Source: Tubulanus polymorphus (taxonomy: Eukaryota > Animalia > Nemertea). From it: a stretch of DNA of 64,000 bases. Of the stretch, positions 1-64,000 are shown one piece after another; the first letter of the stretch is position 1; each line of letters begins with the position of its first letter. Where the stretch lies: positions 15,038,150 through 15,102,149 of the forward strand of contig NC_134026.1 of NCBI RefSeq assembly GCF_964204645.1, written 5' to 3'. The position numbers and the translations under genes are program-made. The notes beneath the pieces are model-generated. The model made no database searches, had not been told where the DNA came from, and was given only the letters and a program-made list of their open reading frames with translations.

Positions 1-240
1 GCCACTTGATATCAGTATAATCCACACACACGCACGCACGCACGACCCCTTGATTCAGGCCACTTCATATCAGGCTAACCCACGCACGCGGCCCCTCGAT
101 ACAGGCCACTTTATACATTGAAGAGTAATCCCCCATACAGCCAGCCCGACGATCCCGACACTTTTATACCAGGGTAATTTACGCACACGCGGCCCTACGA
201 TCCCATCAACTTTATATCGGAGTAATTCACGTGCACCTCC
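1..240. repeat. Degenerate ~60-bp tandem repeat
   Basis: Recurring unit gccactt(t/g)atatcag...cacgcacgcggccc(c)tcgat, about 4 copies. Confidence 0.5.
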
Positions 241-432
241 AACTTTAAGTCGTTGGAATTGTCGAAAAGTTAAGTTGGCAATATTAAATCGTCGGAATTA
301 TTGGCAAGTTGAGTCGGCAATTTTAAATCGTCGAAATTGTCGACAATTATAATAGGTCGGGAATTTTAAGTCGTCGGAATTGTCGACAAGAACAAAGGTT
401 GGCAATTTCAAATCGCCAGAATTGTCGACATT
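241..432. repeat. ~30-bp tandem repeat
   Basis: tt(t)aa(g/a)tcgtcggaattgtcgacaa repeated about 5 times. Confidence 0.55.
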
Positions 433-1499
433 AAAACAGGTCCCTACTCATGGATGTATACGTGCTATGTACTCAACCTGCGCAGATTTACTTTTATACC
501 TGTTCAGGCGTTGAGCCGGGACTTCTTTGAAATTGCTACTCCACCAGCATGAACATATTTCCTATCATATTCCCTGGTACCAGTGCAATCGCCGGGGAAT
601 GGATGTAATTCGTATATTGTGGAATTAGATTTGGACTGCGCATTTCAGACATTTGAACTACATATAACTCAGTTTTAAGTGACAGCTTATTACCCGGGCT
701 GTCTATTTCAATGGCTTTGCACCAAAATCAAATGCTCTCAGCGGATTTTCGTAATGTGAAATTTGATACTGGAACCATTGGACAGAGTACCAAACATAAA
801 TCTAGATGAATAATTAGCCAGAATGTTCTAGCGGGTTAAAAGCCCTGAAAAGAGAATCACTGAACAGTTTTGTTTGCTGTCAAAGTCGAAATAATTAAGT
901 CTTACTATTTGCCATTCTACAAGGAGAGATAAACTCATACTGGAAAAATCGGTTACGTCTCGTTTAAATCACTTTAGTCCCATACGGATAAAACATAGTA
1001 TTTTAAGCGTTTGGTTACTGTTCTTAAACAATGCAAAAACTAAGTTTTTTACGGGAACAAACTATGATTAACATATATTTTACAAAATGGATTGGCCGAG
1101 TGAGTGTGAACCTCAAATCATTGTGGCTATCACATTTTTTTTAGTTACTGCCAAATGGTGACCTTTTGATCCGGGCAATTTCCTGGGAAGAGAATATGGG
1201 TGTGTACACATGTATTGCTGGCAATGAGATTGGAGAGGATTCGGTGAATACATTTCTCTATCCGGTGAGTGTGATTGTAACGATATCCACTAAAATAATT
1301 CGAAAATGATATGATACGAAAGTAGACGAAATTTTCAACATCTGCACTTATTGACAAGTGATCAGCCAATTGCAATATGACAAATTGATGACGATGCATT
1401 CGAACGAGTTTCAAAGTATTTTGTAGTATTCTCAACCAGAATCATCACAAATCTATGCTCTCTTCGTCCCTATAACGAAATATTTACAGCGTTTGTTTT

Positions 1500-1892
1500 T
1501 GACGGTTCGACAGTTTGATGGTTTGACTATCGACGGTTCGGCAGTTCGACGATTCGATGATATATATGAAGATGCCGGCATATCTATATAGCAGAAGATC
1601 CCGCCAGAACACAGGATAGGATCTCGGCATATCTTTACAGGGGAGATCCCGGCACAACTATACAGAGGAAGATCCCAGCACAACTATACAAGGGAAGATC
1701 CGGGAAAAACTATGCAGGGGAAGATCCCGGCACAACACAGGAGATATATAGGGGATGGATTCCTTATATACTGTCGAATCGTCGAACCGTCAAACTGTCG
1801 AATTGTAAAGCTATAACGAACTTATTTGCGCTCCTTATTTACTATCGAACCGTCGAACTGTCGAATCGTCGAGCTCATTACCTATAGAACTG
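1500..1892. mobile_element. MITE-like remnant with inverted subterminal repeats and an internal ~29-bp array
   Basis: gacggttcga/ttcgacgattcga motifs at 1501-1558 are mirrored by tcgaatcgtcgaaccgtc at 1774-1872; internal ggaagatcccggcacaactataca repeats. Confidence 0.45.
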
Positions 1893-3960
1893 TAAAACTA
1901 TGTAAAAACTATGAAGAACTCGTGCGTAGTAATAAATTCATGTGCATCGCCCAAGGAACTAATTATCCCCTATACCTCAGTTGAGCCCAGTTTTCAATCG
2001 CGCAGATAGAAACTCAGCCCTGTGCAGATTATCTCCGAGTACTGATATTGTCGAAATTGGAGTCAGGAAGAAATATCATTAATCCATCGGCAATGGCCAT
2101 GCTTCCCGCGTTGACAAATTCATTATTCAATGCAACGTACCCCTGGGTTGAGTAAAACCTCTCTGGTTTTGCAGATTGAAACGGATATATAAAGGTCCAA
2201 TGGCCCTGTGGCTCACCATTAAATCATTTAGTGCATATATTGTCAAAAATATTATTCTAAATATAAATTAATTTGGATTGAAGATGTGAGGCTGACAATA
2301 TATGCGCCTGCGGATGTGTTAGAGTTCTGTGTATATTGCCGAGTCACTGTGCTATATATAGACTCGCTCATATAGACTTGCTCAGGTGATTACTAACACC
2401 CACAGCCATATACTGTAACCTATATTCGCACACACCCGGCTGACTGCTGACGCGCATATATACAAATGTACTAGCGACGCAGTATTAGATTGACTGCAAT
2501 TTCACAAGTCAGAATACCTCCATCCACAAAATGTCAAAAATATACAACATATACGGACTTTCTTTTCTAGAAATAGAAAAAATACCGGCTATGATTTTTT
2601 TCTTAAATGACTTGGAAGACCCACTAGGAACCCTGTCATTGGTATCGTCATACTTGCTAGTTGAGAATTGCAACTGAATTGAATAGCGTACTCGCTTATG
2701 TTCGTGTCAACGAACAAATTATAAGCAAACGTATGATACCTTATCGAATAAAATGTTCGCCATTTTGTCTTGGTTTTCACATTAGGCTTTCCCAATGGGC
2801 TTTCCCAATTACATCAGAGGCGCCGAAATTCCCGGAATTTCCCGTATATCCCACAAACAGCTAATCACATTCATTGTAACTCAGGTTACAAGGTCAACTC
2901 AAATAAATAGAGGGAATTTAGGGGGTTTATAAAGTGAGGGCCTGTAGGTCGAAAAGTACATTGAGATCAGTCGAACTAAACACGGCGACACTTCCAGGAA
3001 GGATTGAACATTTATATATTTCAATTGCAAGCATGAAAATTGTCATATATAAAAACGTGCCATTACTTAGTGCTAAAAAGCAGGGTTTTGCGTGTTTTTC
3101 AAGAATAAGTCCCCTAAAAATAACTCGATTACTATGAAATTTTTGTGGGCCCGAGAACTCATTTAGCCAAACTATGAAACTAAAAATCAACACAATCAAT
3201 TCAACAGCCAATGTTTGTGCCTTGTTGACACACCGGTACTCTATTCATTTTCAATGAAAACTGCTTCATCAGACCGTTTGCATAGGCAAACCTACGGTTC
3301 GCCAAAAATTAGCTAAAGCTTGATTTGGTTACCAGTATGGGGGGCATGATTAAATACCGTGACATAACCTAACATAACCTTACAAGAAGAAAATAATTCA
3401 TTCCATTAGATCACTAGGAAAAAGCCAAATATGATTTGTTCTATAATCCAATCGTGCCAACGGATGGCCATCAGATGATATCAGAAGAGAATATAATCAG
3501 CTGATTAAGCAAGTTTGATGATCAAATTGATTTCCAAGTCAATGCATGGAAATTGCTTAAATGAATCAAATAGACGCCACACGACGACCATCTTGATTGG
3601 CATCTGAAAATCCTTCACTCGCCTAATGGAAGTGGTTGTTGACTGCGAGGCAGGTAGGCAGGCAGGCAGGCAGCGTGAAAATAGCGAAAATGATTGTCTC
3701 AGTTTCGAATAAATGAATCGATATGGCTTGATTTTCTAGTTTTTGGGGAGCTACTTATTTCTAAATAAAGTTTTGTTCTAATGTGCTACTTGCATTACTG
3801 GTATTCGTTTGGAATTGGTAAAGAAAAACATCCCTCCCGCGTCCGTTCTATAAGTCTCGGGTTGAGCTTTTTATTTCACCTTTTTATTTAAAAAAGCAAT
3901 ATAAATAAAATCCGCCAGCCCTCGTCACTTTCCAGAAAAAAATCTGATGAGAAACTAGGG

Positions 3961-4335
3961 TGTTTCTTTGAGTGGAGTTCCAGGTACCAAAGAATCCAAG
4001 CCAATAATAATACTGCTGTCTGCATCTATGTTTCTTCCGTTTATTTTGCAATTAACTGCAAACAATATATAAAAACACAACATTGTTAGTGTTGAATTAC
4101 ACACGGATATAAAAATTTACGATATTTCGATTAACCTACCAACTGTATGTCCTATTTAATATGCAGTACTGATACAAATATATGTTCTAAGTACTTCCTG
4201 AAAGTTTCCACGTAGACAAAGAAAAGACATACTTCCGTGCTAAAACATGCTATTGTTAACTATCGACACGAACCGCCGTTTAGTATGCAATGCAACTACC
4301 ACAACAAAACATCGTTCATGGCTGCAAACTTAACA
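3961..4335 (-). mobile_element. Probable 3' LTR of the BEL/Pao element
   Basis: Minus-strand polypurine tract AAAGGGGGGAGGA (4336-4348) directly followed by TGTT at 4335; AATAAA near 4040; candidate ...AAACA end at 3961 (this boundary is uncertain). Confidence 0.55.
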
Positions 4336-6285
4336 TCCTCCCCCCTTTATTAGGACTCCGATAACAGGAAACTAAAAAGAATACTTTTCGACTCTCAACC
4401 TTTAACTAAAGAACCTACCTGTCATACGATATGCACTGTATGCGATACCTGACCAACTGAAACCCCATATCTCACCCAAATTCTGATACGAATAACCTAA
4501 CTTGCTTAAAACCGATTACATAATGTTATTACTACGTTTTACCTATAACAAAAAGTATGGGCCTTGAAGCATTGGTAGATTATACTGTGGTAAGGAATTA
4601 AGGGGTTAATGCTTTAATACTACTTTAATGCTACTTTTAATAGATCAATTAATACTGAATATGATACTAGCAATCTAGTTTACTTGTCTTCAGCTTCTAC
4701 TCGAACACACAACTTGTCTACCAGGCGCCGAAAAGTGCCACTCTTGGTTCTGACATATTCGAACTAGACCTTCTAAATCAGATTCAACGGAATCTACACT
4801 TCCTAATACCCAATAATTTCTAATCTTGTTGTCAACGATCAAAACAACATCATCCACTGTCACGTTGCGTCGCTTACGATACCATTTAGTACGCTCTTGT
4901 AATATTGGCAAGTATTCAGTTGACCACCGTCTCCAAAAAAAAATCTGTGAGGTACTGGACTTGACGCCATCGCCTTCTAGAATACACATCCTTGGGATCA
5001 AAGGTACCTATAGGAAATTCACTTTGTGAATTAGCAGCCAACAGATGATTTGGAGTAATCGGTAATGGATCTGACGGGTCTTCGGACACCTCTGTTAACG
5101 ATCGACTATTCACGATGCGCTTCGCCTCGCAAAACAAAGTTAACAGATCCTCATCGGACAAGTTGTTGTCTTGTCTTTGGAGCGAGTCAAGTACTTTTCG
5201 GACCGACCGGATCATGAGTTTTCAAACGCCTCCGAAGTAGGACCCGCTTGGTGGATTAAAATCCCATGATACACTGCGCTTGCTAAGAACAACTTCATTG
5301 CATCACTGTTCAAGGGTTAAACGCCACGCTTTAATTTGCCCCAACAAGGTTCGAACCGTTATCAGGCCTAATGTGCTCAACACCACCTCTACGCACCATA
5401 AATCGTCTTACCGCTTAAACACAGGAATCAGTATCGAGCGAGTGAGCTACTTCTAAATAAACAGCTCGACTGGCGAGGCATGTAAACAACACTCCGTATC
5501 TTTTGTATATAACAGGGCCTCGCTTGATCTCGAATGGGCCAAAATAATCCATTCCTGTGTGAAAAAAAGCATGGCTTCTCCGGGGTAAGACGTTCAGCAG
5601 GCAGACTGGCCATCTTCTGACTCGATGCCTTTCCATAATACTTTCGACAATCGACGCACTTGGAGCTGACCGTTCGTGACACCAGACCTGCATGTAGCAC
5701 CCAATATTTTTTTCTTACTTCCACAACCATAATTTTCGCCCCCACGTGTCCGACACACGTGCCTTTAAAAGCAGATACAATGTTTTGGGAACAATAACTT
5801 GATGTTTTGCAGAATCTGGCAACCAAGACATGTTCAATCACCCGCGTCTCGAATAATGGGATCCAGGCGAACCAATGGACTGGTTTTCTTGACCTGCTGA
5901 CCGTTGTTGATCGATGAAGTTTCTTCTTTGAAGCCCTGACCTTGGAAATACTAACTATTTCTGCCGCATCGAACTGTTCCTTAGTCACTTGCTTAGATTT
6001 TGCCACGTCAAAATTTTGCGAACTGGAAGACCGTTTCAAACCGACACGTATCAAAGCAACTGCCTGCTTTAAACTGATCAGCAAACTATATCGATTTACG
6101 ATATTTCATAATAGGGTCATGATTTTCCGTACTTCCGTTCACGTTAATATAATTGCTGGTTTAACCTCTAGGTCTGCAGAAGGCAGTTCTCGGTTTACTT
6201 TGACTGAGGGCCAGGTAGCTTCATTATAAGCCAAAATTGGTTGGCCGGTGAACCATCGAGAATTTTCCAAACATTCTGTAACGTT

Positions 6286-6437
6286 AGTAATAGGGAATAT
6301 GTTGCTCTAGATCAAAGATGGAAAGGTCGAGTGAGTAAAAAATGAAAAATAAATTCTCGCACACTCGAATTTATTTTTCATTTTCTACCCACTCAACCTC
6401 TCAACCTTTAATCTAGAACAACATATTACCTATTACT
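6286..6437. repeat. 152-bp terminal hairpin (71-bp stem, 10-nt loop)
   Basis: 6286-6356 is the reverse complement of 6367-6437 with 9 mismatches. Confidence 0.9.
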
Positions 6438-6729
6438 CTTAAAATATTCATATTTTAAAAGTGTGAGTAAAGTGTTAGCATAATAATCTAGAAAAATAAG
6501 ATCAAATATAGATTTCGAATAATAAAATATCAATTTTCAATATAAAAAGTGTGAGTAAAGTGCAAACATAAAAAAATGCGAGAAAAAGTAATGATTAATT
6601 AACGAGTTGTTAGAATTGAAATCAATTTTTAAACATAAAAAGTGTGAGCAGAGTGTGATTGAAATAATTCATATTTTAACATTGAATATTTATATTTGAA
6701 TGAGTTTTAATATAAGTTTTGTTATTAAA

Positions 6730-7367
6730 ATGAAGAAGGAAGAAGAAGAACCCAACTTCAATATCGAAATCAATGAAGCCAATAAATTATTTTCACAGTT
6801 TAACATTAGAAATTATATTTCAGCAACAAATTTAGTGTCCGCAAGGTATTATAAAATTGATAACATTACTATGATTAATCAAATATCATCAAATGAAACA
6901 TATTTAATTACTGAACTAATTGATACGTTTGATAATGGTGTAAAAAATCCTAAAATGTTCAATACAGTTTTAAATTTTAAAGGAACTTTAGATGAAAACA
7001 TAATAAATATTCTTAAAACTCCTTTCAATGAAAGAAAAAGTGATATAATACTTTCAAAAATAATAATGATTTGATTAACTTAAGAATTGAAAAAAGACAA
7101 TTATATTATTTCAATTTTGATAATAAACAAATTATCTATAATGAAAATTCATCAAATATTGGAATTCAATGTGAATTAGATAATGAAAAATCATTCAAAG
7201 ATACAGGAACTCAATGTAACTTAAATGATGAATTTAGAAAATTCAATCCTAATGAAAAAGTGTATTGTTATTGCGGAGGTAAATATTTGAAATCACATAA
7301 ATCAAAGCATTATCAGACAATTAAACATATCAATTATGAAAATAATAATAAATATATATTGAAATAA
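6730..7367 (+). pseudogene. Probable single ~210-aa ORF with C-terminal CxC..H....H zinc finger, split by a 1-nt frameshift
   Basis: ORFs 6700-7074 and 7071-7367 join if one A is added to the A run near 7056-7060; motif VYCYCGGKY...HKSKHYQTIKH. Confidence 0.6.
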
Positions 7368-9898
7368 GATTAAGCTGTATGTTTCAAATATATAGTAGTT
7401 AAAGCATGGAGAAATTAGTTAATGAATAACTGTTAGGTAGTAAGTTTAATTGTTATTTGATTTGAAACATATAAAAGTTTAATATTTCTAAGATATTAAA
7501 TATTTATCAATTTGATAATTTTTTTCTTAAATAAATGTATGATTTCAACATACCAACTGGAAGTAGTGATTTGAAGCATTATTTCATTTTTTACTCACTC
7601 GACCATTCGACCTTTGATCTAGACTAACATATTCCCTATTACTAACGTTCTGAAGACCACGTGAAGCATCGCCGGCTGGGTTTAATTCCGTCGGGACATG
7701 GCGCCATATTTCTGGACTGCTGCCACTTCTAATGAAGTTGACTCTGTTCGCCACAATTGTCTGGTACCTGGCGCTCGTGTTTGAAATGTAATGTAACGCA
7801 TTCTGACTGTCGGTCAAGTATACAATCTTGTCAATGGGCAAAGTCATGTTTTCGACAATCATTTTGTTTTGTTGGACAGCTAACTTGGCAGCGGTAAGCT
7901 CCAAACGTAGAACTGTAATCTTTTTCCAGGGACACATTCTAGGCTTGGACACCACTATACGACTTGTAGCTTGCCCATATTTGTTGACCGAAGATATGTT
8001 ACGACACCATATTGCCTCTCGCTAGCGTCAGCAAAGTGATGTAATTCGTATTTCCACGAGCCACCGGCGATTTCGGGCTTGATACATCTTGGCAATTCTA
8101 ACTTCTCCAAAATCTTAATGCCACGTTTCCATTGATCCCATTTTCTTTTTTTGCACGTCATTAATTTCATTATCCCAGCCAAGTCGAGATCGACTTAACT
8201 CCTGCAGTAAGAGTTTAGCAGACAATAAGCCTAATGGGTCGTATATTGATTCGACGAATGCCAAGATTCCACGACGAGTGTACGCGCTTTCCTTGAGTGA
8301 AACTAGAAACTCGAGGTATCACGTTGTACGTTCCACTGTATTCCAAAAGCATTTTCTGTAGGTAATTCATGCTCCAATGTAACATCGGTTATTGATTCTG
8401 GGCGGGAATCCTTAGGCAAATTCTTAATGACCACTATGCTATTACTAATCACATCGTGCAGACGAAATCCACCCTCCTTGCACAGTTCAATTACTCCGCG
8501 ACACAAAGCTGCCGCTCCCAGATCATCGTCATCAGTAGATCAGCAGACTGTACTTAATTGGGGATGCGTTTCTTGCTGTCTTGAGTAGTGTCACCGTTTG
8601 GAAACCACCAAAAACGCAAGGAGTCTCTCTGTTCCGGTACGCGGTACGCTGCAGTGGTAATACATGGCTTCAATATCAGCCGTGAATGCTAACCTTTCCT
8701 TGAACCGTAACAACACGCCAAACAAGTCATTAGTGAGGTTGGGAGTAGGTAGCAATGTATCGTTCAGGCTTACTCCAGAGCAACGCGCCGAACAATCGAA
8801 GACCACTCGAATTTCGTTCTTCCGAGGATGGTAAACACCGTGGTGAGGGATACACCAACAAGTTGACACCATGAACTCAAATTCGAGGACTCGTTTTGCA
8901 TAACCCTTTTCAAGCAGCTTGTTCATGAATGTAGTGTAGTCGTCGGCATACTTACAATCACCGTCCATTTTTCTTCTTACAGATGACAAACGTTTCAGAG
9001 CAGCTGATTTATTTGGTGGCAACATTGTTTCCTCTGATTTGAATGGCATACACAGCAGCTCATATTTTCCATCAACTTTCTTAACATTAGAGGTCAAATC
9101 TCTTAGGAACAACTTGTCCTCTACCGACAACTGTTGCTTGTCATCAGTAAGTCATTCCGGGATATCGATATCTACAGTCTTCTGAACCAGTTCAACTAAA
9201 AGCTGCACGTTGTTGACCACATGCCGGGTTCGTGCAGAGACGTTGGCAGAGCCAGCGTGAGCGAGATTCTATAAAAGCCAACCCAACCTTGTTTTCACGG
9301 CATGCGGGTTTCCATCTGGACCCGTTCTAATATCAACGAGTAAGTACGCGTCGGGCACATTATTTCCCAGCAGGAGCATTATGTCAGCATTCACTTCATT
9401 CAGTTCGACATCTACGAGTTGAGGCCATTTCTCGATGTCACTTTTTACAGGAAAACGGTCCTTTCCAACAGGGATACTTTCTATTGAATACGTTGTAGGT
9501 AGCCGCATCGGCGTGCCACCCTTTAAGAATCTGTAATCCTTATACGACGTCACCAAATTATAGCCTTGAGGAGATGACGTAGTTCCAATGTCTAGTGTGC
9601 GCTGTCGCCCATTGCATCCCAACACATGGATCAATCGACTAGATCAAAGGGTCATGCTGCTACCGAGTTTCTAAAGATGCGTACACGATTAGTTCCTCGC
9701 CACTGTTGACGTGTGAAACCATCACCGGGATGACAGCAGTGGTACAAGTAGAACCAGCAACCTCGTGATCGGTGGTAGTTGAAGTCGGAATAAGGCTGAA
9801 AGCGTCCGATGATCTGTTGGGTTGGTTCTCTCTGTCGGTGCTCAATGTGTTTAAGTTGTCAACTTTTGATTGTTTGATGGGCTTAAATACGTGAAATA

Positions 9899-12378
9899 CA
9901 CTCTTAGAACAAAGGGTTCTACCGTAGAACCTTTAGGGGTTCTTGGGCTTGCCTCCCAGGGAGAACCCCTGAAGGTTCTTCAAAGAACCTTTTTTGTAGG
10001 GTTCCTTGAAGAACCCCTGGTAAAGGTTCTTTGAAGAACCATTTCGTATAAAGGGTTCTTGTTAGAACCCTTTCAATATTGTCAAATGGTTCTTGACAGG
10101 GTTCTTGGGAGAACCATTTAAAGGTAATTTATTTTAGGGTTCCTCAATCATTTTTTGACTGCTCAAGCTGTTCATGATTTGTCCATCCTCTGTTATGTTT
10201 GACTGCTCCCTTAATCCTCATGTGGATAAAAAAACTGATGATAAGAATCGCGTAAAATTAACATCATATAAACCTTTTTTATTATAAAATCTCATGAATT
10301 GAAATATTAATGATAAATATATTTACAATAAATGATACAAAAATAGTTTCACTAATTGGTTACATGTACAATAAGATTGAAAGATGGAGAATTTTTTTCA
10401 TTGCGCTAATCGCTTGGTATCTTAAATCGGTTGGGATTTTTTCCACACTAAGTCTAAAACAAAATGTTTTGAGAATATCTAAGTTTTTTAAAAGTTAGTT
10501 GTATAACATGTAAGATGATATGCTAAACGTATAATAGGCCGACTTATGGCAGGCCACTCCGCTTATTAAGAATCTGTCCACTTTCAATTAACTATAAGCC
10601 ATCTTCTTACATATGTTTGTTTCAACGCGCTGCCACCCTCGCAACCTTTCAACCGCAGCGTCCGGATTGTAGTCGTATATTTCCTGAAATATAAATAATA
10701 TTGAGAACAATTAATGGTGTAATAAAATCGATTATGTTTTGCAATAATGCACACTGCAAGTAAATCTAAACACTTTCTTGTATTACATGCATAAGTTCCA
10801 AATACATTTATCAGTAGAAAAGACAAACGGTTAAAGTTAACAGTGGGATTAGATTCAGAAAAATACAAACCTTTTTAATGGTTTTCAGGTCTTTCGCATC
10901 CTCTCTCAAAATCCCTGGTAATACGTGAAGCTCTGCTGTTCTCATCATATCTGAAAACCAGTGAATATGTAGATTGAAAATGATTATCTTCTATCAAAAT
11001 ACAGTCACACAATAAAGGCTCATTGAGTCAAAATTTACTAACCTGTTTCTGCAATTTCGCTGCTTCGAAGGAAGGAAGCGACACGATTGCCATGTGTACA
11101 GACTTCGTACATTTCTATAATTCTTTCCGCCATAGTTCCGAGATTTCAAAAACATATTTTGCACCGCGGTCTCACAATATGGTCAACTTCCATGGAACAA
11201 TTTCTATAATACAAAAGTAATGGGAAAGTTTTAAATAATAATTATGGCTGATCTGATTCCGAGTCACTCCGGCTTTATGGCCTATATTTCATATATTTCA
11301 AATATCACAAATGTTATATACATTCATTGAATACAACTTACCAGAATTAATTCACATTTCCAAGCTCCAGATATTCATCTTACAAAACAACGAAAAGAAC
11401 GAGTCGATATACTATATGCACTATGCACTGAGCAAAGTTTGTATGAGTCGTGGTGGCAGATAATTATACAACAGTTAGTTGCATGAACAAAGGAATAATT
11501 GCCTGATCATGTACACATGGCCTATAGGCACGAAACTACAATAGCATGATACTTATTAGGCCTAAAGCATTACGTTACTTTGAATTTCCACTATACTCTA
11601 TGTTTTTATTCAACAAAAAATGTACAAAGACTTCGACTGAATGTTTTGATAGAAATTGAGCCGAAAATACACACAATTCTCATTTTTGAGTTGCATTAGA
11701 ACTTTGAATTAACTAGTTCTTTTTAAACTGCACAGTCCATTCAGAAATCAGAAACGCCTAGAGTTTAGAAGAGTTTAATTGTTTTTTTAAAGCATTAAAA
11801 AGCATTGTTCTTTTCTCTGCCGTCTCTCCATAAAACCTAGTCGATGTCTCAGACTAGCAAATCAAGTTATTCAGTCTCTACATATTATTATCAGTCGATG
11901 TCGCAGACTAGCAAATCAAGTTATTCAATCTCTACATATTATTATCACACGTTAAAGGCATTCACCACTGATTTTAAACATACGACTTTTTAAATCTTAA
12001 AGAACGAATTAAAAAAAAGGTTCATTAATTTTAAAAATGCATCCTTGTCGCACACGGTCACCATTTTTTAAATATTGTGATGATACATAGTAAATTGTTT
12101 TCAAAGTTAACCCAATTCTAATTTCCAGTCAAAATGTTTTGTATATAACCTACACCACATAGAAAATCAGTTATATTCATCAGCTATACTAATTATTCCC
12201 TGTTGCAGGTCTACTTAATTCTTAATTGACAATTGTGACCACATTAGGGTTCTTATAAGAACCCTTATGTCTCGAAGAACCCCAATCTACATTTCATATT
12301 GTTGAAGCACCTCAAAGCCTCACCAAGAACCCCAAGGTTCTTCGAAGAACCCCCGAAGAACCATTTGTTCTAAGAGTG
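9899..12378. mobile_element. Non-autonomous CACT-terminal TIR DNA transposon (EnSpm/CMC-like)
   Basis: TIR CACTCTTAGAACAAA(g/t)GGTTCT at both ends; TA duplicated at 9897-9898 and 12379-12380; many GGTTCT/AGAACC subterminal repeats; removing it rejoins BEL gag. Confidence 0.85.
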
Positions 12379-12556
12379 TACGGTTACGTGCAATCTGTCA
12401 CAGTCTTTTATTGTACACTTCAATCGACTACCACACTTAGCTGCTACATGTCCGGAAACGCCGCCTCCAAAACACAACCCGTTCAATTGAAACTATTTCA
12501 TTCTGTCGTCTAAGGATTTCTTCAAGAATTTGAAACACTGGTCGATCCAATGATTA

Positions 12557-13153
12557 TTATTAAATTCAATTTAATCTAATATCTTAATTTCGTACCGAAG
12601 AGTACAACGCTCATTGAGCTGGAGAAAGACACGATATTTACAGCATGTACAGTACATGAGGCATTAGAAAAGTAATATTATTCAGCATTCCTATCACCAT
12701 ATAGTAATACCAGTATGTGATCTATTCAAGACATATATACTTAACATGTGCAAAAGTAATCTAAAAATGTAGATACTTCACTATAAGTGAAATTGGTAAT
12801 CAGTTAATTCAGAAGTTCCATTATAGTTGTTGATGTATGGTTTGTCAGTATGGTTATATGATTGAAAGATTATAGGGAATTTGCTTTTTAAATCATATTT
12901 GTCAAAGCGATAATTATTTGAGATGAAATTGATGGATCAAGACGAGGCTGAATTAATGTCTTTAAGAGCTAGTAGGGAACAGAACGAAACAAGTAAATTG
13001 GGGCTATTTATTGATTTGTGAATGTATTCAAGAAATCTATTATGGAGTTGGATGTCTATGTATGAATCATCATTGAATAATCAATAAGTAGGCTACAATA
13101 GAAAGATGTACAAAATGTCTTGAATAGTCTAAACTTAACATTAATATCCAAGA
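12557..13153 (-). pseudogene. 3' end of a CR1/L2-clade LINE (RT C-terminus and tail)
   Basis: Minus strand reads LDINVKFRLFKTFCTSFYCS; ends in an AATAAT-like tail near 12555. Confidence 0.6.
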
Positions 13154-13947
13154 TGTAGCTGCAAAGCAGCGATAACGGGTTTTCCGCAAATCCATTCAGG
13201 GTGACGGGAAAGGTAGAAAATGTAAATACCGATACATAGAATAAAATGCATTGACAGATTCGAACATAATATGCAACGTCAAATGTGATTCAGCTTTGAA
13301 ACTTACGCGGACGCACAATCAACAAATATGAATTTATTCGACCGGGCATTCATTTTGGCATTAAAACTTTATGATACTGAACACGCTTTAACAATGGGTC
13401 TGTTCTAAAGAACTCATCTTAAGAATCCGCTGAGTCGATTAGTTGAGTAAATTTACAGATAATAACGTATTATGATTTGGAATAGATTTAAGGAGTTAAT
13501 CTTTGTATTGAATATTTGAATAAATACATATATTGTAGTAGATTCAATCAATAAATTATGATTTGATTTTAAACTATGCCTGCAACATGTCAGTAAATAT
13601 CTAACCTATTCGACTAGTTACGTGCGTTTCCAAATAAACGGGACAATCACTCTTAATTGTTAGAAAAGTAATCTTCATTTCGTTATAGATATTCATTACC
13701 TTTTTGAAAATTCTACAATAATATTTGTTCTGTCCTAATTTCAATTACTGTATGAACCAATGATATGCTATGTAAATATGATGTAATAAAATAAGTTTAA
13801 ATTTGAATTAAATTTGAATATGAGAATTAAGCATAACTTGTGTTCTTTCCACTTGTCTTACTTTTCTTTCGATAACAGTTCCAGAGTTTCAATTACAATC
13901 AAATCCAAATTGGCTAAAAGGTACATCGGACTAAATGAAATGAACTG

Positions 13948-14835
13948 TACAGCGTTCATAGCCTCAAGACCAATCAAAATTCAAGGCCGTTCGTGGAGCA
14001 CATTCAAGGCTTTTTACACCCATGAAAAGCATTTTTACGGCAATATTTCTTCGCTTCATCCATTCAAAAACAATCAAAATAGCTTCAACAGGGTTGATTG
14101 TGACACTGATGACCCGAATTCTCTGATATTTACCGACACAGCCAACTACAGCAACTTTAAAAAAATTTGATAATTTCAATTTTGAGCCCGTGACCGAATG
14201 ACTACACTTATGACTTTTTAATTAGTTGAAGTACAGATTTTTCACGTAGAATCTTGGAAATGTAACGGAAAAAATGAGTGTGAAAACTATATTGGGTTGA
14301 ATTCAAATGATGGGAGCAAACTTACTTTTTGCAAATAAAATTAAGATGGAAATACCACGAAAAAAATCTCTTGTAATTAAACCTGATGAAAACACAACCT
14401 TTATCAGCCAGATGTTTTTGTTGGGATTTCAGAGGGGATCCATGGTCCAAGTCAATTGACATCATCTCCGTGAAAAGCGCTATACATGCATCAATCACAC
14501 ACAACTGAATGATGATTCATCATGAATATATATAGTAGTGGGTTTTCCCCAATGACTCAAATAGACACCTACTGTACAACATAGGTCTCCAAGGATGAAA
14601 AAGAAACCAATACGATGTATATACCATGCATTAGACATCGTAACGCTGTTATCCAAATTTCCACCATTACAAAAAAACAATCATAAATCTACAGATTTGC
14701 AACATTTTCGAAATTAAAGGCCCTAAAATCAATTTTCAAGACCAAAGTGCTGAATTCAAGGCTTTTCAAGGCCTTGAATTTCCTTTTGACAATTCAAGCC
14801 TATTCACGGATTTCAAGGCCCGCTACGACCCAAGG
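13948..14835. mobile_element. MITE with ATTCAAGG subterminal repeats
   Basis: Absent from the homologous repeat copy near 60250; ends cagcgttcatagc / gctacgaccc; repeated ttcaaggc motifs. Confidence 0.5.
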
Positions 14836-15124
14836 CCCGTTAGTCACTGCAAACCTATTCCAGTGTTATGTCGATCGTGTTGAATCACTTTGCTTGAGTT
14901 GAAAGAATCAGATCTTCTATCATATGATGCAACATCGGCCGAAGAGAGTTGTTGGTGTTAACTGCCCTTAACCATTTGATTTCCTGTGTTTGACATTGGA
15001 ATCCGCATAAACCCATTTGAACTGCAAAATATTCATAAAACATGAAAAACTATATTGTAAACAATACATGTATACAGTTTTCAAACATTCAACGATTTTG
15101 GATATTTGAATGAACGTTAGGCTT

Positions 15125-15545
15125 TAATAGAACGATAACCACACTATTTACAGATAAAAAGAATTTAAAAACAAGAATTTATTTATTCAATCTAAAATAT
15201 ATGTAAGACACGACGTTTCGATCTCACCCTAGAGATCATCGTCAAGTGTGAGATAAAGACTAAAAACAGGGGTATATACAGAGGAGAACAGGTTAATTGA
15301 GTAAATTGGTGAGTGAGTAAATAATTAGTGTTTGGCAAGGCATGAAGTAATATACTTAGAAAGAAGTAAATTGTGCGGAGAAAAGCCATTATTCAAATTG
15401 GTACTAATATCTGAGTGACGAGTAATTAGGGCAGACTCAACTATGTGGCGTTTAGTGTAATTGCTGGAAGTATAAATAATTTCGGCTTCATCAAAATTAA
15501 AACGATGACCAATGTCTGTAAATAGTGGGTTTTTATCTTGTGAGG
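15125..15545 (-). mobile_element. Penelope-like element 3' fragment with a short inverted tail
   Basis: 15140-15510 is a reverse-complement homolog of about 29500-29872; tctgtaaatagtggg repeated in the opposite orientation near 15515; absent from the homologous host repeat near 59975. Confidence 0.75.
15208..15249 (-). ncRNA. Minimal type I hammerhead ribozyme, variant core (UUGACGA)
   Basis: Minus strand ACAC-TTGACGA-T-GATCTC-tagggt-GAGATC-GAAA-CG-TC-GTGT. Confidence 0.6.
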
Positions 15546-16050
15546 CTTTAATTTCAATATTCTAAAGCAGGAAATAAATAAGCCCAATCAATAGGCCGTA
15601 GCTATTCCCATTGTTATAATGCGTATAGCTGTACCGTACAGTTATCAGTCAAGGACTAGAAATCGGTATAGGCCTTTATGCTGTGGTATACAAGCCGTGA
15701 CCACACGAAGCATTTGGAACTAGGCTTGAATATATGTCAGCCGGTCAGACAAGGCCTTAGCAAAATTTAATCGCAGGGCTCAATCAATTAGCATTTCTGC
15801 GTGTGAATACTTCATCGTATTGTTTGAACAAAATCGAGTGAATAGTGCAATAGACTGAATTAGACTTTAGGCTAGTCCTGACCAAATCCTATCCGATGAG
15901 AGGGAAAAAATGTGTGTTTGTAGTACGTAGGCATGGTAGGCTTATCGTACTCGCTTAATACTTAAAACGCTGGAGTTACCCGTACGTGACTGCACGATAA
16001 TTTCCACAGGTTAGCTGTATGCGAGTACGTTGACGCTCTGACTAGCAACA

Positions 16051-16115
16051 TTGGGATTCGAAACCAAATGAAAAAAAAATTCAACAGTAGTCCAGTGATT
16101 TACCAACTGAGCCAC
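16051..16115 (-). mobile_element. tRNA-derived SINE head remnant
   Basis: A box TGGCTCAGTTGG and B-box-like GGTTTCGAATCCC on the minus strand; no full cloverleaf. Confidence 0.45.
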
Positions 16116-16964
16116 AGAACGCAACTGCAAGGTTGATGAAAGTTAATTTACATATAGCCTCACCTAACCTAAACCCTATTCTTCCACGCATGTGCATAAG
16201 TAGATTATAGGAACTTACGTAGGGTTAACCTACGGAGATCACCGTACAGTCACGTACGGGTAACAACTTCGTACTTAACATGGTATTGGCTACTATAATA
16301 GGCCCAAGATCAATAACAACAAGATAGACATATAAATACCGGTGCGGTAGGCTCACTTGGTTTCCACACTTCATAACCGAACCAACTGACCAACCGTTAT
16401 AATTATTTTTGTCCCAGTAAGCACCAACCGGCACAGGCCTAACACATTTTGTCAACTGTGTTTTCCGGTAGGCTATGGATAATCATCTGATTCTTTTCTG
16501 TCGTTTCTTTTCTCTCTGAAGCTGAATTGTATGAATGTAGTCGAACGTTACTCTAGACCCGCGACTCAGCGACCTTGGCTTACAAATTTGATCAAATCAA
16601 AAATTATTTATTGACACCTTTGGTTACATGAACAGATCGGCGATATACTTAAATAAAATAGCCGCTATAACAAGAAAACGACGATATAAAAGAGGTAACA
16701 ACAAACAAATGCCCGTAAACCTGTAGGACTCGCGTACGCCGGACTCGTGAAATCTTGGACTCGGACCTGATATTCTCGGTGCATTCCTCTTTTGGACGAA
16801 TAATCGGTTCAGGTTCAATTCGATTCACAGCAACCTAGTAACTAATGTTAAGTTTCAAATCGGATAGACAGTACATTTTACAATGTACGCATTTCTTTCA
16901 CGTCAAGCTGTCAGTTGCCGAATCTCAATGAAGGTGGATTTTATTTGACGAAAATAGGCGGAAA

Positions 16965-16970
16965 ATGAAT

Positions 16971-17007
<37 letters not shown>

Positions 17008-17340
17008 GTAATAACAGTAATAACAGTAATAACAGTAATAACAGTAATAACAGTAATAACAGTAATAACAGTAATAACAGTATTAACAGTATTAACAGTA
17101 TTAACAGTATTAACAGTATTAACAGTATTAACAGTATTAACAGTATTAACAGTATTAACAGTATTAACAGTATTAACAGTATTAACAGTATTAACAGTAG
17201 CCGTAGCCGTAGCCGTTGCAGTAGTATTAATAGTATTAATAGTATTAATAGTATTAATAGTATTAATAGTAGCCGTAGCAGTAGCAGTAGCAGTAGCAAA
17301 CAAACAAACAAACAAACAAATAATAATAATAATAATAATT
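16965..17340. repeat. Compound microsatellite (AAT)n/(AACAGTAAT)n/(AACAGTATT)n/(AATAGTATT)n/(AAAC)n
   Basis: Directly visible. Confidence 0.95.
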
Positions 17341-18516
17341 GTGCTACTACGTGCATGTGCTACTACGCGCAAAGTACTAATGTGCCAGGTTTTGGGGGAA
17401 ATAACAGTAACAGTTTAAGCGCATATTCGGTTATTATTAGTTCCGAAAAAAGTCGAATAGATAAGAAAACCGAATTTGGCCCAAAGCACAAATTTGGCCT
17501 ATAGGGTAAACTATGCAGGAGGGAAGGCCTTATAGTGTTACTATTAGTACAGGAGTGACAAGTCAGTCTGACAAGTCAAGCGATCAGATGGGGACTACAA
17601 TTCACATATGAAATTGACGTCCAATAACCATTATAGAAATATAATCACGAACGGTACCATCACTCCCCATTACTGACTGTCACTGGTCTCTGGCTAGCAA
17701 TCATTCTTTATCGGTGCAGTGGGTAGGTATTTTCATCTGACTTTGTTCTTCTATGACATTACCATCGCCGCTGCGTCACGATGTGATGTACATGTACAAG
17801 GGACCTCCAAATTGTAATGTATGTGATGTATAAACTGACTTTAGACCGTTTAATATCGACGATAACAAGGTATCACCGACGCTGACATTTTCTGACGCTA
17901 ACTAGTATGACCCGGACCAATTCAATTCAATTAAGAAAACATGTACCGGTAAAATAAATAAATAAACCGCTATCCACGAACAAAACTATACTATTATAGA
18001 ATGTTTAAAAGGAACTGCTTTTTATAACAGTATGAATAAACTTACTTCACAAACAAGGAAGTACATTTTTAACTTGTGAATGGTCGAACCCCAGTTATTC
18101 ATAGTAACCTGTGATTTGGATATTCTCGGAGCATTCCTTCTTTATTTATTTATGAAATGACGTCACAAACTTTCAGATTCGTGGCAGTATACGCGCCATG
18201 ATTGAAGATTGCTATTTCCACCGGTGTAATCTTTAAGTAACTTCAAGTTTAAAATAGGAAGCACAGTACATCCATAGAAACTACGCGCAGAAAGAGACTG
18301 TTATATTAATATCAGAGTTTAACATTTCGTTTCATAGTTGTTAGTAGTAAAATCTAATAGAAGATCATTTTTACGTGACGAAACTCAGTGGAAAATATGT
18401 AAATAATAATCAGCAGGAATCCAATAGGGTTTCTGCCGAGGCAGCAGAAACCCTAATAATAGTAATAATCTACATAATTGCAAAAGGGTTTTCGACGAAA
18501 GACAGAAAACCCTAAT

Positions 18517-20900
18517 AATTGAATAGTGCATAAGTTGAGTTCAAACTGGCATTAAATTGGAAATGACACAATCAACTAATTTGTTGCGAGAGCGACGATG
18601 GTTGTTATCCATAACATAACCGTAGTGTCTCCCGTAAATACTAGCTCTTACGATGTCGCCGTCACAATGGAATTTTTTGGAGATATCGTCAGAGCCAAAC
18701 AACAAATATAAACTTTTTATCACAGTTGAAAAGAATATCATACTCTCTTCCGAATTCCTTACAGATCCTATACATTTGTCCTAAACCATAAATACCCGGA
18801 GTTATTATACTTAAATCATCCGCAAATGACGGTGACCCAACAAATTTATGATCAGTACAATTAGATTTGTCACAGAACAGAAGCTCAGTAGATATTCTGA
18901 CTCTTTCTAAGTTATTATCTAATTGCTTTTCAGGTTTTCACTTCGATGAAAATGGTCAATAAAACCTTTTTTTATTGATTTAACCTTCAAAATTATAATC
19001 TATATCATACTTGGTGTCACAGGCTATCAAACTTTCATCTTTTATGAGCTCCTTCAATAAAACCGGATGAACCGATTAATTTATAGAAAGATTTGTATTT
19101 AAGTCATCGCCAATGACAATGATATCGAAGGCATATTTTATGCATATTTCTTGAGATTTCATTTTAAATCGATTTATATTCCGAAATATTCTCTACGTCA
19201 GGTGGTGGACAGTCACATGGCATATATAGACATGATATAAGCATATTCATATTGTTAAATTCAACAGCTATACAACACAGGCGTTTAGACTCCGTTTCAA
19301 TGATTTTAGTTGTTTTTTAAGGAGTTTTTCCTTAAGATACCACAACCTCCATATGGCCTACCCTGAGATAAAACTTGGGATGGCATGCCAGATATCAGAT
19401 TAGAGGTAACATTCTTCATTTTAAAGAATTCGTAAAGGAGCTAAATTGCTCTCAGTGTTCTTGAATCAGTACAATGTCACTTTTTTCAAGTAATTCATCG
19501 ATAAAATTACATCTGCCCGGGCCTAAACCATCCAAGTTATATGAATTAATAACTAAAGCCATTGTAAGCGTTAGGAGGTTAAATACGCTAATCATCATTG
19601 TAGTTTCTCGGTTTTCGGTATGGTCTAATTTTCACGCCAAGTGGCCATAAAGATTCATCAAATAATTCGGAAAACTGTGATTTAGGCACCTTTAAATGAT
19701 TTAAACTTTGCCTCATCATGCGAGACACACTCTAATAACTTCAGCTTTAATCCATGGTCACGCAAATAGGTTTGTAAGGCACAAGACGAAGATATTTTAT
19801 TCACTCTATATATGAAGTCATTATTTGGTTCAGGAGCTCCGACGAACCCAGTCGTTCCATTGACATTTAGTCCTGTCACGATTTTTCTTTCCTTCCTGTC
19901 TCGTTTTTTTCTTTCTTGGTATTGGAATTGGTATCCCGAGTTTAATAAAGAGTTGGAACTATAATGTCAAAAAGTATCATTCGGTATGTCTAGAACTCGG
20001 GTGTCCAATAGATTACCTCCGCGCCCTCATGCGCCACGTCCTCTACATCTTAGTGTTGATGTGCCATTATCCCGAGGAACAGGGAGATAATCGCTACCGG
20101 GAGGTAGCTTACTATTATCGGTTCCCGCGCTTATGCGAATTTTCGGAACATCGTTAACATACCCGTAGTTACGCTAGCATAAGATCGGATTATCATTCGA
20201 AGATAAATGTAGTTTAGTGTTGATTTCAGATAAATCTTTCTGCATTTTTGCTATTGTTCTTTTCAATGCCGCTATTGAGGAAAGCCAATGGAGTATTTCT
20301 AACCGTGATTGATAAATCATCTAGCTCCTCCGCTTTATGTTTCGGAAGGAGACCTATTTCTCGAGCATCGACCACAATTTTAGGAATGTTACCCGCACTT
20401 TCTAGTTCCTTAAGTGCGGTTATAATATCTTGGCATTGTGCTATTTCTTGATTACGTTTATTCGAATATTGGCGCCTATAATAATCAAGTATGACTCTAG
20501 AATCTGCGTGATGCCATAGCTTATGTTTAGTTTCTTTAATGAATTGAAGTGAAAAATGTTCAGTTACGGTCTTAATTATGTTAACAGGTGTTCCACATTC
20601 TAATCCATAAAGTATATATGATAAGACGTTATCCATTATAACTTCGTCGATCGCCAGGAAAGAATCCTGAGATTTTGCGCCATCGTCAAATTCGGTGGAA
20701 TTACTGCCGGTATTATTTTCCGTATTCATAACTTCAGAATTAATAGACCCGTTTTGTAGAAATCGACTTCTTTCACATTCGTCACATGAGAGCAAATCAC
20801 CCGGGCATCATTCTCCACCGTTTGCTTTGAACCGAATAGGCACTTAAGTGTTCACCGGACCAGCACACGAAGGCATGCTGGCTAATCCTGCTTACTACTC
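18517..20900 (-). pseudogene. CR1/L2-clade LINE: ORF1, APE endonuclease remnant and RT fragment
   Basis: ORF1 20226-20795 (NVLSYI..IKETKHKLW..RR..S..DII.AL..L...P.IV) and C-terminal part FKSFK..LWPLGVKIRPY; endonuclease remnants NSYN..G, PYGG, YMPCD; YDILFN near 18730; most of the RT core appears deleted. Confidence 0.7.
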
Positions 20901-22402
20901 AGAAATCTCCGTCAGTCCGAGTGCATTCTATATACATGCATTATAATGGCGACGTCATGAGCGTGCAATTCAATACAAGAATCAGTCCAGAATCCATATC
21001 GTACTAATATTCCAAATACACAAAACCGACAAGGTCTGACGTCTGCTTGGAAGGTAGGCGCTGCAGGTGCGCTTCTCATTGATTGCGGCCTAACCTTCTT
21101 CAGAAATGTGTCCCTGTCAGTGCCGGTTGCAGCATAGATTTATCCTGACCAAGCTGCTCGTCCATAAACAGGGTCTAAGGATTCCCTGGTTTCCTTCTTT
21201 CACGAAGTTCATCAACATTTCACATGTGATGTTTGTGCCAGCATCTCTGTTTGCCGAAACTAAGCTGCGCCAATTTGAAAAAATGAAATGGCAATTTGGT
21301 CACTAAGCGTTTCATATTCTCAGAAAATCCAGGAAATAAAGGTACGCACTGCGTTAACGTTAACGTCTAGAAGACATAGTTGTACTCGGGTAGAAAGAGG
21401 GGGGATCGTCCAATGCCTCGGTGTTGCCTTAAAACGTGGCAAATTCAGAGCCTTGTTGACATATAACATAACAAACATAACTTAGTGTCTTTTAACTATA
21501 GCGCCTTTCCACAATACGTGTTCAAAGCGCTATCTCCTTGGTGGTGGAGTGATCTTTAAACAGCCAGAACTTTAACATGGTTTTGAAACTGTCAACGGAC
21601 TGTAAAAATGGCGTGTTTTGGTTCGCGGTACACATACACGACACGATGCCGACACGCTCGTAATAGCTGTCTCGTTCCTCGAGAGCTTAAAAAATAATTG
21701 ATGATTTTAAACCAATATTAAAAAATCTGGATTTAATATAACTGAAAAAGGTGCTACACTTTTAGCACCAAATTTGATAGAATTAAATGGTGATTGTTAT
21801 TGGCATTGGAACGATAACTATTATTTTGAGATATCTTCTAATAAAAGTCGTGATTAAATTAAATGAAGTCATGACTTTGGTTAAATAAGAGCAATCTAGA
21901 ATTAAAATAATAAGTAATAATAATGATATAACTGATGTTTCAGCACAAGAAATAAATGAAAATAGAGGCATATTTAATCGAAGAAATTGTGATTTTTTTT
22001 AAGATAAATAATGAAAATTAAGAACCAGAAACAATTCCTAACGAAGTTATTAATTAAAAATCCAGTAGACTTGTATCAACGGAAGCTCAAACTGAAAAAC
22101 TTTTACCGGAAGGGATTTCGGATACAACGGATCAAGAAATAGAAGATTTAAATAACTATTTTTATGATAAAGGGATTAGAGAAATTGAAGGTATAAGAAA
22201 TGAAGCTGATAAAATTGTACACGAAATAAGGATAAGAGATCAGAAAATTGTGACTTTAAAAGATGAATTATTTAAATCAAATAAAGAATTAGAACAATTA
22301 AAATGAGATAGAGATTAAAAAAAAGTTATTGAAGAAATTGAATTTAAAAAAAGAAATGCATATTAAGAAGAAGAAATTGATGATTTAAAATACAATATAG
22401 AA

Positions 22403-22502
22403 ATATAGCTGCTAAGCAGCGATGACGGGTTTTCTGCAAAGCCATTCAGAATGATGGGAATTGTAGTAAATTGAAATGCCGATACATAGAATAAAGTGCA
22501 TC
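22403..22502. mobile_element. Terminal fragment of the same Helentron-like family
   Basis: atagctgctaagcagcgatgacgggttttctgcaaagccattcag matches 13156 and the reverse complement at 61683. Confidence 0.7.
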
Positions 22503-24420
22503 TGTGAAGATGAAACCGAGAACTCAGAAAGTAATTGAATATCTCGGCAATAAGGAATTAAGTCAAAAGAATTTTAAAAAGCTAAAAAAAAGATGAAAGT
22601 AATGTTATTTCTACTCCTTCTAAATTATTTAAATAATATTTTTATCATTTAACTGGATTTGTAATTGTAATCATTTTGATCCGTTGGAATTGGTATAAAA
22701 AATCGAATAAAATTTATGTTGTTAATAATTCTGAAACTTCGGCTGTTAAAAACGAAAAAACTACCGAAATACCAAAATTCACTATAAAGAAAATGGATTA
22801 ATATTCAAGGTAAAAGCCAAAAAATAATCAATTTTATTTATAATATTTCTATTTTTACTCCATTAAATATCTCATTACTTTTCTCTATGATAATATAATT
22901 TATGTTGCTGTCGTAGATTTTCATCTGTTTAGAATGAGAAATAGGTGTGAGAGGAAAGCAGTTAGAATTTAATATGAGACGCAATTTTCTCTAATTTTTC
23001 TTACGATCACGCCTAGTGAATTTATCATTTTCATCATATTTGTCAATAAAAGTAACATGAATTAATATTAAATAATGTTAACCTTTTTAATGAGTAAAAG
23101 TAACGTGGTATCTACAGACACAATGACCTCTTGGTAAAATCATTTTATCAACTACTAATATTTGGAAAAACTCCTTTTTCTATTTTTTTTTCTTTTGCTA
23201 TTTTCAATAGTTCGGTATCCGGTCATTTAAGTGCTAAAACAACCAGATGAGGTAGTCTCCCTATGAAGATTGTTTGATTTAAAAGAAAAAAAATATATAA
23301 ATAAAATATATTTTAAGATAAATATTGAGTACCTAAATACAATTTCTTGCAGGTAATGAATCGTTCCAAAGACAAATATCATGATCTCGTCCGATAAAAT
23401 GGAAAAATTGAATCCGCTCAAAAGTAAATTCAGTTAGCATTCATCCTGGGAGCATACTTGGAGGTGAGTCACAAGTTTTAAACTGATACGATTGAAATAA
23501 CAAGCCACGACCTTTTCTTTGATTCCTATATTTCAGGACGTTAACCTGGGAATGTTGGATATTGTAATTTATAACTTGATGACCTAGAATCCTGCTGAAA
23601 ATGATGCATAGATGTCTTATGTTGAAAACAAATGAAAATTATATTGATTAAATGAATAAAGTAACCTACCTAGTTATCTAATTTCTGCGAAAGTGGATGT
23701 GGTTGTTAACTTTGAATTATACTCTAAAACCATTGACATCCTTCATTGTTTTTCGTGTTCTACATAATTTCTTCATTTATCGATGCTTTTTCCCACGGAA
23801 ATCCCTCTGTTGTACTAGAAATCCATTCACAAATGTTTATTCAGGTACCCGGGCACTTCATAATTTTGATCGCTGCCCTTTTTGTGGAGTACCCTGTATA
23901 GAACATTGTTGTGTATTCTTTGGAAATTGATATTGATTATACAGGTAAATGTACGATTTTCCAAGTGTGGCATATGTCACACGGTGGTTATTGACTACGC
24001 GCTCTTTCACCAAACTGTGCGTTTTGTCACACGGTGGCAAGTACAGATTTTTGCTGCATGTATCCAAGAATAGGAATGGGATAGAAGAAGCCTTGCGTCA
24101 CCAGAAAATGTCGCTGCAGTGCATTGGTTAATATGCTGTTTATCAAAAAGTATGTACATTTGCCACATTTTGTTTCATGTGTCGAATCTATTACCATTGG
24201 CCCGTGCTTGTCAGTGCAACTAATGATAACATGGAATTGAATTGCTACTACAGCAGGCATCCATGTCGATTCGTATATTCTGTACCGTTAAACAATACTA
24301 CACGATCAATGAATCATATTTTCAGACACACTTATCATATCGCTCTAACGGCCTTCGTCGATATTCCCGTAATTATGAACCGGAGCATAATAGCGCCCCT
24401 CACGGTAGTCGACATTTCAA

Positions 24421-26243
24421 ACTAGGGGTGCAGGGACACCAAATGCTTCAAATGCTCAACAATCAAACAATTTCAATATTCAACGCCCCCTGGTGATACT
24501 ATACAAAAACCGATGACCTTGAAACTTACCAGATTAATGGCACATGTCAGCAGATACAATTTTTCAATCGGTTGTGAAAACAATATATGCCTCGGCACCA
24601 ATATAATATGGAAATACTAAGTAATTCTACTATTCAACGCCCCCATATGCAAAACCTAAAAACCTTAAAACTCACCACAGTCATGGAACCTGTTGTCACG
24701 ACCGAATGCGTTTCATGTAACCCGGTAGGGTAGTTCGTGTCCTTCACTCTGCCGATATCTTTCATATTCTATCAACCGTTACAATATCGGTTATTATATA
24801 TTTCTCTGGTTCAATTTGTAACACGCATTTCGCCATAAGCCTGCGTGTGTACACTTATGCAATGACGAGCGTGGTTGTGGTCGCGTTGTGGGGTAAGTTC
24901 GATATTTTTCTTACACTATTTCCTTGATAGTTTGAGGGTTTTCCTCTTATATTTTCCCTTGTTTAATATTCTCGAATATTCTATGATAATATGGAAAAGT
25001 TAAATATTGAATATTCAGACGGAGTTGCAGTTGAATAGTTTTATCAATCCTATAATTGTTTAATTTGTTGCTAGAATCTAGATATAAGATTCAGAAAGTT
25101 TTAACTGTTTTAACCATTTAACTGTTAATAGATATAGATAGTTAAGACGTAACTTTAGGATTATGATAATGAATTGCATTTAACTTAGATTATTGCATTT
25201 TTGGTAAGTTCCAGAATTGTTTCCACTTCATATCTTATAGTGTACGTCTAGTGGTGTACCGTACTTATCATCGGCTGCCGGCGCCGATAGTCTTGTTCGT
25301 CGGCTGCCAGTGCCGCGCGATCCTGTATCGACCCGTAATGATGGTGGTTGTAACCAGGAGTATTCAACCGATATCGTAATCATCGGCTGCCAGTGCCGAT
25401 AGTTTTGTTCGTCGGCGGCCAGTGCCGGTCCTGTATCGACCCGTAATGATGGTGGTTGTAACCTTGGGTATTCAACTGATACCGTAATCATCAGTGCCGA
25501 GAGTCTTGTTCTTCGGCTGCCAGTGCCGAGAGTCTTGATCACCGTTCATAGGCCACAAGTTGCCAACGATCATGTGTGAATTGTGATTTAAGTATTGCGT
25601 GTGATTGTACATAGTGTAATAACCTTGTATTCGTTTTTTGTTTAAATCCGGCTTCCGTTTTCGGTATTGAGGCATTCGGTCACATTACTCGTGACACATG
25701 TCTTGAGCTACAATGTAGCAATCGATTATGGTAACAAAATATACCAAGGTACAAATATGATATCGAAACTAAGTTATTGTATTATTCAACTCCCCTGGTG
25801 CCCATGTACAAAAACCGAAGATCTTGAAAATCACCACAATCATAGACCATGTCATGAGCTGCAACTTTGCAGTTGATTGTGGTAACAAAATGTGCCTAGG
25901 TATTAATATAATGTGGAAAGACATTTTTCCACCTACGAATGAGTACTGATGACACAAAAATGGCCACCAGTTGCGTGAAAATTGACAGAACTCAGAATTC
26001 AGGCCAAAACAGACATTTTTGTGCACAAATAGGTCACACGACGTCCATCTTGAGTCCGATGGACCCAATTTTTCTTATGCTGATGGGCCCTTGGGGGATA
26101 AATATGCATATGAAAGATCAATATAATTGATCAAAGCGTCTTCAAAATTTCCCTCGAAAACTTGAAATATGTGTAAAAAGTGCTGATTTTGGCGAGCACC
26201 AACGGCTCCGTCTATAGACGAACGGACGGACGGACGACGGTCA
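24421..26243 (-). mobile_element. HINE/DINE-1-like element with ~120-bp internal subrepeats, interrupted by a solo LTR
   Basis: actaggggtgcagggacacc matches the reverse complement of 61057-61076; (GGAC)n microsatellite near 26225; homology with 60580-60950. Confidence 0.6.
24694..25696 (+). mobile_element. Solo LTR, about 1.0 kb
   Basis: TGTCACGA...TCGTGACA inverted termini; 5-bp TSD cctgt/catgt (1 mismatch); AATAAA near 25618; internal ~115-bp duplication. Confidence 0.7.
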
Positions 26244-27149
26244 ATCAGGGTCAATCCCCATTTTAAGATCAAAACATGCTGCCACGATCGTACAAGACAC
26301 CGGCTACGAATGTCTTACTGGCAGAACCGAGCCTATACTTTTTGAGAAGGATCACTCTCTCGCTATTAGCGCATCGGGCTGACGTCATTTCCAGTCGATT
26401 GACATTGTCGTTATTTGCATCAATGTTGGTCGAGCACGGATTCGGGTTTTCCTGTGCCATATTTTTAGGCGGGAAAACGGTATGAAAACAGAGCTTGGAA
26501 AATCAAATTTTGAGACGATGTTTCGCTCTAGCCGGCGCTATTATGATATGGTAATAGTGCTTGTGTAGTGTGGTGTGGTGTTTTCGTCCATTTCGACCAT
26601 TTCCGAACGGTTTCGGTAAATGTTTAAGCACTATGTGCCGGTTTCAAACAATTGAAACACATTTTTTGCGTGTGATAGCGAAGTTACGATCGATAGCACT
26701 CAAAAAGCATTGATAGATTCGGTAGTTCTGACCATATTATACACACAAATTCGGTTTCGGTGTACTGACGAACATTTTGGGTGGTCATCGAATTATATCC
26801 CGCGTTTTCGCCTACACGTTCACCTAAAAGTAATTACAAAATGGCGTTTTTCAGATCAGAGGTCGAGGGTTCGACAAATCACTCGCCACCACTCGTCCAC
26901 ACAAGTAATTTTTTCTATATAAATGGGAGACATTCTTGGCTTCAATAAATAATAGAATAAAACCAACAAAAAACAATATGAAATGAAAAAAATTAGTCGA
27001 TGTTTCACAAGAAATCGAACATAAAATATTAAAATAAGAAAAATTAAAACTAAATATGGTAAAAAGTATCAGCAAATTAGAAAATAAAAATAAGTTTTAA
27101 AAAATCTAATCTTTTTTTGCTTTTTTTTCCTGACATAATCAAACTTTTT

Positions 27150-28100
27150 AATATAAAAGCGTTGATAAAATAATATAATTTTTCAATATATAAAGTGTGA
27201 GTAAAATGATTTAGATTTTAGGTATGAAAAGTGTGAGTAGTGTGGGTAAAATAATTAAGATTTTTCAATATTAAAAGTGTTAGTAAAGTATGAGTAAAAT
27301 ATTTTAGACTTTTTACATAGAATATAGTAAAATAATTAAATTTCTAATAACAAAAGTAAAATGATTTAGATTCTATAATACAAATTATCCAGAAAATTCA
27401 TTTTATTAAAAATTTTGTTATGTAAATGAAAGAAGAAATCGAATTTAAAATTGAAATAAAAGAATCTAATAAACTACTTTCACTAAAACATTAAATATTA
27501 AAAATTATATCTCAGTAAAAAATCTAGTGTATGGAAGACAATATAAAATTGATAATATCACTATAATTAATCTCATATTTTTTCAAACGAAACATATTTA
27601 ATTACTGAAGTAATACATACTTTCGATAATGGCGTCAAAAATCCTAAAATATTTAATACAGTTTAAATTATAAAGGTAATTTAGATGTAGAAATAATACT
27701 CTTAATATTCCTTTTAATGAATGAAATTGTGAGTTAATACTTTCAAAAGGTAAAAATTATATGATAAACTTGATAAAGAATTGAAAAAACGACAATTATA
27801 TTATTTTAATTTGATAATAAACAAATTATTTATGATGAAAATACATCAAATATTGTTATTCAATGTGATTTAGAAAATAATAATAGGTTTTTTAAAGATA
27901 GTGCAATTCAATGTGATTTAGAAAATAATAAATCTTTTTTAGATATTCCAATTCAATGTGATTTAGAAAATGAATTTAAAAAATTCAATCCTTATGATTG
28001 ATTTGATGTAAAGTATTGTTATTGTGGAGGTAAATATTTAAAATCACATAAATCAAAGCATTATCAAACAATTAAACATGAAAACTATGAAAAGAGTAAT
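27150..28100 (+). pseudogene. Degenerate homolog of the mini-element interior (Zn-finger ORF plus AAAGTGTGAGTAAA repeats)
   Basis: Colinear with 6450-7350, e.g. tattgttattgtggaggtaaatatttaaaatcacataaatcaaagcattatca. Confidence 0.8.
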
Positions 28101-28482
28101 AATTCTCCATTCAAAAAAGAATTAAGTAATTTTACAAATTATATCATTCAATTAAATAAAAGTTTAATATTTTAAAAATGATTAATCAAATAATTGTTAT
28201 ATTAAAGTTTTTTATTATCTAAAAAGTTAAAATCAATGAAAAGATAACGGATTTAAATCAAATTATTATTAAATTAAGTTAAATGATTTGTTTTAGAGAT
28301 AATTGAATAAATAATTCATTTAAATCAAACAATTGTTCAATCAAATGTTTGTGATATTTAAATAGTTAAAACCGATGATAAGATAATTGATTCTTAAAAC
28401 AATATTATTAAATTAAGTTGAATTATAGGCATATCAGTTAGTCATTTCGGATTCTTGACATTTAAATTAACTGTTTATAGAA

Positions 28483-29881
28483 TCTTTCGACGCTGTTTCC
28501 TTGTTCACAAATATACCATTGGAACCAACTCTCAATTTACTCCCGGACTCCAATCTTGATCTCCCAATTCCCGTAGAATGTTTACTTGAACTTTTGGAAC
28601 TCTGTACAACCAATCTATATTTCCAATTCCAAGACAAATTCTATGAACAAATTTTCGGTTTCGCTATGGGTAACCCATTATCCCCCATTTTGGCTAATCT
28701 TTTTTCATTGAACACTTTGAATCCGAAATTCTCCCTAAGTACGCTGGCTCTAAACCTAACTTTTGGATTAGATATGTTGATGACATTCTGTGCTTAGTTT
28801 CTGATAATTTTGATCTTACCTCTTTTATCGACTTCATCATCTCCCAATATCCATCTTTGAAATTCACTTTTGAATGGGAACAAAATGACCAAATTCCGTT
28901 TTTAGATGTTCTAATTCACAATAAATTTTCTCATTTGATTTTCTTAGTCTACCGTAAACCGATCAACGCCGAGGCATACCTTCACTTCTTTTCGTTTACT
29001 GCTAAATAAATCAAAATTGGTCTTGCTCAAGGCCTCTTTCTACTACGGATCTACGATGAAACCTTCCTTTCGGCTGAATTTGAACATATATCCAACTCTC
29101 TTAGAAAATTGGCTAACCCTGATCACATTTTCAGAATAGCTATTTCTAAGGCTAAACGTACTTTCTTCAATTCTAAACCTCCAGAAAATTAAAAAAACCC
29201 ATTTCAGAGTTCATTGTAGTTCCGTATGTACCTGTTTTGGAAAAGTTTCGTCACTCTCTCCCTTTATTGGATAAACAAATCATTTTCACGTATGAAAACA
29301 AAATTATTAAGACTTGGGTTAAAAACAATCAATCTTAACCATTGGACTGCGGAGTTAACAAAATTCCTTGTTTTGGCTGTGATAAAATTTACTTTGGAGA
29401 AACTGGTCGTGATTTAAAAACTCGAATTTCGGAACACAAAAAGGATATATCATAAATCAAAAACCGGCTAGTGGCGTAGCCAATCACGTTTGGAACACTG
29501 GTCATCGTTTTAATTTTGATAAAGCCGAAATTATTCATACTTCCAGCAATTACACTAAACGCCACATAGTTGAGTCTGCCCTAATTACCCGTCACTCAGA
29601 TATTAGTACCAATTTAAATAATGGCTTTTCTCCGCATAATTCCCTTCTTTCTAATTATATTACTTCATGCCTTGCCAAACACTAAATATTTACTCACTCA
29701 CCAATTTACTCAATTAACGTGTCCTCCTCTGTATATATACCCCTGTTTTTAATCTATATCTCACACCTGACGATGATCTCTAGGGTGAGATCGAAACGTC
29801 GTGTCTTTTATATATTTTTGATTGAATAAATAAATTCTGGTTTTTAAATTCTTTTAATCTGTAAATAGTGGGATTTTATCT
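28483..29881 (+). mobile_element. 5'-truncated Penelope-like retroelement (RT + GIY-YIG), decayed
   Basis: SFDAVSLFTNIP, FYEQIFGFAMGNPLSPILAN, WIRYVDD, IPFLDV, VYRKP; endonuclease KIPCFGCDKIYFGETGR.LKTRISEH. Confidence 0.9.
29763..29804 (+). ncRNA. Minimal type I hammerhead ribozyme
   Basis: Stem I ACAC/GTGT, core CTGACGA, stem II GATCTC/GAGATC, GAAA, minimal palindromic stem III, GTC cleavage triplet; lies in the Penelope 3' repeat. Confidence 0.85.
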
Positions 29882-30399
29882 TAAAATAAACCCAACCATT
29901 ATTATTTTCTTATTTAAATTATCATAGAATTTCGGTAATTTGTTAAAATTTAATGTTTCTAAATCCAAAGTTTCTATTTTACCATAACCTAATTTATTAT
30001 TATAGATATTATAAAAACTATTAGATGGTATGGGAAGTGTACAATATTCTACGATCATTTTAGGGCAAGGAAGTGATCTTATTTTTCCAAGTTTTGTTCT
30101 GAAATCAGAATGAATTATATCTATATTAAATTCATTACAAATTTTATAAAACTTTGATAAATTGATATTATTATCTAATTCTTTAAAATATCTAGATCCT
30201 GGCAAAGGGGTCTCTAATTCATTTAATATTAATCTTATTTGAAAATAAGTATGGAATCTAAATACACTTTGAATTAATTTATATTTAGAATTATTCAAAT
30301 GATCATTCCAACTAATTCCACATCCTGTTGTTGCACAATAAACTGCAAAATTTAATTGGTTCTGCCAATATTTCATATTAGATTTTAATAACCATTGTT
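29876..30399 (-). pseudogene. C-terminal part of a Polinton-associated ORF (WQNQLNFAVYCATTGCG), split by the 30400-42033 insertion
   Basis: Joins ORF 42034-42256 in frame across the TSD: KDEKQ|WLLKSNMKYW. Confidence 0.8.
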
Positions 30400-30803
30400 A
30401 GTAATAGGGATAATGGGCTTTCATACCAAAGGTCGAACGGTCGAGCCCATTAAAAAACAAAATATTAAAAGTAATTAAAAACTATAATATATTTTCATAA
30501 CCGCGTGCATTTTATATTAAAACTAAATATTTATTCTAAGATATCAATAATATAAAAAGCATATTGTATTAAATCAATTGGTCGCTCCACTTCGCTACCG
30601 CTCCGCTCCGCGACCAATTGATTTAATTACAATACACAAATTCAAATAATCAAATATATTCAAATGATAATAATTATTCTATTATTCAACTGAAATGCAC
30701 GCGGTTATGAAAATATATTATAGTTTTTAATTACTTTTAATATATGTTATTAATGAACTCGATCATTAAACCTTTGATATGAAAGCCCATTATCCCTATT
30801 ACT
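30400..30803. repeat. 404-bp imperfect terminal hairpin (mirrored at 41630-42033)
   Basis: AGTAATAGGGATAATGGGCTTTCATA at 30400 and its reverse complement ending at 30803; inner stem attaaatcaattggtcgc / gcgaccaattgatttaat. Confidence 0.9.
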
Positions 30804-30883
30804 CTTAAAATATTCATATATATGAATAACATTTAAATCATTGAACTTCTAAAATCAATTTTAATAAAAAATATAGTATTGAA

Positions 30884-31144
30884 ATGGAAGCAAATAAGTA
30901 CTACTGCCCAACATGTTATATCGATATAGATAAATCCCAAAAAGCAAGACACAATAAAACTAGAACACATTTAGAAAATAAATTGAAACTAGAGTATTCA
31001 GAACAGTTAACAAAAGGAAAGAAATTTATTGAATTATGGAACACTGATCCAAATAATGAACAATACGTTGAGGATACGATGTTTATACTAGAAAATCATT
31101 CTATTTTAGCCTATATACATTCAATGTACAGAGCTATAGAATAA
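30884..31144 (+). CDS. Small zinc-finger protein, 86 aa
   Basis: YYCPTC......KARHNKTRTH; open in both arms. Confidence 0.7.
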   Translation: MEANKYYCPTCYIDIDKSQKARHNKTRTHLENKLKLEYSEQLTKGKKFIELWNTDPNNEQYVEDTMFILENHSILAYIHSMYRAIE

Positions 31145-31829
31145 ATCTATAAATTCACAGCTGTTACAGTTGTTACTATAACGACGAGACATTATGACAC
31201 GTCATAATCAGAAACGTGTAGAATATTCTAGAAAAGGCGCGCCGGAACTAGATGACGTGGCATAATCAACGACGTGTTCATTCTAGAAATCGCCCCGGAA
31301 ATGGACATATGCTGTAATATTGTGCTCAGGATATTCTATCTTTCGAAACGAAATAAGGAGTTTATAGTATACAATTATAAATCTAAATGTTTGTTATAGT
31401 TATTAAGGTTATTAAATATGAAACCTTTAGATATATTTAAGTGTATTTAGTATATCTTTTAGATAGCTAGAGTTACCGCTAATATCTTTTAGATTAATAA
31501 AACGCCATACGCATCAAGAAGCGATAGAGAAACTCAAGATACTCTTTCTGCCTGAGGAATCAACAGCAATGGATATCAAACCAATAGAATCACCAAAAGA
31601 TCAACGAAGAAACTATATAAGAATTTCAAAAACATTAAGACTCCAATGATTAAGTTTAACATTTGTTGATGTAGTTAAATATTTACCAGCAATTGAAAAA
31701 ATGTTTGTAATTATAAATTGTATTTATAGAAATCAAATGATGTATTAGAAGAAATGACTGAACAACTTGTATAATGTATTGTGTAAATCTGATTTGTGAA
31801 TTTTTATGTTCAGTCGTTTCTATTATGTT

Positions 31830-32140
31830 TAACGCATGCGCATTAAGCAAAACCGGCCATAAATGGCCGCATGTGACACATGTAACGCATGTGACGAGGG
31901 ACATGAATGCGTTCGAATTTTCTATGTTCAGTTGTTTCTATTTTACAGAATTTATAGAATGAATATACAATTATGATTAGCGCATGCGTATTGATCAAAA
32001 CCGGCCATAAATGGCCGCATGTGACACATGTAACGCATGTGTTGTTTCTATTTTACAGAATTTATAGAATGAATATATAATTATGAATAACGCATGCGCA
32101 TTAAGCAAAAACGCTCCTGTATGTCCGCATGTGACGCGGG
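31830..32140. promoter_or_regulatory. Triplicated GC-rich motif block upstream of the HNH gene (candidate enhancer or origin)
   Basis: TAACGCATGCGCATTAAGCAAAACCGGCCATAAATGGCCGCATGTGAC in about 3 copies; includes CC(A/T)6GG and GCATGCGC. Confidence 0.45.
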
Positions 32141-32284
32141 TATTGTAACTGGTATTATTTAGATATCAAGGAATCGAAACAACTTATCAAAAGCAACGAA
32201 GAATGAAAAAGGATGACGTTAGTCGAAGAAATGGAAGAGGATTATAAAATATTAACCAATTTAGTAAAAAAATACGTATAATAA

Positions 32285-32959
32285 ATGGAACCAGAACAAC
32301 CACAAATTATCAATATTACAAATAACACTGGCGTTATAAACATATACTACAAGAAGTGTTCTAAATGTGAATTAGATAAATCATTAACAGAATTTAGTAA
32401 GCGTAAGATTAGCAAAGATGGTTTTCAATATTATTGTAAAACTTGTATTAAACTATATACCAAACAATATCGAGAAGATAATAGAGAATCTTATAATGAT
32501 TATATGACAGAATATATGAGAGAAAGATATCAAACAGATCTTAATTTTAGATTGAAACAATGCTTAAGATCTAGATTAACACAATTATTCAACAAAGAAA
32601 CACATTCAGAAACATTATCTAATTTATTGGGTTGTTCAGATGAATTTCTCAAATCATGGATTATATTTCAATTCGATGATAAAATGAATATAGATAATTA
32701 TGGGGATTATTACCATATTGATCACGTGTTACCAATATCTAAATTTAACATGAATGATGAATACAATAAAAAACTTATTTGGAATTGGAAAAATTTAAGA
32801 CCTTTAGAAAAGAAAGAAAATCAAATCAAATCTAATAAACTAGATTTACAATTATATTTGGAACAGTTGAATAAAGCAAGGAAATTTATTGATTGGTGGA
32901 ATAGTAACCCACAGAATGAACAATACGTTGAGGAATTTGATATCAAGGATCCGAAATGA
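32285..32959 (+). CDS. HNH-family endonuclease with N-terminal Cys4 zinc module, 224 aa
   Basis: KKCSKC....L.EF......DG....CKTC; YHIDHVLP...WKNLRPL...EN..KSNK. Confidence 0.8.
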   Translation: MEPEQPQIINITNNTGVINIYYKKCSKCELDKSLTEFSKRKISKDGFQYYCKTCIKLYTKQYREDNRESYNDYMTEYMRERYQTDLNFRLKQCLRSRLTQLFNKETHSETLSNLLGCSDEFLKSWIIFQFDDKMNIDNYGDYYHIDHVLPISKFNMNDEYNKKLIWNWKNLRPLEKKENQIKSNKLDLQLYLEQLNKARKFIDWWNSNPQNEQYVEEFDIKDPK

Positions 32960-33261
32960 CTTATCTGGACAGTTATAGTTACTGCTCCTAATAGATAGAC
33001 AATAGTAGTGAGATATCAAATAGAATTCAAATAAAATATATTAAAAAAACAATAACTTCAACTAGCTAATGAATTCTATTATATTTTTAATATTTTCTTT
33101 TCAAAAGAGAATACTTTATATTTTGAATAGATTCAAATAGAAATTCTTTAAATTCAAATAGCTAGTATCAGTAGTCAATACTAGAATTCTTTAACTTTAA
33201 CTAGCTAGTATCATTTGAAGAATACTTATAATACTATTCTTATTAAATTTCTCTAATATAA

Positions 33262-33864
33262 ATGTCAAAGAAATCTAATAAGGATAGTATTGATATTGAA
33301 AAAACATTAGATGATTTGGGTATTAGTGATAATAAAGATACAGTTGTTTCTAATTCTATTCAAGTTAATAACAATATAGATTATGAATACTATTTATATT
33401 GTAAGCATCATCTTGAATTATTAATTGCTGGTGGAAAAACTAAAGAGTTTTTAACTAAGACTATTACTTTTCAAGAATTAGATGCTATGAAACCCGATCA
33501 AGTAATAAAATATTTTAAGATTTATGAAGAGGCAAGATTATCTAAAATAAATGATTCTATTTCTAATGGTATTGTCAAATGTTATTCTAAGTTATGTAAC
33601 CAGTTAATACCAATTGATGATGAAAATAAATTATATAATGATTTGAAAAATGACTATTTAGTTATGACTGAATTACAAAAATGGGTTGGATATGCTTCAT
33701 TTCAATTAGGATCGGTTATGACATTGATTTCTACTGGAGTTATAACATTTTCGAATATCAAACCTATGGAATATAAATCAGGTAAGAACGAAACAGATGT
33801 ACTACAACAAAACGTCGAAACAGAAAATGAATCAGAACAAAAATTAACTAAAATAAATGAGTGA
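33262..33864 (+). CDS. Polinton-associated hypothetical protein, 200 aa
   Basis: Intact ORF in a tightly packed cluster with integrase and ATPase. Confidence 0.7.
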   Translation: MSKKSNKDSIDIEKTLDDLGISDNKDTVVSNSIQVNNNIDYEYYLYCKHHLELLIAGGKTKEFLTKTITFQELDAMKPDQVIKYFKIYEEARLSKINDSISNGIVKCYSKLCNQLIPIDDENKLYNDLKNDYLVMTELQKWVGYASFQLGSVMTLISTGVITFSNIKPMEYKSGKNETDVLQQNVETENESEQKLTKINE

Positions 33865-34051
33865 TGGAGTTAAGAAAAAGCCTAGATCTGAGAAACAAAT
33901 TAAATGGGCAAGAGAATTAGGTAAAAGATCTTCAGAATCAAAAAAAGCTAAGAAAAAGAAATTAACTGATATAAATGAATCACCTGATATTGATTCAAAT
34001 AATAATCCATCTAATTCTTCTAATGCTGGAAGTAATTATAAATTAAAGTGA
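33857..34051 (+). pseudogene. Deletion-truncated copy of the 114-aa protein
   Basis: About 205 bp missing near 34045 relative to the right arm. Confidence 0.75.
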
Positions 34052-35084
34052 AGTATCATATTCTAACGTTTCAGAATTATGGAATAAAATTAAATCTGAT
34101 AATAATATAAAATATAGTGAATTAAAATCATGGTTACAAAATCAACCCACATATAATATTCATAAAAAGATGGATAAAAAATATTTAACAAGAAAAGTAA
34201 TGGTTTCATATATTGACCAACAATGGCAAGCTGATTTAATTGACATGAAAAACTTAGAAGAATACAACAAAGGATATTTCTGGATACTAAATGTTATAGA
34301 TATATTCAGTAGATACGCATGGAGTATCCCGATTAAAAATAAAACTGGTATAGAAGTTACAAATTCTTTCAAATTAATATTTAAAGAAGCTATCCCAGAT
34401 AAAATACAATTTGATGAAGGTAAAGAATTTTATAACAAACATTTCAAAAAACTATTATCTGATAACGATGTAGAATATTTTTCAACACATTCAGATAAAA
34501 AAGCATCTGTTATAGAAAGATTTAATAAAACATTGAAAACTAGAATGTGGAAATATTTTACTGCTAATGAAACATACAAATATATCGATGTGTTAGATGA
34601 TTTAGTGAAAGGTTATAATAATTCTAAACATAGTTCTATAAATATGAAACCTATACAAGCTAGAAAAGAAGAAAATTCAGAAATAGTTTGGAATAATTTA
34701 TATGGTGCGTTTGTTACACATGATTTTGGAGAACCTAAATTTAAAATAGGACAACATGTTAGAATTTCTAAATATCGAAAAACATTTTATAAAGGTTATA
34801 CCCCTAATTTTACTGAAGAAATATTTAAAATTAAAAAGATAATATCAACTAAACCATTTGTTTATAAATTGTTTGATTTAAAAGATGAAGAAATATTAGG
34901 TTATTTTTATGAACAAGAATTATCATTAGTACCAAATCCAGATGAAATAGAATACAAAATAGAAAAGGTATTAAAAACTAAAACATTACGCGGTAAGAAA
35001 TATTCTCTGGTGAAATATAAAGGATATGATGATAAATTTAATGAATGGATTTTATCTAGTAAAATTAAAAGAATAAATGAATAA
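34047..35084 (+). pseudogene. Polinton rve integrase, left-arm copy lacking its start
   Basis: Matches 37142-38227 except that the native start is removed by the deletion. Confidence 0.85.
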
Positions 35085-35688
35085 AGATTTGTTTATATTT
35101 GAACCACATAATATGTTAGTTACTGGAGTTACAAATTGTGGTAAAACACACTTCATATTATATTTATTAGAAACTATTTATCAGAATCATTTTGATAATA
35201 TAATATTATTCTGTCCTACATATGAAATGAATAAAACATATAATAGAGATATAGTTAAGATAAAAAAGTTTATTATATTAGACCCTAAAACAGTAAAAGG
35301 AAATTTAGATAATTGTATAAAAATTGCATTAGATATTTATAAAGGATCTAATACATTATTTATTATTGATGATTGCGCAAATTTACATGATTCTAAAATT
35401 AGAGAAAGTGAGTTATGTTATTTAGCTTTCTCTGGTAGACATTTTGGGATAACAACATGGGTTTTAAATCAGAAATATAATTCAATTGTGAAAGATTTTA
35501 GAGAGAATATAAGATTTCTAGTTTTATTCTACAACAAAGATAAAAAATCTATGCAACAATCATTGGAAGAAAATCAAATTATACCTACTGAATTACATGA
35601 TGAATATATGAATAAATTAAAGAATAATAAAGGTTCAAAATTATTAATGAGATTACAATTTCCCTATGAATATAAATTTATAAAATAA
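35077..35688 (+). CDS. A32/FtsK-HerA-type DNA-packaging ATPase, 203 aa
   Basis: Walker A GVTNCGKT, Walker B LFIIDD, SGRH, LNQ, REN motifs. Confidence 0.9.
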   Translation: MNKDLFIFEPHNMLVTGVTNCGKTHFILYLLETIYQNHFDNIILFCPTYEMNKTYNRDIVKIKKFIILDPKTVKGNLDNCIKIALDIYKGSNTLFIIDDCANLHDSKIRESELCYLAFSGRHFGITTWVLNQKYNSIVKDFRENIRFLVLFYNKDKKSMQQSLEENQIIPTELHDEYMNKLKNNKGSKLLMRLQFPYEYKFIK

Positions 35689-36006
35689 AATCCTAATTCA
35701 AAATATTATAGAATTCACTGTATACTGATGGATGAGTGGATGAATTGGATGAATTGGATGAGTGGATGAATGGATGAGTGTAATAATATATATATTTTAC
35801 TTTTTAACACATAAATTGGAAGAATAGTATGAGTATAAATACAATATTTATATTCTTTATTAAATTTAACACAATATATATATATATATATATATATTAT
35901 TAAAATAATATTTAAATATAATATAAAATTGATAAAATAACTTCAAATCAAACTCTTACTGTTTTAAAAATAAAAAACATATGTAAATTATATATTATTA
36001 CACTAT

Positions 36007-36810
36007 AAATGTCATATAATAATAAATATATTTTTATAAAATAATAAAATGATAAATAATAAAATGATAAATATATTTTTATATAATAATAAAATGATAA
36101 ATAATAAATGTCAGATAAATAATAAAATGATAAATGTCATATAATAATAAATATATTTTTATAAAATAATAAAATGATAAATGTCATATAATAATGAATA
36201 TATTTTTATAAAATAATAAATATATTTTTATAAAATAATAAAATGATAAATAATAAATGTCATATAATAATAAATATATTTTTATAAAATAATAAAATGA
36301 TTAATAATAAATGTCATATAATAATAAATATATTTTTATAAAATAATAAAATGATAAATAATAAATGTCATATAATAATAAATATATTTTTATAAAATAA
36401 TAAAATGATAAATAATAAATGTCATATAATAATAAATATATTTTTATAAAATAATAAAATGATAAATAATAAATGTCATATAATAATAAATATATTTTTA
36501 TAAAATAATAAAATGATAAATAATAAATGTCAGATAATAATAAATATATTTTTATAAAATGATAAAATGATAAATGTCATATAATAATAAATATATTTTT
36601 ATAAAATAATAAAATGATAAATAATAAATGTCATATAATAATAAATATATTTTTATAAAATAATAAAATGATAAATAATAAATGTCATATAATAATAAAT
36701 ATATTTTTATAAAATGATAAAATGATAAATAATAAATGTCAGATAAATAATAAAATGATAAATGTCATATAATAACAAATATATTTTTATAAAATAATAA
36801 AATGAGAGAT
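36007..36810. repeat. AT-rich 54-bp tandem array
   Basis: Unit aaatgtcatataataataaatatatttttataaaataataaaatgataaataat (e.g. gtcata at 36421 and 36475). Confidence 0.9.
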
Positions 36811-37116
36811 AATAAAATAATAAAAAGATAATATAATAAGCCAGAATTTTCTAGCTTATTATATATATAATATATATGATGTATATTGATATATCTTATA
36901 ATAAATAATATTTTAATGTAAAAATTTTTACATTTAATATTTTAATTATAGAATATCAATATACATCATATATATTATATATATAATAAGCTAGAAAATT
37001 CTGGCTTATTATATTATCTTTTTTTATTATTTTATTATCTCTCATTTTATTATTTTATAAAAATATATTTATTATTATATGACATTTATCATTTTATTAT
37101 TTATCTGACATTTATT
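36731..37116. repeat. Central loopless palindrome, the symmetry axis of the element (36924|36925)
   Basis: aatgtaaaaa|tttttacatt at the apex; bulged AT-rich segment beside it, near-perfect stem further out. Confidence 0.9.
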
Positions 37117-37141
37117 ATGTGGTTCAAATATAAACAAATCT

Positions 37142-38227
37142 TTATTCATTTATTCTTTTAATTTTACTAGATAAAATCCATTCATTAAATTTATCATCAT
37201 ATCCTTTATATTTCACCAGAGAATATTTCTTACCGCGTAATGTTTTAGTTTTTAATACCTTTTCTATTTTGTATTCTATTTCATCTGGATTTGGTACTAA
37301 TGATAATTCTTGTTCATAAAAATAACCTAATATTTCTTCATCTTTTAAATCAAACAATTTATAAACAAATGGTTTAGTTAATATTATCTTTTTAATTTTA
37401 AATATTTCTTCAGTAAAATTAGGGGTATAACCTTTATAAAATGTTTTTCGATATTTAGAAATTCTAACATGTTGTCCTATTTTAAATTTAGGTTCTCCAA
37501 AATCATGTGTAACAAACGCACCATATAAATTATTCCAAACTATTTCTGAATTTTCTTCTTTTCTAGCTTGTATAGGTTTCATATTTATAGAACTATGTTT
37601 AGAATTATTATAACCTTTCACTAAATCATCTAACACATCGATATATTTGTATGTTTCATTAGCAGTAAAATATTTCCACATTCTAGTTTTCAATGTTTTA
37701 TTAAATCTTTCTATAACAGATGCTTTTTTATCTGAATGTGTTGAAAAATATTCTACATCGTTATCAGATAATAGTTTTTTGAAATGTTTGTTATAAAATT
37801 CTTTACCTTCATCAAATTGTATTTTATCTGGGATAGCTTCTTTAAATATTAATTTGAAAGAATTTGTAACTTCTATACCAGTTTTATTTTTAATCGGGAT
37901 ACTCCATGCGTATCTACTGAATATATCTATAACATTTAGTATCCAGAAATATCCTTTGTTGTATTCTTCTAAGTTTTTCATGTCAATTAAATCAGCTTGC
38001 CATTGTTGGTCAATATATGAAACCATTACTTTTCTTGTTAAATATTTTTTATCCATCTTTTTATGAATTTGATATGTGGGTTGATTTTGTAACCATGATT
38101 TTAATTCACTATATTTTATATTGCTATTATCAGATTTAATTTTATTCCATAATTCTGAAACGTTAGAATATGATACTTCACTTTCTGGGTTATAATATAA
38201 ATCTCTTAAATATTGTTCTTTTTTCAT
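37142..38227 (-). CDS. Polinton/Maverick rve integrase with C-terminal chromodomain-like region, 361 aa
   Basis: DDE residues in WQADL, QFDEG, VIERFN; PKFKIG..VRISK; YKIEKVL...LVKYKGY....NEWI. Confidence 0.93.
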   Translation of the reverse strand: MKKEQYLRDLYYNPESEVSYSNVSELWNKIKSDNSNIKYSELKSWLQNQPTYQIHKKMDKKYLTRKVMVSYIDQQWQADLIDMKNLEEYNKGYFWILNVIDIFSRYAWSIPIKNKTGIEVTNSFKLIFKEAIPDKIQFDEGKEFYNKHFKKLLSDNDVEYFSTHSDKKASVIERFNKTLKTRMWKYFTANETYKYIDVLDDLVKGYNNSKHSSINMKPIQARKEENSEIVWNNLYGAFVTHDFGEPKFKIGQHVRISKYRKTFYKGYTPNFTEEIFKIKKIILTKPFVYKLFDLKDEEILGYFYEQELSLVPNPDEIEYKIEKVLKTKTLRGKKYSLVKYKGYDDKFNEWILSSKIKRINE

Positions 38228-38233
38228 CTTATT

Positions 38234-38578
38234 TTAATCCATTAATAATAATTTAGATTTAGTTTCATTTGATTTATTTTCTGGTATGATAGGTTTATCA
38301 TCGGAATCATATTTATCATCAGATTTGAATTTTGATTTATATATTACACCGGATAATATAATAACTGTTACTAATCCAATTGTAATATATAATTTATAAT
38401 TACTTCCAGCATTAGAAGAATTAGATGGATTATTATTTGAATCAATATCAGGTGATTCATTTATATCAGTTAATTTCTTTTTCTTAGCTTTTTTTAATTC
38501 TGAAGATCTTTTACCTAATTCTCTTGCCCATTTAATTTGTTTCTCAGATCTAGGCTTTTTCTTAACTCCATCACTCAT
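38234..38578 (-). CDS. Basic 114-aa protein with one predicted TM segment
   Basis: KKPRSEKQ..WARELGKR; hydrophobic LYITIGLVTVIILSGVIY. Confidence 0.7.
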   Translation of the reverse strand: MSDGVKKKPRSEKQIKWARELGKRSSELKKAKKKKLTDINESPDIDSNNNPSNSSNAGSNYKLYITIGLVTVIILSGVIYKSKFKSDDKYDSDDKPIIPENKSNETKSKLLLMD

Positions 38579-39171
38579 TTATTTTAGTTAATTTTTGTTC
38601 TGATTCATTTTCTGTTTCGACGTTTTGTTGTAGTACATCTGTTTCGTTCTTACCTGATTTATATTCCATAGGTTTGATATTCGAAAATGTTATAACTCCA
38701 GTAGAAATCAATGTCATAACCGATCCTAATTGAAATGAAGCATATCCAACCCATTTTTGTAATTCAGTCATAACTAAATAGTCATTTTTCAAATCATTAT
38801 ATAATTTATTTTCATCATCAATTGGTATTAACTGGTTACATAACTTAGAATAACATTTGACAATACCATTAGAAATAGAATCATTTATTTTAGATAATCT
38901 TGCCTCTTCATAAATCTTAAAATATTTTATTACTTGATCGGGTTTCATAGCATCTAATTCTTGAAAAGTAATAGTCTTAGTTAAAAACTCTTTAGTTTCC
39001 ACCAGCAATTAATAATTCAAGATGATGCTTACAATATAAATAGTATTCATAATCTATATTGTTATTAACTTGAATAGAATTAGAAACAACTGTATCTTTA
39101 TTATCACTAATACCCAAATCATCTAATGTTTTTTCAATATCAATACTATTCTTATTAGATTTCTTTGACAT
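38571..39171 (-). pseudogene. Frameshifted mirror copy of the 200-aa ORF
   Basis: 2-nt deletion in an A run near 38998 (ggaaac vs ggaaaaac). Confidence 0.75.
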
Positions 39172-39473
39172 TTATATTAGAGAAATTTAATAAGAATAGT
39201 ATTATAAGTATTCTTCAAATGATACTAGCTAGTTAAAGTTAAAGAATTCTAGTATTGACTACTGATACTAGCTATTTGAATTTAAAGAATTTCTATTTGA
39301 ATCTATTCAAAATATAAAGTATTCTCTTTTGAAAAGAAAATATTAAAAATATAATAGAATTCATTAGCTAGTTGAAGTTATTGTTTTTTTAATATATTTT
39401 ATTTGAATTCTATTTGATATCTCACTACTATTGTCTATCTATTAGGAGCAGTAACTATAACTGTCCAGATAAG

Positions 39474-40148
39474 TCATTTCGGATCCTTGATATCAAATTC
39501 CTCAACGTATTGTTCATTCTGTGGGTTACTATTCCACCAATCAATAAATTTCCTTGCTTTATTCAACTGTTCCAAATATAATTGTAAATCTAGTTTATTA
39601 GATTTGATTTGATTTTCTTTCTTTTCTAAAGGTCTTAAATTTTTCCAATTCCAAATAAGTTTTTTATTGTATTCATCATTCATGTTAAATTTAGATATTG
39701 GTAACACGTGATCAATATGGTAATAATCCCCATAATTATCTATATTCATTTTATCATCGAATTGAAATATAATCCATGATTTGAGAAATTCATCTGAACA
39801 ACCCAATAAATTAGATAATGTTTCTGAATGTGTTTCTTTGTTGAATAATTGTGTTAATCTAGATCTTAAGCATTGTTTCAATCTAAAATTAAGATCTGTT
39901 TGATATCTTTCTCTCATATATTCTGTCATATAATCATTATAAGATTCTCTATTATCTTCTCGATATTGTTTGGTATATAGTTTAATACAAGTTTTACAAT
40001 AATATTGAAAACCATCTTTGCTAATCTTACGCTTACTAAATTCTGTTAATGATTTATCTAATTCACATTTAGAACACTTTTTGTAATATATGTTTATAAC
40101 GCCAGTGTTATTTGTAATATTGATAATTTGTGGTTGTTCTGGTTCCAT
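39474..40148 (-). CDS. HNH endonuclease, mirror copy
   Basis: Same protein as 32285-32959. Confidence 0.8.
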   Translation of the reverse strand: MEPEQPQIINITNNTGVINIYYKKCSKCELDKSLTEFSKRKISKDGFQYYCKTCIKLYTKQYREDNRESYNDYMTEYMRERYQTDLNFRLKQCLRSRLTQLFNKETHSETLSNLLGCSDEFLKSWIIFQFDDKMNIDNYGDYYHIDHVLPISKFNMNDEYNKKLIWNWKNLRPLEKKENQIKSNKLDLQLYLEQLNKARKFIDWWNSNPQNEQYVEEFDIKDPK

Positions 40149-41288
40149 TTATTATACGTATTTTTTTACTAAATTGGTTAATATTTTATAATCCTCTTCC
40201 ATTTCTTCGACTAACGTCATCCTTTTTCATTCTTCGTTGCTTTTGATAAGTTGTTTCGATTCCTTGATATCTAAATAATACCAGTTACAATACCCGCGTC
40301 ACATGCGGACATACAGGAGCGTTTTTGCTTAATGCGCATGCGTTATTCATAATTATATATTCATTCTATAAATTCTGTAAAATAGAAACAACACATGTGT
40401 CACATGCGGCCATTTATGGCCGGTTTTGATCAATACGCATGCGCTAATCATAATTGTATATTCATTCTATAAATTCTGTAAAATAGAAACAACTGAACAT
40501 AGAAAATTCGAACGCATTCATGTCCCTCGTCACATGCGTTACATGTGTCACATGCGGCCATTTATGGCCGGTTTTGCTTAATGCGCATGCGTTAAACATA
40601 ATAGAAACGACTGAACATAAAAATTCACAAATCAGATTTACACAATACATTATACAAGTTGTTTAGTCATTTCTTCTAATACATCATTTGATTTCTATAA
40701 ATACAATTTATAATTACAAACATTTTTTCAATTGCTGGTAAATATTTAACTACATCAACAAATGTTAAACTTAATCATTGGAGTCTTAATGTTTTTGAAA
40801 TTCTTATATAGTTTCTTCGTTGATCTTTTGGTGATTCTATTGGTTTGATATCCATTGCTGTTGATTCCTCAGGCAGAAAGAGTATCTTGAGTTTCTCTAT
40901 CGCTTCTTGATGCGTATGGCGTTTTATTAATCTAAAAGATATTAGCGGTAACTCTAGCTATCTAAAAGATATACTAAATACACTTAAATATATCTAAAGG
41001 TTTCATATTTAATAACCTTAATAACTATAACAAACAGTACTTACATTTAGATTTATAATTGTATACTATAAACTCCTTATTTCGTTTCGAAAGATAGAAT
41101 ATCCTGAGCACAATATTACAGCATATGTCCATTTCCGGGGCGATTTCTAGAATGAACACGTCGTTGATTATGCCACGTCATCTAGTTCCGGCGCGCCTTT
41201 TCTAGAATATTCTACACGTTTCTGATTATGACGTGTCATAATGTCTCGTCGTTATAGTAACAACTGTAACAGCTGTGAATTTATAGAT

Positions 41289-41549
41289 TTATTCTATAGC
41301 TCTGTACATTGAATGTATATAGGCTAAAATAGAATGATTTTCTAGTATAAACATCGTATCCTCAACGTATTGTTCATTATTTGGATCAGTGTTCCATAAT
41401 TCAATAAATTTCTTTCCTTTTGTTAACTGTTCTGAATACTCTAGTTTCAATTTATTTTCTAAATGTGTTCTAGTTTTATTGTGTCTTGCTTTTTGGGATT
41501 TATCTATATCGATATTACATGTTGGGCAGTAGTACTTATTTGCTTCCAT
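41289..41549 (-). CDS. Zinc-finger protein, mirror copy
   Basis: One amino-acid difference from 30884-31144. Confidence 0.7.
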   Translation of the reverse strand: MEANKYYCPTCNIDIDKSQKARHNKTRTHLENKLKLEYSEQLTKGKKFIELWNTDPNNEQYVEDTMFILENHSILAYIHSMYRAIE

Positions 41550-42033
41550 TTTAATACTATATTTTTTATCAAAATTGATTTTAGAAGTTCAATGATTTAA
41601 ATGTTATTCATATATATGAATATTTTAAGAGTAATAGGGATAATGGGCTTTCATATCAAAGGTTTAATGATCGAGTTCATTAATAACATATATTAAAAGT
41701 AATTAAAAACTATAATATATTTTCATAACCGCGTGCATTTCAGTTGAATAATAGAATAATTATTATCATTTGAATATATTTGATTATTTGAATTTGTGTA
41801 TTGTAATTAAATCAATTGGTCGCGGAGCGGAGCGGTAGCGAAGTGGAGCGACCAATTGATTTAATACAATATGCTTTTTATATTATTGATATCTTAGAAT
41901 AAATATTTAGTTTTAATATAAAATGCACGCGGTTATGAAAATATATTATAGTTTTTAATTACTTTTAATATTTTGTTTTTTAATGGGCTCGACCGTTCGA
42001 CCTTTGGTATGAAAGCCCATTATCCCTATTACT

Positions 42034-42256
42034 ATTGTTTTTCATCTTTCAATTTTTTAAGATTAATTAAATATACATGAAATATATTTTCCATCTTTGC
42101 ATTTAAATTATTAGTTGCAGTAACATAAATATCTAAATTAATAAATGAACTTAAAACTTCATTTCTATATGAAATATCTTTATCAAAATTTATTGCAGGA
42201 ATATTATATTTAATTGATTTATTATATTGAAAAGCTTTTGGAAAACTATCTACCAT
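42034..42256 (-). pseudogene. N-terminal part of the split Polinton ORF
   Basis: In frame with 29876-30393 after removing the insertion and one TSD copy. Confidence 0.8.
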
Positions 42257-42269
42257 TTATATAATAAAT

Positions 42270-42703
42270 AAATTAATAATTTATTAATTCTTTTAATAAT
42301 TTATCTTGTTCTTCAACTGTTATATTACCATTTAAACTTATTATATAATCTAATGTATTTTTTAATTTATTAATTTCTTTTATATTATGATTTTTTCTTT
42401 ATATCTTTTTATATTTAATTTTGAACTTATGCCAGTTAATACACTTGAACATAAACCCAAAGCTCCAATTCAGATAGCTTAAGGTGTTAATGGTGAGAAT
42501 AATGCTAGAAATGTTATTACAGAACTAATTTTAACTGAACTACTAATAATAAAATAGTATATAATTTTACTTTTTAAATATTTTTTCTTTTTAAGTTTTA
42601 AATCATTTTCAAATTCTAATATTTGTTTTTCCAAATATAATTTTAATTTAGTTTTATTTATATCTAGATGAATAATATCAATATTATCAACTTTATCAAC
42701 CAT
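42270..42703 (-). pseudogene. Small coiled-coil/TM Polinton ORF, decayed
   Basis: Coiled segment then hydrophobic IIYYFIISSSVKISSVITFLALF; premature stop. Confidence 0.5.
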
Positions 42704-42722
42704 TTATTTAGAAAAGATATTA

Positions 42723-43154
42723 CTAATTAGTAAATTTATAAGAAACAAATAATACAATAACTGTTCCACCTATAATCCAAATTATTTCATATTTCTGCTG
42801 TTCACTACTTGGTGTATAATAATCTGATAATTTAGGTTTATATAGATGTAATTTTTCACGATTTGTTACTGCGTTATATAAACTCATAGCTTCGATTGAT
42901 TGAAAATCTCTATGTGTAATTTTCTGATTATATAATTCTTTATTGATGTTATCCATATAGTTTTGCCTCTTTTCCCTATATTCTTCTGCAGCTTTATTGT
43001 ATTTCTTTAATGCTAAGTTATGTCTTCTTTGTTCTCCTAATGAACTATTTTTACCAATATGCTTAAATAAATAACCACCACCTGTAAATGCTAAAGCGTT
43101 AACAATTGCCGATCCTATAATAGTTATAATTGCAGATGTAAAAAAATTATGCAT
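42723..43154 (-). CDS. Polinton-associated 143-aa protein
   Basis: GSAIVNALAFTGG.YLF, E.RRHNLAL, PKLSDYY.PS..Q.KYE and a C-terminal TM; resembles a small-ORF family I recall from invertebrate Polintons. Confidence 0.65.
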   Translation of the reverse strand: MHNFFTSAIITIIGSAIVNALAFTGGGYLFKHIGKNSSLGEQRRHNLALKKYNKAAEEYREKRQNYMDNINKELYNQKITHRDFQSIEAMSLYNAVTNREKLHLYKPKLSDYYTPSSEQQKYEIIWIIGGTVIVLFVSYKFTN

Positions 43155-43156
43155 TT

Positions 43157-43377
43157 ATATAGGAGGAATATATTTTTGTTTTTCTAAATAATCAATTGTT
43201 AAATTAGATAAAGTAACTGCTAATGTTATTTCTTAAAATATCATTGATATCAAATATATCAACATTAACACTTCCCATTTTAAATACTTTTTTGATACCA
43301 TTGAATAACCAACAGTTCCAACTGATAGTAAGGCACCATTATATAAACCAGTTATTATCCACTTATTATCACTCATT
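43157..43377 (-). pseudogene. Small hydrophobic Polinton ORF, frameshifted
   Basis: MSDKWIITGLYNGALLSVGTVGYSMVSKKYLK...LTIDYLEKQKYIPPI. Confidence 0.5.
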
Positions 43378-43749
43378 TATTAATCAAAAAAATTACCACC
43401 TTCAAAATATTTAGTTATCTTATTTATGATTATTTCAACATTTATTTCATAACTAGTTTCATTTGTATATATTTCAATTATTATTTTTTTAATATCATCG
43501 ATGATAAAATCTTTATCTAATTCATAAAATCTTAAAGATTATCTAATTAAGTCAGTAATCTTTTCTACATTATAAGTTTCTTTATTTATAGTTTTTTCAT
43601 AATCAAATGTTGTTTCATTATTAAATGCAATATTTTTGATGTGAGTTATGACATCATTAATGTGAAATTTCATTTCTTTCTCACGTTTAAAATCAAATCC
43701 AAAACATATACTCGGACCAACAGTTATATTCATTTATATAGTGATAAAA

Positions 43750-44285
43750 TTACTCTCTACATCTTATAACTAATTCATATATCACAGGAAAGTTATTCAA
43801 ATCAATGAAGTATCCTATATGATTTCTAACTTCTAATTTGAAAATATTAAATCGTGAAATACAAGGTTTGAAATCACAGTCAGCTAAATTATAATTTATT
43901 TGTGTTCCAAATTGTTTTACATTTTTCAATGGTAAGATATTTATTATACTGGAATTACAAGTTGTTTCTTTAGTTGTTTCGAATGTTTTTACAGGATCAA
44001 TTAAATTACAATAAATATAGAAATGTGTGTATCTAAATTATATAACCCTGGTTTTAAATAAAGGGGATACCATTTATTTTTAGTCTTATTAATAACTGCA
44101 AAACCTCTATGATCAATAGATTTTTCAGTTATATTATGAAAAGGATTACATAAACTAATATTTACTCATTTTAAATCTACACAATTTCTAAATTCTCTAT
44201 CTAATTGTACAAGTAAATTATGAGATTTATAATTTGTAAGTCTTCTAGAATCAACAAATATTCTATATTCTTTTAATTCAACCAC
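43750..44285 (-). pseudogene. Minor capsid (penton-like) protein remnant
   Basis: Hand translation: IFVDSRR...NPFHNI...LKPGLYNLD / FYIYCNLID...IINILPL....FG...Y...FKP...FKLEVRNHIGYFIDLNNFPVIYEL. Confidence 0.6.
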
Positions 44286-44346
44286 TATTTAGAACACAAA
44301 AAAATTACCTCGAATCACTAAAAATTAATTTTAATAAAGAAGATAG

Positions 44347-45643
44347 AATGTGAAATTTGTGGTGAACTACAAAGAAAAAGTAATATGGCTCGATATATGA
44401 AAAAACATGATGAAAATTATAAACCCCCTAAAATAAACTGCCCAAATTGTAATAAATTATTCTCAAGAAATTATGTTAAAAAACATTCAGAGAAGTGTAA
44501 AATTAATGATTCAACGGTTAATGTTGATATTAATGAAAGTAATAATAATTCTGTTGAAACTGAACCTGAAATCATTTGGAAAAGACCTTTCTTATTCTAT
44601 GATGAGAATAATATAAAAGATCATTTCTGTGAGTATTGTCGAAAAAATATAGCCCCGAAAATATAGAAGATTGGGAGAATCATCAATTTCGTAAAGTACA
44701 TATAGATAAAATTTCTAGTAAATTTGAAACAGAATTTAATGAAAGAAAAAATAAAAAGATAAGAAAAAATAAAATATGAGAAAACGTTACAAAATAATGA
44801 AGAAACACTTGAAAAGTTTGAAAAACAATATAATGAATTAGCAAGGAAAACATATTATTGTAAATATTGTAAATTGATTATTACAACAAGTAATTTAAAT
44901 CTACATAATAGAACAATAAAACATAAAGAAAACGTAAGGAAATACCAAGAACTTAATGAAAATCTATTACCAAGATATGATAGAAAAAATGCCCACAATG
45001 TATTTATGAGTACTTAAGACAAGAAGATTCTGTAATATTTTGTAATGAATGTGGATGGCAAAGAAATTTATGGGGTGATGAAAAAACTAGAGATATTCTT
45101 ATAGAACCAAAATTAAAATATCTAGATGAAATTTTTAAGATATTTTCTATGGAAGATCATACACCAGAATATAAGCAATGGCTTGAAAAAATGAAAATGA
45201 TAGAAAATAAAAATGGTGAAATAACTATGAAAGAAATAATAAAAACAATTATTCCATCAACATTTACCACAAAAGAAAAGAAAATGTATTTATATTTATT
45301 ATTTAACGATTATTATAAAAAACCTAAATTAACAAAAGAAGATATGGAAAATATAAAAGAAACATTCACAAACATATTAAAATATTATGTGGATAATAAA
45401 ATAACAGATTCAATTAATTATGAATTCTGTTTAAATAAGATTGTAAATTTTTTAAACATCGATATTATAATTCCATTTGATGAATTAACGAACAAAAAGA
45501 AACAAAGAGAGCTAGATGAAATGTGGAATAATAAAGAACTTTATTTAAATGAGAAAAATGAAATGGAAGAACCTAAACAATTAAATAAAAATGAAGAAAC
45601 CAGTAGTGATTGCGAGTATGATGATCTTGATGTGTTGTTTTAA
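44347..45643 (+). pseudogene. Multi-zinc-finger Polinton ORF, decayed
   Basis: ECEICG, CPNC..H...C, CEYC, YYCKYC....HNRTIKH, FCNECG across frameshifts. Confidence 0.55.
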
Positions 45644-45945
45644 TGGCCATAAGGTAATGTTTTTATTCCATCACCCAAAACATATCTTTTATCATCAAAT
45701 GGATTTAAACTAGTTTTTTCAACTTCATTAATGTACATCTCGTGATCTTCTGATCTCAAACAATTCATTTTGTGTTTCATGACAATTGAGTTATATAAAC
45801 ACTTTATATAATCTTGAAATACTATATGTTTATCCACCACATGGTTTGTTATTCCTTTTAACTTTTTAGCTTCATGGTATTTTGTTCTATAACTATACAT
45901 TTTACTTCTTATCCCAACAAATTCAATCATTTCATCACCCCCTAA
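45640..45945 (-). pseudogene. Protein-primed PolB, C-terminal part
   Basis: EFVGIRSKMYS, KKLKGI, K..LNPFDDKRY......TLPYGH. Confidence 0.9.
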
Positions 45946-45996
45946 TTAGGGTTTTCTGTTTCTTCACAGAAAACCCTATTGAAATTCGCGTGATTG

Positions 45997-48510
45997 TTAG
46001 GGTCTTCTGACTTTCGTCGAAAACCCTCTTGTAATTCTGTTGATCATCCATTTTTAGTTTTCAATCAAAGACCAACCTATGAATTAAAGTACATAATTTT
46101 CTTATAACAACCTGGAATAAATTAAAATAAATCTAAGGAATTCACCAAATTTCTGTATCGAACCCCTAATAGGGCCTATATAACCTATAGATTGATACTT
46201 ACATACGACAAATTGACGAAGAAACTTCATTTGACAGTATACAAACTCGTGGACAAACTCCTAAAATGAATCATGTCCTATTCACCTAGAATCAAACAAA
46301 ATACAACTAAAAGATTCACAATACAGATTTCGGTTTCGAATCCTTCAAATAGCTGTTTACTTACATGAAACGAATTATCAAACTACTTCTGCCGACAGCA
46401 TACCAACTCGCTGACAAACCCCCAAAATGAAACGTGTCACGATAAACATCTGGAATTAAACGTAATAAAGCTACAAAATTTACAAAATGTCGGTTTCGTT
46501 TACACTTACAAATGATGGATTATTAAACAACTTTGAACTCCCACAACGCCACATGTCTTTGACAATTTACAGTGAAAACCTAGAATTAAATGAAATAAAT
46601 CTTACAATTCCGATTTGAACCCAACGTAGGCCCTCTCTCTACTTGTAGGCCTAAGATCTTGAAATAGGATAAATAATGTTATGATGAAAGAGGCATAATG
46701 GTTCGGAAAAAATTGAATTCAATATGACTCTTCGCCCGGCAAAGTTTGCTTTTGAAATATCCTTTTGATTAGGCCTAGTTACACATTTTAAAAGCAAATG
46801 ACATTTTGCATCAAACTAAAAGCGGCTTTGTTGAGGAAAAGATTCATTTGAGTCGTAAAATTTATAGCCTAGAACCAATTTCTTCGTCAAAGCGTGATGC
46901 ACAATTTTGAATGGGTCTTTTTTCCACGTGGTAGTGGACAGAAAATTTGAATAGGCCTAAATAATAGAATAATCTTTCTTAGGTTGCATGATAAAGATAC
47001 AGCATTAACATAGATTAATGCTTATCTTTTACAATTAGGCTTATGTTTCAAAGGAAAACGCCCACAGTTGGTCGAACAGGGGTTAGGCATTGATGGTAGA
47101 GGGGCTGTGTGTGTGCTGAAACAGAGATAAAAATGCACGGGAACGAGTTTGTCGAGTGGAGCTTATTATTCCATCAGGGATAGTGTACTAGGCCTATAGT
47201 CATGTTATATATCAAAATGTTCCTTATTAGTTCCGCTGCATCGCTAAAAACAAATTGAGATAGGTTTCCCTGCATTTTTTTACATATTACATCACTTACA
47301 ACGATAGACGTCCGTCGCCGACTGAAAAATTCACAAAAACTTCCGCATTGAGAGCGCCACCGCACCAATTCAAATTCAATTATATGGATCGGAAACCCTC
47401 CAGCGATGCACTCTATGATCTTTAGAACCTGTCTTTGCTGACTGGGAATAAGATATTTCTCAGCGCGAAGGGGGCGGGGCGCAGCGTCACCAGATCCCGC
47501 TCCGCGAGGAAGCTAGATTTTTAAAGAAATGAGTGCACGCGACGGCCGTGACCACTTGTTAGTGACGTCATCAAGAAGGATGGCTCCGAGAATCGTCACA
47601 TCACAGGTTACTGTGAATATATGGGATTCGACCATTCAAAAGTTCAAAATGTACTTTCTTGTTTTGTAAAACAAGTTTATTCATGTCGTTATATAAAGCA
47701 TTTTGTTTGAAACATTCTTTAATAATGTTTGTTGAGTTCAAAGCCAATTGTCGTTGTGTAATTCCATACTGGACATCAAAGTTTTAGTTTCTGTTCACAT
47801 GTTTCGACTTATAAATATCCAACTTGTATGTTCTATCTTTTAATACAAGCCACGTAATTCATTGCGTATCACTCCATTAGTTTAAAAAGAGAGCACATAT
47901 TTCGATATTGTTAAATAATTAACTACATTTTTTTCTGTCACACGTTGATTTTTACCCATCACTTATAAAATTCAAATGTGCGTGATGTATTCTGTAAGCT
48001 ATGTAAGCTTGTTCTTAAAAATACACTATGAATTTTCAATTTGTACTGACCATAATAATTTATTTTTCGTAAATAAAATTTATATTTTAATTAAATAATT
48101 TCAAAATCTTTTCTATGCCCTCTGCAACAGAAAGTTACTAAGGACTATTACATATTCAGATGTTCGTTGATGATTGATTTCAATCGTCCCTTGAAATAAT
48201 TATATGAACATTATTTCGGAAAATGCAGGTGGCGCACAATCATAATACATACAACTCATCAAGCTGACGAGTCGTTTCCGTAACCAATGTTACAGACGGG
48301 TAACCAATCTACTCGACTCCACAGACAACTAAACGACCCGAGTAACCCCCAATTTGACTATAACTATAAATTATGTTATGTTAAACCGTATTGGTGTGAC
48401 TTGACACATCAAATGCGTATCCCGCATTGATATATTTCTATTATCCACTTTTCAAATTATGAATAGCACGCCTGCTCAGAAAAGCCGTTATCGCTGCTTT
48501 GCAGCTATAT
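45997..48510 (+). mobile_element. Second Helentron-like copy nested near the outer copy's left end
   Basis: Starts ttagggtcttctg...gaaaaccc; ends atcgctgctttgcagctatat. Confidence 0.6.
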
Positions 48511-49265
48511 TTATTATTTTTTTCCCTTTTCCACACAGTTTAGGTAGGCTACAATCCACGTAGACTCGCGATCGACTGTAGTCGATGTTCTGTGTGACCC
48601 AGTTATTGCTCAATCATTACAACTACCCTCCACCCCTTTTGAGATAGTGGACGCGTTCCTGGACATAAATTAGTGATCCCCAGTCAATTGCGCGGCCATT
48701 TTGATGACGTATCGCCTTGTTTTCGAATTTTTGCAATCGGATCATTTTTTCCAAAAAAAATCTCCGCGGATAAAAATACCTTCATTTCGGATCGAAAAAT
48801 AACCGTCAAGGTGAGTTTTAATAACTTTTTAAACATTTTTAATAGATTCTTAGACATGTTTTTAGTTATGTAGAATAGGTTTTATAAATTTTTATGGAAC
48901 CGAAATGATGTTTTAGTGGGCGGTTTTGGTCCGGTCATAACCCGGAAGATAAATACTGACGATGACGAAGGAAATTTCGTAGTCGCTTCGGAGGCAATTT
49001 ACTGTCACTTTAACATCATAAATTGTCTCCAAACCACCGGGAAGTAATAGCTACATCCTTAATATTACTTTCTGTGCAATTGATTCATAATTAGAGTTTA
49101 TAGTTTAGCTGTATAATGCTGTTTCTCACAAAATGTTTTAGTCACGTGACCCGAATCTGCGGCTTCGATTGGCTGAAGGCTTTGTTATTGTAAACAAGTA
49201 ACCACGTGCGTTTGTTTTGACACATCATTTCATGTTATTTACCAGTTTATTCTTGTATTTTGTAG

Positions 49266-52200
49266 ATGCCAGCTCCTAAGAAAAAAAAGAAAGTGGTCCC
49301 CTCCAAGCTTGGAATTTAAAAAAATCATCTGATGGAGAATTATTCTGTTTTAGCAGAGTTGGAAAACCTCAAAAAAGGATACATTTTGTTTGTCTTCATG
49401 GAGAATGAACATGTTTTAGGCAAAACTGTAGAAAACTGTAAGTCTTATTATCCAGACTTCAACATTAAATACCATGTTAATTAACAGTTATGTAATGGGC
49501 TCAAAGCATTTAAAAAGCCCTCAGATCAGGCTGAAATGGTTCGTTTCAAAATGTTTTGCTCTCAATCTGTTGTGAATACCGACACCATCAACAAACCAAC
49601 ATTGTTAACTGTTGAACCAACACCATTAACTTCTAGTGCTGTCGATCCATCACCATCAACTTCTAGTGCTGTCGATCCAACACCATCAACTTCTAGTGCT
49701 GTCGATCCGACACCATCAACTTCTAGTGCTGTCGATCCATCACCATCAACTTCTAGTGCTGTCGATCCAACACCATCAACTTCTAGTGCTGTCGATCCAA
49801 CACCATCAACTTCTAGTGCTGTCGATCCATCACAATCAACTTCTAGTGCTGTCGATCCAACACCATCAACTTCTAGTGCTGTCGATCCATCACCATCAAC
49901 TTCTAGTGCTGTCGATCCAACACCATCAACTTCTAGTGCTGTCGATCCAACACCAACACCATTACGAACTCCTGTAAAACCGCTACGACTGTCACCATTA
50001 AAAACTAGAAGCCCCGAGATTGTAAGAACTGTTGTGTGCTAAATGGTAGGTTAAAAGAATCGGAAATATTGAGATTACAGTTGAAAAAAAGGCATCGTAT
50101 TGAGCTTAGTTCCTTGAGGAGTATCAGTAGGACAAAGAATTCCCTTCGAGTGAAACGACTGAATCAACAAATTAAACGGAGGAGTGACAAAATAAAATTA
50201 TTTGAGGAAGATGTTATGTATAAATCTGTAGTTGAAAAATTATCTATTTCTGAGGAGAAAGTGAGGAAACCGTCGCGTAATATAAATCGAATGAAAAAAA
50301 GGCGTAGTGAGAAACCGTCCGTGGTTTCGAAATTGGAATCGGATTATAATGATGTAATCGGGACCCTTCAAAAAAACATAGACGGTAAAGATTCAGAAAT
50401 ACGTTCTCTTCAAGATGAAAATCTAATGCTTACGGACATCATTACTGGTCTACAGGCTAACAGTGGAGAACGTAGTGGCATGAAAAACAAAAAATCATTT
50501 TCAGTACTTATGCGTTTGCTTGTTATGGACTGTATCGTGAACCAAGTACCTACAGCTCATATAGAAAATGTTGTCAGGAAATTTGCTGAGCGATGTGGTT
50601 TCAATTATGACCGTGTCCCTAAAAAACCAACTATTGAGAATATAGCACGAGAACTCGGTGTCTTGGCTGATTTACAGACGGCTGAAATGATGATGGATGC
50701 AAAACATTTGACTTTGGGGTTCGACGCCACAACACAAGAAGGTGTCCATATTAATTCTATTCACGTTACTGATAGTAAAAATTGTTATGTTGTTGCCATT
50801 GATGAGCTGCCTGGTGGTACTGCTGAGGATTACCAGCAGCATATTGCTAATTCCGTGGACCATCTTGCTCTGACATATGTTCATTTTCATCCAGAAAATG
50901 AGTATGAGGACTGTCGGAAAAGTTTGATTGGTAGCATATCAAATACGCTAACAGATCGTGTTGCTGCACATCATGCTGCCATTGAACTGTTGGCAGAATT
51001 GTGGGGAAAACCATTGAATGAGTTAAATTGCCACCTCCATCCTTTAGATACTATAGCAAGTTCATGCCGTTCCACACTTAAAGGCCTGGAAACGGAGAAA
51101 GGGAAGTTATTCGGAAAGGACTGTATGGCGGCAAACATTGTTTTGCAAATGAACAAGCTCCGCTATAAAGACGGAAAAGGGGATCCAAAAGGTTTTAAAG
51201 CATTTCTGTCTGCTAACAATTTAAAGCTGGGATATATTCCGCGTTACCGTGGTAATCGGCTGCATGTATTGTTCCATATTGCTGGCAAGTTTTATGTTAA
51301 TCATGCATTATTCCTCAAGTTTCTAACAGAAACTCCTGTGAAATGTGGTGGTCTGGTAACAAGTCTGTGTTCAGACTTTGCAGAGAACATGGCAATATTA
51401 GAACTGCATGCACTTGGACTCATTGGTAAACTCCTGACTGGGCCATGGATGGCAAAATTCTACGTCTCGGCTGCAGACAGTACGATAAGTCATTACGGTG
51501 GGATCAAGGAAATACGAAATGTGATTTATGTATTGGACAAGTATACTGCCGACCCACTCTTTATCATTTCGGCATCCACAGATATGTTTGGCCAGAACTT
51601 AGATACTTCTGATTCTGTGTTACTCAAACTACAGACTGCCCCACTGGATGTAAGTCTTTTCAAGTCTCTTATGGTAGCTTGTCTTGAGACAACAGTCCGT
51701 GTTCTGCGCCGCCAGTATGGTCCATACCTGAATAAAGAAATAACAGAGCAGATGTTACTTGAAACTGAGAGTGCTAGGCTGCATAATATTGATGCCGAAG
51801 AAATAATGGGGATGTTTAGTGCACAACAAAAGAGAGCCCCAGGTGCTACTGTTTGTTACTTCACATCAAAAATGCGAGCACAAAAAAATGGCACGATGAC
51901 ATACCTGGACAATCTAAGTGACATCAGAAGAGACTGTGTTATTAACTTGGCAATATCATTCGGTCGGAAGAAAAGACTTGAAAGGCGTAAAGAACATCTC
52001 AAACTCCAAAAAGAAATCCTCCGCCGAACTAACGTTTAAATGTCGCAAAAAGACTCCAAAGAAAGACACAAAGTAGAAAAAGCTGTCCGGAATTTGGATC
52101 TGTCAAATGTGAAAAAAGACTTTCCCGATATTGACCCGGAAATGGAGCAGAATTTGATGGACATTTTGGATGGAACTGCAATTGGCAGGAACATCAACCA

Positions 52201-52396
52201 TGTCTGGTTAGATGAGAATACAAGAATAGCCACCACATATCATGGCAAGATCAAGAAGTTCAGGAGGAAAGGGAGTCCAACTTGTGTTGTAGCATATTGG
52301 GATAATGAGTCCAGTTTTGCAAATGCTGAGGACTATGATGTGTCCAAATATGAACTTGCTGCTGACCTGATATGTGGTGATCTTATCATGTATTAG
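49266..52396 (+). pseudogene. Transposase, broken into three or more frames
   Basis: LGFDATT (D1), TLTDR (D2), NCHLH (CxxH), HNIDAEE (E); frameshift near 50045, in-frame stop at 52037. Confidence 0.75.
49616..49960 (+). repeat. 30-bp coding minisatellite (PTPSTSSAVD, about 11 copies)
   Basis: caccatcaacttctagtgctgtcgatcca(a/t) units. Confidence 0.95.
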
Positions 52397-54093
52397 TGTA
52401 TTAATCATAATAATATCAATGGTAGGTCAACCATTCATAATCCAAATTCATATTGCTTTGAAATACAATGAGATCATTTTAGTTATTATTGCGCAATTCA
52501 GTTGAAGAAGATCGCAGAATTTTTTAAGGATTTAATTGATATCATAATCAAGATAAGTACATGTATATGAAGTTACTGTAGATATTTTATTACTGCTGCA
52601 CTTTGTACATATTCTTTTTTGTGACGTTTACTTGACGAGATTTTATCTGCTGATTTTAATTAGGTTAATTAGTAATTTTACAATAGTGGTCAAGATAGAA
52701 AAGGAATCTATTTATTACAATGAATAGATCTAGTTGGTGGAAAACTGCCCTGAAAATTTCATGTAATTATCTCTTAAAATAAAAAAGTTATGTCAAAATA
52801 ACTGAAAATTCTTACCCGAAATGGTCACGACTTATCCTATTGTTTTACCTTTTAAATTAATGACCGTAATTAGCACGATTTTCCAATACTGAAACTATCA
52901 TAACTTTCTTATTATTTGAGCTAGAAGGTTGAACCAGGGCTCATTTGAAAGCTCTTTTTAAATGCTATCTAATAGCGTTTCCATAATTAAGATTGGAGCA
53001 TTTTGAAATGGATTGTAGCCTACGTACACAGCTTTTGTTAAAAGTGAAAAGGCTTCCTTACCTTACCGCTGTCGCCGATACAATCCGTGTGATATCCTTC
53101 AGCTCACTTCAATCTCCAGATACTGCATGGGAATTTTGATAAATCCACGTTATAAAGGCACTGTCGAGCCGTAAACATCGGAAATTTGGCTCCGTTCAAT
53201 TAGTAGCCATGTTGTGTTTTCTTTCCGAAATTTCTCTCTTCTTTTCGAGGAAGAGCTATCGAATAATTCCCTCTCTTCTCCACAATCAATTTCAAAGTCA
53301 ATTTTATGAATTTATTGCTCAGCGGGTCCGAGTCAAATAGTTTACGAGTCCGGCGTTTGCGTTTCTGACAGGTTTACGGGCATTTGTTTGTTAACTCTTT
53401 AATATTTTTGATTTCTTATTATTCCGGTTATTTCATTTAAGTATATTGCTGATCAGTTCATGTAACCAAAAGCGTCAATAAACAGATTTTTGAATTGATC
53501 AAGTTTAAATCAAGGTCGTTGAGTCGCGGAGGGCTACTAGAATAACGTTCGTCTCAGAGAGAAAACAAACGACAGAAAAGTATCAGGTGATTATCGATAG
53601 CCTACTACGGTACACACAGTTGACAAACAGTGTTAGGCCTGTGCCGGTTAACCAACGTTGGTGCGTACTGGGAATAAATATACTGGTTGGTCAGTTGGTT
53701 CGGTTGTGAAGTGTGGAAGTTAAGAAAGCCTACCTACCGGTATTTATTTGTCTATATCATATGTAGGCCTATTATATTGTACCCAATAGCATTTTAAGTA
53801 CATAGTTGTTACTCGTGTGTGACTGTACGGTGATCTCCACAGGTTAACCGTACGTGAGTTCCCTACTAACGCCGTACGTGAGTTCCTAGTAGCCTATACC
53901 ATTTTAAGTACATACGAAGTTGTTACCCGTACGTGACTGTACGGTGATATCCACAGGTTAACCGTTCGTGAGTTCCCTAAAAACGCCGTACGTGAGTTCT
54001 CATAATCTGCCAACACGCATGCGTGAAAGAATAGTTTGGGTTAGGTGAGGCTAGGCTATTTGTAAATCAAATGTCATCCACCCTGCAGTTACG

Positions 54094-57000
54094 ATGAACT
54101 TAGTTGATGAACTTAGTTGCTGGAAAGCCAAGGCATGTCGTGGTTGCTTCCATTGTAAATATGTACAAAACGGAGATATTCGAATTAATGTTACATCATT
54201 TGAACCAGGAGATATTTCACTGTGCGCGATGGATCCACCGTCAGTTTTGCGGTCATCTGATGTGACTAGTCTACTGAACTTCGAGCCAGATATTATCGTA
54301 GATGAATGGCAAGAACGGACGAAGATGTTTGTTGACGTTTTAAGAACCGTAGTCTATGGGAACACAACTTCTTACCAGAAGGAGCAGCAAATGGCAATGG
54401 CTGGCTCGATCATGCTGTTCAGTCGTAATCGCATGTTGTCAGTCATACAGCATATTGTTGGTTTAGCTCTTGATGATGGTGGTACGTCAGATAAGGTAAG
54501 ACGCTAACCGGTAGAATAGTGTTTCAATGTTTTCTAAAATTTGCCTGATTATGTTCAATTAGATTTCCACTTACATTCATATTTCATCCTCCCTTGGCAA
54601 GGATTCGAACCTACACTCAGCCACGGCACAATCCCCTGCCACACTAATGTCTATTTCAACTTGGCTTGAGAGCACATCAGGTGGCCTAGCTCGATCAGTT
54701 TTGGTGGTACATACCTGATAGAAGTCTTATTAGCACCAGAAAGGACTGGCAGTTGACCGAAAACATTTGATTTTTATTCAGATGTAGACTACATGATTGA
54801 AATTTATCTTTAGGTTATAACAATGTGTAATCACATGGGGCTCAGTGTATCGAATAGTTCTATTCTCAACCAAAAAAGAGAAATTCAGGCGATGCATTAT
54901 ACACAGACAAAAGATTTTATAAGGTATGCTAGCGATAAGCAAGTGCTGGAGTCTAGAAATCAAATAGTCAAACACTATGAGAACTATCCGGTAACGAAGG
55001 AAGTGCATAGCAAAATATGTTCTGATCCTATGAGGACTGAAACACAGTTTCCAAGTCATCAGGTCACATTACATGAGAAAGAATGTGAATCAAAAGCTGT
55101 GGTCAAAGTTGCCTCTTCGTTCAACCATTGTCGTTCCGTCTATAGTCATGTGTCTATGAAAAAATCAAACCAATGTTTTTCCGCCCAAAGTAACCATCGA
55201 CCGATGTATTTTACGTGTCATAATGAGCAAACAACTTTACAAAACAAATCTTTCAATGTTCTAATGAAAAATGGAATGCCAATAAGTAATTCTACTACAT
55301 GTAGTTCACCAGTGTTTGCTGTTGCATCGATTCCTGCTACGTGTAAGTATTTGAAGAGCTTGGATTGTACGATAGAAACAACTCCATTTGATGTTATCGG
55401 AGATAACTTGGACTAAACTATATCGCCTACCTATATGACCTCGGAGCTTCAAAGGAAAAGTATTCATTGGTTTTTAAATGTTTGTGTCAAGAAAAGGTTT
55501 TAGCAGCTGAAACGCTTGACGACACAAAACCAAAGGCTGACATCGCTGACTTTCTGGGTTTTTCTGGGAATGGAACATCTATATTTTGTCTTGGCGCATT
55601 AATCAAAATCACTGATGTTGGTACCAAGGGTTGGCTGTAATAACAATTTTTGTTCAATATTTTAGTGCATGAAAACTTATTTTACTGTGTATACCATTAC
55701 TTGTGTATATTTCTTTGGCATATACATTTCTTCTATCCACTATATTTCAACCTAAGGTTGTGGGCCAACTCTGAATTTTGTACGTTTATTCTTTTTCAGC
55801 TTTTGTACCAATTTTTTTACAAGAGAGAAAGTGGAGGCATCAGGGGATCCCTCAGCCAGTTGAGAAACCGGATCAATAGACGCGATGATACTGGCCAGAA
55901 TAAATTGACTGATTCATTTCGGTGAGTAAATACCTGTATTGTAAGCTGTGAAATATTTGGTTAAAAAATTGTTTGTCTTTTTTTCAAATTTTAGAGCACA
56001 TTTCTCATTCTTGATGGATGCCCTAGATGCGTATATCTTGGCGGCAGCAGTTGATTATTTTCAATTGAATGGTGATGAACCCTTATCCTCAAAACCACAG
56101 AGACACAAACCACCCCCAGATTCATTGATCACATCTGATTGGATTATAGCTTGCGCTCGAGACATATTGAAAATTTATGCCAGCCATTCTCCTGTAGATT
56201 ATGTTTCACAAAATGTTGCAGAACCAAGCGATTTATACATCATTCTATCAGAAATGCGAATTGGTAAATTAAATTTCCCCTGGTACATAATTTTTTTAAA
56301 TGTTTGACTAAATTGATAATTAATCTCTTCCATATTTCAGGGGATGTGTTTAGATGCCAGGTTTGTAATAAACCATACAAAATAATGAAGAACCTTAGGA
56401 AACATTTGGTAGAAAAGCATGACTGGGATTTACCCGATGAATCTCCAAAATCGGAGAAAACTGTTGACAGTTGGCCAGCATTCAGTAGCGCGTTTATACA
56501 GCTAGGTCTACTCTTACGTGACACGAATGACAGTTTCAAACATAGTAATGGTGATCGCTCTTTTCGAAATGCGAAATTTGAAATGCTCAATGCATTTCCA
56601 TGTGGTCATGTCAAATACCGATTATGGCTTTGGCGTATGAATGCATATGAACTTGCCCTATTAACAGAAAAAGAAGCTTTCGAATATGAGTGGAACATAG
56701 GAGTTAATCTCCGAGGAGGATACAACATCCCTAACGATAATCTGGTTGAAATAAAAGTTAAGAAAATAAAGCAGAAATTGCGTGATCAAGGAGCAAATGT
56801 AACATTTAAATCAGCAAAACTTGCATTTGAATCCTGCCAAATAATTGACGAAATTGTTAACAATGTGCAAAGTTTCAGCGGTTCACCAATAAAAGGTGGC
56901 TCAAAAAGTTCAGTATCTAAATTTAAGGATGTTTCGTTGATGGTAAATGAACTAGTTGCAGCTGATGTATTCAATGTGAATGCCGAACGTGATATGGGTG

Positions 57001-57101
57001 TATTTGATAACTTTAAGAGCCCAATGGAAAGAATCAAAATTTCAGAGTTGAAAATATGGTTAAGGGATCAGAAATGTAGAGCTAAAAGGGAAATGACTTG
57101 A
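54094..57101 (+). pseudogene. Academ transposase, intron-containing and decayed
   Basis: CNHMGLSVS, IGDNLD..SIHWF, GSLSQLRN.INR, LGLL..D..D....GDR, KYRLWL, WN..VNL.GG.NIPNDN.VE; C2H2 finger; GT..AG introns (e.g. donor near 54496). Confidence 0.8.
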
Positions 57102-57832
57102 ATTAAACAAACTATCTTTGCGACAGGAGAGGGTTAAATGAATGTGTATTATTCATGTGCAATGTGTGTACATTTGTTGTCATTGAATCACTTATTACTT
57201 CAGTAGAAAATCGTTAAAAGAACTTTCTCACAGATATAATGATTTATTACAACCATTAAATGTTGTCCTAAATACGAAATATGTTTCGACTAATCACGGG
57301 TAAGACACATTTTCTGGTGCCTAGAAATTCGTTGAAACAATGTTTCACTGTATATAGTGTACTATGAGAATGCTTTGTTAACTAGTCGTATTGACCCAAC
57401 AACAAGTTCTGGTTCGTGCTTGTCTTATAATATTGTCCTTTCTTTAAGCCGGTAATATAAGTGGATGATATATTCTAAAAATATTTTAATTCTTCATCTT
57501 TATTTCATTTTCTTTATCTCAATCGGTAGCTCAGTGGGATAAAAGGTGTGATGTCGTTGCATTCATGATCAAGCGGGTTTGAGTCCTGTTGGCTGCTTAC
57601 AGTGTGTGCGGGCAACACTTCAAAGGCCGTGGTCCCTTCATGAGGTTGAATGAAATATCCAATTGGGTTAGTCATGGGGAACCTAGATCCAAACGACGTA
57701 CAAACATGATAATGATTGAAATGCTGAACAGGCTTTCTTAAATACATAAGGTTTATAACAATAATGTAAAAAGAACAAAATGATTTATTTGAGCATTCGA
57801 AATAACAAAATCTATACATAAAAATTCACGTA

Positions 57833-59755
57833 TTATAACTCGTCGAAAATGTCTGAAATGCATTGTAAACAATAATTGGCTTGATCAAATGTCAAAACTC
57901 CACAATTGTCCAAAATATCATCTTCATCGCATATATATGGTAACTCTTTTATAATTGATTCGATGACAGAGTTTGAAAAGTTTTGCACGTCCACCGTAAT
58001 ATTATTTGTTGATGAATCACAATCATACGCCTGAAGACGATTCTTTAGTTCATCGATGTTACTTTTTGTGCAAGTACGCTGCTTTTCACGTTTGGAAGGA
58101 GGCTCTGAGACTTTAGCCGGATGAGTTGACTCGCAATCAACACTTTCACATTCACACGATTCACAACATATATCACAGCAAAAATGTTTGATTTTTTGTA
58201 TGACTTCGGCGTCATAAGATTTCATTAACTGTTCACGTCTATGTATTTATGTATTTCGTCATTAAATGGTCCACTTTTTTATTCAGTTGCCGTCCGTTAT
58301 AAATGAGTATATGATCTGACTGTTTACCATCGCGACCGGCTCGACCTAACATTTGGAGGAACATATCGACATCGTATGGTGGGCCAAAATTTACAACGTT
58401 GTGAACTCCCATTCCTGCGGCGGATGTGCAGATCAGTACTCTGATGGATCCATCAGGGTCAGACATGTCCTTTCTAATAATTTCCTTTACTGGATCTGGT
58501 GTACAGCTATGATACATATTTATGTGACGGTGTCCAACTTTGACCTCCAAATCATTATAGACCTTCGCAGTTTCCATGATCGACTGGCAGAATATAATCA
58601 CACGAGGACAATTATGTGGAAAGTCATGAATTCAATCCACCTGCCAACCAAACACAACAGAGTTCGGGTCCTTGCAGGATCTTTGTAAAAGAAAGTTATC
58701 ATAACATATAAAATATTACAAATACCACCAAATTTTCAAAGTGATCGATAGAGAGACTTCAGTAAGAACTTATTTTGTTGAAATTTTTCATTCTCTGCAA
58801 CAATTTCAAACATCAAGTCAATTACCTTTAAAACTGAAAGTTTAGCGTTTTCACGGTCCGGAGAATCAACAATTTCAATAGCGTTCGAATTGATACAGAG
58901 ATTTCTCCTTATCAGTCGCCGAGTTCTATTACTGGTGGTTGCAGTAAGGGCAATGACCGGAACACCTGTATTGAAAAATTTAAATCGAAGTCAAAGAACC
59001 TAACAGAATGCAACGAGGAATAGACAATAAAAATCTACTACTTCAGCTTACCTGGAGAAAGACTCCGTAGCTCACCGATGTGGTTGAACCATGCACGGAA
59101 GGCTTCGGTTTTACTAGAATCGCCCCTGAAAATATTGGAGAGCCAAAATATAGAAGAAAATAAATAGGCTTAATAAAAAAGAACATTTTCGGACTTCGTT
59201 TAAGAGAGACAACAACAGAGAAAAGACTGATTGACATTTTCTTACCATCCAAGGAGAGTGTGTGCCTCATCTACAACGATAGCAATTAATCGTTCTGAAT
59301 ACAACGCCGATGAAACCATGTTCCTCCAAAAACTCTTTGCCAATAGTGTCTCCGGACAACAGAACACGAACTGGTATTCACCAAGCAATATTTTCCGGTT
59401 CTCTTCTTCTGCATGTCCGATATAAGATGCAGAAAACCCAAGACTTTTCAGATATTTACACTGTTCTTCCATTATACTGATTAACGGAGATACAATTATT
59501 ACTATTGTCGACGGTGAAGTCCGGGTCGATAGTTGTTTTTTCTTCAATAAAGAGTCGAAGAGTGGCAAGGCTTGATAAGATAGAGTTTTGCCGGACCCTG
59601 TCTTCGTTGATACAAAAACGTCATTTCTATCGCGTGAAACAGTTATCAAACACAACATCTGATGACTCGATAAACTTTCCAAACCGAAACTACGACAGAT
59701 TTCTTCAAATATTTGCAGTTCGAATTTACTCAGAGACGAAACGGAATCCATATTG
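57833..59755 (-). pseudogene. RecQ-like SF2 helicase of an AcademH transposon, with introns
   Basis: TKTGSGKT, VVDEAH, ALTAT, IIFC, CTSAAGMGV, QMLGRAGRDG, CCDIC; GTAAG donors near 59245 and 59051; convergent with the Academ transposase. Confidence 0.85.
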
Positions 59756-59852
59756 GAATTGATTGCCAAAGCGATTATACAACGAGCAATGTGATTGGTG
59801 CCGCCAGTTTTCGTTCGGATAGTGCGCATGTAACTGCGCACATGGTCGTTTA

Positions 59853-59918
59853 TGGCAGGGGTTCGTGCCGTGGCTGAGTGTAGCGATGCCATCAGGTTCG
59901 AGTCCCTGCAGAGGGAGG
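59853..59918 (+). mobile_element. tRNA-like SINE head (second, inverted copy at 54588-54641)
   Basis: gtgccgtggctgagtgtag...ggttcga(g/a)tcc..gggagg at both sites. Confidence 0.5.
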
Positions 59919-60526
59919 TTGATGGGAATAGGGCCTATTGATTGGGCTTATTATTTCCTGCTTTAGAATACTGAAATAAACCTAATGTTCATTCAAATAT
60001 TCAACATCGGTGCAAGTTGGATTACTGTATACATGTACTGTAGGTTTTCATGTTGTATGAATATTTTACAGTTCAAATGGGTATGATGCTAATTCCAATG
60101 TCAGACGCATGAAGTTAGATGGTCAAGGACCGTCAACACCAAGATATCTCTCTTCGACCGATGTTGTACCATAGAAGATCTGATTCTTTTAACTCAGGGA
60201 AAGTGATTCAACACGATCGACATAACACTGGAATAGGTTTGCAGTAACTAACGGTTCATTTCATTTAGTCTTATGTACTTTTTAGCCAATTTGGATTTGA
60301 TTGTAATTGAAACTCTGGAACTGTAAACAAAAGACAAGTAAGACAAGTTGAAAAAACACAAGTTATGCTTGATTCTCATGTTCAAATTTAATTCAAATTT
60401 ATTTTATTACATCATATTTACAAAGCATATCATTGGTTCATACAGTTATAAAAATTTAGGGCAGAACAAATATTATTACAGAATTTCCAAAAGGCAATGA
60501 ATTTCTATAACTAAATGAACATTATT

Positions 60527-61077
60527 TTTAGCCCACTTGGGACTTAAGTCCCAGCGGGCTATTGCGTTCACTTTTCGTCCGTCGTCCATCCGTCCGTCGG
60601 TAGACGGAAATCATTTATTTTAGGAAGTTTTGAAGACGCTTCAATGTAATGTCTTGATATTTGGGTTACACATGTATCTACTCTAGACACATTTTCAGCC
60701 CAAAAACTGGCCCTGTCAGAATCAAGATAGCCGACTGGCAGCCATTGTTGGTTGCCAAAATCAACACTTTTTACACATTTTTGAACTTTTTGAGGGAAAT
60801 TTTGAAGATGCTTTGATCAATAACCTTGATCTTTCGGATATATGTGAATGCCCCCTGGGCCCATCGGATACGGACTCAAGATGGCCGTCCTATGACCTTT
60901 TTTAGTGCCCAAAAATGTCAATTTTGGCCCGAATTCTGAGTTTGCCATTTCTCATTGCAATTTGTGATGGGTATTCTTTGAAAAGAGATGTTTTATACCT
61001 TTGATACCTGAATTGTTAGATTGTTGAGCATTTGGAACCACTTCCCAAGTGGGCATGGTGTCCCTGGACCCCTAGTT
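60527..61077 (+). mobile_element. HINE/DINE-1-like element
   Basis: 5' subTIR gcccacttggg with adjacent IR, (CCGT)n microsatellite, 3' subTIR cccaagtgggc, short palindrome and ctagtt; absent from the homologous host repeat near 13660. Confidence 0.75.
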
Positions 61078-61684
61078 CTAATAACTCAGATCAGATGACT
61101 CTCCCGTTTATTAGGAAACACACGCAACTAGTGGAATAGGTTTGATTTACACACATGTTGCAGGTATCAATTGTTTATCGCTATAGAATTTGTAATCCAT
61201 AAAAGCCAAAATCAACATCAGCCGGAAACCCAGACCAAACCAATTCATAATTTATTGATTGAATCTACACTACAATATATGTATTTATTCAAATATTTCA
61301 ACAAAAACATTAACTTCATAAATCTATTCTAAATCCTAATACGTTCTTATCTGTGAATTTACTCAATCTATCGGCTCAGCAGGTGCTTAAGATGAGTTCT
61401 TAATAGGTCAGATCCATTTTTAAGGATGGTGATAATACAGTATCATGATGTTTAAATGCCAAAATAAATGCCTGGTCAAATAAATATATTAATATTTGTG
61501 ATTGTACGTCAGCGTATGTTCAGTTTCAAAGCTGAATCATATTTGACGTTTACACAGTGGTTGCATATTAGGTTCGAATCTGTCAATGCATTTTATTCTA
61601 TGTATCGATATTTAGATTTACTACAATTCCTATCATTCTGAATGGCTTTACAGAAAACCCGTCATCGCTGCTTCGCAGCTATAT

Positions 61685-63365
61685 TTCATCTTTAAACTTA
61701 CCAGGCTGCTTTTTATCATCATTGCTAAATAGTTCATGATCTTTTGGATAATTGCTAAAGTCAAAATGATGTTTTAATATTTCTAAGTCTTGTTATGTCA
61801 TTTGTCTTGATTTTTAGTATGTAAGCATCTCTATTTAAGAGGATTAATGGAAATCCACAGTTAAATGTTTCATCTTCAGTTGATAAATCATAAACATAAT
61901 CTGTTGGGTTATATATTTCAAATAAATTTCTAACTTCTTCAGTTAGTTCATTTTCTACATGCGTTAATTGAAATACATTTGGTTTATCCTTTCTAATATT
62001 AACCAACATATCAAATCCTAATGAACTGCATAGTATATTTTATCCTGATATAGCAACTTTCCCTTTTTGTATCAAAGATATAGTTTTCTGTTTTGTAAAT
62101 TTTTTAGTGCCATCTGCAGCATAGAATCCAATGAAGAACCATTTTCTTAAATTATCTTTTGCATTTAATACATAATCTGGTACTATCTTTTCTTTAGTTG
62201 AAGTATTACTTTTCACTATTGCATGAATATAGAATTCATCATTACATTTAATTGCAAAATCTTTAGTATTATTTACTTGTATATTATAAATTGCTGATGA
62301 TTTCATAAAATCTATGATTTTAAATGTTTTATTTGGGTAAACTTCTTCACAGTATTTCTTTATTCTTTCTAATAATTTCAAATCTTGATTACATAAATAC
62401 CAACAATATTGAGTTTTATTAACATGCTTATACACACCTGCTGAACCATAACCCATAAAAAGATCCTTAAATAAAATATTCTTTTTCTTCCAATGTTTCT
62501 GGTTCTATATTACAAATATTATCAATGATTTCATCAAATGACATAGGGTTTATTCTTGGATAAAATCTTTTATGTAATAATTCATCCCCAATTTTTATAT
62601 TAGTTGGTTTAATTTCATCACCATTTCGTTTAATTAAGCTATGATCTTCTGTAACATCTACAAACCCTAATTTAGTTCTAACTCTACAGATTTTCTTATT
62701 TGTTTTATGCCTAATTATATTCTTTACTTTTTTCCATCCATTTCTTGTCCAATCATCCATTAATCCATTTATTTGTATTAATTCTTTTTCACCATATGAA
62801 ATATAGAGTTCATTTTGTTTTGGAATTATTTCTGAAATTCTTCTTATTAATATTTGGTTATTGTATTTTAATAATATTGGGGTATCAGCTGTTACAGAAT
62901 CAAAATATAATATTTCAATATGCTTTTCCCCGAAAAGTGGTTGTAAAACATTATAATAAAAATCATACATTAATAATTTTGATATTTCTAAAACAGTTGA
63001 ACCAATGAATATAGGTTTATTAAATTTCATTGACGTTCTTTTTAATTTTACCGCGGTTAAATAATCTTCAAATCTTTTATTTCCTAAATGTCTAGGACTT
63101 GATTGTCTTAATCGTTCAGAATCATTTACTAATTCAATATCATTTCTATTTCTAATATTTTCACATGTTTTTCCATAAAAACTATTATTCATTAATTTGA
63201 AGAAATCTTTTTCAAAATCTGTTTTAGATATGGTTCTCTGTTGATTTTTAAAATCTATATTTTTCTAACCACTTCGATTGATTAAATTCCATATATCTAT
63301 GTACTTTCTTTAATTTCATTCCTTGTTTTAGATAAAATTTTAACATTCTATAATGACCAATATAA
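61685..63365 (-). pseudogene. Protein-primed PolB (Polinton/adintovirus type), central part with intein
   Basis: HYRMLKFYLKQGMKLKKVHR..EFNQSKWL; DFEKDFFKLMNNSFYGKT.EN (motif B); KPIFIG..VLEISKLLMYDFYY; ILYFD; FDFSNYPKDH..PGKFKDE. Confidence 0.92.
61833..62898 (-). other. Intein (~355 aa) with LAGLIDADG homing endonuclease in PolB motif C, decayed
   Basis: Block A SVTADTPILL right after YFD; block B VDVTEDHSL; LAGLIDADG-like G.FMG(Y)GS and FIGFYAADG; block F/G YVYDLST....FNCG..LILLN; two stops and one frameshift. Confidence 0.9.
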
Positions 63366-63416
63366 TTAGGGTTTTCTGTTACATCACAGAAAACCCTATT
63401 GAGATTCGCGTGTTTC

Positions 63417-63451
<35 letters not shown>

Positions 63452-64000
63452 TTTTACCACACATTTTTTGTCAAAAGTACATAGGCTTTTTTACATTACC
63501 GCTGTTGCCGATACAATCCGTCTAATATCATTAAGCTCAGTACGATCTACAAATACTCCGTGCGAATTTTGAAGAATCAACGTTACAAAAGCACTGTCGG
63601 GCCGTAAACATCGAAAATTGAGCCCCATTCAAAGAGCCGACATGTTTTTCTAAGTCGTCTTGCCGAAATCTACCGCACGTTTCTTGTCACATCGATTATC
63701 AATTCAAGCATAAATTAACAAATTTATTACCGAAAGATTGCACATTCTGTCGCGGTTTTTAAAAACTAATTTTAACAGTAACCCATTTTCCTCATCAAAT
63801 TATATTACTGATACACAGGAAATATACTACTTTAGATTTTAAAAGCACTGTCGAGCCGTAAACATCGACAAATCGACGTGTGTCACTACATCGTCGTTCC
63901 GGGAATCAGCTGCGAGTTTCTCCTCATTCTGAGAATCAAATCGAGTACAAATTAATTTATTACTACCAGTGATTTGGCTGCGGGCGTCAAGCAGTTAATT
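63366..64000 (+). mobile_element. Another Helentron-like copy cutting PolB; runs off the window
   Basis: ttagggttttctg...cagaaaaccctattg then (ATT)n; 63484-63635 homologous to 53050-53200. Confidence 0.7.

Follow-up and report, generated by a model that had tools for sequence, protein, structure and literature searches.

A BEL/Pao pol remnant in the window (the whole 64,000-nt stretch of Tubulanus polymorphus DNA analysed here) is interrupted by a 1.36-kb segment, the mini-element, whose ends resemble those of an 11.6-kb palindromic element in the same window. The locus raises the question of what kind of element this is, how it came to be inserted, and why its left end folds back on itself.

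Boundaries, target site and ends of the mini-element

The mini-element occupies 6286-7643 (1,358 bp), has 62-nt terminal inverted repeats (TIRs) and is flanked by the 6-bp target site duplication (TSD) AACGTT; the coordinates and the TSD given in the initial annotation were exact. Its parts are as follows.

6280-6285: left TSD copy AACGTT, the same hexamer as at 7644-7649, translated as NV, in frame with the BEL/Pao sequence to either side
6286-6356, plus strand: left outer arm (terminal repeat used as the left end), with a depth step at 6286
6357-6366: foldback loop of 10 nt, in reads variable at 6359 and 6363 only
6367-6437, minus strand: inner arm (the terminal repeat present for a third time, inverted), its tip preserved apart from one mismatch
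6438-6453, plus strand: junction 16-mer CTTAAAATATTCATAT, also at 30804-30819 and 41614-41629 (minus strand)
6443-6668, plus strand: three subterminal direct repeats of about 90 bp, each with the 18-mer AAAAGTGTGAGTAAAGTG (two mismatches in the third copy)
6700-7074, plus strand: first piece of a broken gene, with an ATG at 6730 and only a weak sub-threshold Pfam match
7044-7367, plus strand: second gene piece, read in a different frame from the first, with a CxCGG...H...KH zinc-binding module at residues ~70-105
7582-7643, minus strand: right terminal inverted repeat, with GGTCGAATGGTCGAG intact and the tip AGTAATAGGG on the minus strand
7644-7649: right TSD copy AACGTT

The host gene was recognized by a minus-strand ORF (7584-8021) that matches Peptidase_A17 (E 3.1e-09). 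The mini-element is inserted in frame within this BEL/Pao pol remnant, and the insertion is clean, as had been claimed, because in the minus-strand frames on either side the TSD supplies an identical pair of codons (NV). Between the end arms at 6280-6347 and 7582-7649, complementarity is 93% across 68 nt, a stretch that includes the palindromic TSD.

At the left end the terminal repeat occurs once more, as a third copy in inverted orientation. The two 71-nt arms of this foldback (6286-6437) are 87% complementary and 10 nt apart. As single-stranded DNA the foldback gives -41.2 kcal/mol (z = -13.6), and none of 200 shuffled sequences folds as well. Inverted-repeat analysis found no foldback at the right end. 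An Rfam search of the foldback returned only sub-threshold plant miRNA-precursor look-alikes (30 bits versus a gathering score of 73), which were rejected as generic hairpin matches. The left outer arm contains the tip AGTAATAGGG, a decayed first GGTCGA, an intact second GGTCGAG and GTGAGTAAA; in the inner arm both GGTCGA units are changed to GGTTGA. The inner arm is 87.3% identical to the left outer arm and 80.6% identical to the right repeat, and in the 9 nt beside the loop it resembles the left outer arm, not the right repeat.

Two other elements in the window were used for comparison.

26829-28126, plus strand: left end of a third, decayed relative (element H), with the tip AGTAATTACA... 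and GGTCGAGGGTTCGA and no foldback
30400-42033: 11.6-kb element with 4.7-kb near-identical inverted arms and the TSD ATTGTT (30394-30399 and 42034-42039)
30400-30803, plus strand: terminal foldback of the 11.6-kb element, 404 bp, mirrored at 41630-42033 and followed by the same 16-mer
35077-35688, plus strand: A32-type packaging ATPase encoded between the arms of the 11.6-kb element, in its single-copy centre (Pox_A32, E 1.1e-10)
37142-38233, minus strand: rve integrase of full length, chromo-like at its C-terminus (rve match at E 6.2e-09, sub-threshold Chromo match)

The initial annotation stated that the mini-element shares with the 11.6-kb element its first 10 nt, a subterminal GGTCGAG motif, and a left hairpin followed by the same sequence. 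All three likenesses were confirmed. The tip AGTAATAGGG is exact at 6286(+), 7634(-), 30400(+), 30794(-), 41630(+) and 42024(-) and has one mismatch at 6428(-); in total there are nine matches at up to one mismatch versus 3.44 expected. The 19-mer CAAAGGTCGAAYGGTCGAG has six matches at up to three mismatches versus 0.01 expected; within the mini-element only the right repeat (7598-7616) holds it intact, the left outer arm having three mismatches. The 16-mer occurs without mismatch at 6438, 30804 and 41614(-), in every case immediately beyond an inner tip (0.62 expected at up to two mismatches). The working ends of both elements share the tip and the GGTCGA-N3-GGTCGAG repeat at equal distance from the tip, and the inner arms of both are without the GGTCGA repeats. 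Outside the tip and this motif the ends of the two elements are only 66-70% alike.

Both elements integrated via their outermost tips, AGTAATAGGG...CCCTATTACT, with a 6-bp duplication each; AG...CT termini are thus found in both, and H has the tip of that type given above. The foldback of the 11.6-kb element gives -116.6 kcal/mol (z = -22.8), and the first 71 nt of its outer and inner arms are 82.2% alike (77% over ~200 nt). Arm likeness between the mini-element and the 11.6-kb element is only 62-70%.

Gene content, relatives and copy number

The mini-element had been described as encoding only a zinc-finger ORF. The zinc-binding module was indeed found, in the second piece only, and the ORF consists of two overlapping pieces in different frames, a single gene that a frameshift has split in the window copy. 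At 7059, 144 of 234 reads differ in length from the window copy. Nine candidate homologs of the first piece (6700-7074) were obtained, none significant. The zinc-binding module gave 38 matches at E <= 0.001 (best 4.2e-12), and three of the nine matches scanned against Pfam have a GIY-YIG domain. No similarity was found between this ORF and the zinc-finger ORF of the 11.6-kb element (E 2.2). The region 27165-28126 of element H is homologous to the subterminal repeats and gene of the mini-element, with 73% identity over 741 nt. The 18-mer AAAAGTGTGAGTAAAGTG has six matches versus 0.09 expected, and the three outside the mini-element lie at 27191-27290 in H. The gene order of H is collinear with that of a capsid-bearing relative, and its right end was not found within the window. 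The mini-element as a cut-down copy of the 11.6-kb element is ruled out by the body match to H and the unrelated zinc-finger ORFs. We infer from the alignments that it is a mosaic rather than an 11.6-kb element that has simply lost its interior, because its body appears to derive from the left end of an H-type relative; this remnant would comprise the subterminal repeats and the first gene, coding for a small zinc-finger protein.

No integrase was found among the mini-element ORFs; it is non-autonomous, in agreement with its initial description as a satellite. The 11.6-kb element has two rve integrase matches in Pfam (E 3e-09 and 6.2e-09). The integrase at 37142-38233 covers residues 1-361 of a 362-aa relative, and the left-arm copy (34047-35084, plus strand), with its shortened N-terminus, covers residues 16-361. 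The full-length enzyme is a candidate to act in trans on the mini-element.

Copy number was estimated from the depth of raw reads of run X4, which shares only the species label, at >=90% likeness, with the two direction columns summed. The flanks gave ~5-14 per bin in one read search and 5-6 in a second, and the body (6671-7338) 225-309. The element is ~30-45 times deeper than the flanks, a baseline that is itself a retrotransposon and may not be single copy. Read depth jumps from ~12 to ~86 exactly at the tip (6286). The mini-element is multi-copy by this measure. The 50-nt foldback centre is also part of another, more abundant palindromic repeat with different arms; there the depth is ~300-fold that of the flanks, compared with ~45-fold in the body. 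Contigs from X1 and X2 with the same insertion junctions may come from the window's own source sample and not be independent of it.

Reads join the reversed outer arm to 6429 on opposite strands (6314 to 6429, 136 reads; 6311 to 6429, 47 reads) and continue onward, and 148 reads carry the joint 7615 to 6429. These joints show that other mini-element copies have the same foldback and junction layout. In ~1,850 reads across the loop, two of the ten positions vary (6359 and 6363) and no flip/flop was seen. Among the matches listed, none had a loose end at 6286 or 7643. The idea that the foldback is a family feature was correct for the other copies and did not extend to H: with a related tip at 26829 and no foldback there, the foldback characterizes some members of the superfamily and is missing from others.

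Probable mobilization in trans and possible origins of the foldback

We consider it probable that the mini-element is an integrase-less TIR element that depends for its movement on an rve integrase supplied in trans by larger Polinton-like relatives, such as the 11.6-kb element. The integrase would bind the tip and the GGTCGA repeats, cut at ...CT-3' and join the two outer ends to the target with a 6-bp stagger. The inner arm would be a pseudo-end, unused since its GGTCGA units are lost in both elements. The foldback arms match within elements (82-87%) and not between them (62-70%), most simply because arm-to-arm gene conversion between closely spaced inverted repeats would keep them alike. 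The integrase that truly serves the mini-element family may be encoded elsewhere, as the ends of the two elements are so little alike outside the shared motifs. The window copy itself may no longer move, because the first GGTCGA unit of its left outer arm is damaged.

The likeness to the 11.6-kb element could be superficial, and the mini-element could belong to another DNA-transposon superfamily or reflect a chance inverted repeat in AT-rich DNA. This would account for ends that are only ~68-70% alike overall and for the unrelated bodies of the two elements, but it has to contend with an identical 10-nt tip, the 19-mer CAAAGGTCGAAYGGTCGAG at the same offset, the identical junction 16-mer, the equal TSD length in two events, a depth step placed exactly at the tip, and a body homologous to H, which has the same tip type and a gene order shared with a capsid-bearing relative. 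It is already disfavoured and we regard it as extremely improbable. Alternatively, the foldback may have originated as a tiny element in its own right (back-to-back ends or a snap-back product) that inserted beside the 16-mer, close to the left end of a longer relative; later moves would then have paired its outer tip with the right tip of the host element, the old left end would have been abandoned, and CTTAAA would be a remnant of the insertion duplication. The foldback does run from tip to tip, the form of a complete minimal element, and its inner tip adjoins CTTAAA as the right tip adjoins the target. The excess depth of the foldback centre over the body points the same way, with many foldbacks lying away from the body. 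Contigs and reads also link 6374/6378 directly to 7586, which fits body-less foldbacks and equally variant inner arms. A single ancient capture, however, leaves the likeness of arms within and not between elements unexplained unless conversion is added; two independent events would have had to fall at the same nucleotide, beside the only 16-mer common to both bodies. Moreover, beside the loop the inner arm copies the left outer arm and not the right repeat. Capture of a separate foldback is quite unlikely on this evidence.

Another explanation is that the foldback is a maintained cis-acting structure, a palindrome selected for base pairing and not a passive pseudo-end. It could act as a snap-back primer, as an end-protecting hairpin of free linear DNA in a lineage that lacks a polymerase, or as an insulator or promoter before the first gene. 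Both folds are very stable and both directly precede the 16-mer and a first, rightward gene. The arms differ between lineages and stay complementary within each (87%, 82% and 77% versus 62-70%), and by eye the loose ends flanking the shared centre in other subfamilies are mutually complementary. No polymerase gene was found in the window or among the ORFs of the relatives. Simple hairpin transfer, however, would give flip/flop, which the loop reads do not have; genes for a Rep protein or a nickase were not seen; neither the mini-element at its right end nor H at its left end has a foldback; and arm-to-arm conversion accounts for the covariation without any function. We judge selection for base pairing to be unlikely. 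In one version the one-sided foldback serves a Polinton-like lineage that has no polymerase, and its arms would covary across subfamilies because the free DNA must snap back at its end to prime or protect itself with host enzymes. This version is decidedly unlikely. The same chemistry would then have given the 11.6-kb element its 4.7-kb inverted arms, and it would add hairpin-based replication to a group of elements otherwise regarded as protein-primed, the Polintons.

Class assignment and comparison with known systems

A search with the integrase yielded 1,324 homologs among 2,157 candidates, and nearly all of those listed have rve and Chromo domains; one bears the source name "transposon-derived protein F54H12.3", and the nearest named relatives are annotated in animal genomes. 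From metagenomes, 67 loci with integrase relatives were collected. Two of them, L002 and L003, have the capsid, ATPase and integrase set, and the window ATPase is 80% identical to the ATPases of both; the L003 integrase is 69% identical to that of the window. The predicted model of a 415-aa L003 protein (pLDDT 87.9) matches double jelly-roll major capsid proteins, including those of an iridovirus (8hif, E 1.6e-15), PBCV-1, mavirus and Sputnik. A double jelly-roll capsid was found only in L003; the A32-type ATPase is present in the window. On the strength of this model, a double jelly-roll capsid gene in the metagenomic relatives fits the Polinton-like virus lineage. No capsid homolog was found within the window, and the window copies have lost the gene. 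The 442-aa and 485-aa ORFs of L003 have no Pfam family; the former has no PDB match, and the latter has PDB matches at E 0.008 or weaker only and no usable Atlas match.

The motif GGTCGA-N3-GKTCGA was found in 0 of the 67 metagenome loci, as was the inner tip with the 16-mer. A single internal occurrence of AGTAATAGGG in locus L038 was discarded as unrelated. Terminal or foldback inverted repeats of at least 40 nt were absent from the 29 loci of at least 3 kb, apart from an AT-rich match in L003, so the metagenome contigs stop short of the element ends. In IMG/VR, single-sequence patterns gave no integrase relative and the junction pattern gave 0 matches; two exact 18-nt motif matches were dismissed as chance, being inside long contigs with no AGTAAT tip nearby. 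GTDB genome contigs gave 0 matches for the junction pattern and 0 for the tip-plus-motif pattern.

The initial annotation assigned the mini-element to Polintons and called it a MITE-like satellite mobilized in trans. The TIRs, the 6-bp TSD and the AG...CT tips agree with this in part, as does the rve integrase, which is present in the partner element only; reportedly, the 5'-AG...CT-3' tip rule for Polintons goes back to Kapitonov and Jurka in 2006. No protein-primed polymerase was found among the Pfam matches of 20 window ORFs and 19 ORFs of L002 and L003, where L003 is a partial contig and H runs out of recognizable sequence, so that a polymerase may lie elsewhere. The ORFs of the window, L002 and L003 likewise gave no Pfam match to a Rep-like protein or nickase, and no protease was found in the elements or relatives examined. 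A strict Polinton needs a protein-primed polymerase, according to passages of PMC5499653. Since none was found, strict membership does not hold, and "Polinton-like, with an rve integrase" is the better name for the lineage. The satellite description stands in being integrase-less, multi-copy and alike in its tips; "strict Polinton" is dropped, and mobilization in trans is the probable reading given above.

Full-text searches of openly readable papers turned up neither small multi-copy Polinton derivatives nor Polintons with foldback ends; one record containing the words "Polinton" and "hairpin" together (10.1101/2022.05.25.493380) deals with beta-hairpins in proteins and has no bearing here. 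Excerpts of the literature describe Polinton-type elements as large, low-copy and capsid-bearing, and the excerpt of an anole survey (PMC3014272) notes an apparent absence of non-autonomous copies. Here a 1.36-kb derivative is amplified to tens of copies by read depth, which suggests that the integrase of a Polinton-like lineage can serve hitchhikers as cut-and-paste transposases serve MITEs. The family also offers a compact natural substrate for defining integrase recognition (a 10-nt tip and two GGTCGA units), with the decayed inner arm as a built-in negative control. The arm covariation within elements provides a testable handle on single-stranded or snap-back intermediates.

Foldback (FB) and "double" elements share with the mini-element the palindromic snap-back ends and an additional, internal inverted end. 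In FB elements both ends consist of short tandem repeats in long arrays, and the transposase is a different one, whereas here a single, non-repetitive inverted copy is found at one end only. In hairpin-telomere or rolling-hairpin (parvovirus-like) replicons, flip/flop and a Rep/NS1 nickase would be expected, and neither was observed here. Polintons/Mavericks have the same rve integrase with chromo-like tail and A32-type ATPase (both in the partner element), as well as TIRs and 6-bp TSDs, the TSD length being typical of Polintons in passages of PMC3014272. They differ in that here no protein-primed polymerase or protease was found, the mini-element is without an enzyme gene, and one end is a foldback.

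Tlr1 elements of Tetrahymena, as described in passages of PMC5499653, encode a capsid protein, an ATPase and an rve integrase but no protein-primed polymerase. In rve-integrase Polinton-like viruses, such as the cryptophyte clusters, TIRs measure 100 bp to several kb and TSDs 5-6 bp (passages of PMC12220804). The capsid, ATPase and integrase set of these groups recurs in L002 and L003. They are, however, 14-40-kb capsid-coding protist elements, whereas here the host genome has a BEL/Pao retrotransposon, the window copies are capsid-less and a 1.36-kb derivative is amplified. MITEs, like the mini-element, have no transposase or integrase, carry TIRs and a TSD like those of the autonomous partner, and exceed the partner's demonstrable copy number. 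The mini-element is longer, keeps a protein-coding gene and subterminal repeats, is apparently a mosaic of two relatives and has three copies of its end. It has the features of a non-autonomous TIR element, with copy number taken from read depth only; at 1,358 bp and bearing a gene, it is MITE-like and not a classic MITE.

The mini-element: insertion site, ends and gene

The 1,358-bp mini-element lies in a BEL/Pao pol remnant (Peptidase_A17, E 3.1e-09). Its features, and those of its two relatives in the window, the 11.6-kb large element and a decayed element named H, are:

6280-6285 and 7644-7649: AACGTT, direct copies flanking the mini-element (target-site duplication, TSD)
6286-6347 and 7582-7643: terminal inverted repeats of the mini-element, from the inverted-repeat search
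6286-6356 and 6367-6437: arms of the left foldback, 71 nt each, 87% complementary, 10 nt apart
6700-7074 and 7044-7367: gene pieces of the mini-element, overlapping, in different frames
26829: left tip of H, AGTAATTACA..., then GGTCGAGGGTTCGA at the usual distance
30400-35113 and 37113-42033: near-identical inverted arms of the large element (blocks 97-100% identical)

The inverted-repeat search reports 68 nt at 93% for the mini-element ends, a stretch that includes the palindromic TSD. The duplicated hexamer is read as the same two codons in the minus-strand frames of the host gene on either side, and the insertion is therefore clean. The large element likewise has a 6-bp duplication (ATTGTT), and both integrations took place through outer tips. 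Common to the two elements, far above chance, are the tip AGTAATAGGG, the 16-mer CTTAAAATATTCATAT behind the inner tip and the 19-mer CAAAGGTCGAAYGGTCGAG. These results confirm the initial annotation on the clean BEL pol insertion with its 6-bp TSD, on the end architecture common with the element at 30400 and on a left terminal hairpin followed by shared sequence. The 9-mer GTGAGTAAA, a candidate second protein-binding unit, has 8 matches in the window versus 0.76 expected (sites include 6331-6339, 6463-6471, 6551-6559, 7590-7598 on the minus strand, and 27197-27205); it is present in both working end repeats, the mini-element subterminal repeats and H, and is altered in the inner arm.

The element had been said to encode only a Zn-finger ORF. 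A zinc-finger module is present in 7044-7367, but the ORF is really two overlapping pieces. At 7059, within the overlap, 144 of 234 reads in X4 (raw reads under the same species label) differ in length from the window copy, which indicates that the gene break is confined to this copy or shared by a minority only. A search for relatives of the first piece detected none. In the second, residues ~70-105 correspond to a CxCGG...H...KH module that 38 representatives share at E <= 0.001 (4.2e-12 for the best) and that is mostly repeated in the matching proteins (six sequences inspected); three of nine module-bearing matches scanned against Pfam contain a GIY-YIG nuclease domain. On comparison, the zinc-finger ORF is unrelated to the small one at 30884-31144.

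The large element, element H and the body of the mini-element

Each arm of the large element contains a gene for an rve integrase whose tail is chromo-like; measured against a 362-aa relative, the right-arm copy alone is full-length. The left arm is 206 bp short (near 34045 versus 38184-38390 in the right arm). The large element is an imperfect palindrome, and the 206-bp difference truncates the left integrase copy at the N-terminus and leaves a 64-aa ORF in place of one of 114 aa. The single-copy centre carries the gene for an A32-type ATPase (Pox_A32, E 1.1e-10) and an AT-rich tandem array (54 bp x 10, GC ~8%). A Pfam scan of the ORFs and comparison with relatives detected no polymerase, protease or capsid gene in the large element. 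In its layout the element resembles a copy-back derivative with the capsid half lost. Each arm also has a 224-aa ORF (32285-32959 and 39474-40148, minus strand) whose C-terminal half is HNH-like by eye; the homologue in metagenome contig L002 gives a weak Pfam HNH match (E 0.0055), and the final 34 residues of the 224-aa ORF share 62% identity with the end of the zinc-finger ORF at 30884-31144.

The mini-element interior matches 27401-28126 (73.4% over 741 nt, E 4e-132) and not the large element; its subterminal repeats match 27165-27325. This region (27165-28126) is part of H, an AT-rich, decayed third relative collinear with a second metagenome contig, L003. Since the body is of the H type and the ends resemble those of the large element, the mini-element appears to be a mosaic of the two types. 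The large element is nested in H, interrupting the homologue of the L003 442-aa ORF, and H extends over 26829-30399 and from 42040 to ~45900; its right end was not found within the 64-kb window. A small palindrome (TAGGGTTTTCTGT ... ACAGAAAACCCTA) occurs twice, 17 kb apart, at 45942-45986 and 63359-63403, the second within another AT-rich stretch at the window end.

Other copies and the foldback

The mini-element is multi-copy. We used ~12% of the X4 Illumina run, which comes from another study.

Read depth in X4 (sum of both direction columns)
Flank bins: ~5-14
6226-6275, left flank: 5-6
6276-6285, left flank including TSD: 12
6286-6295, outer tip: 86
6316-6335, part of outer arm: ~500
6336-6375, foldback centre: 1,490-1,880
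Inner arm: 123-203
6426-6445, inner tip and junction: 326-439
6476-6515, subterminal stretch: ~240
6671-7338, body: 225-309

The jump exactly at 6286 indicates that this nucleotide is also the end of other copies, which lie in different surroundings; among the matches listed there were no loose ends at 6286 or 7643, and alternative flanks were not seen individually. Contigs in two further data sets (X1, X2) carry the window's own insertion and may come from the material that was assembled here. The short stretch 4500-4666, immediately upstream of the BEL/Pao remnant, is a separate high-copy repeat (depth ~245 versus 2-14 beside it) whose loose ends, at 4557 and 4592, are sharp.

The hairpin had been called a family feature. 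The layout recurs in reads from other copies, in which arm and junction are joined: 136 + 47 reads follow the outer arm in reverse as far as 6314 or 6311 and resume at 6429 into the junction, and 148 follow a right-repeat-like arm to 7615 and resume at 6429. Both patterns would be expected from copies whose inner arm is less decayed and whose junction is the same. The claim does not extend to H, however, for which no inverted copy of the tip was found. Some 130 reads join 6384 to 6457 via 12 other letters, and further joints gain or lose one subterminal repeat unit.

Mobilization and lineage

We consider it probable that the mini-element is a hitchhiker of an rve integrase and that its inner arm is an inactive pseudo-end maintained by conversion. 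An integrase of the 37142-38233 type would move it, recognizing the tip and GGTCGA units at the two outermost ends and inserting the element with a 6-bp stagger. The inner arm would be an inactivated pseudo-end, kept like its partner arm by conversion between closely spaced inverted repeats. Working ends keep GGTCGA-N3-GGTCGAG, except for the first unit in the left arm of the window mini-element, where most X4 reads differ from the window copy (6318 and 6320). The motif is gone from both inner arms (GGTTGAGAGGTTGAG in the mini-element, GGTTTAATGATCGAG in the large element). Over 71 nt, identities are 87.3% (mini-element outer/inner), 87.5% (outer/right), 80.6% (inner/right), 82.2% (large element outer/inner) and 62-70% (any mini-element arm/any large-element arm). 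Identity is thus higher within than between elements, which excludes a single ancient duplication with independent drift; judged from these alignments, either the foldback arms are held similar to each other or the foldback has formed repeatedly. Beside the loop, the inner arm agrees with the left outer arm and not with the right repeat.

That the foldback is a maintained functional hairpin is unlikely. Folded as single-stranded DNA it reaches -41.2 kcal/mol (shuffled: -8.9 +/- 2.4; 0 of 200 as stable). Across ~1,850 reads, variation in the loop is limited to two positions, so there is no flip/flop. It is also rather improbable that a separate foldback mini-element was captured and its outer tip then used. 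In favour of such a capture, the 50-nt foldback centre lies between other arms in most reads (loose ends at 6336/6338 before it, 836 reads, and at 6384 behind it, 467 reads), and these foreign arms, with the excess depth, indicate that the centre is shared with a more abundant palindromic repeat. A merely superficial likeness to the large element, set beside the tip, 16-mer and 19-mer, is very improbable.

The integrase of the large element has 1,324 homologues among 2,157 candidates. The best (85-87% identity) are from metagenome contigs and the named ones from animal genomes, one bearing the source name 'transposon-derived protein F54H12.3'. Among more distant relatives (~50% identity; e.g., P0080, P0093, P0096), some list PF08398, which we take to be the parvovirus-coat N-terminal phospholipase A2-like domain, and some also PF18930. 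In L002 and L003 the integrase, ATPase and neighbouring ORFs are collinear with the window. For a 415-aa L003 protein, the AlphaFold model (32 sequences, pLDDT 87.9) has double jelly-roll major capsid proteins as its structural matches, among them 8hif (E 1.6e-15) and those of PBCV-1, mavirus and Sputnik. L003 also has a deoxynucleoside kinase gene (10340-10981, minus strand; dNK, E 1.7e-31). An isolated window fragment (22028-22405), homologous at the protein level to an L003 485-aa ORF and to L002 (54-56%), is probably another remnant of the virus-like lineage.

Integrase, ATPase, collinear relatives and the L003 capsid protein place this lineage among Polinton-like viruses or transposons that carry an rve integrase. 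PMC12220804 describes such viruses as having TIRs between 100 bp and 8 kb long and duplications of 5-6 bp. The rve integrase, TIRs and 6-bp duplications agree with the earlier assignment to Polintons; strict membership does not hold, because a protein-primed polymerase, demanded by the definition in PMC5499653, was not found by Pfam in window ORFs or in ORFs of L002 and L003. The full-text literature gave no description of small amplified derivatives or foldback ends in the Polinton group; Repbase, subscription journals and supplements were outside this scope, and an earlier description elsewhere is possible. In the anole, a survey found non-autonomous Polintons to be apparently absent (PMC3014272). 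In gene content the lineage is like Polinton/Maverick, with Tlr1-type or rve-integrase Polinton-like viruses as the closer likeness, differing from Polinton sensu stricto in the polymerase, and the mini-element works like a MITE.

Follow-up and report, generated by a model that had tools for sequence, protein, structure and literature searches.

A palindromic Polinton-derived element in the nemertean Tubulanus polymorphus, probably a snap-back defective genome inserted whole

The window, 64,000 nucleotides of the genome of Tubulanus polymorphus (NCBI RefSeq assembly GCF_964204645.1, contig NC_134026.1, positions 15,038,150 to 15,102,149 of the forward strand), contains an element of ~11.6 kb (30400-42033) with two near-identical inverted arms, 30400-35113 and 37113-42033. 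Self-comparison of the window aligns the arms at 99.2% identity over 30399-34045/42034-38390 and at 99.4% over 34045-35113/38184-37113, which bears out the initial annotation's description of near-identical, gene-bearing arms. The termini read AGT..ACT with a single AGT and are flanked by the target-site duplication (TSD) ATTGTT at 30394..30399 and 42034..42039, again as annotated; at the local composition, a 6-mer match of this kind has a chance probability of ~1e-3.

The outermost gene is an 86-aa ORF (30884..31144, + strand; mirrored at 41289-41549, - strand) that joins a Zn-finger N-terminus to an HNH C-terminal tail: residues 11-40 match the start and residues 32-54 the HNH tail of the corresponding genes in L001, one of the related partial contigs L001-L006, and no homologue of similar length was found. 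It is followed by a 224-aa ORF for a predicted Zn-ribbon and HNH-like nuclease (32285..32959, +; mirror 39474-40148, -), which is open in both arms and 56-59% identical to its L001 homologue. Pfam matches the annotated Zn-finger and HNH cargo, albeit weakly (E 0.012 and 0.055); what the annotation listed as a Zn finger is this chimeric 86-aa ORF. A 200-aa helical ORF (33262..33864, +; right copy at 38571-39171, -, frameshifted) is a gene of the Polinton clade with eight homologue clusters at 50-66%; its structural model is of low confidence (pLDDT 61) and gave no fold match at E 0.001. A 114-aa ORF with a hydrophobic segment (38234..38578, -) has a left copy (33857-34051, +) that is cut by a 206-bp deletion. 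The 361-aa rve integrase, with chromodomain and D-D-E residues present, is full length in the right arm (37142..38227, -), and its left copy (34046-35084, +) misses the first 15 codons. The 203-aa A32-like packaging ATPase lies in the left arm (35077..35688, +), the right arm retaining only its first 37 bases. The identification of integrase and ATPase was correct, as profile matches to rve (E 6e-9), chromo (E 2.5e-4) and Pox_A32 (E 1e-10) attest. Likewise as annotated, PolB and capsid matches are absent from 30400-42033 when probed by tblastn of the L001 PolB and with the ORFs of L001-L004 as queries. Among the six element ORFs scanned, Pfam profiles gave no match to a protease family and none to Rep/HUH.

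At the centre lies a 390-bp palindrome (36729..37118, axis 36923/36924) that is self-inverted at 95.5% and whose innermost ~60 bp, imperfect and AT-rich, presumably acted as a fold-back seed. Mismatches between the arms crowd at the axis (6 in 31 bp versus 0.12 expected, P 4e-9), as would be expected of a seed that existed beforehand. An ORF-free 1.2-kb spacer of 10% GC precedes the axis and holds an AT-rich tandem array of 54-bp repeats (36208..36754; 10.2 copies, 95% matches); a bacterial promoter scan of this spacer remained at chance level (49 versus 39 +/- 5). The axis and the right-arm junction are described as they stand in this assembly. A Polinton layout, with terminal inverted repeats (TIRs) of 0.1-1.5 kb around a unique core, is not what is found: arms of 4.7-4.9 kb meet at the axis.

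Each arm bears lesions of its own. No counterpart of 35108-36728 (1621 bp) is present in the right arm, whose deletion junction lies at 37113..37118 in a 6-bp microhomology; the deletion had been noticed, but its span had been given as ~35114-36730 and the microhomology as TATT, which is only part of the six bases. Because of this 1.6-kb deletion, the long symmetry breaks off 190 bp away from the axis, and since the symmetry reaches exactly to the deletion junction, it presumably once extended further. Another possibility, that a 390-bp hairpin existed naturally and a template switch took place where it ended, was rejected in view of this exact stop at the microhomology. The 206-bp deletion is private to the left arm and truncates the 114-aa ORF together with the integrase start. 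Counting this loss in, the reconstructed unit measures ~6.73 kb and the dimer ~13.5 kb, so that the proposed palindrome of a duplicated unit stands with both sizes raised from 6.5 and ~13 kb. Apart from the PolB junction described below, the arms have no stop or frameshift in common, and the duplication therefore took place while the genes were open. At all three polarisable differences between the arms it is the left one that has the deviant base (A>G or T>C); an APOBEC-like reading was rejected, as these changes run the opposite way.

The outer ends, which the initial annotation took for plain open ends, are each a 404-bp imperfect palindrome. The left one (30400..30803, AGT...ACT) is predicted to form a long stem with a branched top, in which base 1 pairs with base 404 (MFE -117/-122 kcal/mol, z -37/-22 versus dinucleotide shuffles), and as far as this predicted fold goes it could provide a paired 3' end in the manner of parvoviruses. 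The right one (41630..42033) is its exact mirror, in the same orientation and without a flip; over the first 460 bp, the arms show zero differences. A sibling non-autonomous element of 1.36 kb lies elsewhere in the window (6286..7643; TSD AACGTT, AGT..ACT ends). Its left end is a 152-bp terminal palindrome, and the 16 bases that come next are shared with the large element. The first 30 nt of the two elements show ten differences, and for eight of these the inner palindrome arm has the mirrored change. The 404-bp end, predicted to form a hairpin, is common to other members of this Polinton clade.

The insertion target is itself a decayed Polinton of the same clade. To the left, 29876..30399 (- strand) is the downstream part of the interrupted gene, encoding residues 75-217 of a 442-aa ORF of L004 at 59% identity; to the right, 42034..45947 (-) holds the upstream part of that gene along with five other genes of the structural block and the C-terminus of a PolB. 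The flanks correspond to residues 1-73 and 75-217, lie on the same strand and join at the TSD. Removal of the element thus brings together consecutive parts of one protein, as had been claimed, but the ORF is that of another Polinton; a host gene as target was rejected because the interrupted ORF belongs to this older relic.

The relatives delineate the parental genome. L001 has the same gene order as the element, with PolB between Zn finger and HNH; L002 and L003 also share the order and have, in addition, a convergent capsid block after the ATPase; the integrase is 84-87% identical to those of all three. The 414-aa protein of L002 has a modelled double-jelly-roll capsid fold (pLDDT 91), for which Foldseek gives E 2e-16 to the capsids of PBCV-1 and iridoviruses, and AT-rich imperfect palindromes directly behind the ATPase stop also occur in L002, L003 and L004. 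The L001 PolB has no PF03175 match and a weak match to Endonuclease_7 (E 1.5e-4, under the curated cut-off); in PDB sequence searches, the capsid profile remained blank and PolB was uninformative. A 3-bp microhomology at 30995..30997 (+), present in both arms, is the probable junction of the deletion that removed PolB and joined a Zn-finger gene to an HNH tail: 543 reads continue past 30997 into L001-like Zn-finger sequence, contigs reach 30995 from HNH-type sequence, and both original partners of the junction are present in reads or contigs of the same species label. Judged by these comparisons, the genes and ends of the element come from a Polinton clade in which complete members exist. The suggestion of an unknown class of element does not survive in this respect: the clade is an ordinary one with capsid and PolB genes, and the cargo corresponds to the left half of its members. 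Among the relatives found, no complete helper Polinton with its ends was recovered. Most scans of viral contigs gave no relative of the element, and two pattern matches among them were discarded as unrelated phage DNA; a scan of genome contigs yielded three distant integrases (35-41%), two of them in misfiled Polinton-like contigs without a large palindrome.

Reads from another sample (run X5), mapped over 26000-35850, are mostly 90-99% alike and therefore describe the family rather than this insertion. Family read depth is ~75-fold, and only 1798 of the 48654 reads are at least 99% alike. Unlike flanks before 30400 in 1235 reads (agreement 0.34) point to many insertions at the left end. Depth goes down from 394 at 35653 to an estimate of at most 70 past the ATPase stop, a dip of the kind that the tool's filter can itself cause. 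We lean towards the view that the read data indicate few near-identical copies. The eight listed differences from the read majority fall at mixed codon positions, with three third positions, and are uninformative on selection.

Taken together, the element is probably a snap-back defective Polinton genome of extrachromosomal origin, composed of two mirror-image left halves and inserted in one piece by a Polinton integrase; the locus displays the near-complete palindrome that results when one end of a genome is copied back. It could have arisen in the following manner: A microhomology deletion, to which the shared junction points, would have taken out PolB. During strand-displacement copying by the PolB of a helper, the new strand may then have folded back at the imperfect, AT-rich ~60-bp palindrome that follows the ATPase gene; with itself as template, it would have been extended as far as the left end, and the capsid block would have been lost. 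Second-strand synthesis would turn this product into a ~13.5-kb duplex whose two ends are identical left ends, both serving as origin and integrase substrate. TSD and termini indicate that this dimer inserted as a unit into the older Polinton, and the arms, whose separate deletions are evident, presumably acquired them afterwards. Replication and any packaging would rely on full-length relatives. The earlier proposals of a defective or satellite fold-back replicon and of a dimer with two integrase-competent ends, inserted as a unit, are supported, the former as the best reading and the latter by the TSD and ends.

An unlikely alternative is that of an established satellite family, hairpin-ended on either side, which would replicate by parvovirus- or poxvirus-like self-priming and of which the inserted form would be a head-to-head dimer intermediate. 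The 404-nt end, predicted to fold base 1 to base 404, would give a paired 3' primer and render protein priming of PolB unnecessary, and the mirrored changes that set the large element apart from the small one are in keeping with this; the centre looks like an AT-rich hairpin with incomplete pairing next to a tandem array, and the resolving nuclease could be the HNH protein or the endonuclease VII-like domain of the helper PolB, to which the weak Endonuclease_7 match of L001 would correspond. Hairpin priming from terminal palindromes is, moreover, proposed for protist virophages and PLVs (10.64898/2026.07.28.741278). The terminal palindrome is, however, not special to the PolB-less form, since the 543 reads join the end region to the parent-type Zn finger, and the small sibling has one as well. 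Both ends have the same orientation, no flip form occurs among the best-supported joints and variants listed, and a Rep/HUH gene is absent; the scarcity of reads at least 99% alike and the depth drop behind the ATPase stop, possibly a filter effect, also speak against such a family.

Origin in place appears quite improbable. An ordinary Polinton would have inserted, and its right half would later, perhaps soon after, have been swapped for an inverted copy of the left half by fork fold-back at the AT palindrome and return via TIR homology; as the parent Polintons have TIRs, the original TSD would survive. The region is full of decayed and rearranged elements, and palindrome-seeded inverted amplification is an established chromosomal process, yet this route requires a 6.7-kb copy tract plus loss of the entire right half at one site, and must predate any shared stop or frameshift. 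Least probable is an assembly artefact from fold-back chimeric reads or a wrong path through TIRs: long palindromes are prone to errors in long reads and the odd letters at the polarisable differences all lie in the left arm, but the sequence to the right, with its TSD, uniquely continues the interrupted gene and does not mirror the left flank. In addition, each arm holds sequence absent from the other (206 and 1621 bp), and the 206-bp piece recurs in independent contigs.

A more far-reaching proposal, which we regard as doubtful, is a clade with hairpin-forming ends that replicates via inverted dimers. The element would then belong to an undescribed class of hairpin-ended Polinton satellites with a 6.7-kb unit, a self-priming 404-nt outer hairpin, an AT-rich inner hairpin, its own integrase and packaging ATPase, and borrowed polymerase and capsid, inserted as a 13.5-kb dimer near helper-capsid size.

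The nearest known class is that of Polinton/Maverick elements (adintoviruses), probably of the Beta PolB class. The closest relatives combine a PolB lacking a PF03175 match with a double-jelly-roll capsid, as in Polinton-type genomes. The element resembles Polintons/Mavericks, as characterized in three papers (PMC8097293, PMC10748475, PMC8502044), in rve integrase with chromodomain, A32-like ATPase, AGT..ACT ends and 6-bp TSD; the AG/AGT..CT/ACT end motif is documented in the first of these (PMC8097293), and the TIR lengths given are 46-1447 bp for vertebrate Mavericks and, for such elements in general, 100-1500 bp (PMC8097293, PMC10748475, PMC8502044). It differs in lacking PolB, capsid and penton, in arms of 4.7-4.9 kb, in being a dimer of one half and in a single AGT instead of (AGT)2. 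Butterfly Polintons have ~2-kb gene-bearing TIRs, and PolB-less Polintons kept amplifying (10.1101/2025.02.07.637071); they share core genes duplicated within inverted repeats and mobility without PolB, but retain a unique central region, where in the present element the repeats adjoin at an axis and account for almost all of its length, and their duplicated genes are hexon and adenain, in contrast to the integrase-side genes here. A ~10-kb palindrome upstream of Chinook salmon gh1 is described as part of a Polinton-1 insertion, a passing mention that gives, in the passage concerned, no gene content, ends or mechanism (PMC2584663). Halocafeteria virophages and PLVs have palindromes at the TIR tips beside the TSD, which the account in question ties to rve integrases and pPolB absence (10.64898/2026.07.28.741278); these protist elements differ in carrying capsids and other replication genes, in having 52-nt palindromes in the example shown versus 404 bp, and in not being dimers. 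Within the papers surveyed, the statement that no such class has been described holds, although fragments are in print: the salmon palindrome, the 2-kb gene-bearing TIRs and the protist terminal palindromes.

Outside Polintons, parvoviruses and poxviruses have extended terminal palindromes as well as head-to-head dimers, whose imperfect, AT-rich junction adjoins tandem repeats. The likeness is one of resemblance only, as the element has Polinton genes, no Rep/NS1 or A22, and no flip-flop seen. Vierula and Bertrand reportedly described, in 1992, a hairpin/duplex deletion derivative of the protein-primed linear plasmid kalilo. With such derivatives and with snap-back genomes, the element appears to share one end copied back into a palindromic, helper-dependent genome with two identical origins; those are free molecules, whereas the element encodes an integrase and resides in a chromosome, flanked by a TSD. 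Among defective viral genomes, the snap-back type is a known class (PMC13506859).

Polinton replication has so far been modelled from gene content and hardly observed. A chromosomal snap-back dimer with a clean TSD would be the record of a free, strand-displacing and fold-back-prone replication stage, and the element indicates that two left ends are acceptable to the integrase. In short-read assemblies such elements collapse, and the usual Polinton filters, which ask for PolB plus integrase, miss them; they may thus be frequent and have escaped notice. The clade-wide terminal hairpin, apparently kept by mirrored changes, offers a direct test between protein and hairpin priming.

Self-comparison of the window aligns the arms of the large element (30400–42033) as two inverted pairs, 30399–34045/42034–38390 (99.2% identity) and 34045–35113/38184–37113 (99.4%), with a self-inverted centre (36729–37118), which bears out the near-identical arms of the initial annotation. 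The AGT..ACT termini and the 6-bp target-site duplication (TSD), ATTGTT on both flanks (chance ~1e-3), also hold, and the flanks correspond to residues 1–73 and 75–217 of the 442-aa ORF of L004, a related partial metagenome contig. The TSD and the termini show that the element was inserted as a unit. The right flank continues with five more L004-like genes and then a PolB C-terminus; together with the L004-matching flanks, this identifies the target as an older, decayed Polinton. The transposon content of the window indicates that the host is probably an animal. In a global alignment, the arms differ by 15 substitutions, small indels and two large gaps (the left arm is without 206 bp, the right arm without 1621 bp), with 6 bp of microhomology at the right-arm deletion junction. 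Gaps included, the lengths alone give a unit of 6730 bp and a dimer of ~13.5 kb; the longer original dimer first proposed is thus retained, at sizes revised from 6.5 and ~13 kb.

The left side of the target relic is cut off by a decayed reverse-transcriptase element (28501–29870), the tail of which is GIY-YIG-like by eye; 29495–29870 is repeated inverted at 15142–15515. At 22076–22405, a Polinton structural-block gene survives as a lone relic (55% to the 485-aa ORF of L004). Only three arm differences (30881, 33939 and 34846) can be polarised; the left arm is derived at all of them, by A>G or T>C, counter to the usual AT bias, and carries C/G at 8 of the 9 transitions between the arms. These left-arm letters may be base-calling errors.

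In a Pfam scan covering 12 of 13 proteins from the large element and its target, the integrase matched rve plus chromo and the ATPase Pox_A32, and matches for the Zn finger and HNH were weak; the cargo as first listed (Zn finger, HNH, two small ORFs, integrase, ATPase) stands. ORF200 (200 aa) has 8 homologue clusters, the alignment of which was used to fetch 6 metagenome loci. The gene order is Zn finger, PolB (1241 aa), HNH, ORF200, ORF114 and integrase in contig L001, and ORF200, ORF114, integrase and ATPase, then a convergent block on the opposite strand, in L002 and L003. The fold of the 414-aa protein of this block, modelled on 84 of 124 homologues, matches the major capsid proteins of PBCV-1 and iridovirus (E 2e-16), and the integrases of L001–L003, with D-D-E present, are 84–87% identical to that of the large element. 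Given the shared gene order, the capsid fold and this identity, the 6730-bp unit is the left half of a Polinton of the ordinary kind, with PolB and capsid genes. The HNH gene differs in position and strand among close relatives (L002 1299–1811, L001 4079–4846), resembling a mobile homing nuclease. L004 also carries a 213-aa ORF (10343–10981), deoxynucleoside kinase-like by its P-loop as read by eye, and Polinton-like gene blocks occur in two contigs binned with a bacterial MAG (L009, L010), which are probably misbinned eukaryotic DNA.

The loss of PolB is recorded in an 86-aa ORF, in which Zn-finger sequence gives way at about 30997 to HNH C-terminal sequence; across 34 aa, the latter is 62% identical to the tail of the HNH protein that the element itself encodes. 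From another sample of the same species label, 543 raw reads continue past 30997 into an L001-like Zn-finger continuation, and contigs from three runs reach 30995 out of HNH-type sequence. Three bases are common to both sides of the deletion junction; as the junction is present in both arms, the deletion preceded arm duplication. The L001 PolB (337–4059) has no PF03175 match, which fits the Beta class of PMC8502044, and its residues 491–527 form a domain that weakly resembles endonuclease VII. At 61682–63368 (minus strand), a decayed Polinton PolB fragment is interrupted at its catalytic motif by an insert resembling an intein (Pfam Intein_splicing E 0.005, under the cut-off); the corresponding L001 PolB has no such insert.

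At the axis (36923/36924), differences counted by hand from the arm alignment cluster in the innermost 31 bp per side (6, where the remainder of the arms predicts 0.12, P 4e-9; 2 in the next 164 bp), which points to a pre-existing imperfect palindrome of ~60 bp as the putative fold-back seed. AT-rich imperfect palindromes directly follow the ATPase stop in L002, L003 and L004. Ahead of the axis lies a 54-bp tandem array of 10 copies, in a spacer of 10% GC that holds no ORFs. The ends are not plain either: instead of the one open end initially envisaged, the outer 404 bp of each is an imperfect palindrome (78% self-identity) predicted to fold with base 1 paired to base 404 (z -22 against 40 dinucleotide shuffles and -37 against 10), and both share one orientation. 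The small sibling (6286–7643), a 1.36-kb non-autonomous Polinton-ended element with AGT..ACT ends and a 6-bp TSD (AACGTT), has a 152-bp palindrome at its left end, and the 16 bases behind it are those found in the large element; its right end is the outer half of the palindrome only. The two elements differ at 10 places within their first 30 nt, and 8 of these changes have a mirrored counterpart in the inner arm. Together with the sibling's palindrome, this shows that the clade has retained the hairpin at its end, and that it is not confined to the PolB-less form. The sibling also holds a 124-codon frame of no assigned kind (6700–7071), and 26933–28423 is a decayed relative of it (80% over 27430–27884). 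Sequence like 27258–27301 is linked to 30834 by 209 reads, so other family members hold that repeat just inside the end.

The best supported course of events, and probably the right one, would begin with deletion of PolB. While a helper drove strand displacement, the new strand would fold back at the seed, and second-strand synthesis would then give a duplex with two left ends, which a Polinton integrase would insert, each arm decaying separately thereafter. Descent from a Polinton is demonstrated; the extrachromosomal steps are those that we infer. The arms have no common stop or frameshift except the PolB junction, which places the duplication close to the time when the genes were in use. 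The element would work like a snap-back defective genome. It is real and Polinton-derived, and its insertion as a unit is established. Formation of the palindrome in place is improbable, and an assembly artefact more improbable still.

Reads of run X5, another sample of the same species label (~12% of the run, mapped on 26000–35850), describe the family. Depth is 7 in a single-copy-looking bin, 313–849 (mean ~515) in the interior and ~1260 in the terminal palindrome, and 1235 reads show differing flanks before 30400; the clade is abundant and inserted at many sites. Identity is at least 99% in 1798 of 48654 mapped reads, and 17 reads extended past either end of the mapped region. From 394 at 35653, the estimated depth drops to ~70 or less past the ATPase stop, in very AT-rich sequence where the filter can cause dips, so these data at most lean against a large family of the exact large element. 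A hairpin-primed satellite family, with the dimer as its inserted form, is set down as unlikely, and a hairpin-ended satellite as such is only slightly less doubtful; if the axis were multi-copy or the ends flipped, the latter would apply and bear directly on Polinton replication.

Membership of the autonomous Polinton family was rejected on PolB, capsid and TIR size alike, in agreement with the absence of PolB and capsid noted initially. Vertebrate Mavericks have TIRs of 46–1447 bp, AGT-type ends and 6-bp TSDs (PMC8097293), and TIRs generally span 100–1500 bp (PMC10748475). The initial view that no such class had been described holds for the literature searched, in which no paper was found to treat Polinton derivatives that are palindromic throughout as a class of their own; further sources, among them Repbase, the subscription journals, Kapitonov and Jurka 2006 and the supplements of two preprints, may bear on it. 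The accessible parts of PMC6431247, PMC11296320 and PMC1864894 hold nothing closer than the related pieces that are in print. These are butterfly Polintons with ~2-kb gene-bearing TIRs and amplifying PolB-less forms (10.1101/2025.02.07.637071), a 10-kb palindrome inside a Polinton-like insert of Chinook salmon, mentioned in passing (PMC2584663), terminal palindromes of protist virophages and PLVs, with hairpin priming proposed (10.64898/2026.07.28.741278), snap-back defective genomes (PMC13506859) and a kalilo derivative that forms hairpin and duplex DNA (cited in PMC11071308).

Follow-up and report, generated by a model that had tools for sequence, protein, structure and literature searches.

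The AT-rich palindrome at positions 36729-37118 of the window, the 64-kb stretch of Tubulanus polymorphus DNA analyzed here, is the center of an 11,636-bp unit (30399-42034 in the assembly), in which the left part of a Maverick/Polinton-like element is present twice, in opposite orientations and with slight divergence between the copies. Our current hypothesis, which we regard as evenly poised between right and wrong, is that a defective Maverick/Polinton-like element had its left part, the side with the integrase, duplicated in inverted orientation over 11.6 kb, that the 390-bp palindrome marks the middle of this duplication, and that the duplication likely arose by fold-back at a native AT-rich hairpin. 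The palindrome is probably not a dedicated hairpin chromosome end. The evidence consists of the structure of the palindrome, the content and the ends of the surrounding unit, and the gene context of related elements.

The palindrome, a strandless feature of 390 bp, was delimited with an inverted-repeat finder and by folding of the single DNA strand. The finder returned one arm pair of 107 nt at 36729-36835 and 37012-37118 (95%) and a further pair within the same palindrome at 36779-36892 and 36953-37066. Folded as a single DNA strand, the region 36700-37150 forms one long hairpin with an energy of -161.9 kcal/mol (z = -30), and none of 100 shuffled sequences was as stable. The axis lies between positions 36924 and 36925 and has no loop, with five A standing opposite five T. 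Within 32 nt of this apex the hairpin carries four one-base bulges and two mismatches, and in all four bulges the surplus base is on the left arm. The stems from 33 to 196 nt from the apex (164 nt) are near-perfect and contain one mismatch and one 2-nt indel. The A+T content is 88.5% over the full 390 bp and reaches 93.8% in the bulged central 64 nt (36893-36956).

The left side of the palindrome merges with a direct tandem array of a 54-bp unit on the plus strand (36005-36811), in which 12 units were found within three mismatches and some variants are shortened. TRF assigned a period of 54 with 10.2 copies and 95% matches to 36208-36754. A search with the 54-nt unit, allowing three mismatches or fewer, recovered 12 plus-strand matches between 36005 and 36811 and a single inverted match at 37036-37089, while 0 of 100 shuffled sequences gave any match. 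The array is therefore asymmetric and lies to the left of the apex only; the right side holds about 1.5 mirrored units, after which coding DNA begins at 37113-37118. Because all 12 left units are direct and the sole full inverted unit lies right of the apex, the right stem is best read as a mirror copy and not as part of a native two-sided array. The GC content of 36005-36728 is 6.4%. Between the array and the preceding ATPase gene lies a non-coding AT-rich spacer of 316 bp (35689-36004, strandless, GC 17.7%), which contains an 8-bp microsatellite at 35729-35780 and an (AT)n run. The sequence-only reading had described a 54-bp array running into a near-perfect stem of about 150 bp, followed by a bulged, nearly pure A/T segment with a loopless apex at 36924|36925. 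The array, its passage into the stem and the composition and geometry of the tip are all borne out, with the refinement that the array is one-sided; the stem is real as well, and its length has to be revised to about 164 bp.

The palindrome is flanked by the two arms of a large inverted repeat, the left at 30399-35113 (plus strand) and the right at 37113-42034 (minus strand), which were defined by inverted-repeat search, ORFs, Pfam and arm alignment. The two arms carry the same genes in mirrored order. The outermost is ORF86, which encodes a zinc-finger-like protein of 86 aa (left 30884-31144, right 41289-41549), followed by ORF224 (224 aa; left 32285-32959, right 39474-40148), in which we read an HNH-like motif ourselves, without a Pfam match. 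Two ORFs of no assigned family come next, namely ORF200 (left 33262-33864, right 38571-39008, the latter shortened to 145 aa) and ORF114 (left 33857-34051, truncated; right 38234-38578). The innermost gene common to both arms encodes an rve-chromo integrase, which is N-terminally truncated on the left (34170-35084) and full-length on the right (37142-38227). The integrase belongs to the rve family (PF00665, E = 6.2e-9) and has a chromodomain-like tail that falls below the Pfam cut-off. The left arm alone continues into a gene for an A32/FtsK-type packaging ATPase (35077-35688, plus strand; Pfam Pox_A32 PF04665, E = 1.1e-10). The right arm stops 29 bp beyond the integrase stop, and 1615 bp of the left arm (35114-36728) are missing from it. 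At this right-arm junction (37113-37118), the inverted ATPase gene, at codon 12 or so, is fused to an inverted array unit through the 6-nt microhomology ATAATA.

The unit has several features of Maverick/Polinton elements, namely an rve integrase, an A32/FtsK ATPase, and terminal inverted repeats with a short flank duplication. Neither the protein-primed family B polymerase nor, as far as the ORFs searched go, the double jelly-roll capsid genes of such elements were found within it. A tblastn search found no polymerase gene inside 30399-42034, and the same search found no match inside the unit to the relatives' ORFs of 408, 414, 318, and 277 aa that lie beside the ATPase or the integrase; for the capsid genes, this search represents a single lead, as only the 414-aa ORF, from the relative L002, carries one. 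Since the unit has no polymerase and no match to the four flanking ORFs, its gene content identifies it as a non-autonomous derivative of a Maverick/Polinton-like element.

Aligned with each other, the arms differ by 11 substitutions and five indels of 9, 9, 2, 206, and 3 bp. The 206-bp gap lies in the left arm at 34045 and, relative to the right arm, removes the integrase N terminus and the end of ORF114, and the 2-bp indel shortens ORF200 of the right arm. Different genes are thus broken on the two sides, the integrase and ORF114 on the left and ORF200 on the right. These differences bear on the concern that the inverted structure was created by sequencing or assembly, either as a fold-back chimeric long read or as a mis-join through the AT-rich array. 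Inverted duplications are a known long-read artefact, and the center of the unit is repetitive with 88-94% A+T. Even so, we consider an artefact very unlikely, given that the arms have diverged and different genes are broken in each, that the outer ends of the unit abut the collinear halves of one interrupted gene (see below), and that the homology at the right-arm junction is 6 nt, less than an assembler would need to overlap sequences.

The divergence of the large arms also provides a yardstick for the palindrome. The 32-nt tip contains six difference events, compared to 0.11 expected from the large-arm divergence (P about 2e-9), while the outer stems (164 nt) contain two events, compared to 0.56 expected (P 0.11). 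The outer stems could therefore be as old as the large arms, as their divergence fits. A Foldback (FB) transposon was also considered as a source of the structure. FB transposons have long terminal inverted repeats that are made of short tandem repeats on both sides. This candidate was rejected on the grounds that the array is one-sided and the arms consist of coding DNA.

The outer ends of the unit are well defined. A 24-nt terminus motif is present at 30399 (plus strand) and 42034 (minus strand), with one-mismatch copies at 30804 (minus) and 41629 (plus). The left terminal unit of 406 bp (30399-30804, plus strand) is bounded by copies of the terminus motif that are about 115 bp long and inverted to each other, and the right terminal unit, likewise of 406 bp (41629-42034), is bounded in the same manner by inverted repeats of about 115 bp. 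As DNA, the 406-bp terminal unit folds with -121.3 kcal/mol (z = -20). Directly outside the two termini lies a putative 4-bp target-site duplication, TTGT, read from the flanks at 30395-30398 and 42035-42038. We estimate the chance of identical 4-bp flanks in DNA of such composition at roughly 1%. It should be noted that the target-site duplication usually quoted for Polintons is 6 bp, compared to 4 bp here.

The DNA beyond the termini reveals where the unit was inserted. The left flank contains the C-terminal fragment of an outer-element gene (29879-30397, minus strand), which aligns from residue 75 of a 442-aa ORF in the relative L007, and the right flank contains the N-terminal fragment (42035-42256, minus strand), which aligns to residues 1-73 of the same ORF. 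The counterpart in L007 is uninterrupted. Because the flanks are two collinear halves of one gene that is intact in L007, the 11,636-bp unit is a precise insertion into a gene of another, older element copy, which was split between residues 73 and 75. Polymerase fragments of this outer copy are found at 45646-45945 and 61682-63367. A giant palindrome spanning the window was rejected, since the flanks 29879-30397 and 42035-42256 are collinear gene halves and not mirrored, and the other inverted pairs are centered elsewhere. The 64-kb window also contains a Pao-type retrotransposon peptidase fragment and, in our own reading of the ORFs, a reverse-transcriptase-like fragment. Together with the mostly arthropod look-alikes of the relatives' polymerase (see below), these fragments suggest an animal host.

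The same ends speak to the idea that two separate element copies were inserted head-to-head at one place. Nested insertions are frequent in the 64-kb window, which makes such an event conceivable; nonetheless, no further terminus of the right copy lies near 37113, a single TTGT pair surrounds the whole unit, and a mirrored stem of 194 bp is common to the inner ends of both copies. We therefore regard two independent insertions as scarcely credible.

Relatives of the element were collected through the integrase, for which 2054 relatives were found at E <= 0.001, and a 26-row integrase alignment led to 80 metagenome loci. The closest loci have a GC content of 0.20-0.22 and 82% nucleotide identity across the integrase and the ATPase, and the ATPase shares 80-82% amino-acid identity with those of L001, L002, L004, and L007. 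In L001, L002, and L004 the integrase is followed by the ATPase and then by two or three convergent ORFs of 277-431 aa. In L007 the order is integrase, ATPase, a tandem-repeat region, and, on the same strand, an ORF200-like gene. The locus L003 carries a 1305-aa polymerase, an HNH-like ORF, ORF200, ORF129, and the integrase, in that order. Because the relatives continue past the ATPase into further ORFs and L003 has a polymerase on the integrase side, the gene orders place the post-ATPase site in the middle of the predicted genome in this family.

The nature of the L003 polymerase was examined by two routes. Its Atlas look-alikes (score 0.98), which are mostly from arthropods, carry PF03175, the organellar/viral family B polymerase, in 19-47% of members. 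By sequence, Pfam gave only zinc-finger matches and a weak Endonuclease_7 match, NCBIfam gave none, and PDB sequences gave only zinc fingers. The look-alikes point to putatively protein-primed ends. For the 414-aa ORF of L002, the Atlas look-alikes fall in viral clusters in which 10-24% of the members have Capsid_N or DJR-like domains, and we treat its identity as a capsid protein as a lead only. Several searches returned nothing: no integrase relatives were found in viral_contigs with either a single protein or the 26-row alignment, the region 30000-43000 had no megablast match in the phage collection, and exact copies of the stem motif, a piece of the array unit, the apex, and the terminus motif each numbered 0 in viral_contigs. 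The apex and the terminus motif likewise had 0 hits each in genome_contigs, and the terminus motif had 0 in the 80 metagenome loci of the relatives.

The site past the ATPase gene was then compared across four loci with at least 80% ATPase identity and 11 more distant loci. In L001, L002, and L004, the 160 nt past the ATPase stop are the most stable DNA fold of the locus (rank 1 of 38, 45, and 29 windows, respectively), and in L007 they rank third of 70 windows. The hairpin of L001 has a perfect 30-bp stem (z = -8.7), and that of L002 and L004 has z = -4.5. As L002 and L004 are near-duplicates, the rule stands on three lineages. In L007, the first 141 nt after the ATPase fold weakly (z = -1.1; 27 of 200 shuffles were as good), and the region directly past the ATPase (9082-9359) is a 108-bp tandem repeat of 2.5 copies that is also an imperfect palindrome with 72-75% self-complementarity. 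Among the 11 more distant loci, a strong post-ATPase fold was present only in the near-duplicates L021 and L022 (rank 2 of 44), and the other nine ranked from 7 to 61. The relatives' hairpins have no sequence in common with the palindrome center of the window, and the apex of the window lies 1236 bp past the ATPase stop, compared to 25-40 bp for the hairpins of L001 and L002. On these folding predictions, a hairpin-prone and sometimes repeat-bearing post-ATPase site is a trait of the close lineage and not of the wider family.

With the unit ends and the relatives in hand, the architecture of the palindrome can be compared to a hairpin genome end. One-sided bulges at the tip next to a clean stem are the trace expected of an unfolded, imperfectly paired hairpin. 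Vaccinia hairpins, as described in PMC8956199, are AT-rich and incompletely paired and adjoin tandem repeats; they appear as inverted repeats in concatemer junctions, which the virus resolvase cuts beside a conserved resolution site. The window resembles this general design of poxvirus and asfarvirus telomeres and junctions (PMC8956199) in its AT-rich, incompletely paired tip, with four one-sided extra bases and two mismatches, and in the adjoining clean stem and tandem array. In addition, hairpin priming from terminal palindromes has been proposed in a 2026 preprint for some endogenous virophages and polinton-like viruses (10.64898/2026.07.28.741278). The palindrome might thus represent a true hairpin end that was unfolded or replicated, as in a poxvirus or asfarvirus junction, or the closed end of a half-genome replicon whose other end was protein-primed.

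Several observations make a hairpin end a very improbable explanation. The integrated unit ends at its terminal repeats with a flank duplication, 5.1-6.5 kb from the apex, so that the palindrome lies away from the element ends. The homologous position in the relatives falls in the middle of the genome, with the ATPase gene on one side and convergent genes, including the capsid lead, on the other. The array is unmirrored, with 12 direct units on the left and one inverted unit on the right, and the right arm does not have the 1615 bp. The look-alikes of the L003 polymerase suggest protein-primed ends. Moreover, neither a resolution site nor a resolvase came to light: none of the 47 protein queries (12 + 24 + 11) matched a Holliday-junction or telomere resolvase Pfam family, and the sole resolvase-type match, Endonuclease_7, lies inside the L003 polymerase and scores 21.8 bits against a Pfam cut-off of 23.6. 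A second copy of the apex was found neither in viral_contigs nor in genome_contigs. The sequence-only reading had proposed a dedicated hairpin end as opposed to a random fold-back point. The non-random part of that proposal stands, in that the post-ATPase site is the most stable fold in L001, L002, and L004, and the dedicated end does not. Its interpretation of the axis as a concatemer junction finds no support, given the terminal repeats at 30399 and 42034 with their TTGT flanks and the mid-genome position of the homologous site.

In the fold-back model that we favor, a single strand ending near the AT-rich hairpin downstream of the packaging-ATPase gene would fold back on itself and serve as the primer for its own copying. 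In this model, the bulged central 64 nt would be the original, imperfect short inverted repeat, and the near-perfect stems and the arms would be the copy made from it, giving a molecule with two identical left ends. This is inferred because the differences cluster at the tip while the divergence of the stems fits the age of the arms. A later deletion of 1615 bp between ATAATA repeats would have left the right arm without the mirrored ATPase gene, without the spacer, and with little of the array, turning a perfect palindrome of 13 kb into a 390-bp palindrome plus spaced repeats; the deletion is proposed because the right-arm junction shows the ATAATA microhomology. Slow decay would form the last stage. 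Fold-back may have preceded integration, in a linear genome replicating as a free molecule, or may have accompanied the repair of an integrated copy. The flanks do not fix the timing, as the two ends of a normal element carry identical terminal repeats and such an element would have the same flank duplication, and TTGT flanks would be equally expected around a normal element that was rearranged after insertion.

Several points weigh against this fold-back model. Those noted above are the distance of the apex from the ATPase stop, the missing sequence match to the hairpins of L001 and L002, the weak fold of the first 141 nt in L007, the three lineages behind the hairpin rule, and the low ranks in most of the distant loci. 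Hypermutation of a palindrome center would give an identical picture, and the pre-existence of the central 64 nt is inferred from one copy, no parent copy that lacks the mirror half having been found in the collections searched. Stabilizing deletions at palindromes are also known to remove the center, and here the center survived. In support of the model, the formation of palindromes from a short inverted repeat beside a DNA break has been shown in yeast and hamster cells, as reported in PMC7999016.

The features of the post-ATPase site can also be explained in another manner, in which the 390-bp palindrome is itself a native cis-element, such as a bidirectional transcript-end signal, a packaging signal, or an origin by the ATPase gene, and represents an older small fold-back. 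The large arms would then be the product of a single later event at ATAATA (37113-37118), either a copy-back or a break-induced template switch, in which an inverted copy of the left part took the place of the right part of the element. L007 has its tandem-repeated imperfect palindrome (9082-9359) straight after the ATPase gene, hairpins occupy the same place in L001 and in L002/L004, and a single switch at a 6-nt microhomology accounts for the asymmetric center without a separate deletion. The two accounts are equally economical and need the same total number of events. However, none of the native counterparts is near-perfect over 390 bp, being either short or self-complementary to only 72-75%, and the stem divergence (two events in 164 nt) is in line with the age of the large arms, as expected had one event made both. 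The cis-element and the template switch, taken jointly, are in our judgment a possible but rather unlikely history.

A further reading carries the fold-back model to a free viral genome. We put forward, tentatively and as the less probable extension, that the unit is a fossil snap-back defective genome of a Maverick-type virus, which was made as free linear DNA and then integrated as a palindromic dimer. A programmed hairpin after the packaging-ATPase gene would have served as the strand-switch point, producing half a genome that was protein-primed at one end and closed by a hairpin at the other. Replication would have converted this into a palindromic dimer with two identical left ends, which the element's own integrase may have put into another Maverick copy. 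Snap-back defective viral genomes are a recognized class and are defined as symmetric palindromes in PMC13506859. As in the snap-back and copy-back genomes outlined in that source, the unit carries one genome end in two inverted copies, has lost the rest of the genome, and contains a template-switch junction, and its parent family has a polymerase with look-alikes of the protein-primed type. It differs in that only an integrated, decaying chromosomal copy is present here and in that its center is asymmetric by 1.6 kb. Comparable snap-back cases are the 'hairpin plasmid' derived from the yeast killer plasmid pGKL1 and the DNA of adenovirus incomplete particles, which contains long inverted repeats.

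Other known systems resemble parts of the unit. Palindromes formed from short inverted repeats, as covered in PMC7999016, likewise have an imperfect repeat at the center and perfect copies outside, with a predicted hairpin-capped intermediate; here, a virus-like mobile element served as the substrate, and element termini bound the product on both sides. Hairpin-capped extrachromosomal DNA, treated in PMC10766183, is a related case. The human PATRR, as characterized in PMC7999016, is also near-perfect, several hundred bp long, spacerless, and about 90% A+T; its sequence is unrelated, and the palindrome here lies inside a mobile element and is flanked by kilobase-long inverted arms. By analogy, PATRR-like sequences would readily extrude cruciforms. 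Endogenous virophages and polinton-like viruses, in the account given by a preprint (bioRxiv 10.64898/2026.07.28.741278), are a related element class that contains a palindrome with a proposed hairpin role. Those palindromes are described there as 52 nt long and located at the extremities beside flank duplications, whereas the palindrome of the window is internal. Their nearer counterpart in the window is the pair of 406-bp terminal units at 30399 and 42034 and not the central axis.

Taken together, the components of the locus, namely a Maverick-type element, fold-back palindrome formation, and an AT-rich palindrome, are of known kinds. What is new is the combination, that is, a palindromic derivative that lacks a polymerase, has element ends and a flank duplication, is centered on a lineage-specific hairpin site, and is nested in another copy. 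Literature searches, judged mostly by titles and the openings of abstracts, turned up no palindromic or fold-back Maverick derivative. The locus also provides a warning for annotation, since an AT-rich palindrome with a tandem array inside such an element is, alone, no proof of a telomere.

The unit is a concrete and datable example of how Maverick/Polinton-type elements decay and rearrange, in which a large inverted duplication came to be centered on a hairpin-prone intergenic site by the packaging ATPase gene while the ends and the flank duplication were kept. If the fold-back took place in a free replicative form, then these elements resemble other linear DNA replicons in making snap-back defective genomes. 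This would have a bearing on how the elements replicate and on how hosts gain long hairpin loci against them. Should the unit be a fossil snap-back genome, it would be the first sequence evidence that Maverick-type elements make and integrate genomes like those of defective interfering viruses, and its 4.7-kb inverted arms could supply double-stranded RNA to host silencing of the family.

Each end of the 11.6-kb unit is formed by a 406-bp piece (30399-30804 and 41629-42034), which has inverted terminus-motif copies of ~115 bp each as its borders and a GC-rich second hairpin mid-way. The fold energy of the 406-bp piece is -121 kcal/mol (z = -20). Because neither piece is accompanied by a flank duplication of its own, the two look like part of the end structure of the element rather than a miniature element in its own right. 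In L044, a more distant metagenome relative, an inverted pair of ~300 bp (1-295 vs 551-854, 81% identity) that resembles the 406-bp terminal unit is located at the start of the locus, 2.2 kb upstream of the integrase.

Between ORF86 and ORF224, the unit contains a 1.1-kb non-coding stretch with GC-richer tandem repeats of 101-110 bp in 1.9 copies (31931-32135 and 40298-40493); in the related metagenome locus L003, this place is taken by a 3.9-kb polymerase gene. Further repeats are found directly after the ATPase stop, which is followed by an 8-bp microsatellite of 6.2 copies (35729-35780) and, beyond it, by an (AT)n run (~35876-35897). The close relative L007 encodes a deoxynucleoside kinase (10343-10981, minus strand; PF01712, E = 1.7e-31), whereas the unit in the window does not. 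Some related integrases of 423-511 aa (P0114, P0116, P0118, and P0119) carry, besides rve and chromo, a precomputed match to PF08398, a phospholipase A2-like domain of the parvovirus coat N-terminus.

The L003 polymerase (145-4059) has a C2H2 zinc finger at its N-terminus and a weak match to Endonuclease_7, a T4 endonuclease VII-like family, at residues 555-591 (E = 1.7e-4, below the Pfam cut-off). The same pairing with PF03175 was found in Atlas clusters of arthropod proteins. In the window, the polymerase of the outer element, the older copy that the 11.6-kb unit interrupts, is preserved as a minus-strand remnant in two pieces (45646-45945 and 61682-63367), which match residues 1180-1279 and 971-1180 in the L003 polymerase and are separated by 15.7 kb. 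This intervening DNA has a higher GC content (0.35-0.40), contains DEAD / Helicase_C ORFs (58242-59934) as well as a 676-aa ORF with no family match, and is probably another nested insertion.

Three further inverted pairs with 82-95% identity are present in the window (13153-14920 vs 60171-61684, 16210-16701 vs 53388-53862, and 15137-15515 vs 29495-29875). Their centres differ, and they are most simply explained as dispersed repeat copies that do not belong to the central AT-rich palindrome. Lastly, an isolated ORF fragment on the plus strand (22028-22405), opposite in orientation to the outer element, shares 54-56% identity with a 318-aa ORF of L002 and a 485-aa ORF of L007, both of unknown function. 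Decayed copies of elements form a patchwork in this region.

Follow-up and report, generated by a model that had tools for sequence, protein, structure and literature searches.

A decayed homing-endonuclease intein at motif C of the protein-primed DNA polymerase of a Polinton whose host is very likely an animal

By established intein chemistry, Ser1, the His of block B, the terminal Asn and the Thr at position +1 are the residues that would carry out the excision of an intein of the present kind. A well-described insertion point is the pol-c site, YGD/TDS (the slash marks the point of insertion), in the RNA-primed DNA polymerases (PolB) of Mimivirus, other Nucleocytoviricota and archaea, as given in the available text of PMC549080; an earlier note on the present DNA had named the same motif-C site, in agreement with that paper. 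The inteins described there have Ser1, a terminal Asn, a LAGLIDADG domain and a length of about 350 aa. The intein of the present study shares the site and these features with them; it differs in that its host is the protein-primed PolB (pPolB) of an integrating, multi-copy Polinton and in that it belongs to a clade of its own. In the homing model, as outlined in PMC10710043, the endonuclease cuts an empty allele and repair copies the intein in, and flanking codons are described as being co-converted when an intein invades (PMC10643990, in the part available).

Other described systems come close in one respect or another. Endogenous viral DNA polymerases of algae and a labyrinthulid (PMC10710043) likewise carry an intein in a virus-derived polymerase on eukaryote nuclear DNA; unlike the present case they are not from animals, and section 8 and two supplement files of that paper name no Polinton, Maverick or protein-primed polymerase. 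In Polinton pPolBs, inserted HNH and VSR nuclease domains are known (10.1101/2023.08.22.554363; PMC11071308), and PMC11071308 suggests that they result from intein invasions. The available parts of both papers describe no Hint domain in these fusions, whereas here there is a complete active-site intein with empty alleles. Polintons or Mavericks, as characterized in the main text of PMC8097293, have a pPolB, an rve integrase with chromodomain, an A32-type ATPase, low GC and many decayed copies, as does the element described here; our copy is recognized by its pPolB, integrase and ATPase. The word intein is absent from that main text. A 2021 review states, in its available part, that inteins are absent from metazoan genomes (PMC8529194), as the earlier note had also held, and the accessible text of a eukaryotic intein survey places viral inteins only in large DNA viruses and unclassified viruses (PMC5784728). 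In a survey of openly accessible papers, no report of an intein in a Polinton was found. A Hint-domain intein in a pPolB is not described in the available parts of PMC12220804, PMC11071308, PMC5784728, 10.1101/2023.08.22.554363, PMC5718144, PMC3671162, PMC8529194, 10.64898/2026.10.13.758929, PMC549080, PMC8097293, PMC10643990, PMC13768754 and PMC10710043.

The window analysed here is a stretch of 64,000 nucleotides. We consider it quite probable that it holds a decayed homing-endonuclease intein in the catalytic motif of a Polinton pPolB, very likely in an animal genome, and that intact relatives, predicted to splice, have likely spread by cutting intein-free copies. The parts of the intein and of its host gene are as follows.

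61833..62898, minus strand: decayed LAGLIDADG intein at the pol-c site (motif C, D/TDS), with 2 stops and 1 frameshift
62635..62898, minus strand: N-terminal splicing (Hint) region, blocks A and B; TIGR01445 above cut-off, residues 124-210 of P0001
62652-62641, minus strand: block B, TEDH
62441..62478, minus strand: first LAGLIDADG motif (block C), disrupted by a stop and the frameshift; catalytic acidic position not conserved
62109..62138, minus strand: second LAGLIDADG motif (block E, FFIGFYAADG), intact
61833..61898, minus strand: C-terminal splicing blocks F (YVYDL) and G, with the terminal Asn
62899..63367, minus strand: N-extein, pPolB palm and fingers and the first Asp of motif C; P0238 residues 1004-1163, 74-81% identity
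63198-63169, minus strand: motif B (KLMNNSFYGK) in the N-extein
near 63260, minus strand: frameshift in the N-extein
61682..61832, minus strand: first part of the C-extein, with Arg at +1 and a frameshift near 61790
45643..45945, minus strand: C-terminal end of the same pPolB, meeting the 61682 piece at P0238 residue 1213

The insert runs from a Ser codon (62898-62896) to an Asn codon (61835-61833) and is 1,066 nt long, that is, 355 codons and one base, so the boundaries and the size of about 355 aa that had been proposed for it are exact. On the minus strand the order is ...FGEKHIEILYFD, then the insert (Ser1 to Asn), then RDAYILKIKT; the residues just N-terminal of it are IEILYFD, and it lies between the first Asp and the Thr of motif C, as pol-c inteins do. 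For motif reading the insert was translated with X at its two breaks. Block A reads SVTADTP, and all the blocks that had been named (A, B, F and G, with two LAGLIDADG-like motifs) were located within it. Ser1, the TxxH of block B, the Asp of block F and the terminal Asn, which are features of class-1 inteins, are present. The profile of the intein N-terminal splicing region, TIGR01445, matched the insert with 31.6 bits against a curated cut-off of 24.5, which bears out the Hint domain that had been predicted; PF14890 (E 4e-6) stayed under its cut-off, and PF14528 was weak in the window and above its cut-off in the relatives P0005, P0006, P0009, P0151 and P0152.

The earlier note had called this copy dead, and the two stops (62467-62469 and 62040-62042), the frameshift (near 62462) and the Arg at +1 are all real. 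The intein is out of frame with the host ORF, a Cys, Ser or Thr nucleophile is missing at +1, and a pair of LAGLIDADG motifs with both catalytic acids is not found, the first motif being broken. As judged from its sequence the window copy is a non-functional, decayed intein because of the stops, the frameshift, the non-conserved catalytic position of the first motif and the Arg. Two points of that reading needed correction. RDA had been taken as a mutated TDS; the Arg is a true change, while the Ala need not be a lesion, since Ala stands there in 4 of 6 intein-free members of a related family. And of the two LAGLIDADG motifs, both are present, while the loss of the first-motif acid, which is kept in all 7 intact inteins listed, had been overlooked.

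The host gene is a protein-primed polymerase of Polinton type, as had been thought, and not an RNA-primed PolB of large DNA viruses. Its pieces match the intein-free pPolB P0238 at 81% (63367-63257), 74% (63264-62896), 84% (61792-61682) and 70% (45945-45625), and relatives of this pPolB carry PF03175 and also an Endonuclease_7 (HNH) domain. The pieces 61792-61682 and 45945-45625 abut at P0238 residue 1213; therefore the gene is split by a 15.7-kb insertion. A third correction to the earlier reading is that the extein has two frameshifts of its own and is interrupted by two repeat insertions; the 5' part of the gene lies outside the window. Some close intein-free relatives (P0239 and P0372-P0374) stand in the database under the name Bartonella, each on a contig of some 1 kb, which is probably host contamination. 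The insertions and the Polinton genes are the following.

45946..61681, strand not assigned: nested 15.7-kb insertion splitting the pPolB, GC 0.37 against 0.24 in the Polinton
63363..63462, strand not assigned: end of a second insertion of the same repeat type (hairpin and AAT microsatellite), cutting the pPolB upstream at ~63365
34047..35081, plus strand: Polinton integrase (rve and chromodomain), PF00665 above cut-off
35077..35685, plus strand: Polinton packaging ATPase (Pox A32 type), PF04665 above cut-off
37145..38233, minus strand: another copy of the integrase, from the opposite arm of a near-perfect inverted duplication

The large insertion begins with a repeat family of the window that carries GGGTTTTCTG, and an inverted match of its subterminal motif lies at the other end; positions 63363-63419 match 45943-45999 at 91%. 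By their subterminal inverted motifs, terminal hairpin and microsatellite we take both insertions to be Helentron/HINE-like. Further members of the repeat family lie at 13.1-13.6 kb and 22.4 kb. Inside the large insertion a transposase-like ORF of 676 aa (50009-52036), which has no Pfam match and is widespread in aquatic animals, stands beside DEAD and Helicase_C fragments; 50009-52036, 56268-57098 and 58242-59934 possibly form one large DNA transposon.

This insertion also bears on the nature of the host. Homologues of the 676-aa ORF numbered 195, and among the best 120 all 32 that carry an organism name are from animals (molluscs, Hydra, echinoderms, fish, arthropods, an annelid, a priapulid and a hagfish). 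BEL/Pao domains are found at 4.7 and 7.6-8.0 kb of the window, and the BEL/Pao group is mainly metazoan. An animal host, which the earlier note had assumed, is on these sequence grounds very likely. It could be argued that the element does not lie in an animal nuclear genome at all, the contig being a chimera or from a protist, or the intein-bearing copies being free viruses of a symbiont, and the intact relatives do come from ENA and JGI records. We regard this as very improbable: the pPolB itself is split by the insertion whose ORF has only animal names among its 32 named homologues, the BEL/Pao domains stand in the same window, the same read runs cover the intein and the adjoining high-copy repeats, and the copy has decayed like an integrated fossil.

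The body of the Polinton contains an inverted duplication of about 4.7 kb (30399-35113 against 37113-42034, 99.2-99.4% identical), which doubles the integrase and several small ORFs and flanks the ATPase and a 54-nt tandem array. The C-terminal pPolB piece borders the low-GC region that holds the rve-chromodomain integrase and the A32 ATPase, and because of this abutment, the strand and the GC content the intein-bearing polymerase would belong to that Polinton. Among 22 virus contigs with the same pPolB family, 15 match the window integrase and 4 the window ATPase, and none of the 22 has the intein. The virus contig L059 has an A32 ATPase and a weak match to an adenovirus protease; one window candidate gave no alignment with its minor-capsid-like ORF. 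Major or minor capsid and protease genes gave no Pfam match among the window ORFs scanned, part of the element being outside the window, with one Polinton end beyond position 64000. No tRNA genes were found in the window. Fragments at 28471-29682 beside the Polinton, without Pfam match, are presumably a Penelope-like retroelement by their motifs.

The earlier note had guessed that intact copies may exist, and such copies were found in five pPolB clusters. A search with the insert gave 696 longer proteins, and among the best 120 of them ranks 1, 2 and 5 are pPolBs (P0005, P0006 and P0009, with 61%, 46% and 44% identity to the insert); 115 of these 120 carry PF00136 of RNA-primed polymerases and 2 are topoisomerases. 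A second search added the intact P0151 and P0152 and the partial P0150 and P0232. Thus intact ORFs of a pPolB with an intein exist in the clusters P0005, P0006, P0009, P0151 and P0152, and all five have Ser1, TEDH, the terminal Asn, Thr at +1 and both LAGLIDADG acids, in frame. Identity between the clusters is 42-77%. The penultimate residue is His in three of the five and Ser and Lys in the others; over all six pPolB inteins the penultimate His is absent in three (Leu, Ser, Lys). A search of 50% representatives gave 135 new matches, 3 of which span the junction (the closest fragment, P0237, at 77%) and 91 of which cover extein only, with D-T-D-S at the site in 81 of these 91.

A fold prediction was made for the intact P0005 intein from an alignment of 25 rows, and it reached pLDDT 85.7 and pTM 0.87. 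Its best PDB matches are the endonuclease-bearing inteins 7qsu, 2cw7, PI-PfuI and PI-SceI (E 1.6e-15 to 3e-10), and its best BFVD matches include PolBs of a phycodnavirus, Pandoravirus and Marseillevirus, so that a Hint fold is found in this predicted model. A PDB sequence search with the insert gave one weak match and GenBank phages one distant match; ESM Atlas gave clusters below 0.9 only, mostly Nucleocytoviricota PolB inteins. With P0005 as query no locus was found in viral and metagenome contigs. A DNA pattern of blocks F and G gave 15 viral and 42 metagenome loci and nothing in prokaryote genomes. One of these 57 loci is in a pPolB (L049, a broken copy on the contig of P0150), and the other 56 look like giant-virus PolB by flanks judged by eye; hence no intact intein-bearing Polinton was seen with its neighbouring genes in these contigs. 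It could be thought that the insert came here by chance, as part of a giant-virus PolB or as a free-standing endonuclease gene, and at no time worked as an intein in a pPolB, since 115 of the 120 listed relatives sit in RNA-primed polymerases. We give next to no credence to this, as there is pPolB on both flanks, the insertion is codon-exact and at the same site in five intact ORFs, and the exact junction is present in empty alleles.

These empty alleles had been called for as a check, and exact ones were found both in homologous proteins and in reads. The P0006 family has 136 members, and among the 15 listed 7 are filled, 6 are empty and 2 are fragments short of the site; the listed members lie on contigs of 57 kb to 1.02 Mb and their exteins are 94-99% identical to P0006. 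In only 10 of the 1,191 extein columns do filled and empty members differ as groups; these columns all fall in the range from -7 to +44 of the site, 6 of them within 10 residues of it (nominal p 2e-9, the members being not independent). At the site the empty members read YFD/TDA (3), YTD/CDS (2) and YGD/TDA (1), so D/TDS is kept in 0 of 6 of them against 81 of 91 other extein-only matches. Such site-clustered differences and the altered D/TDS are consistent with homing and escape, and would point to target loss in the surviving empty alleles.

Raw genomic reads of organism A, a relative, were also compared (run X5, of which about 12% was read). They cover the N-extein to a depth of about 570-600, against about 260 just inside the intein. 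Exactly at 62899, 117 reads depart from the window sequence, and in 57 reads (33 + 21 + 3) the two exteins are joined directly. A contig of run X1 lacks a net 1,066 nt. Most reads do not share the lesions of the window copy; they differ from it at the two stops (208 of 216 and 104 of 106), at the frameshift (149 of 206), at the +1 codon (112 of 121) and at the first endonuclease motif (209 of 211). Organism A thus holds filled and empty copies, mostly without the lesions of the window, with the limit that short reads cannot show one whole copy. It may be another species than that of the window, because most reads (2,624 of 3,027) are under 95% alike. Over 61930-62113 the coverage by its reads falls, and at 62007 the sequence of 54 reads parts from that of the window; this points to a second variant of the intein in organism A.

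Separate phylogenies of intein and extein, which the earlier note had proposed, were made. Intein trees were built from 123, 60, 46 and 27 of 208 motif-C inteins (320-375 aa) after de-duplication, with three mis-cut rows dropped. In each of the four trees the six pPolB inteins group together as a single clade (FastTree 100 with 123 rows; IQ-TREE 100/100 with 60, 57 and 27 rows). When rooted on pol-b-site inteins, this clade falls inside the pol-c inteins of RNA-primed polymerases (100/99, 95/88); 5 of the 8 outgroup rows of this tree were cut too long (476-490 aa), and columns filled in fewer than half of the rows were removed. No supported sister group of the pPolB inteins is seen in it, and their identity to the best giant-virus-type inteins is 43-50%. 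On the evidence of this nesting the intein is likely to have passed from giant-virus-type PolB to pPolB, in a single old entry. The earlier note had proposed that an intein moved between a large DNA virus and a Polinton; the giant-virus link holds, and in place of a recent jump into the window element it would be an old single entry without an identifiable donor. Inteins ending in FNxGFPLI, from a giant-virus group, were considered as the source of a recent jump; this is not supported, as they did not group with the pPolB inteins.

P0022, P0024, P0034, P0190 and P0203, which we take from their motifs to be T4-type phage polymerases, carry pol-c inteins nested among those of giant viruses (joint clade 100/97), which suggests that giant viruses and phages have exchanged inteins. 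The type II topoisomerase P0010 has an intein at a D/TDG site that falls among the pol-c inteins, and a jump to a non-homologous gene with a similar motif is possible. The giant-virus-type PolBs P0011, P0012, P0014, P0015, P0149 and P0157 have two inteins in motif C, two residues apart (YGD/TD/S).

In the extein tree (55 rows, site region removed) the 7 filled rows need 6 presence changes, at least 5 of them forced by starred branches, so each filled lineage has close empty relatives; these 6 changes are no fewer than those with shuffled labels in 137 of 500 cases. The P0009 extein is at most 28-30% identical to the others over short stretches, while its intein is 42-49% identical to theirs, an identity that suggests movement of the intein between pPolB groups. 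Two trees support a place for the P0009 intein within the other pPolB inteins; the AU test does not, since in it a position as sister to the other five was not rejected (p 0.196). Apart from P0009, the intein and extein trees agree for the other five of the six clusters, and this agreement would suit one gain and repeated loss as well as repeated homing. It could be possible that the intein still splices and no longer homes, having been captured once and then passively copied with the Polinton, its patchiness arising from repeated loss and recombination between sublineages. The agreeing trees and the AU result speak for such passive carriage. We consider it unlikely all the same: the retention of the LAGLIDADG acids in 7 of 7 intact inteins listed, across 42-77% identity, is hard to explain unless they are used, the filled and empty alleles differ in a cluster at the site, and the nearly invariant catalytic motif is altered in three different ways.

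The explanation that we prefer is one old transfer followed by homing. A pol-c intein of a giant-virus-type RNA-primed PolB would have entered a pPolB, aided by the shared D-T-D-S motif. In class-1 splicing, Ser1, the His of block B, the terminal Asn and Thr at +1 would act to rebuild the active site with its D-T-D motif, so that the intein would cost the Polinton little. Where a nucleus contains a further Polinton copy with an empty motif C, the LAGLIDADG domain would cut the DNA there, and repair on the filled copy as template would bring in the intein together with some neighbouring codons. Being multi-copy and dispersed, the family would provide both the targets and the templates in one nucleus, unlike single-copy animal genes, and empty copies would persist through changes of the site. 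The copy in the window would have died after integration by point lesions and transposon insertions. Whether homing inteins are active today in animal-germline Polintons, where they would splice, convert empty copies in the manner of a gene drive, force escape mutations in the catalytic motif and have crossed between distant pPolB groups, is to us evenly balanced.

Beyond the earlier note, the sequences compared here show that the pol-c inteins of Polinton polymerases form a clade, and that intact alleles, empty alleles and alleles changed at the site all exist. If our reading is true, Polintons have brought true inteins into animal chromosomes, and the pol-c allele extends to protein-primed polymerases; if the reading of present-day activity is also true, they would be the first inteins at work in animal chromosomes. 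The pPolB inteins would show directly that giant-virus-type genomes and Polintons have exchanged genes. Since the element cannot replicate unless an intein in its catalytic motif is spliced out, conservation of that intein would be a sign that a Polinton is still being expressed. With its filled and empty alleles, and others altered at the site, such a family would offer a natural system for homing and resistance among dispersed copies in an animal.
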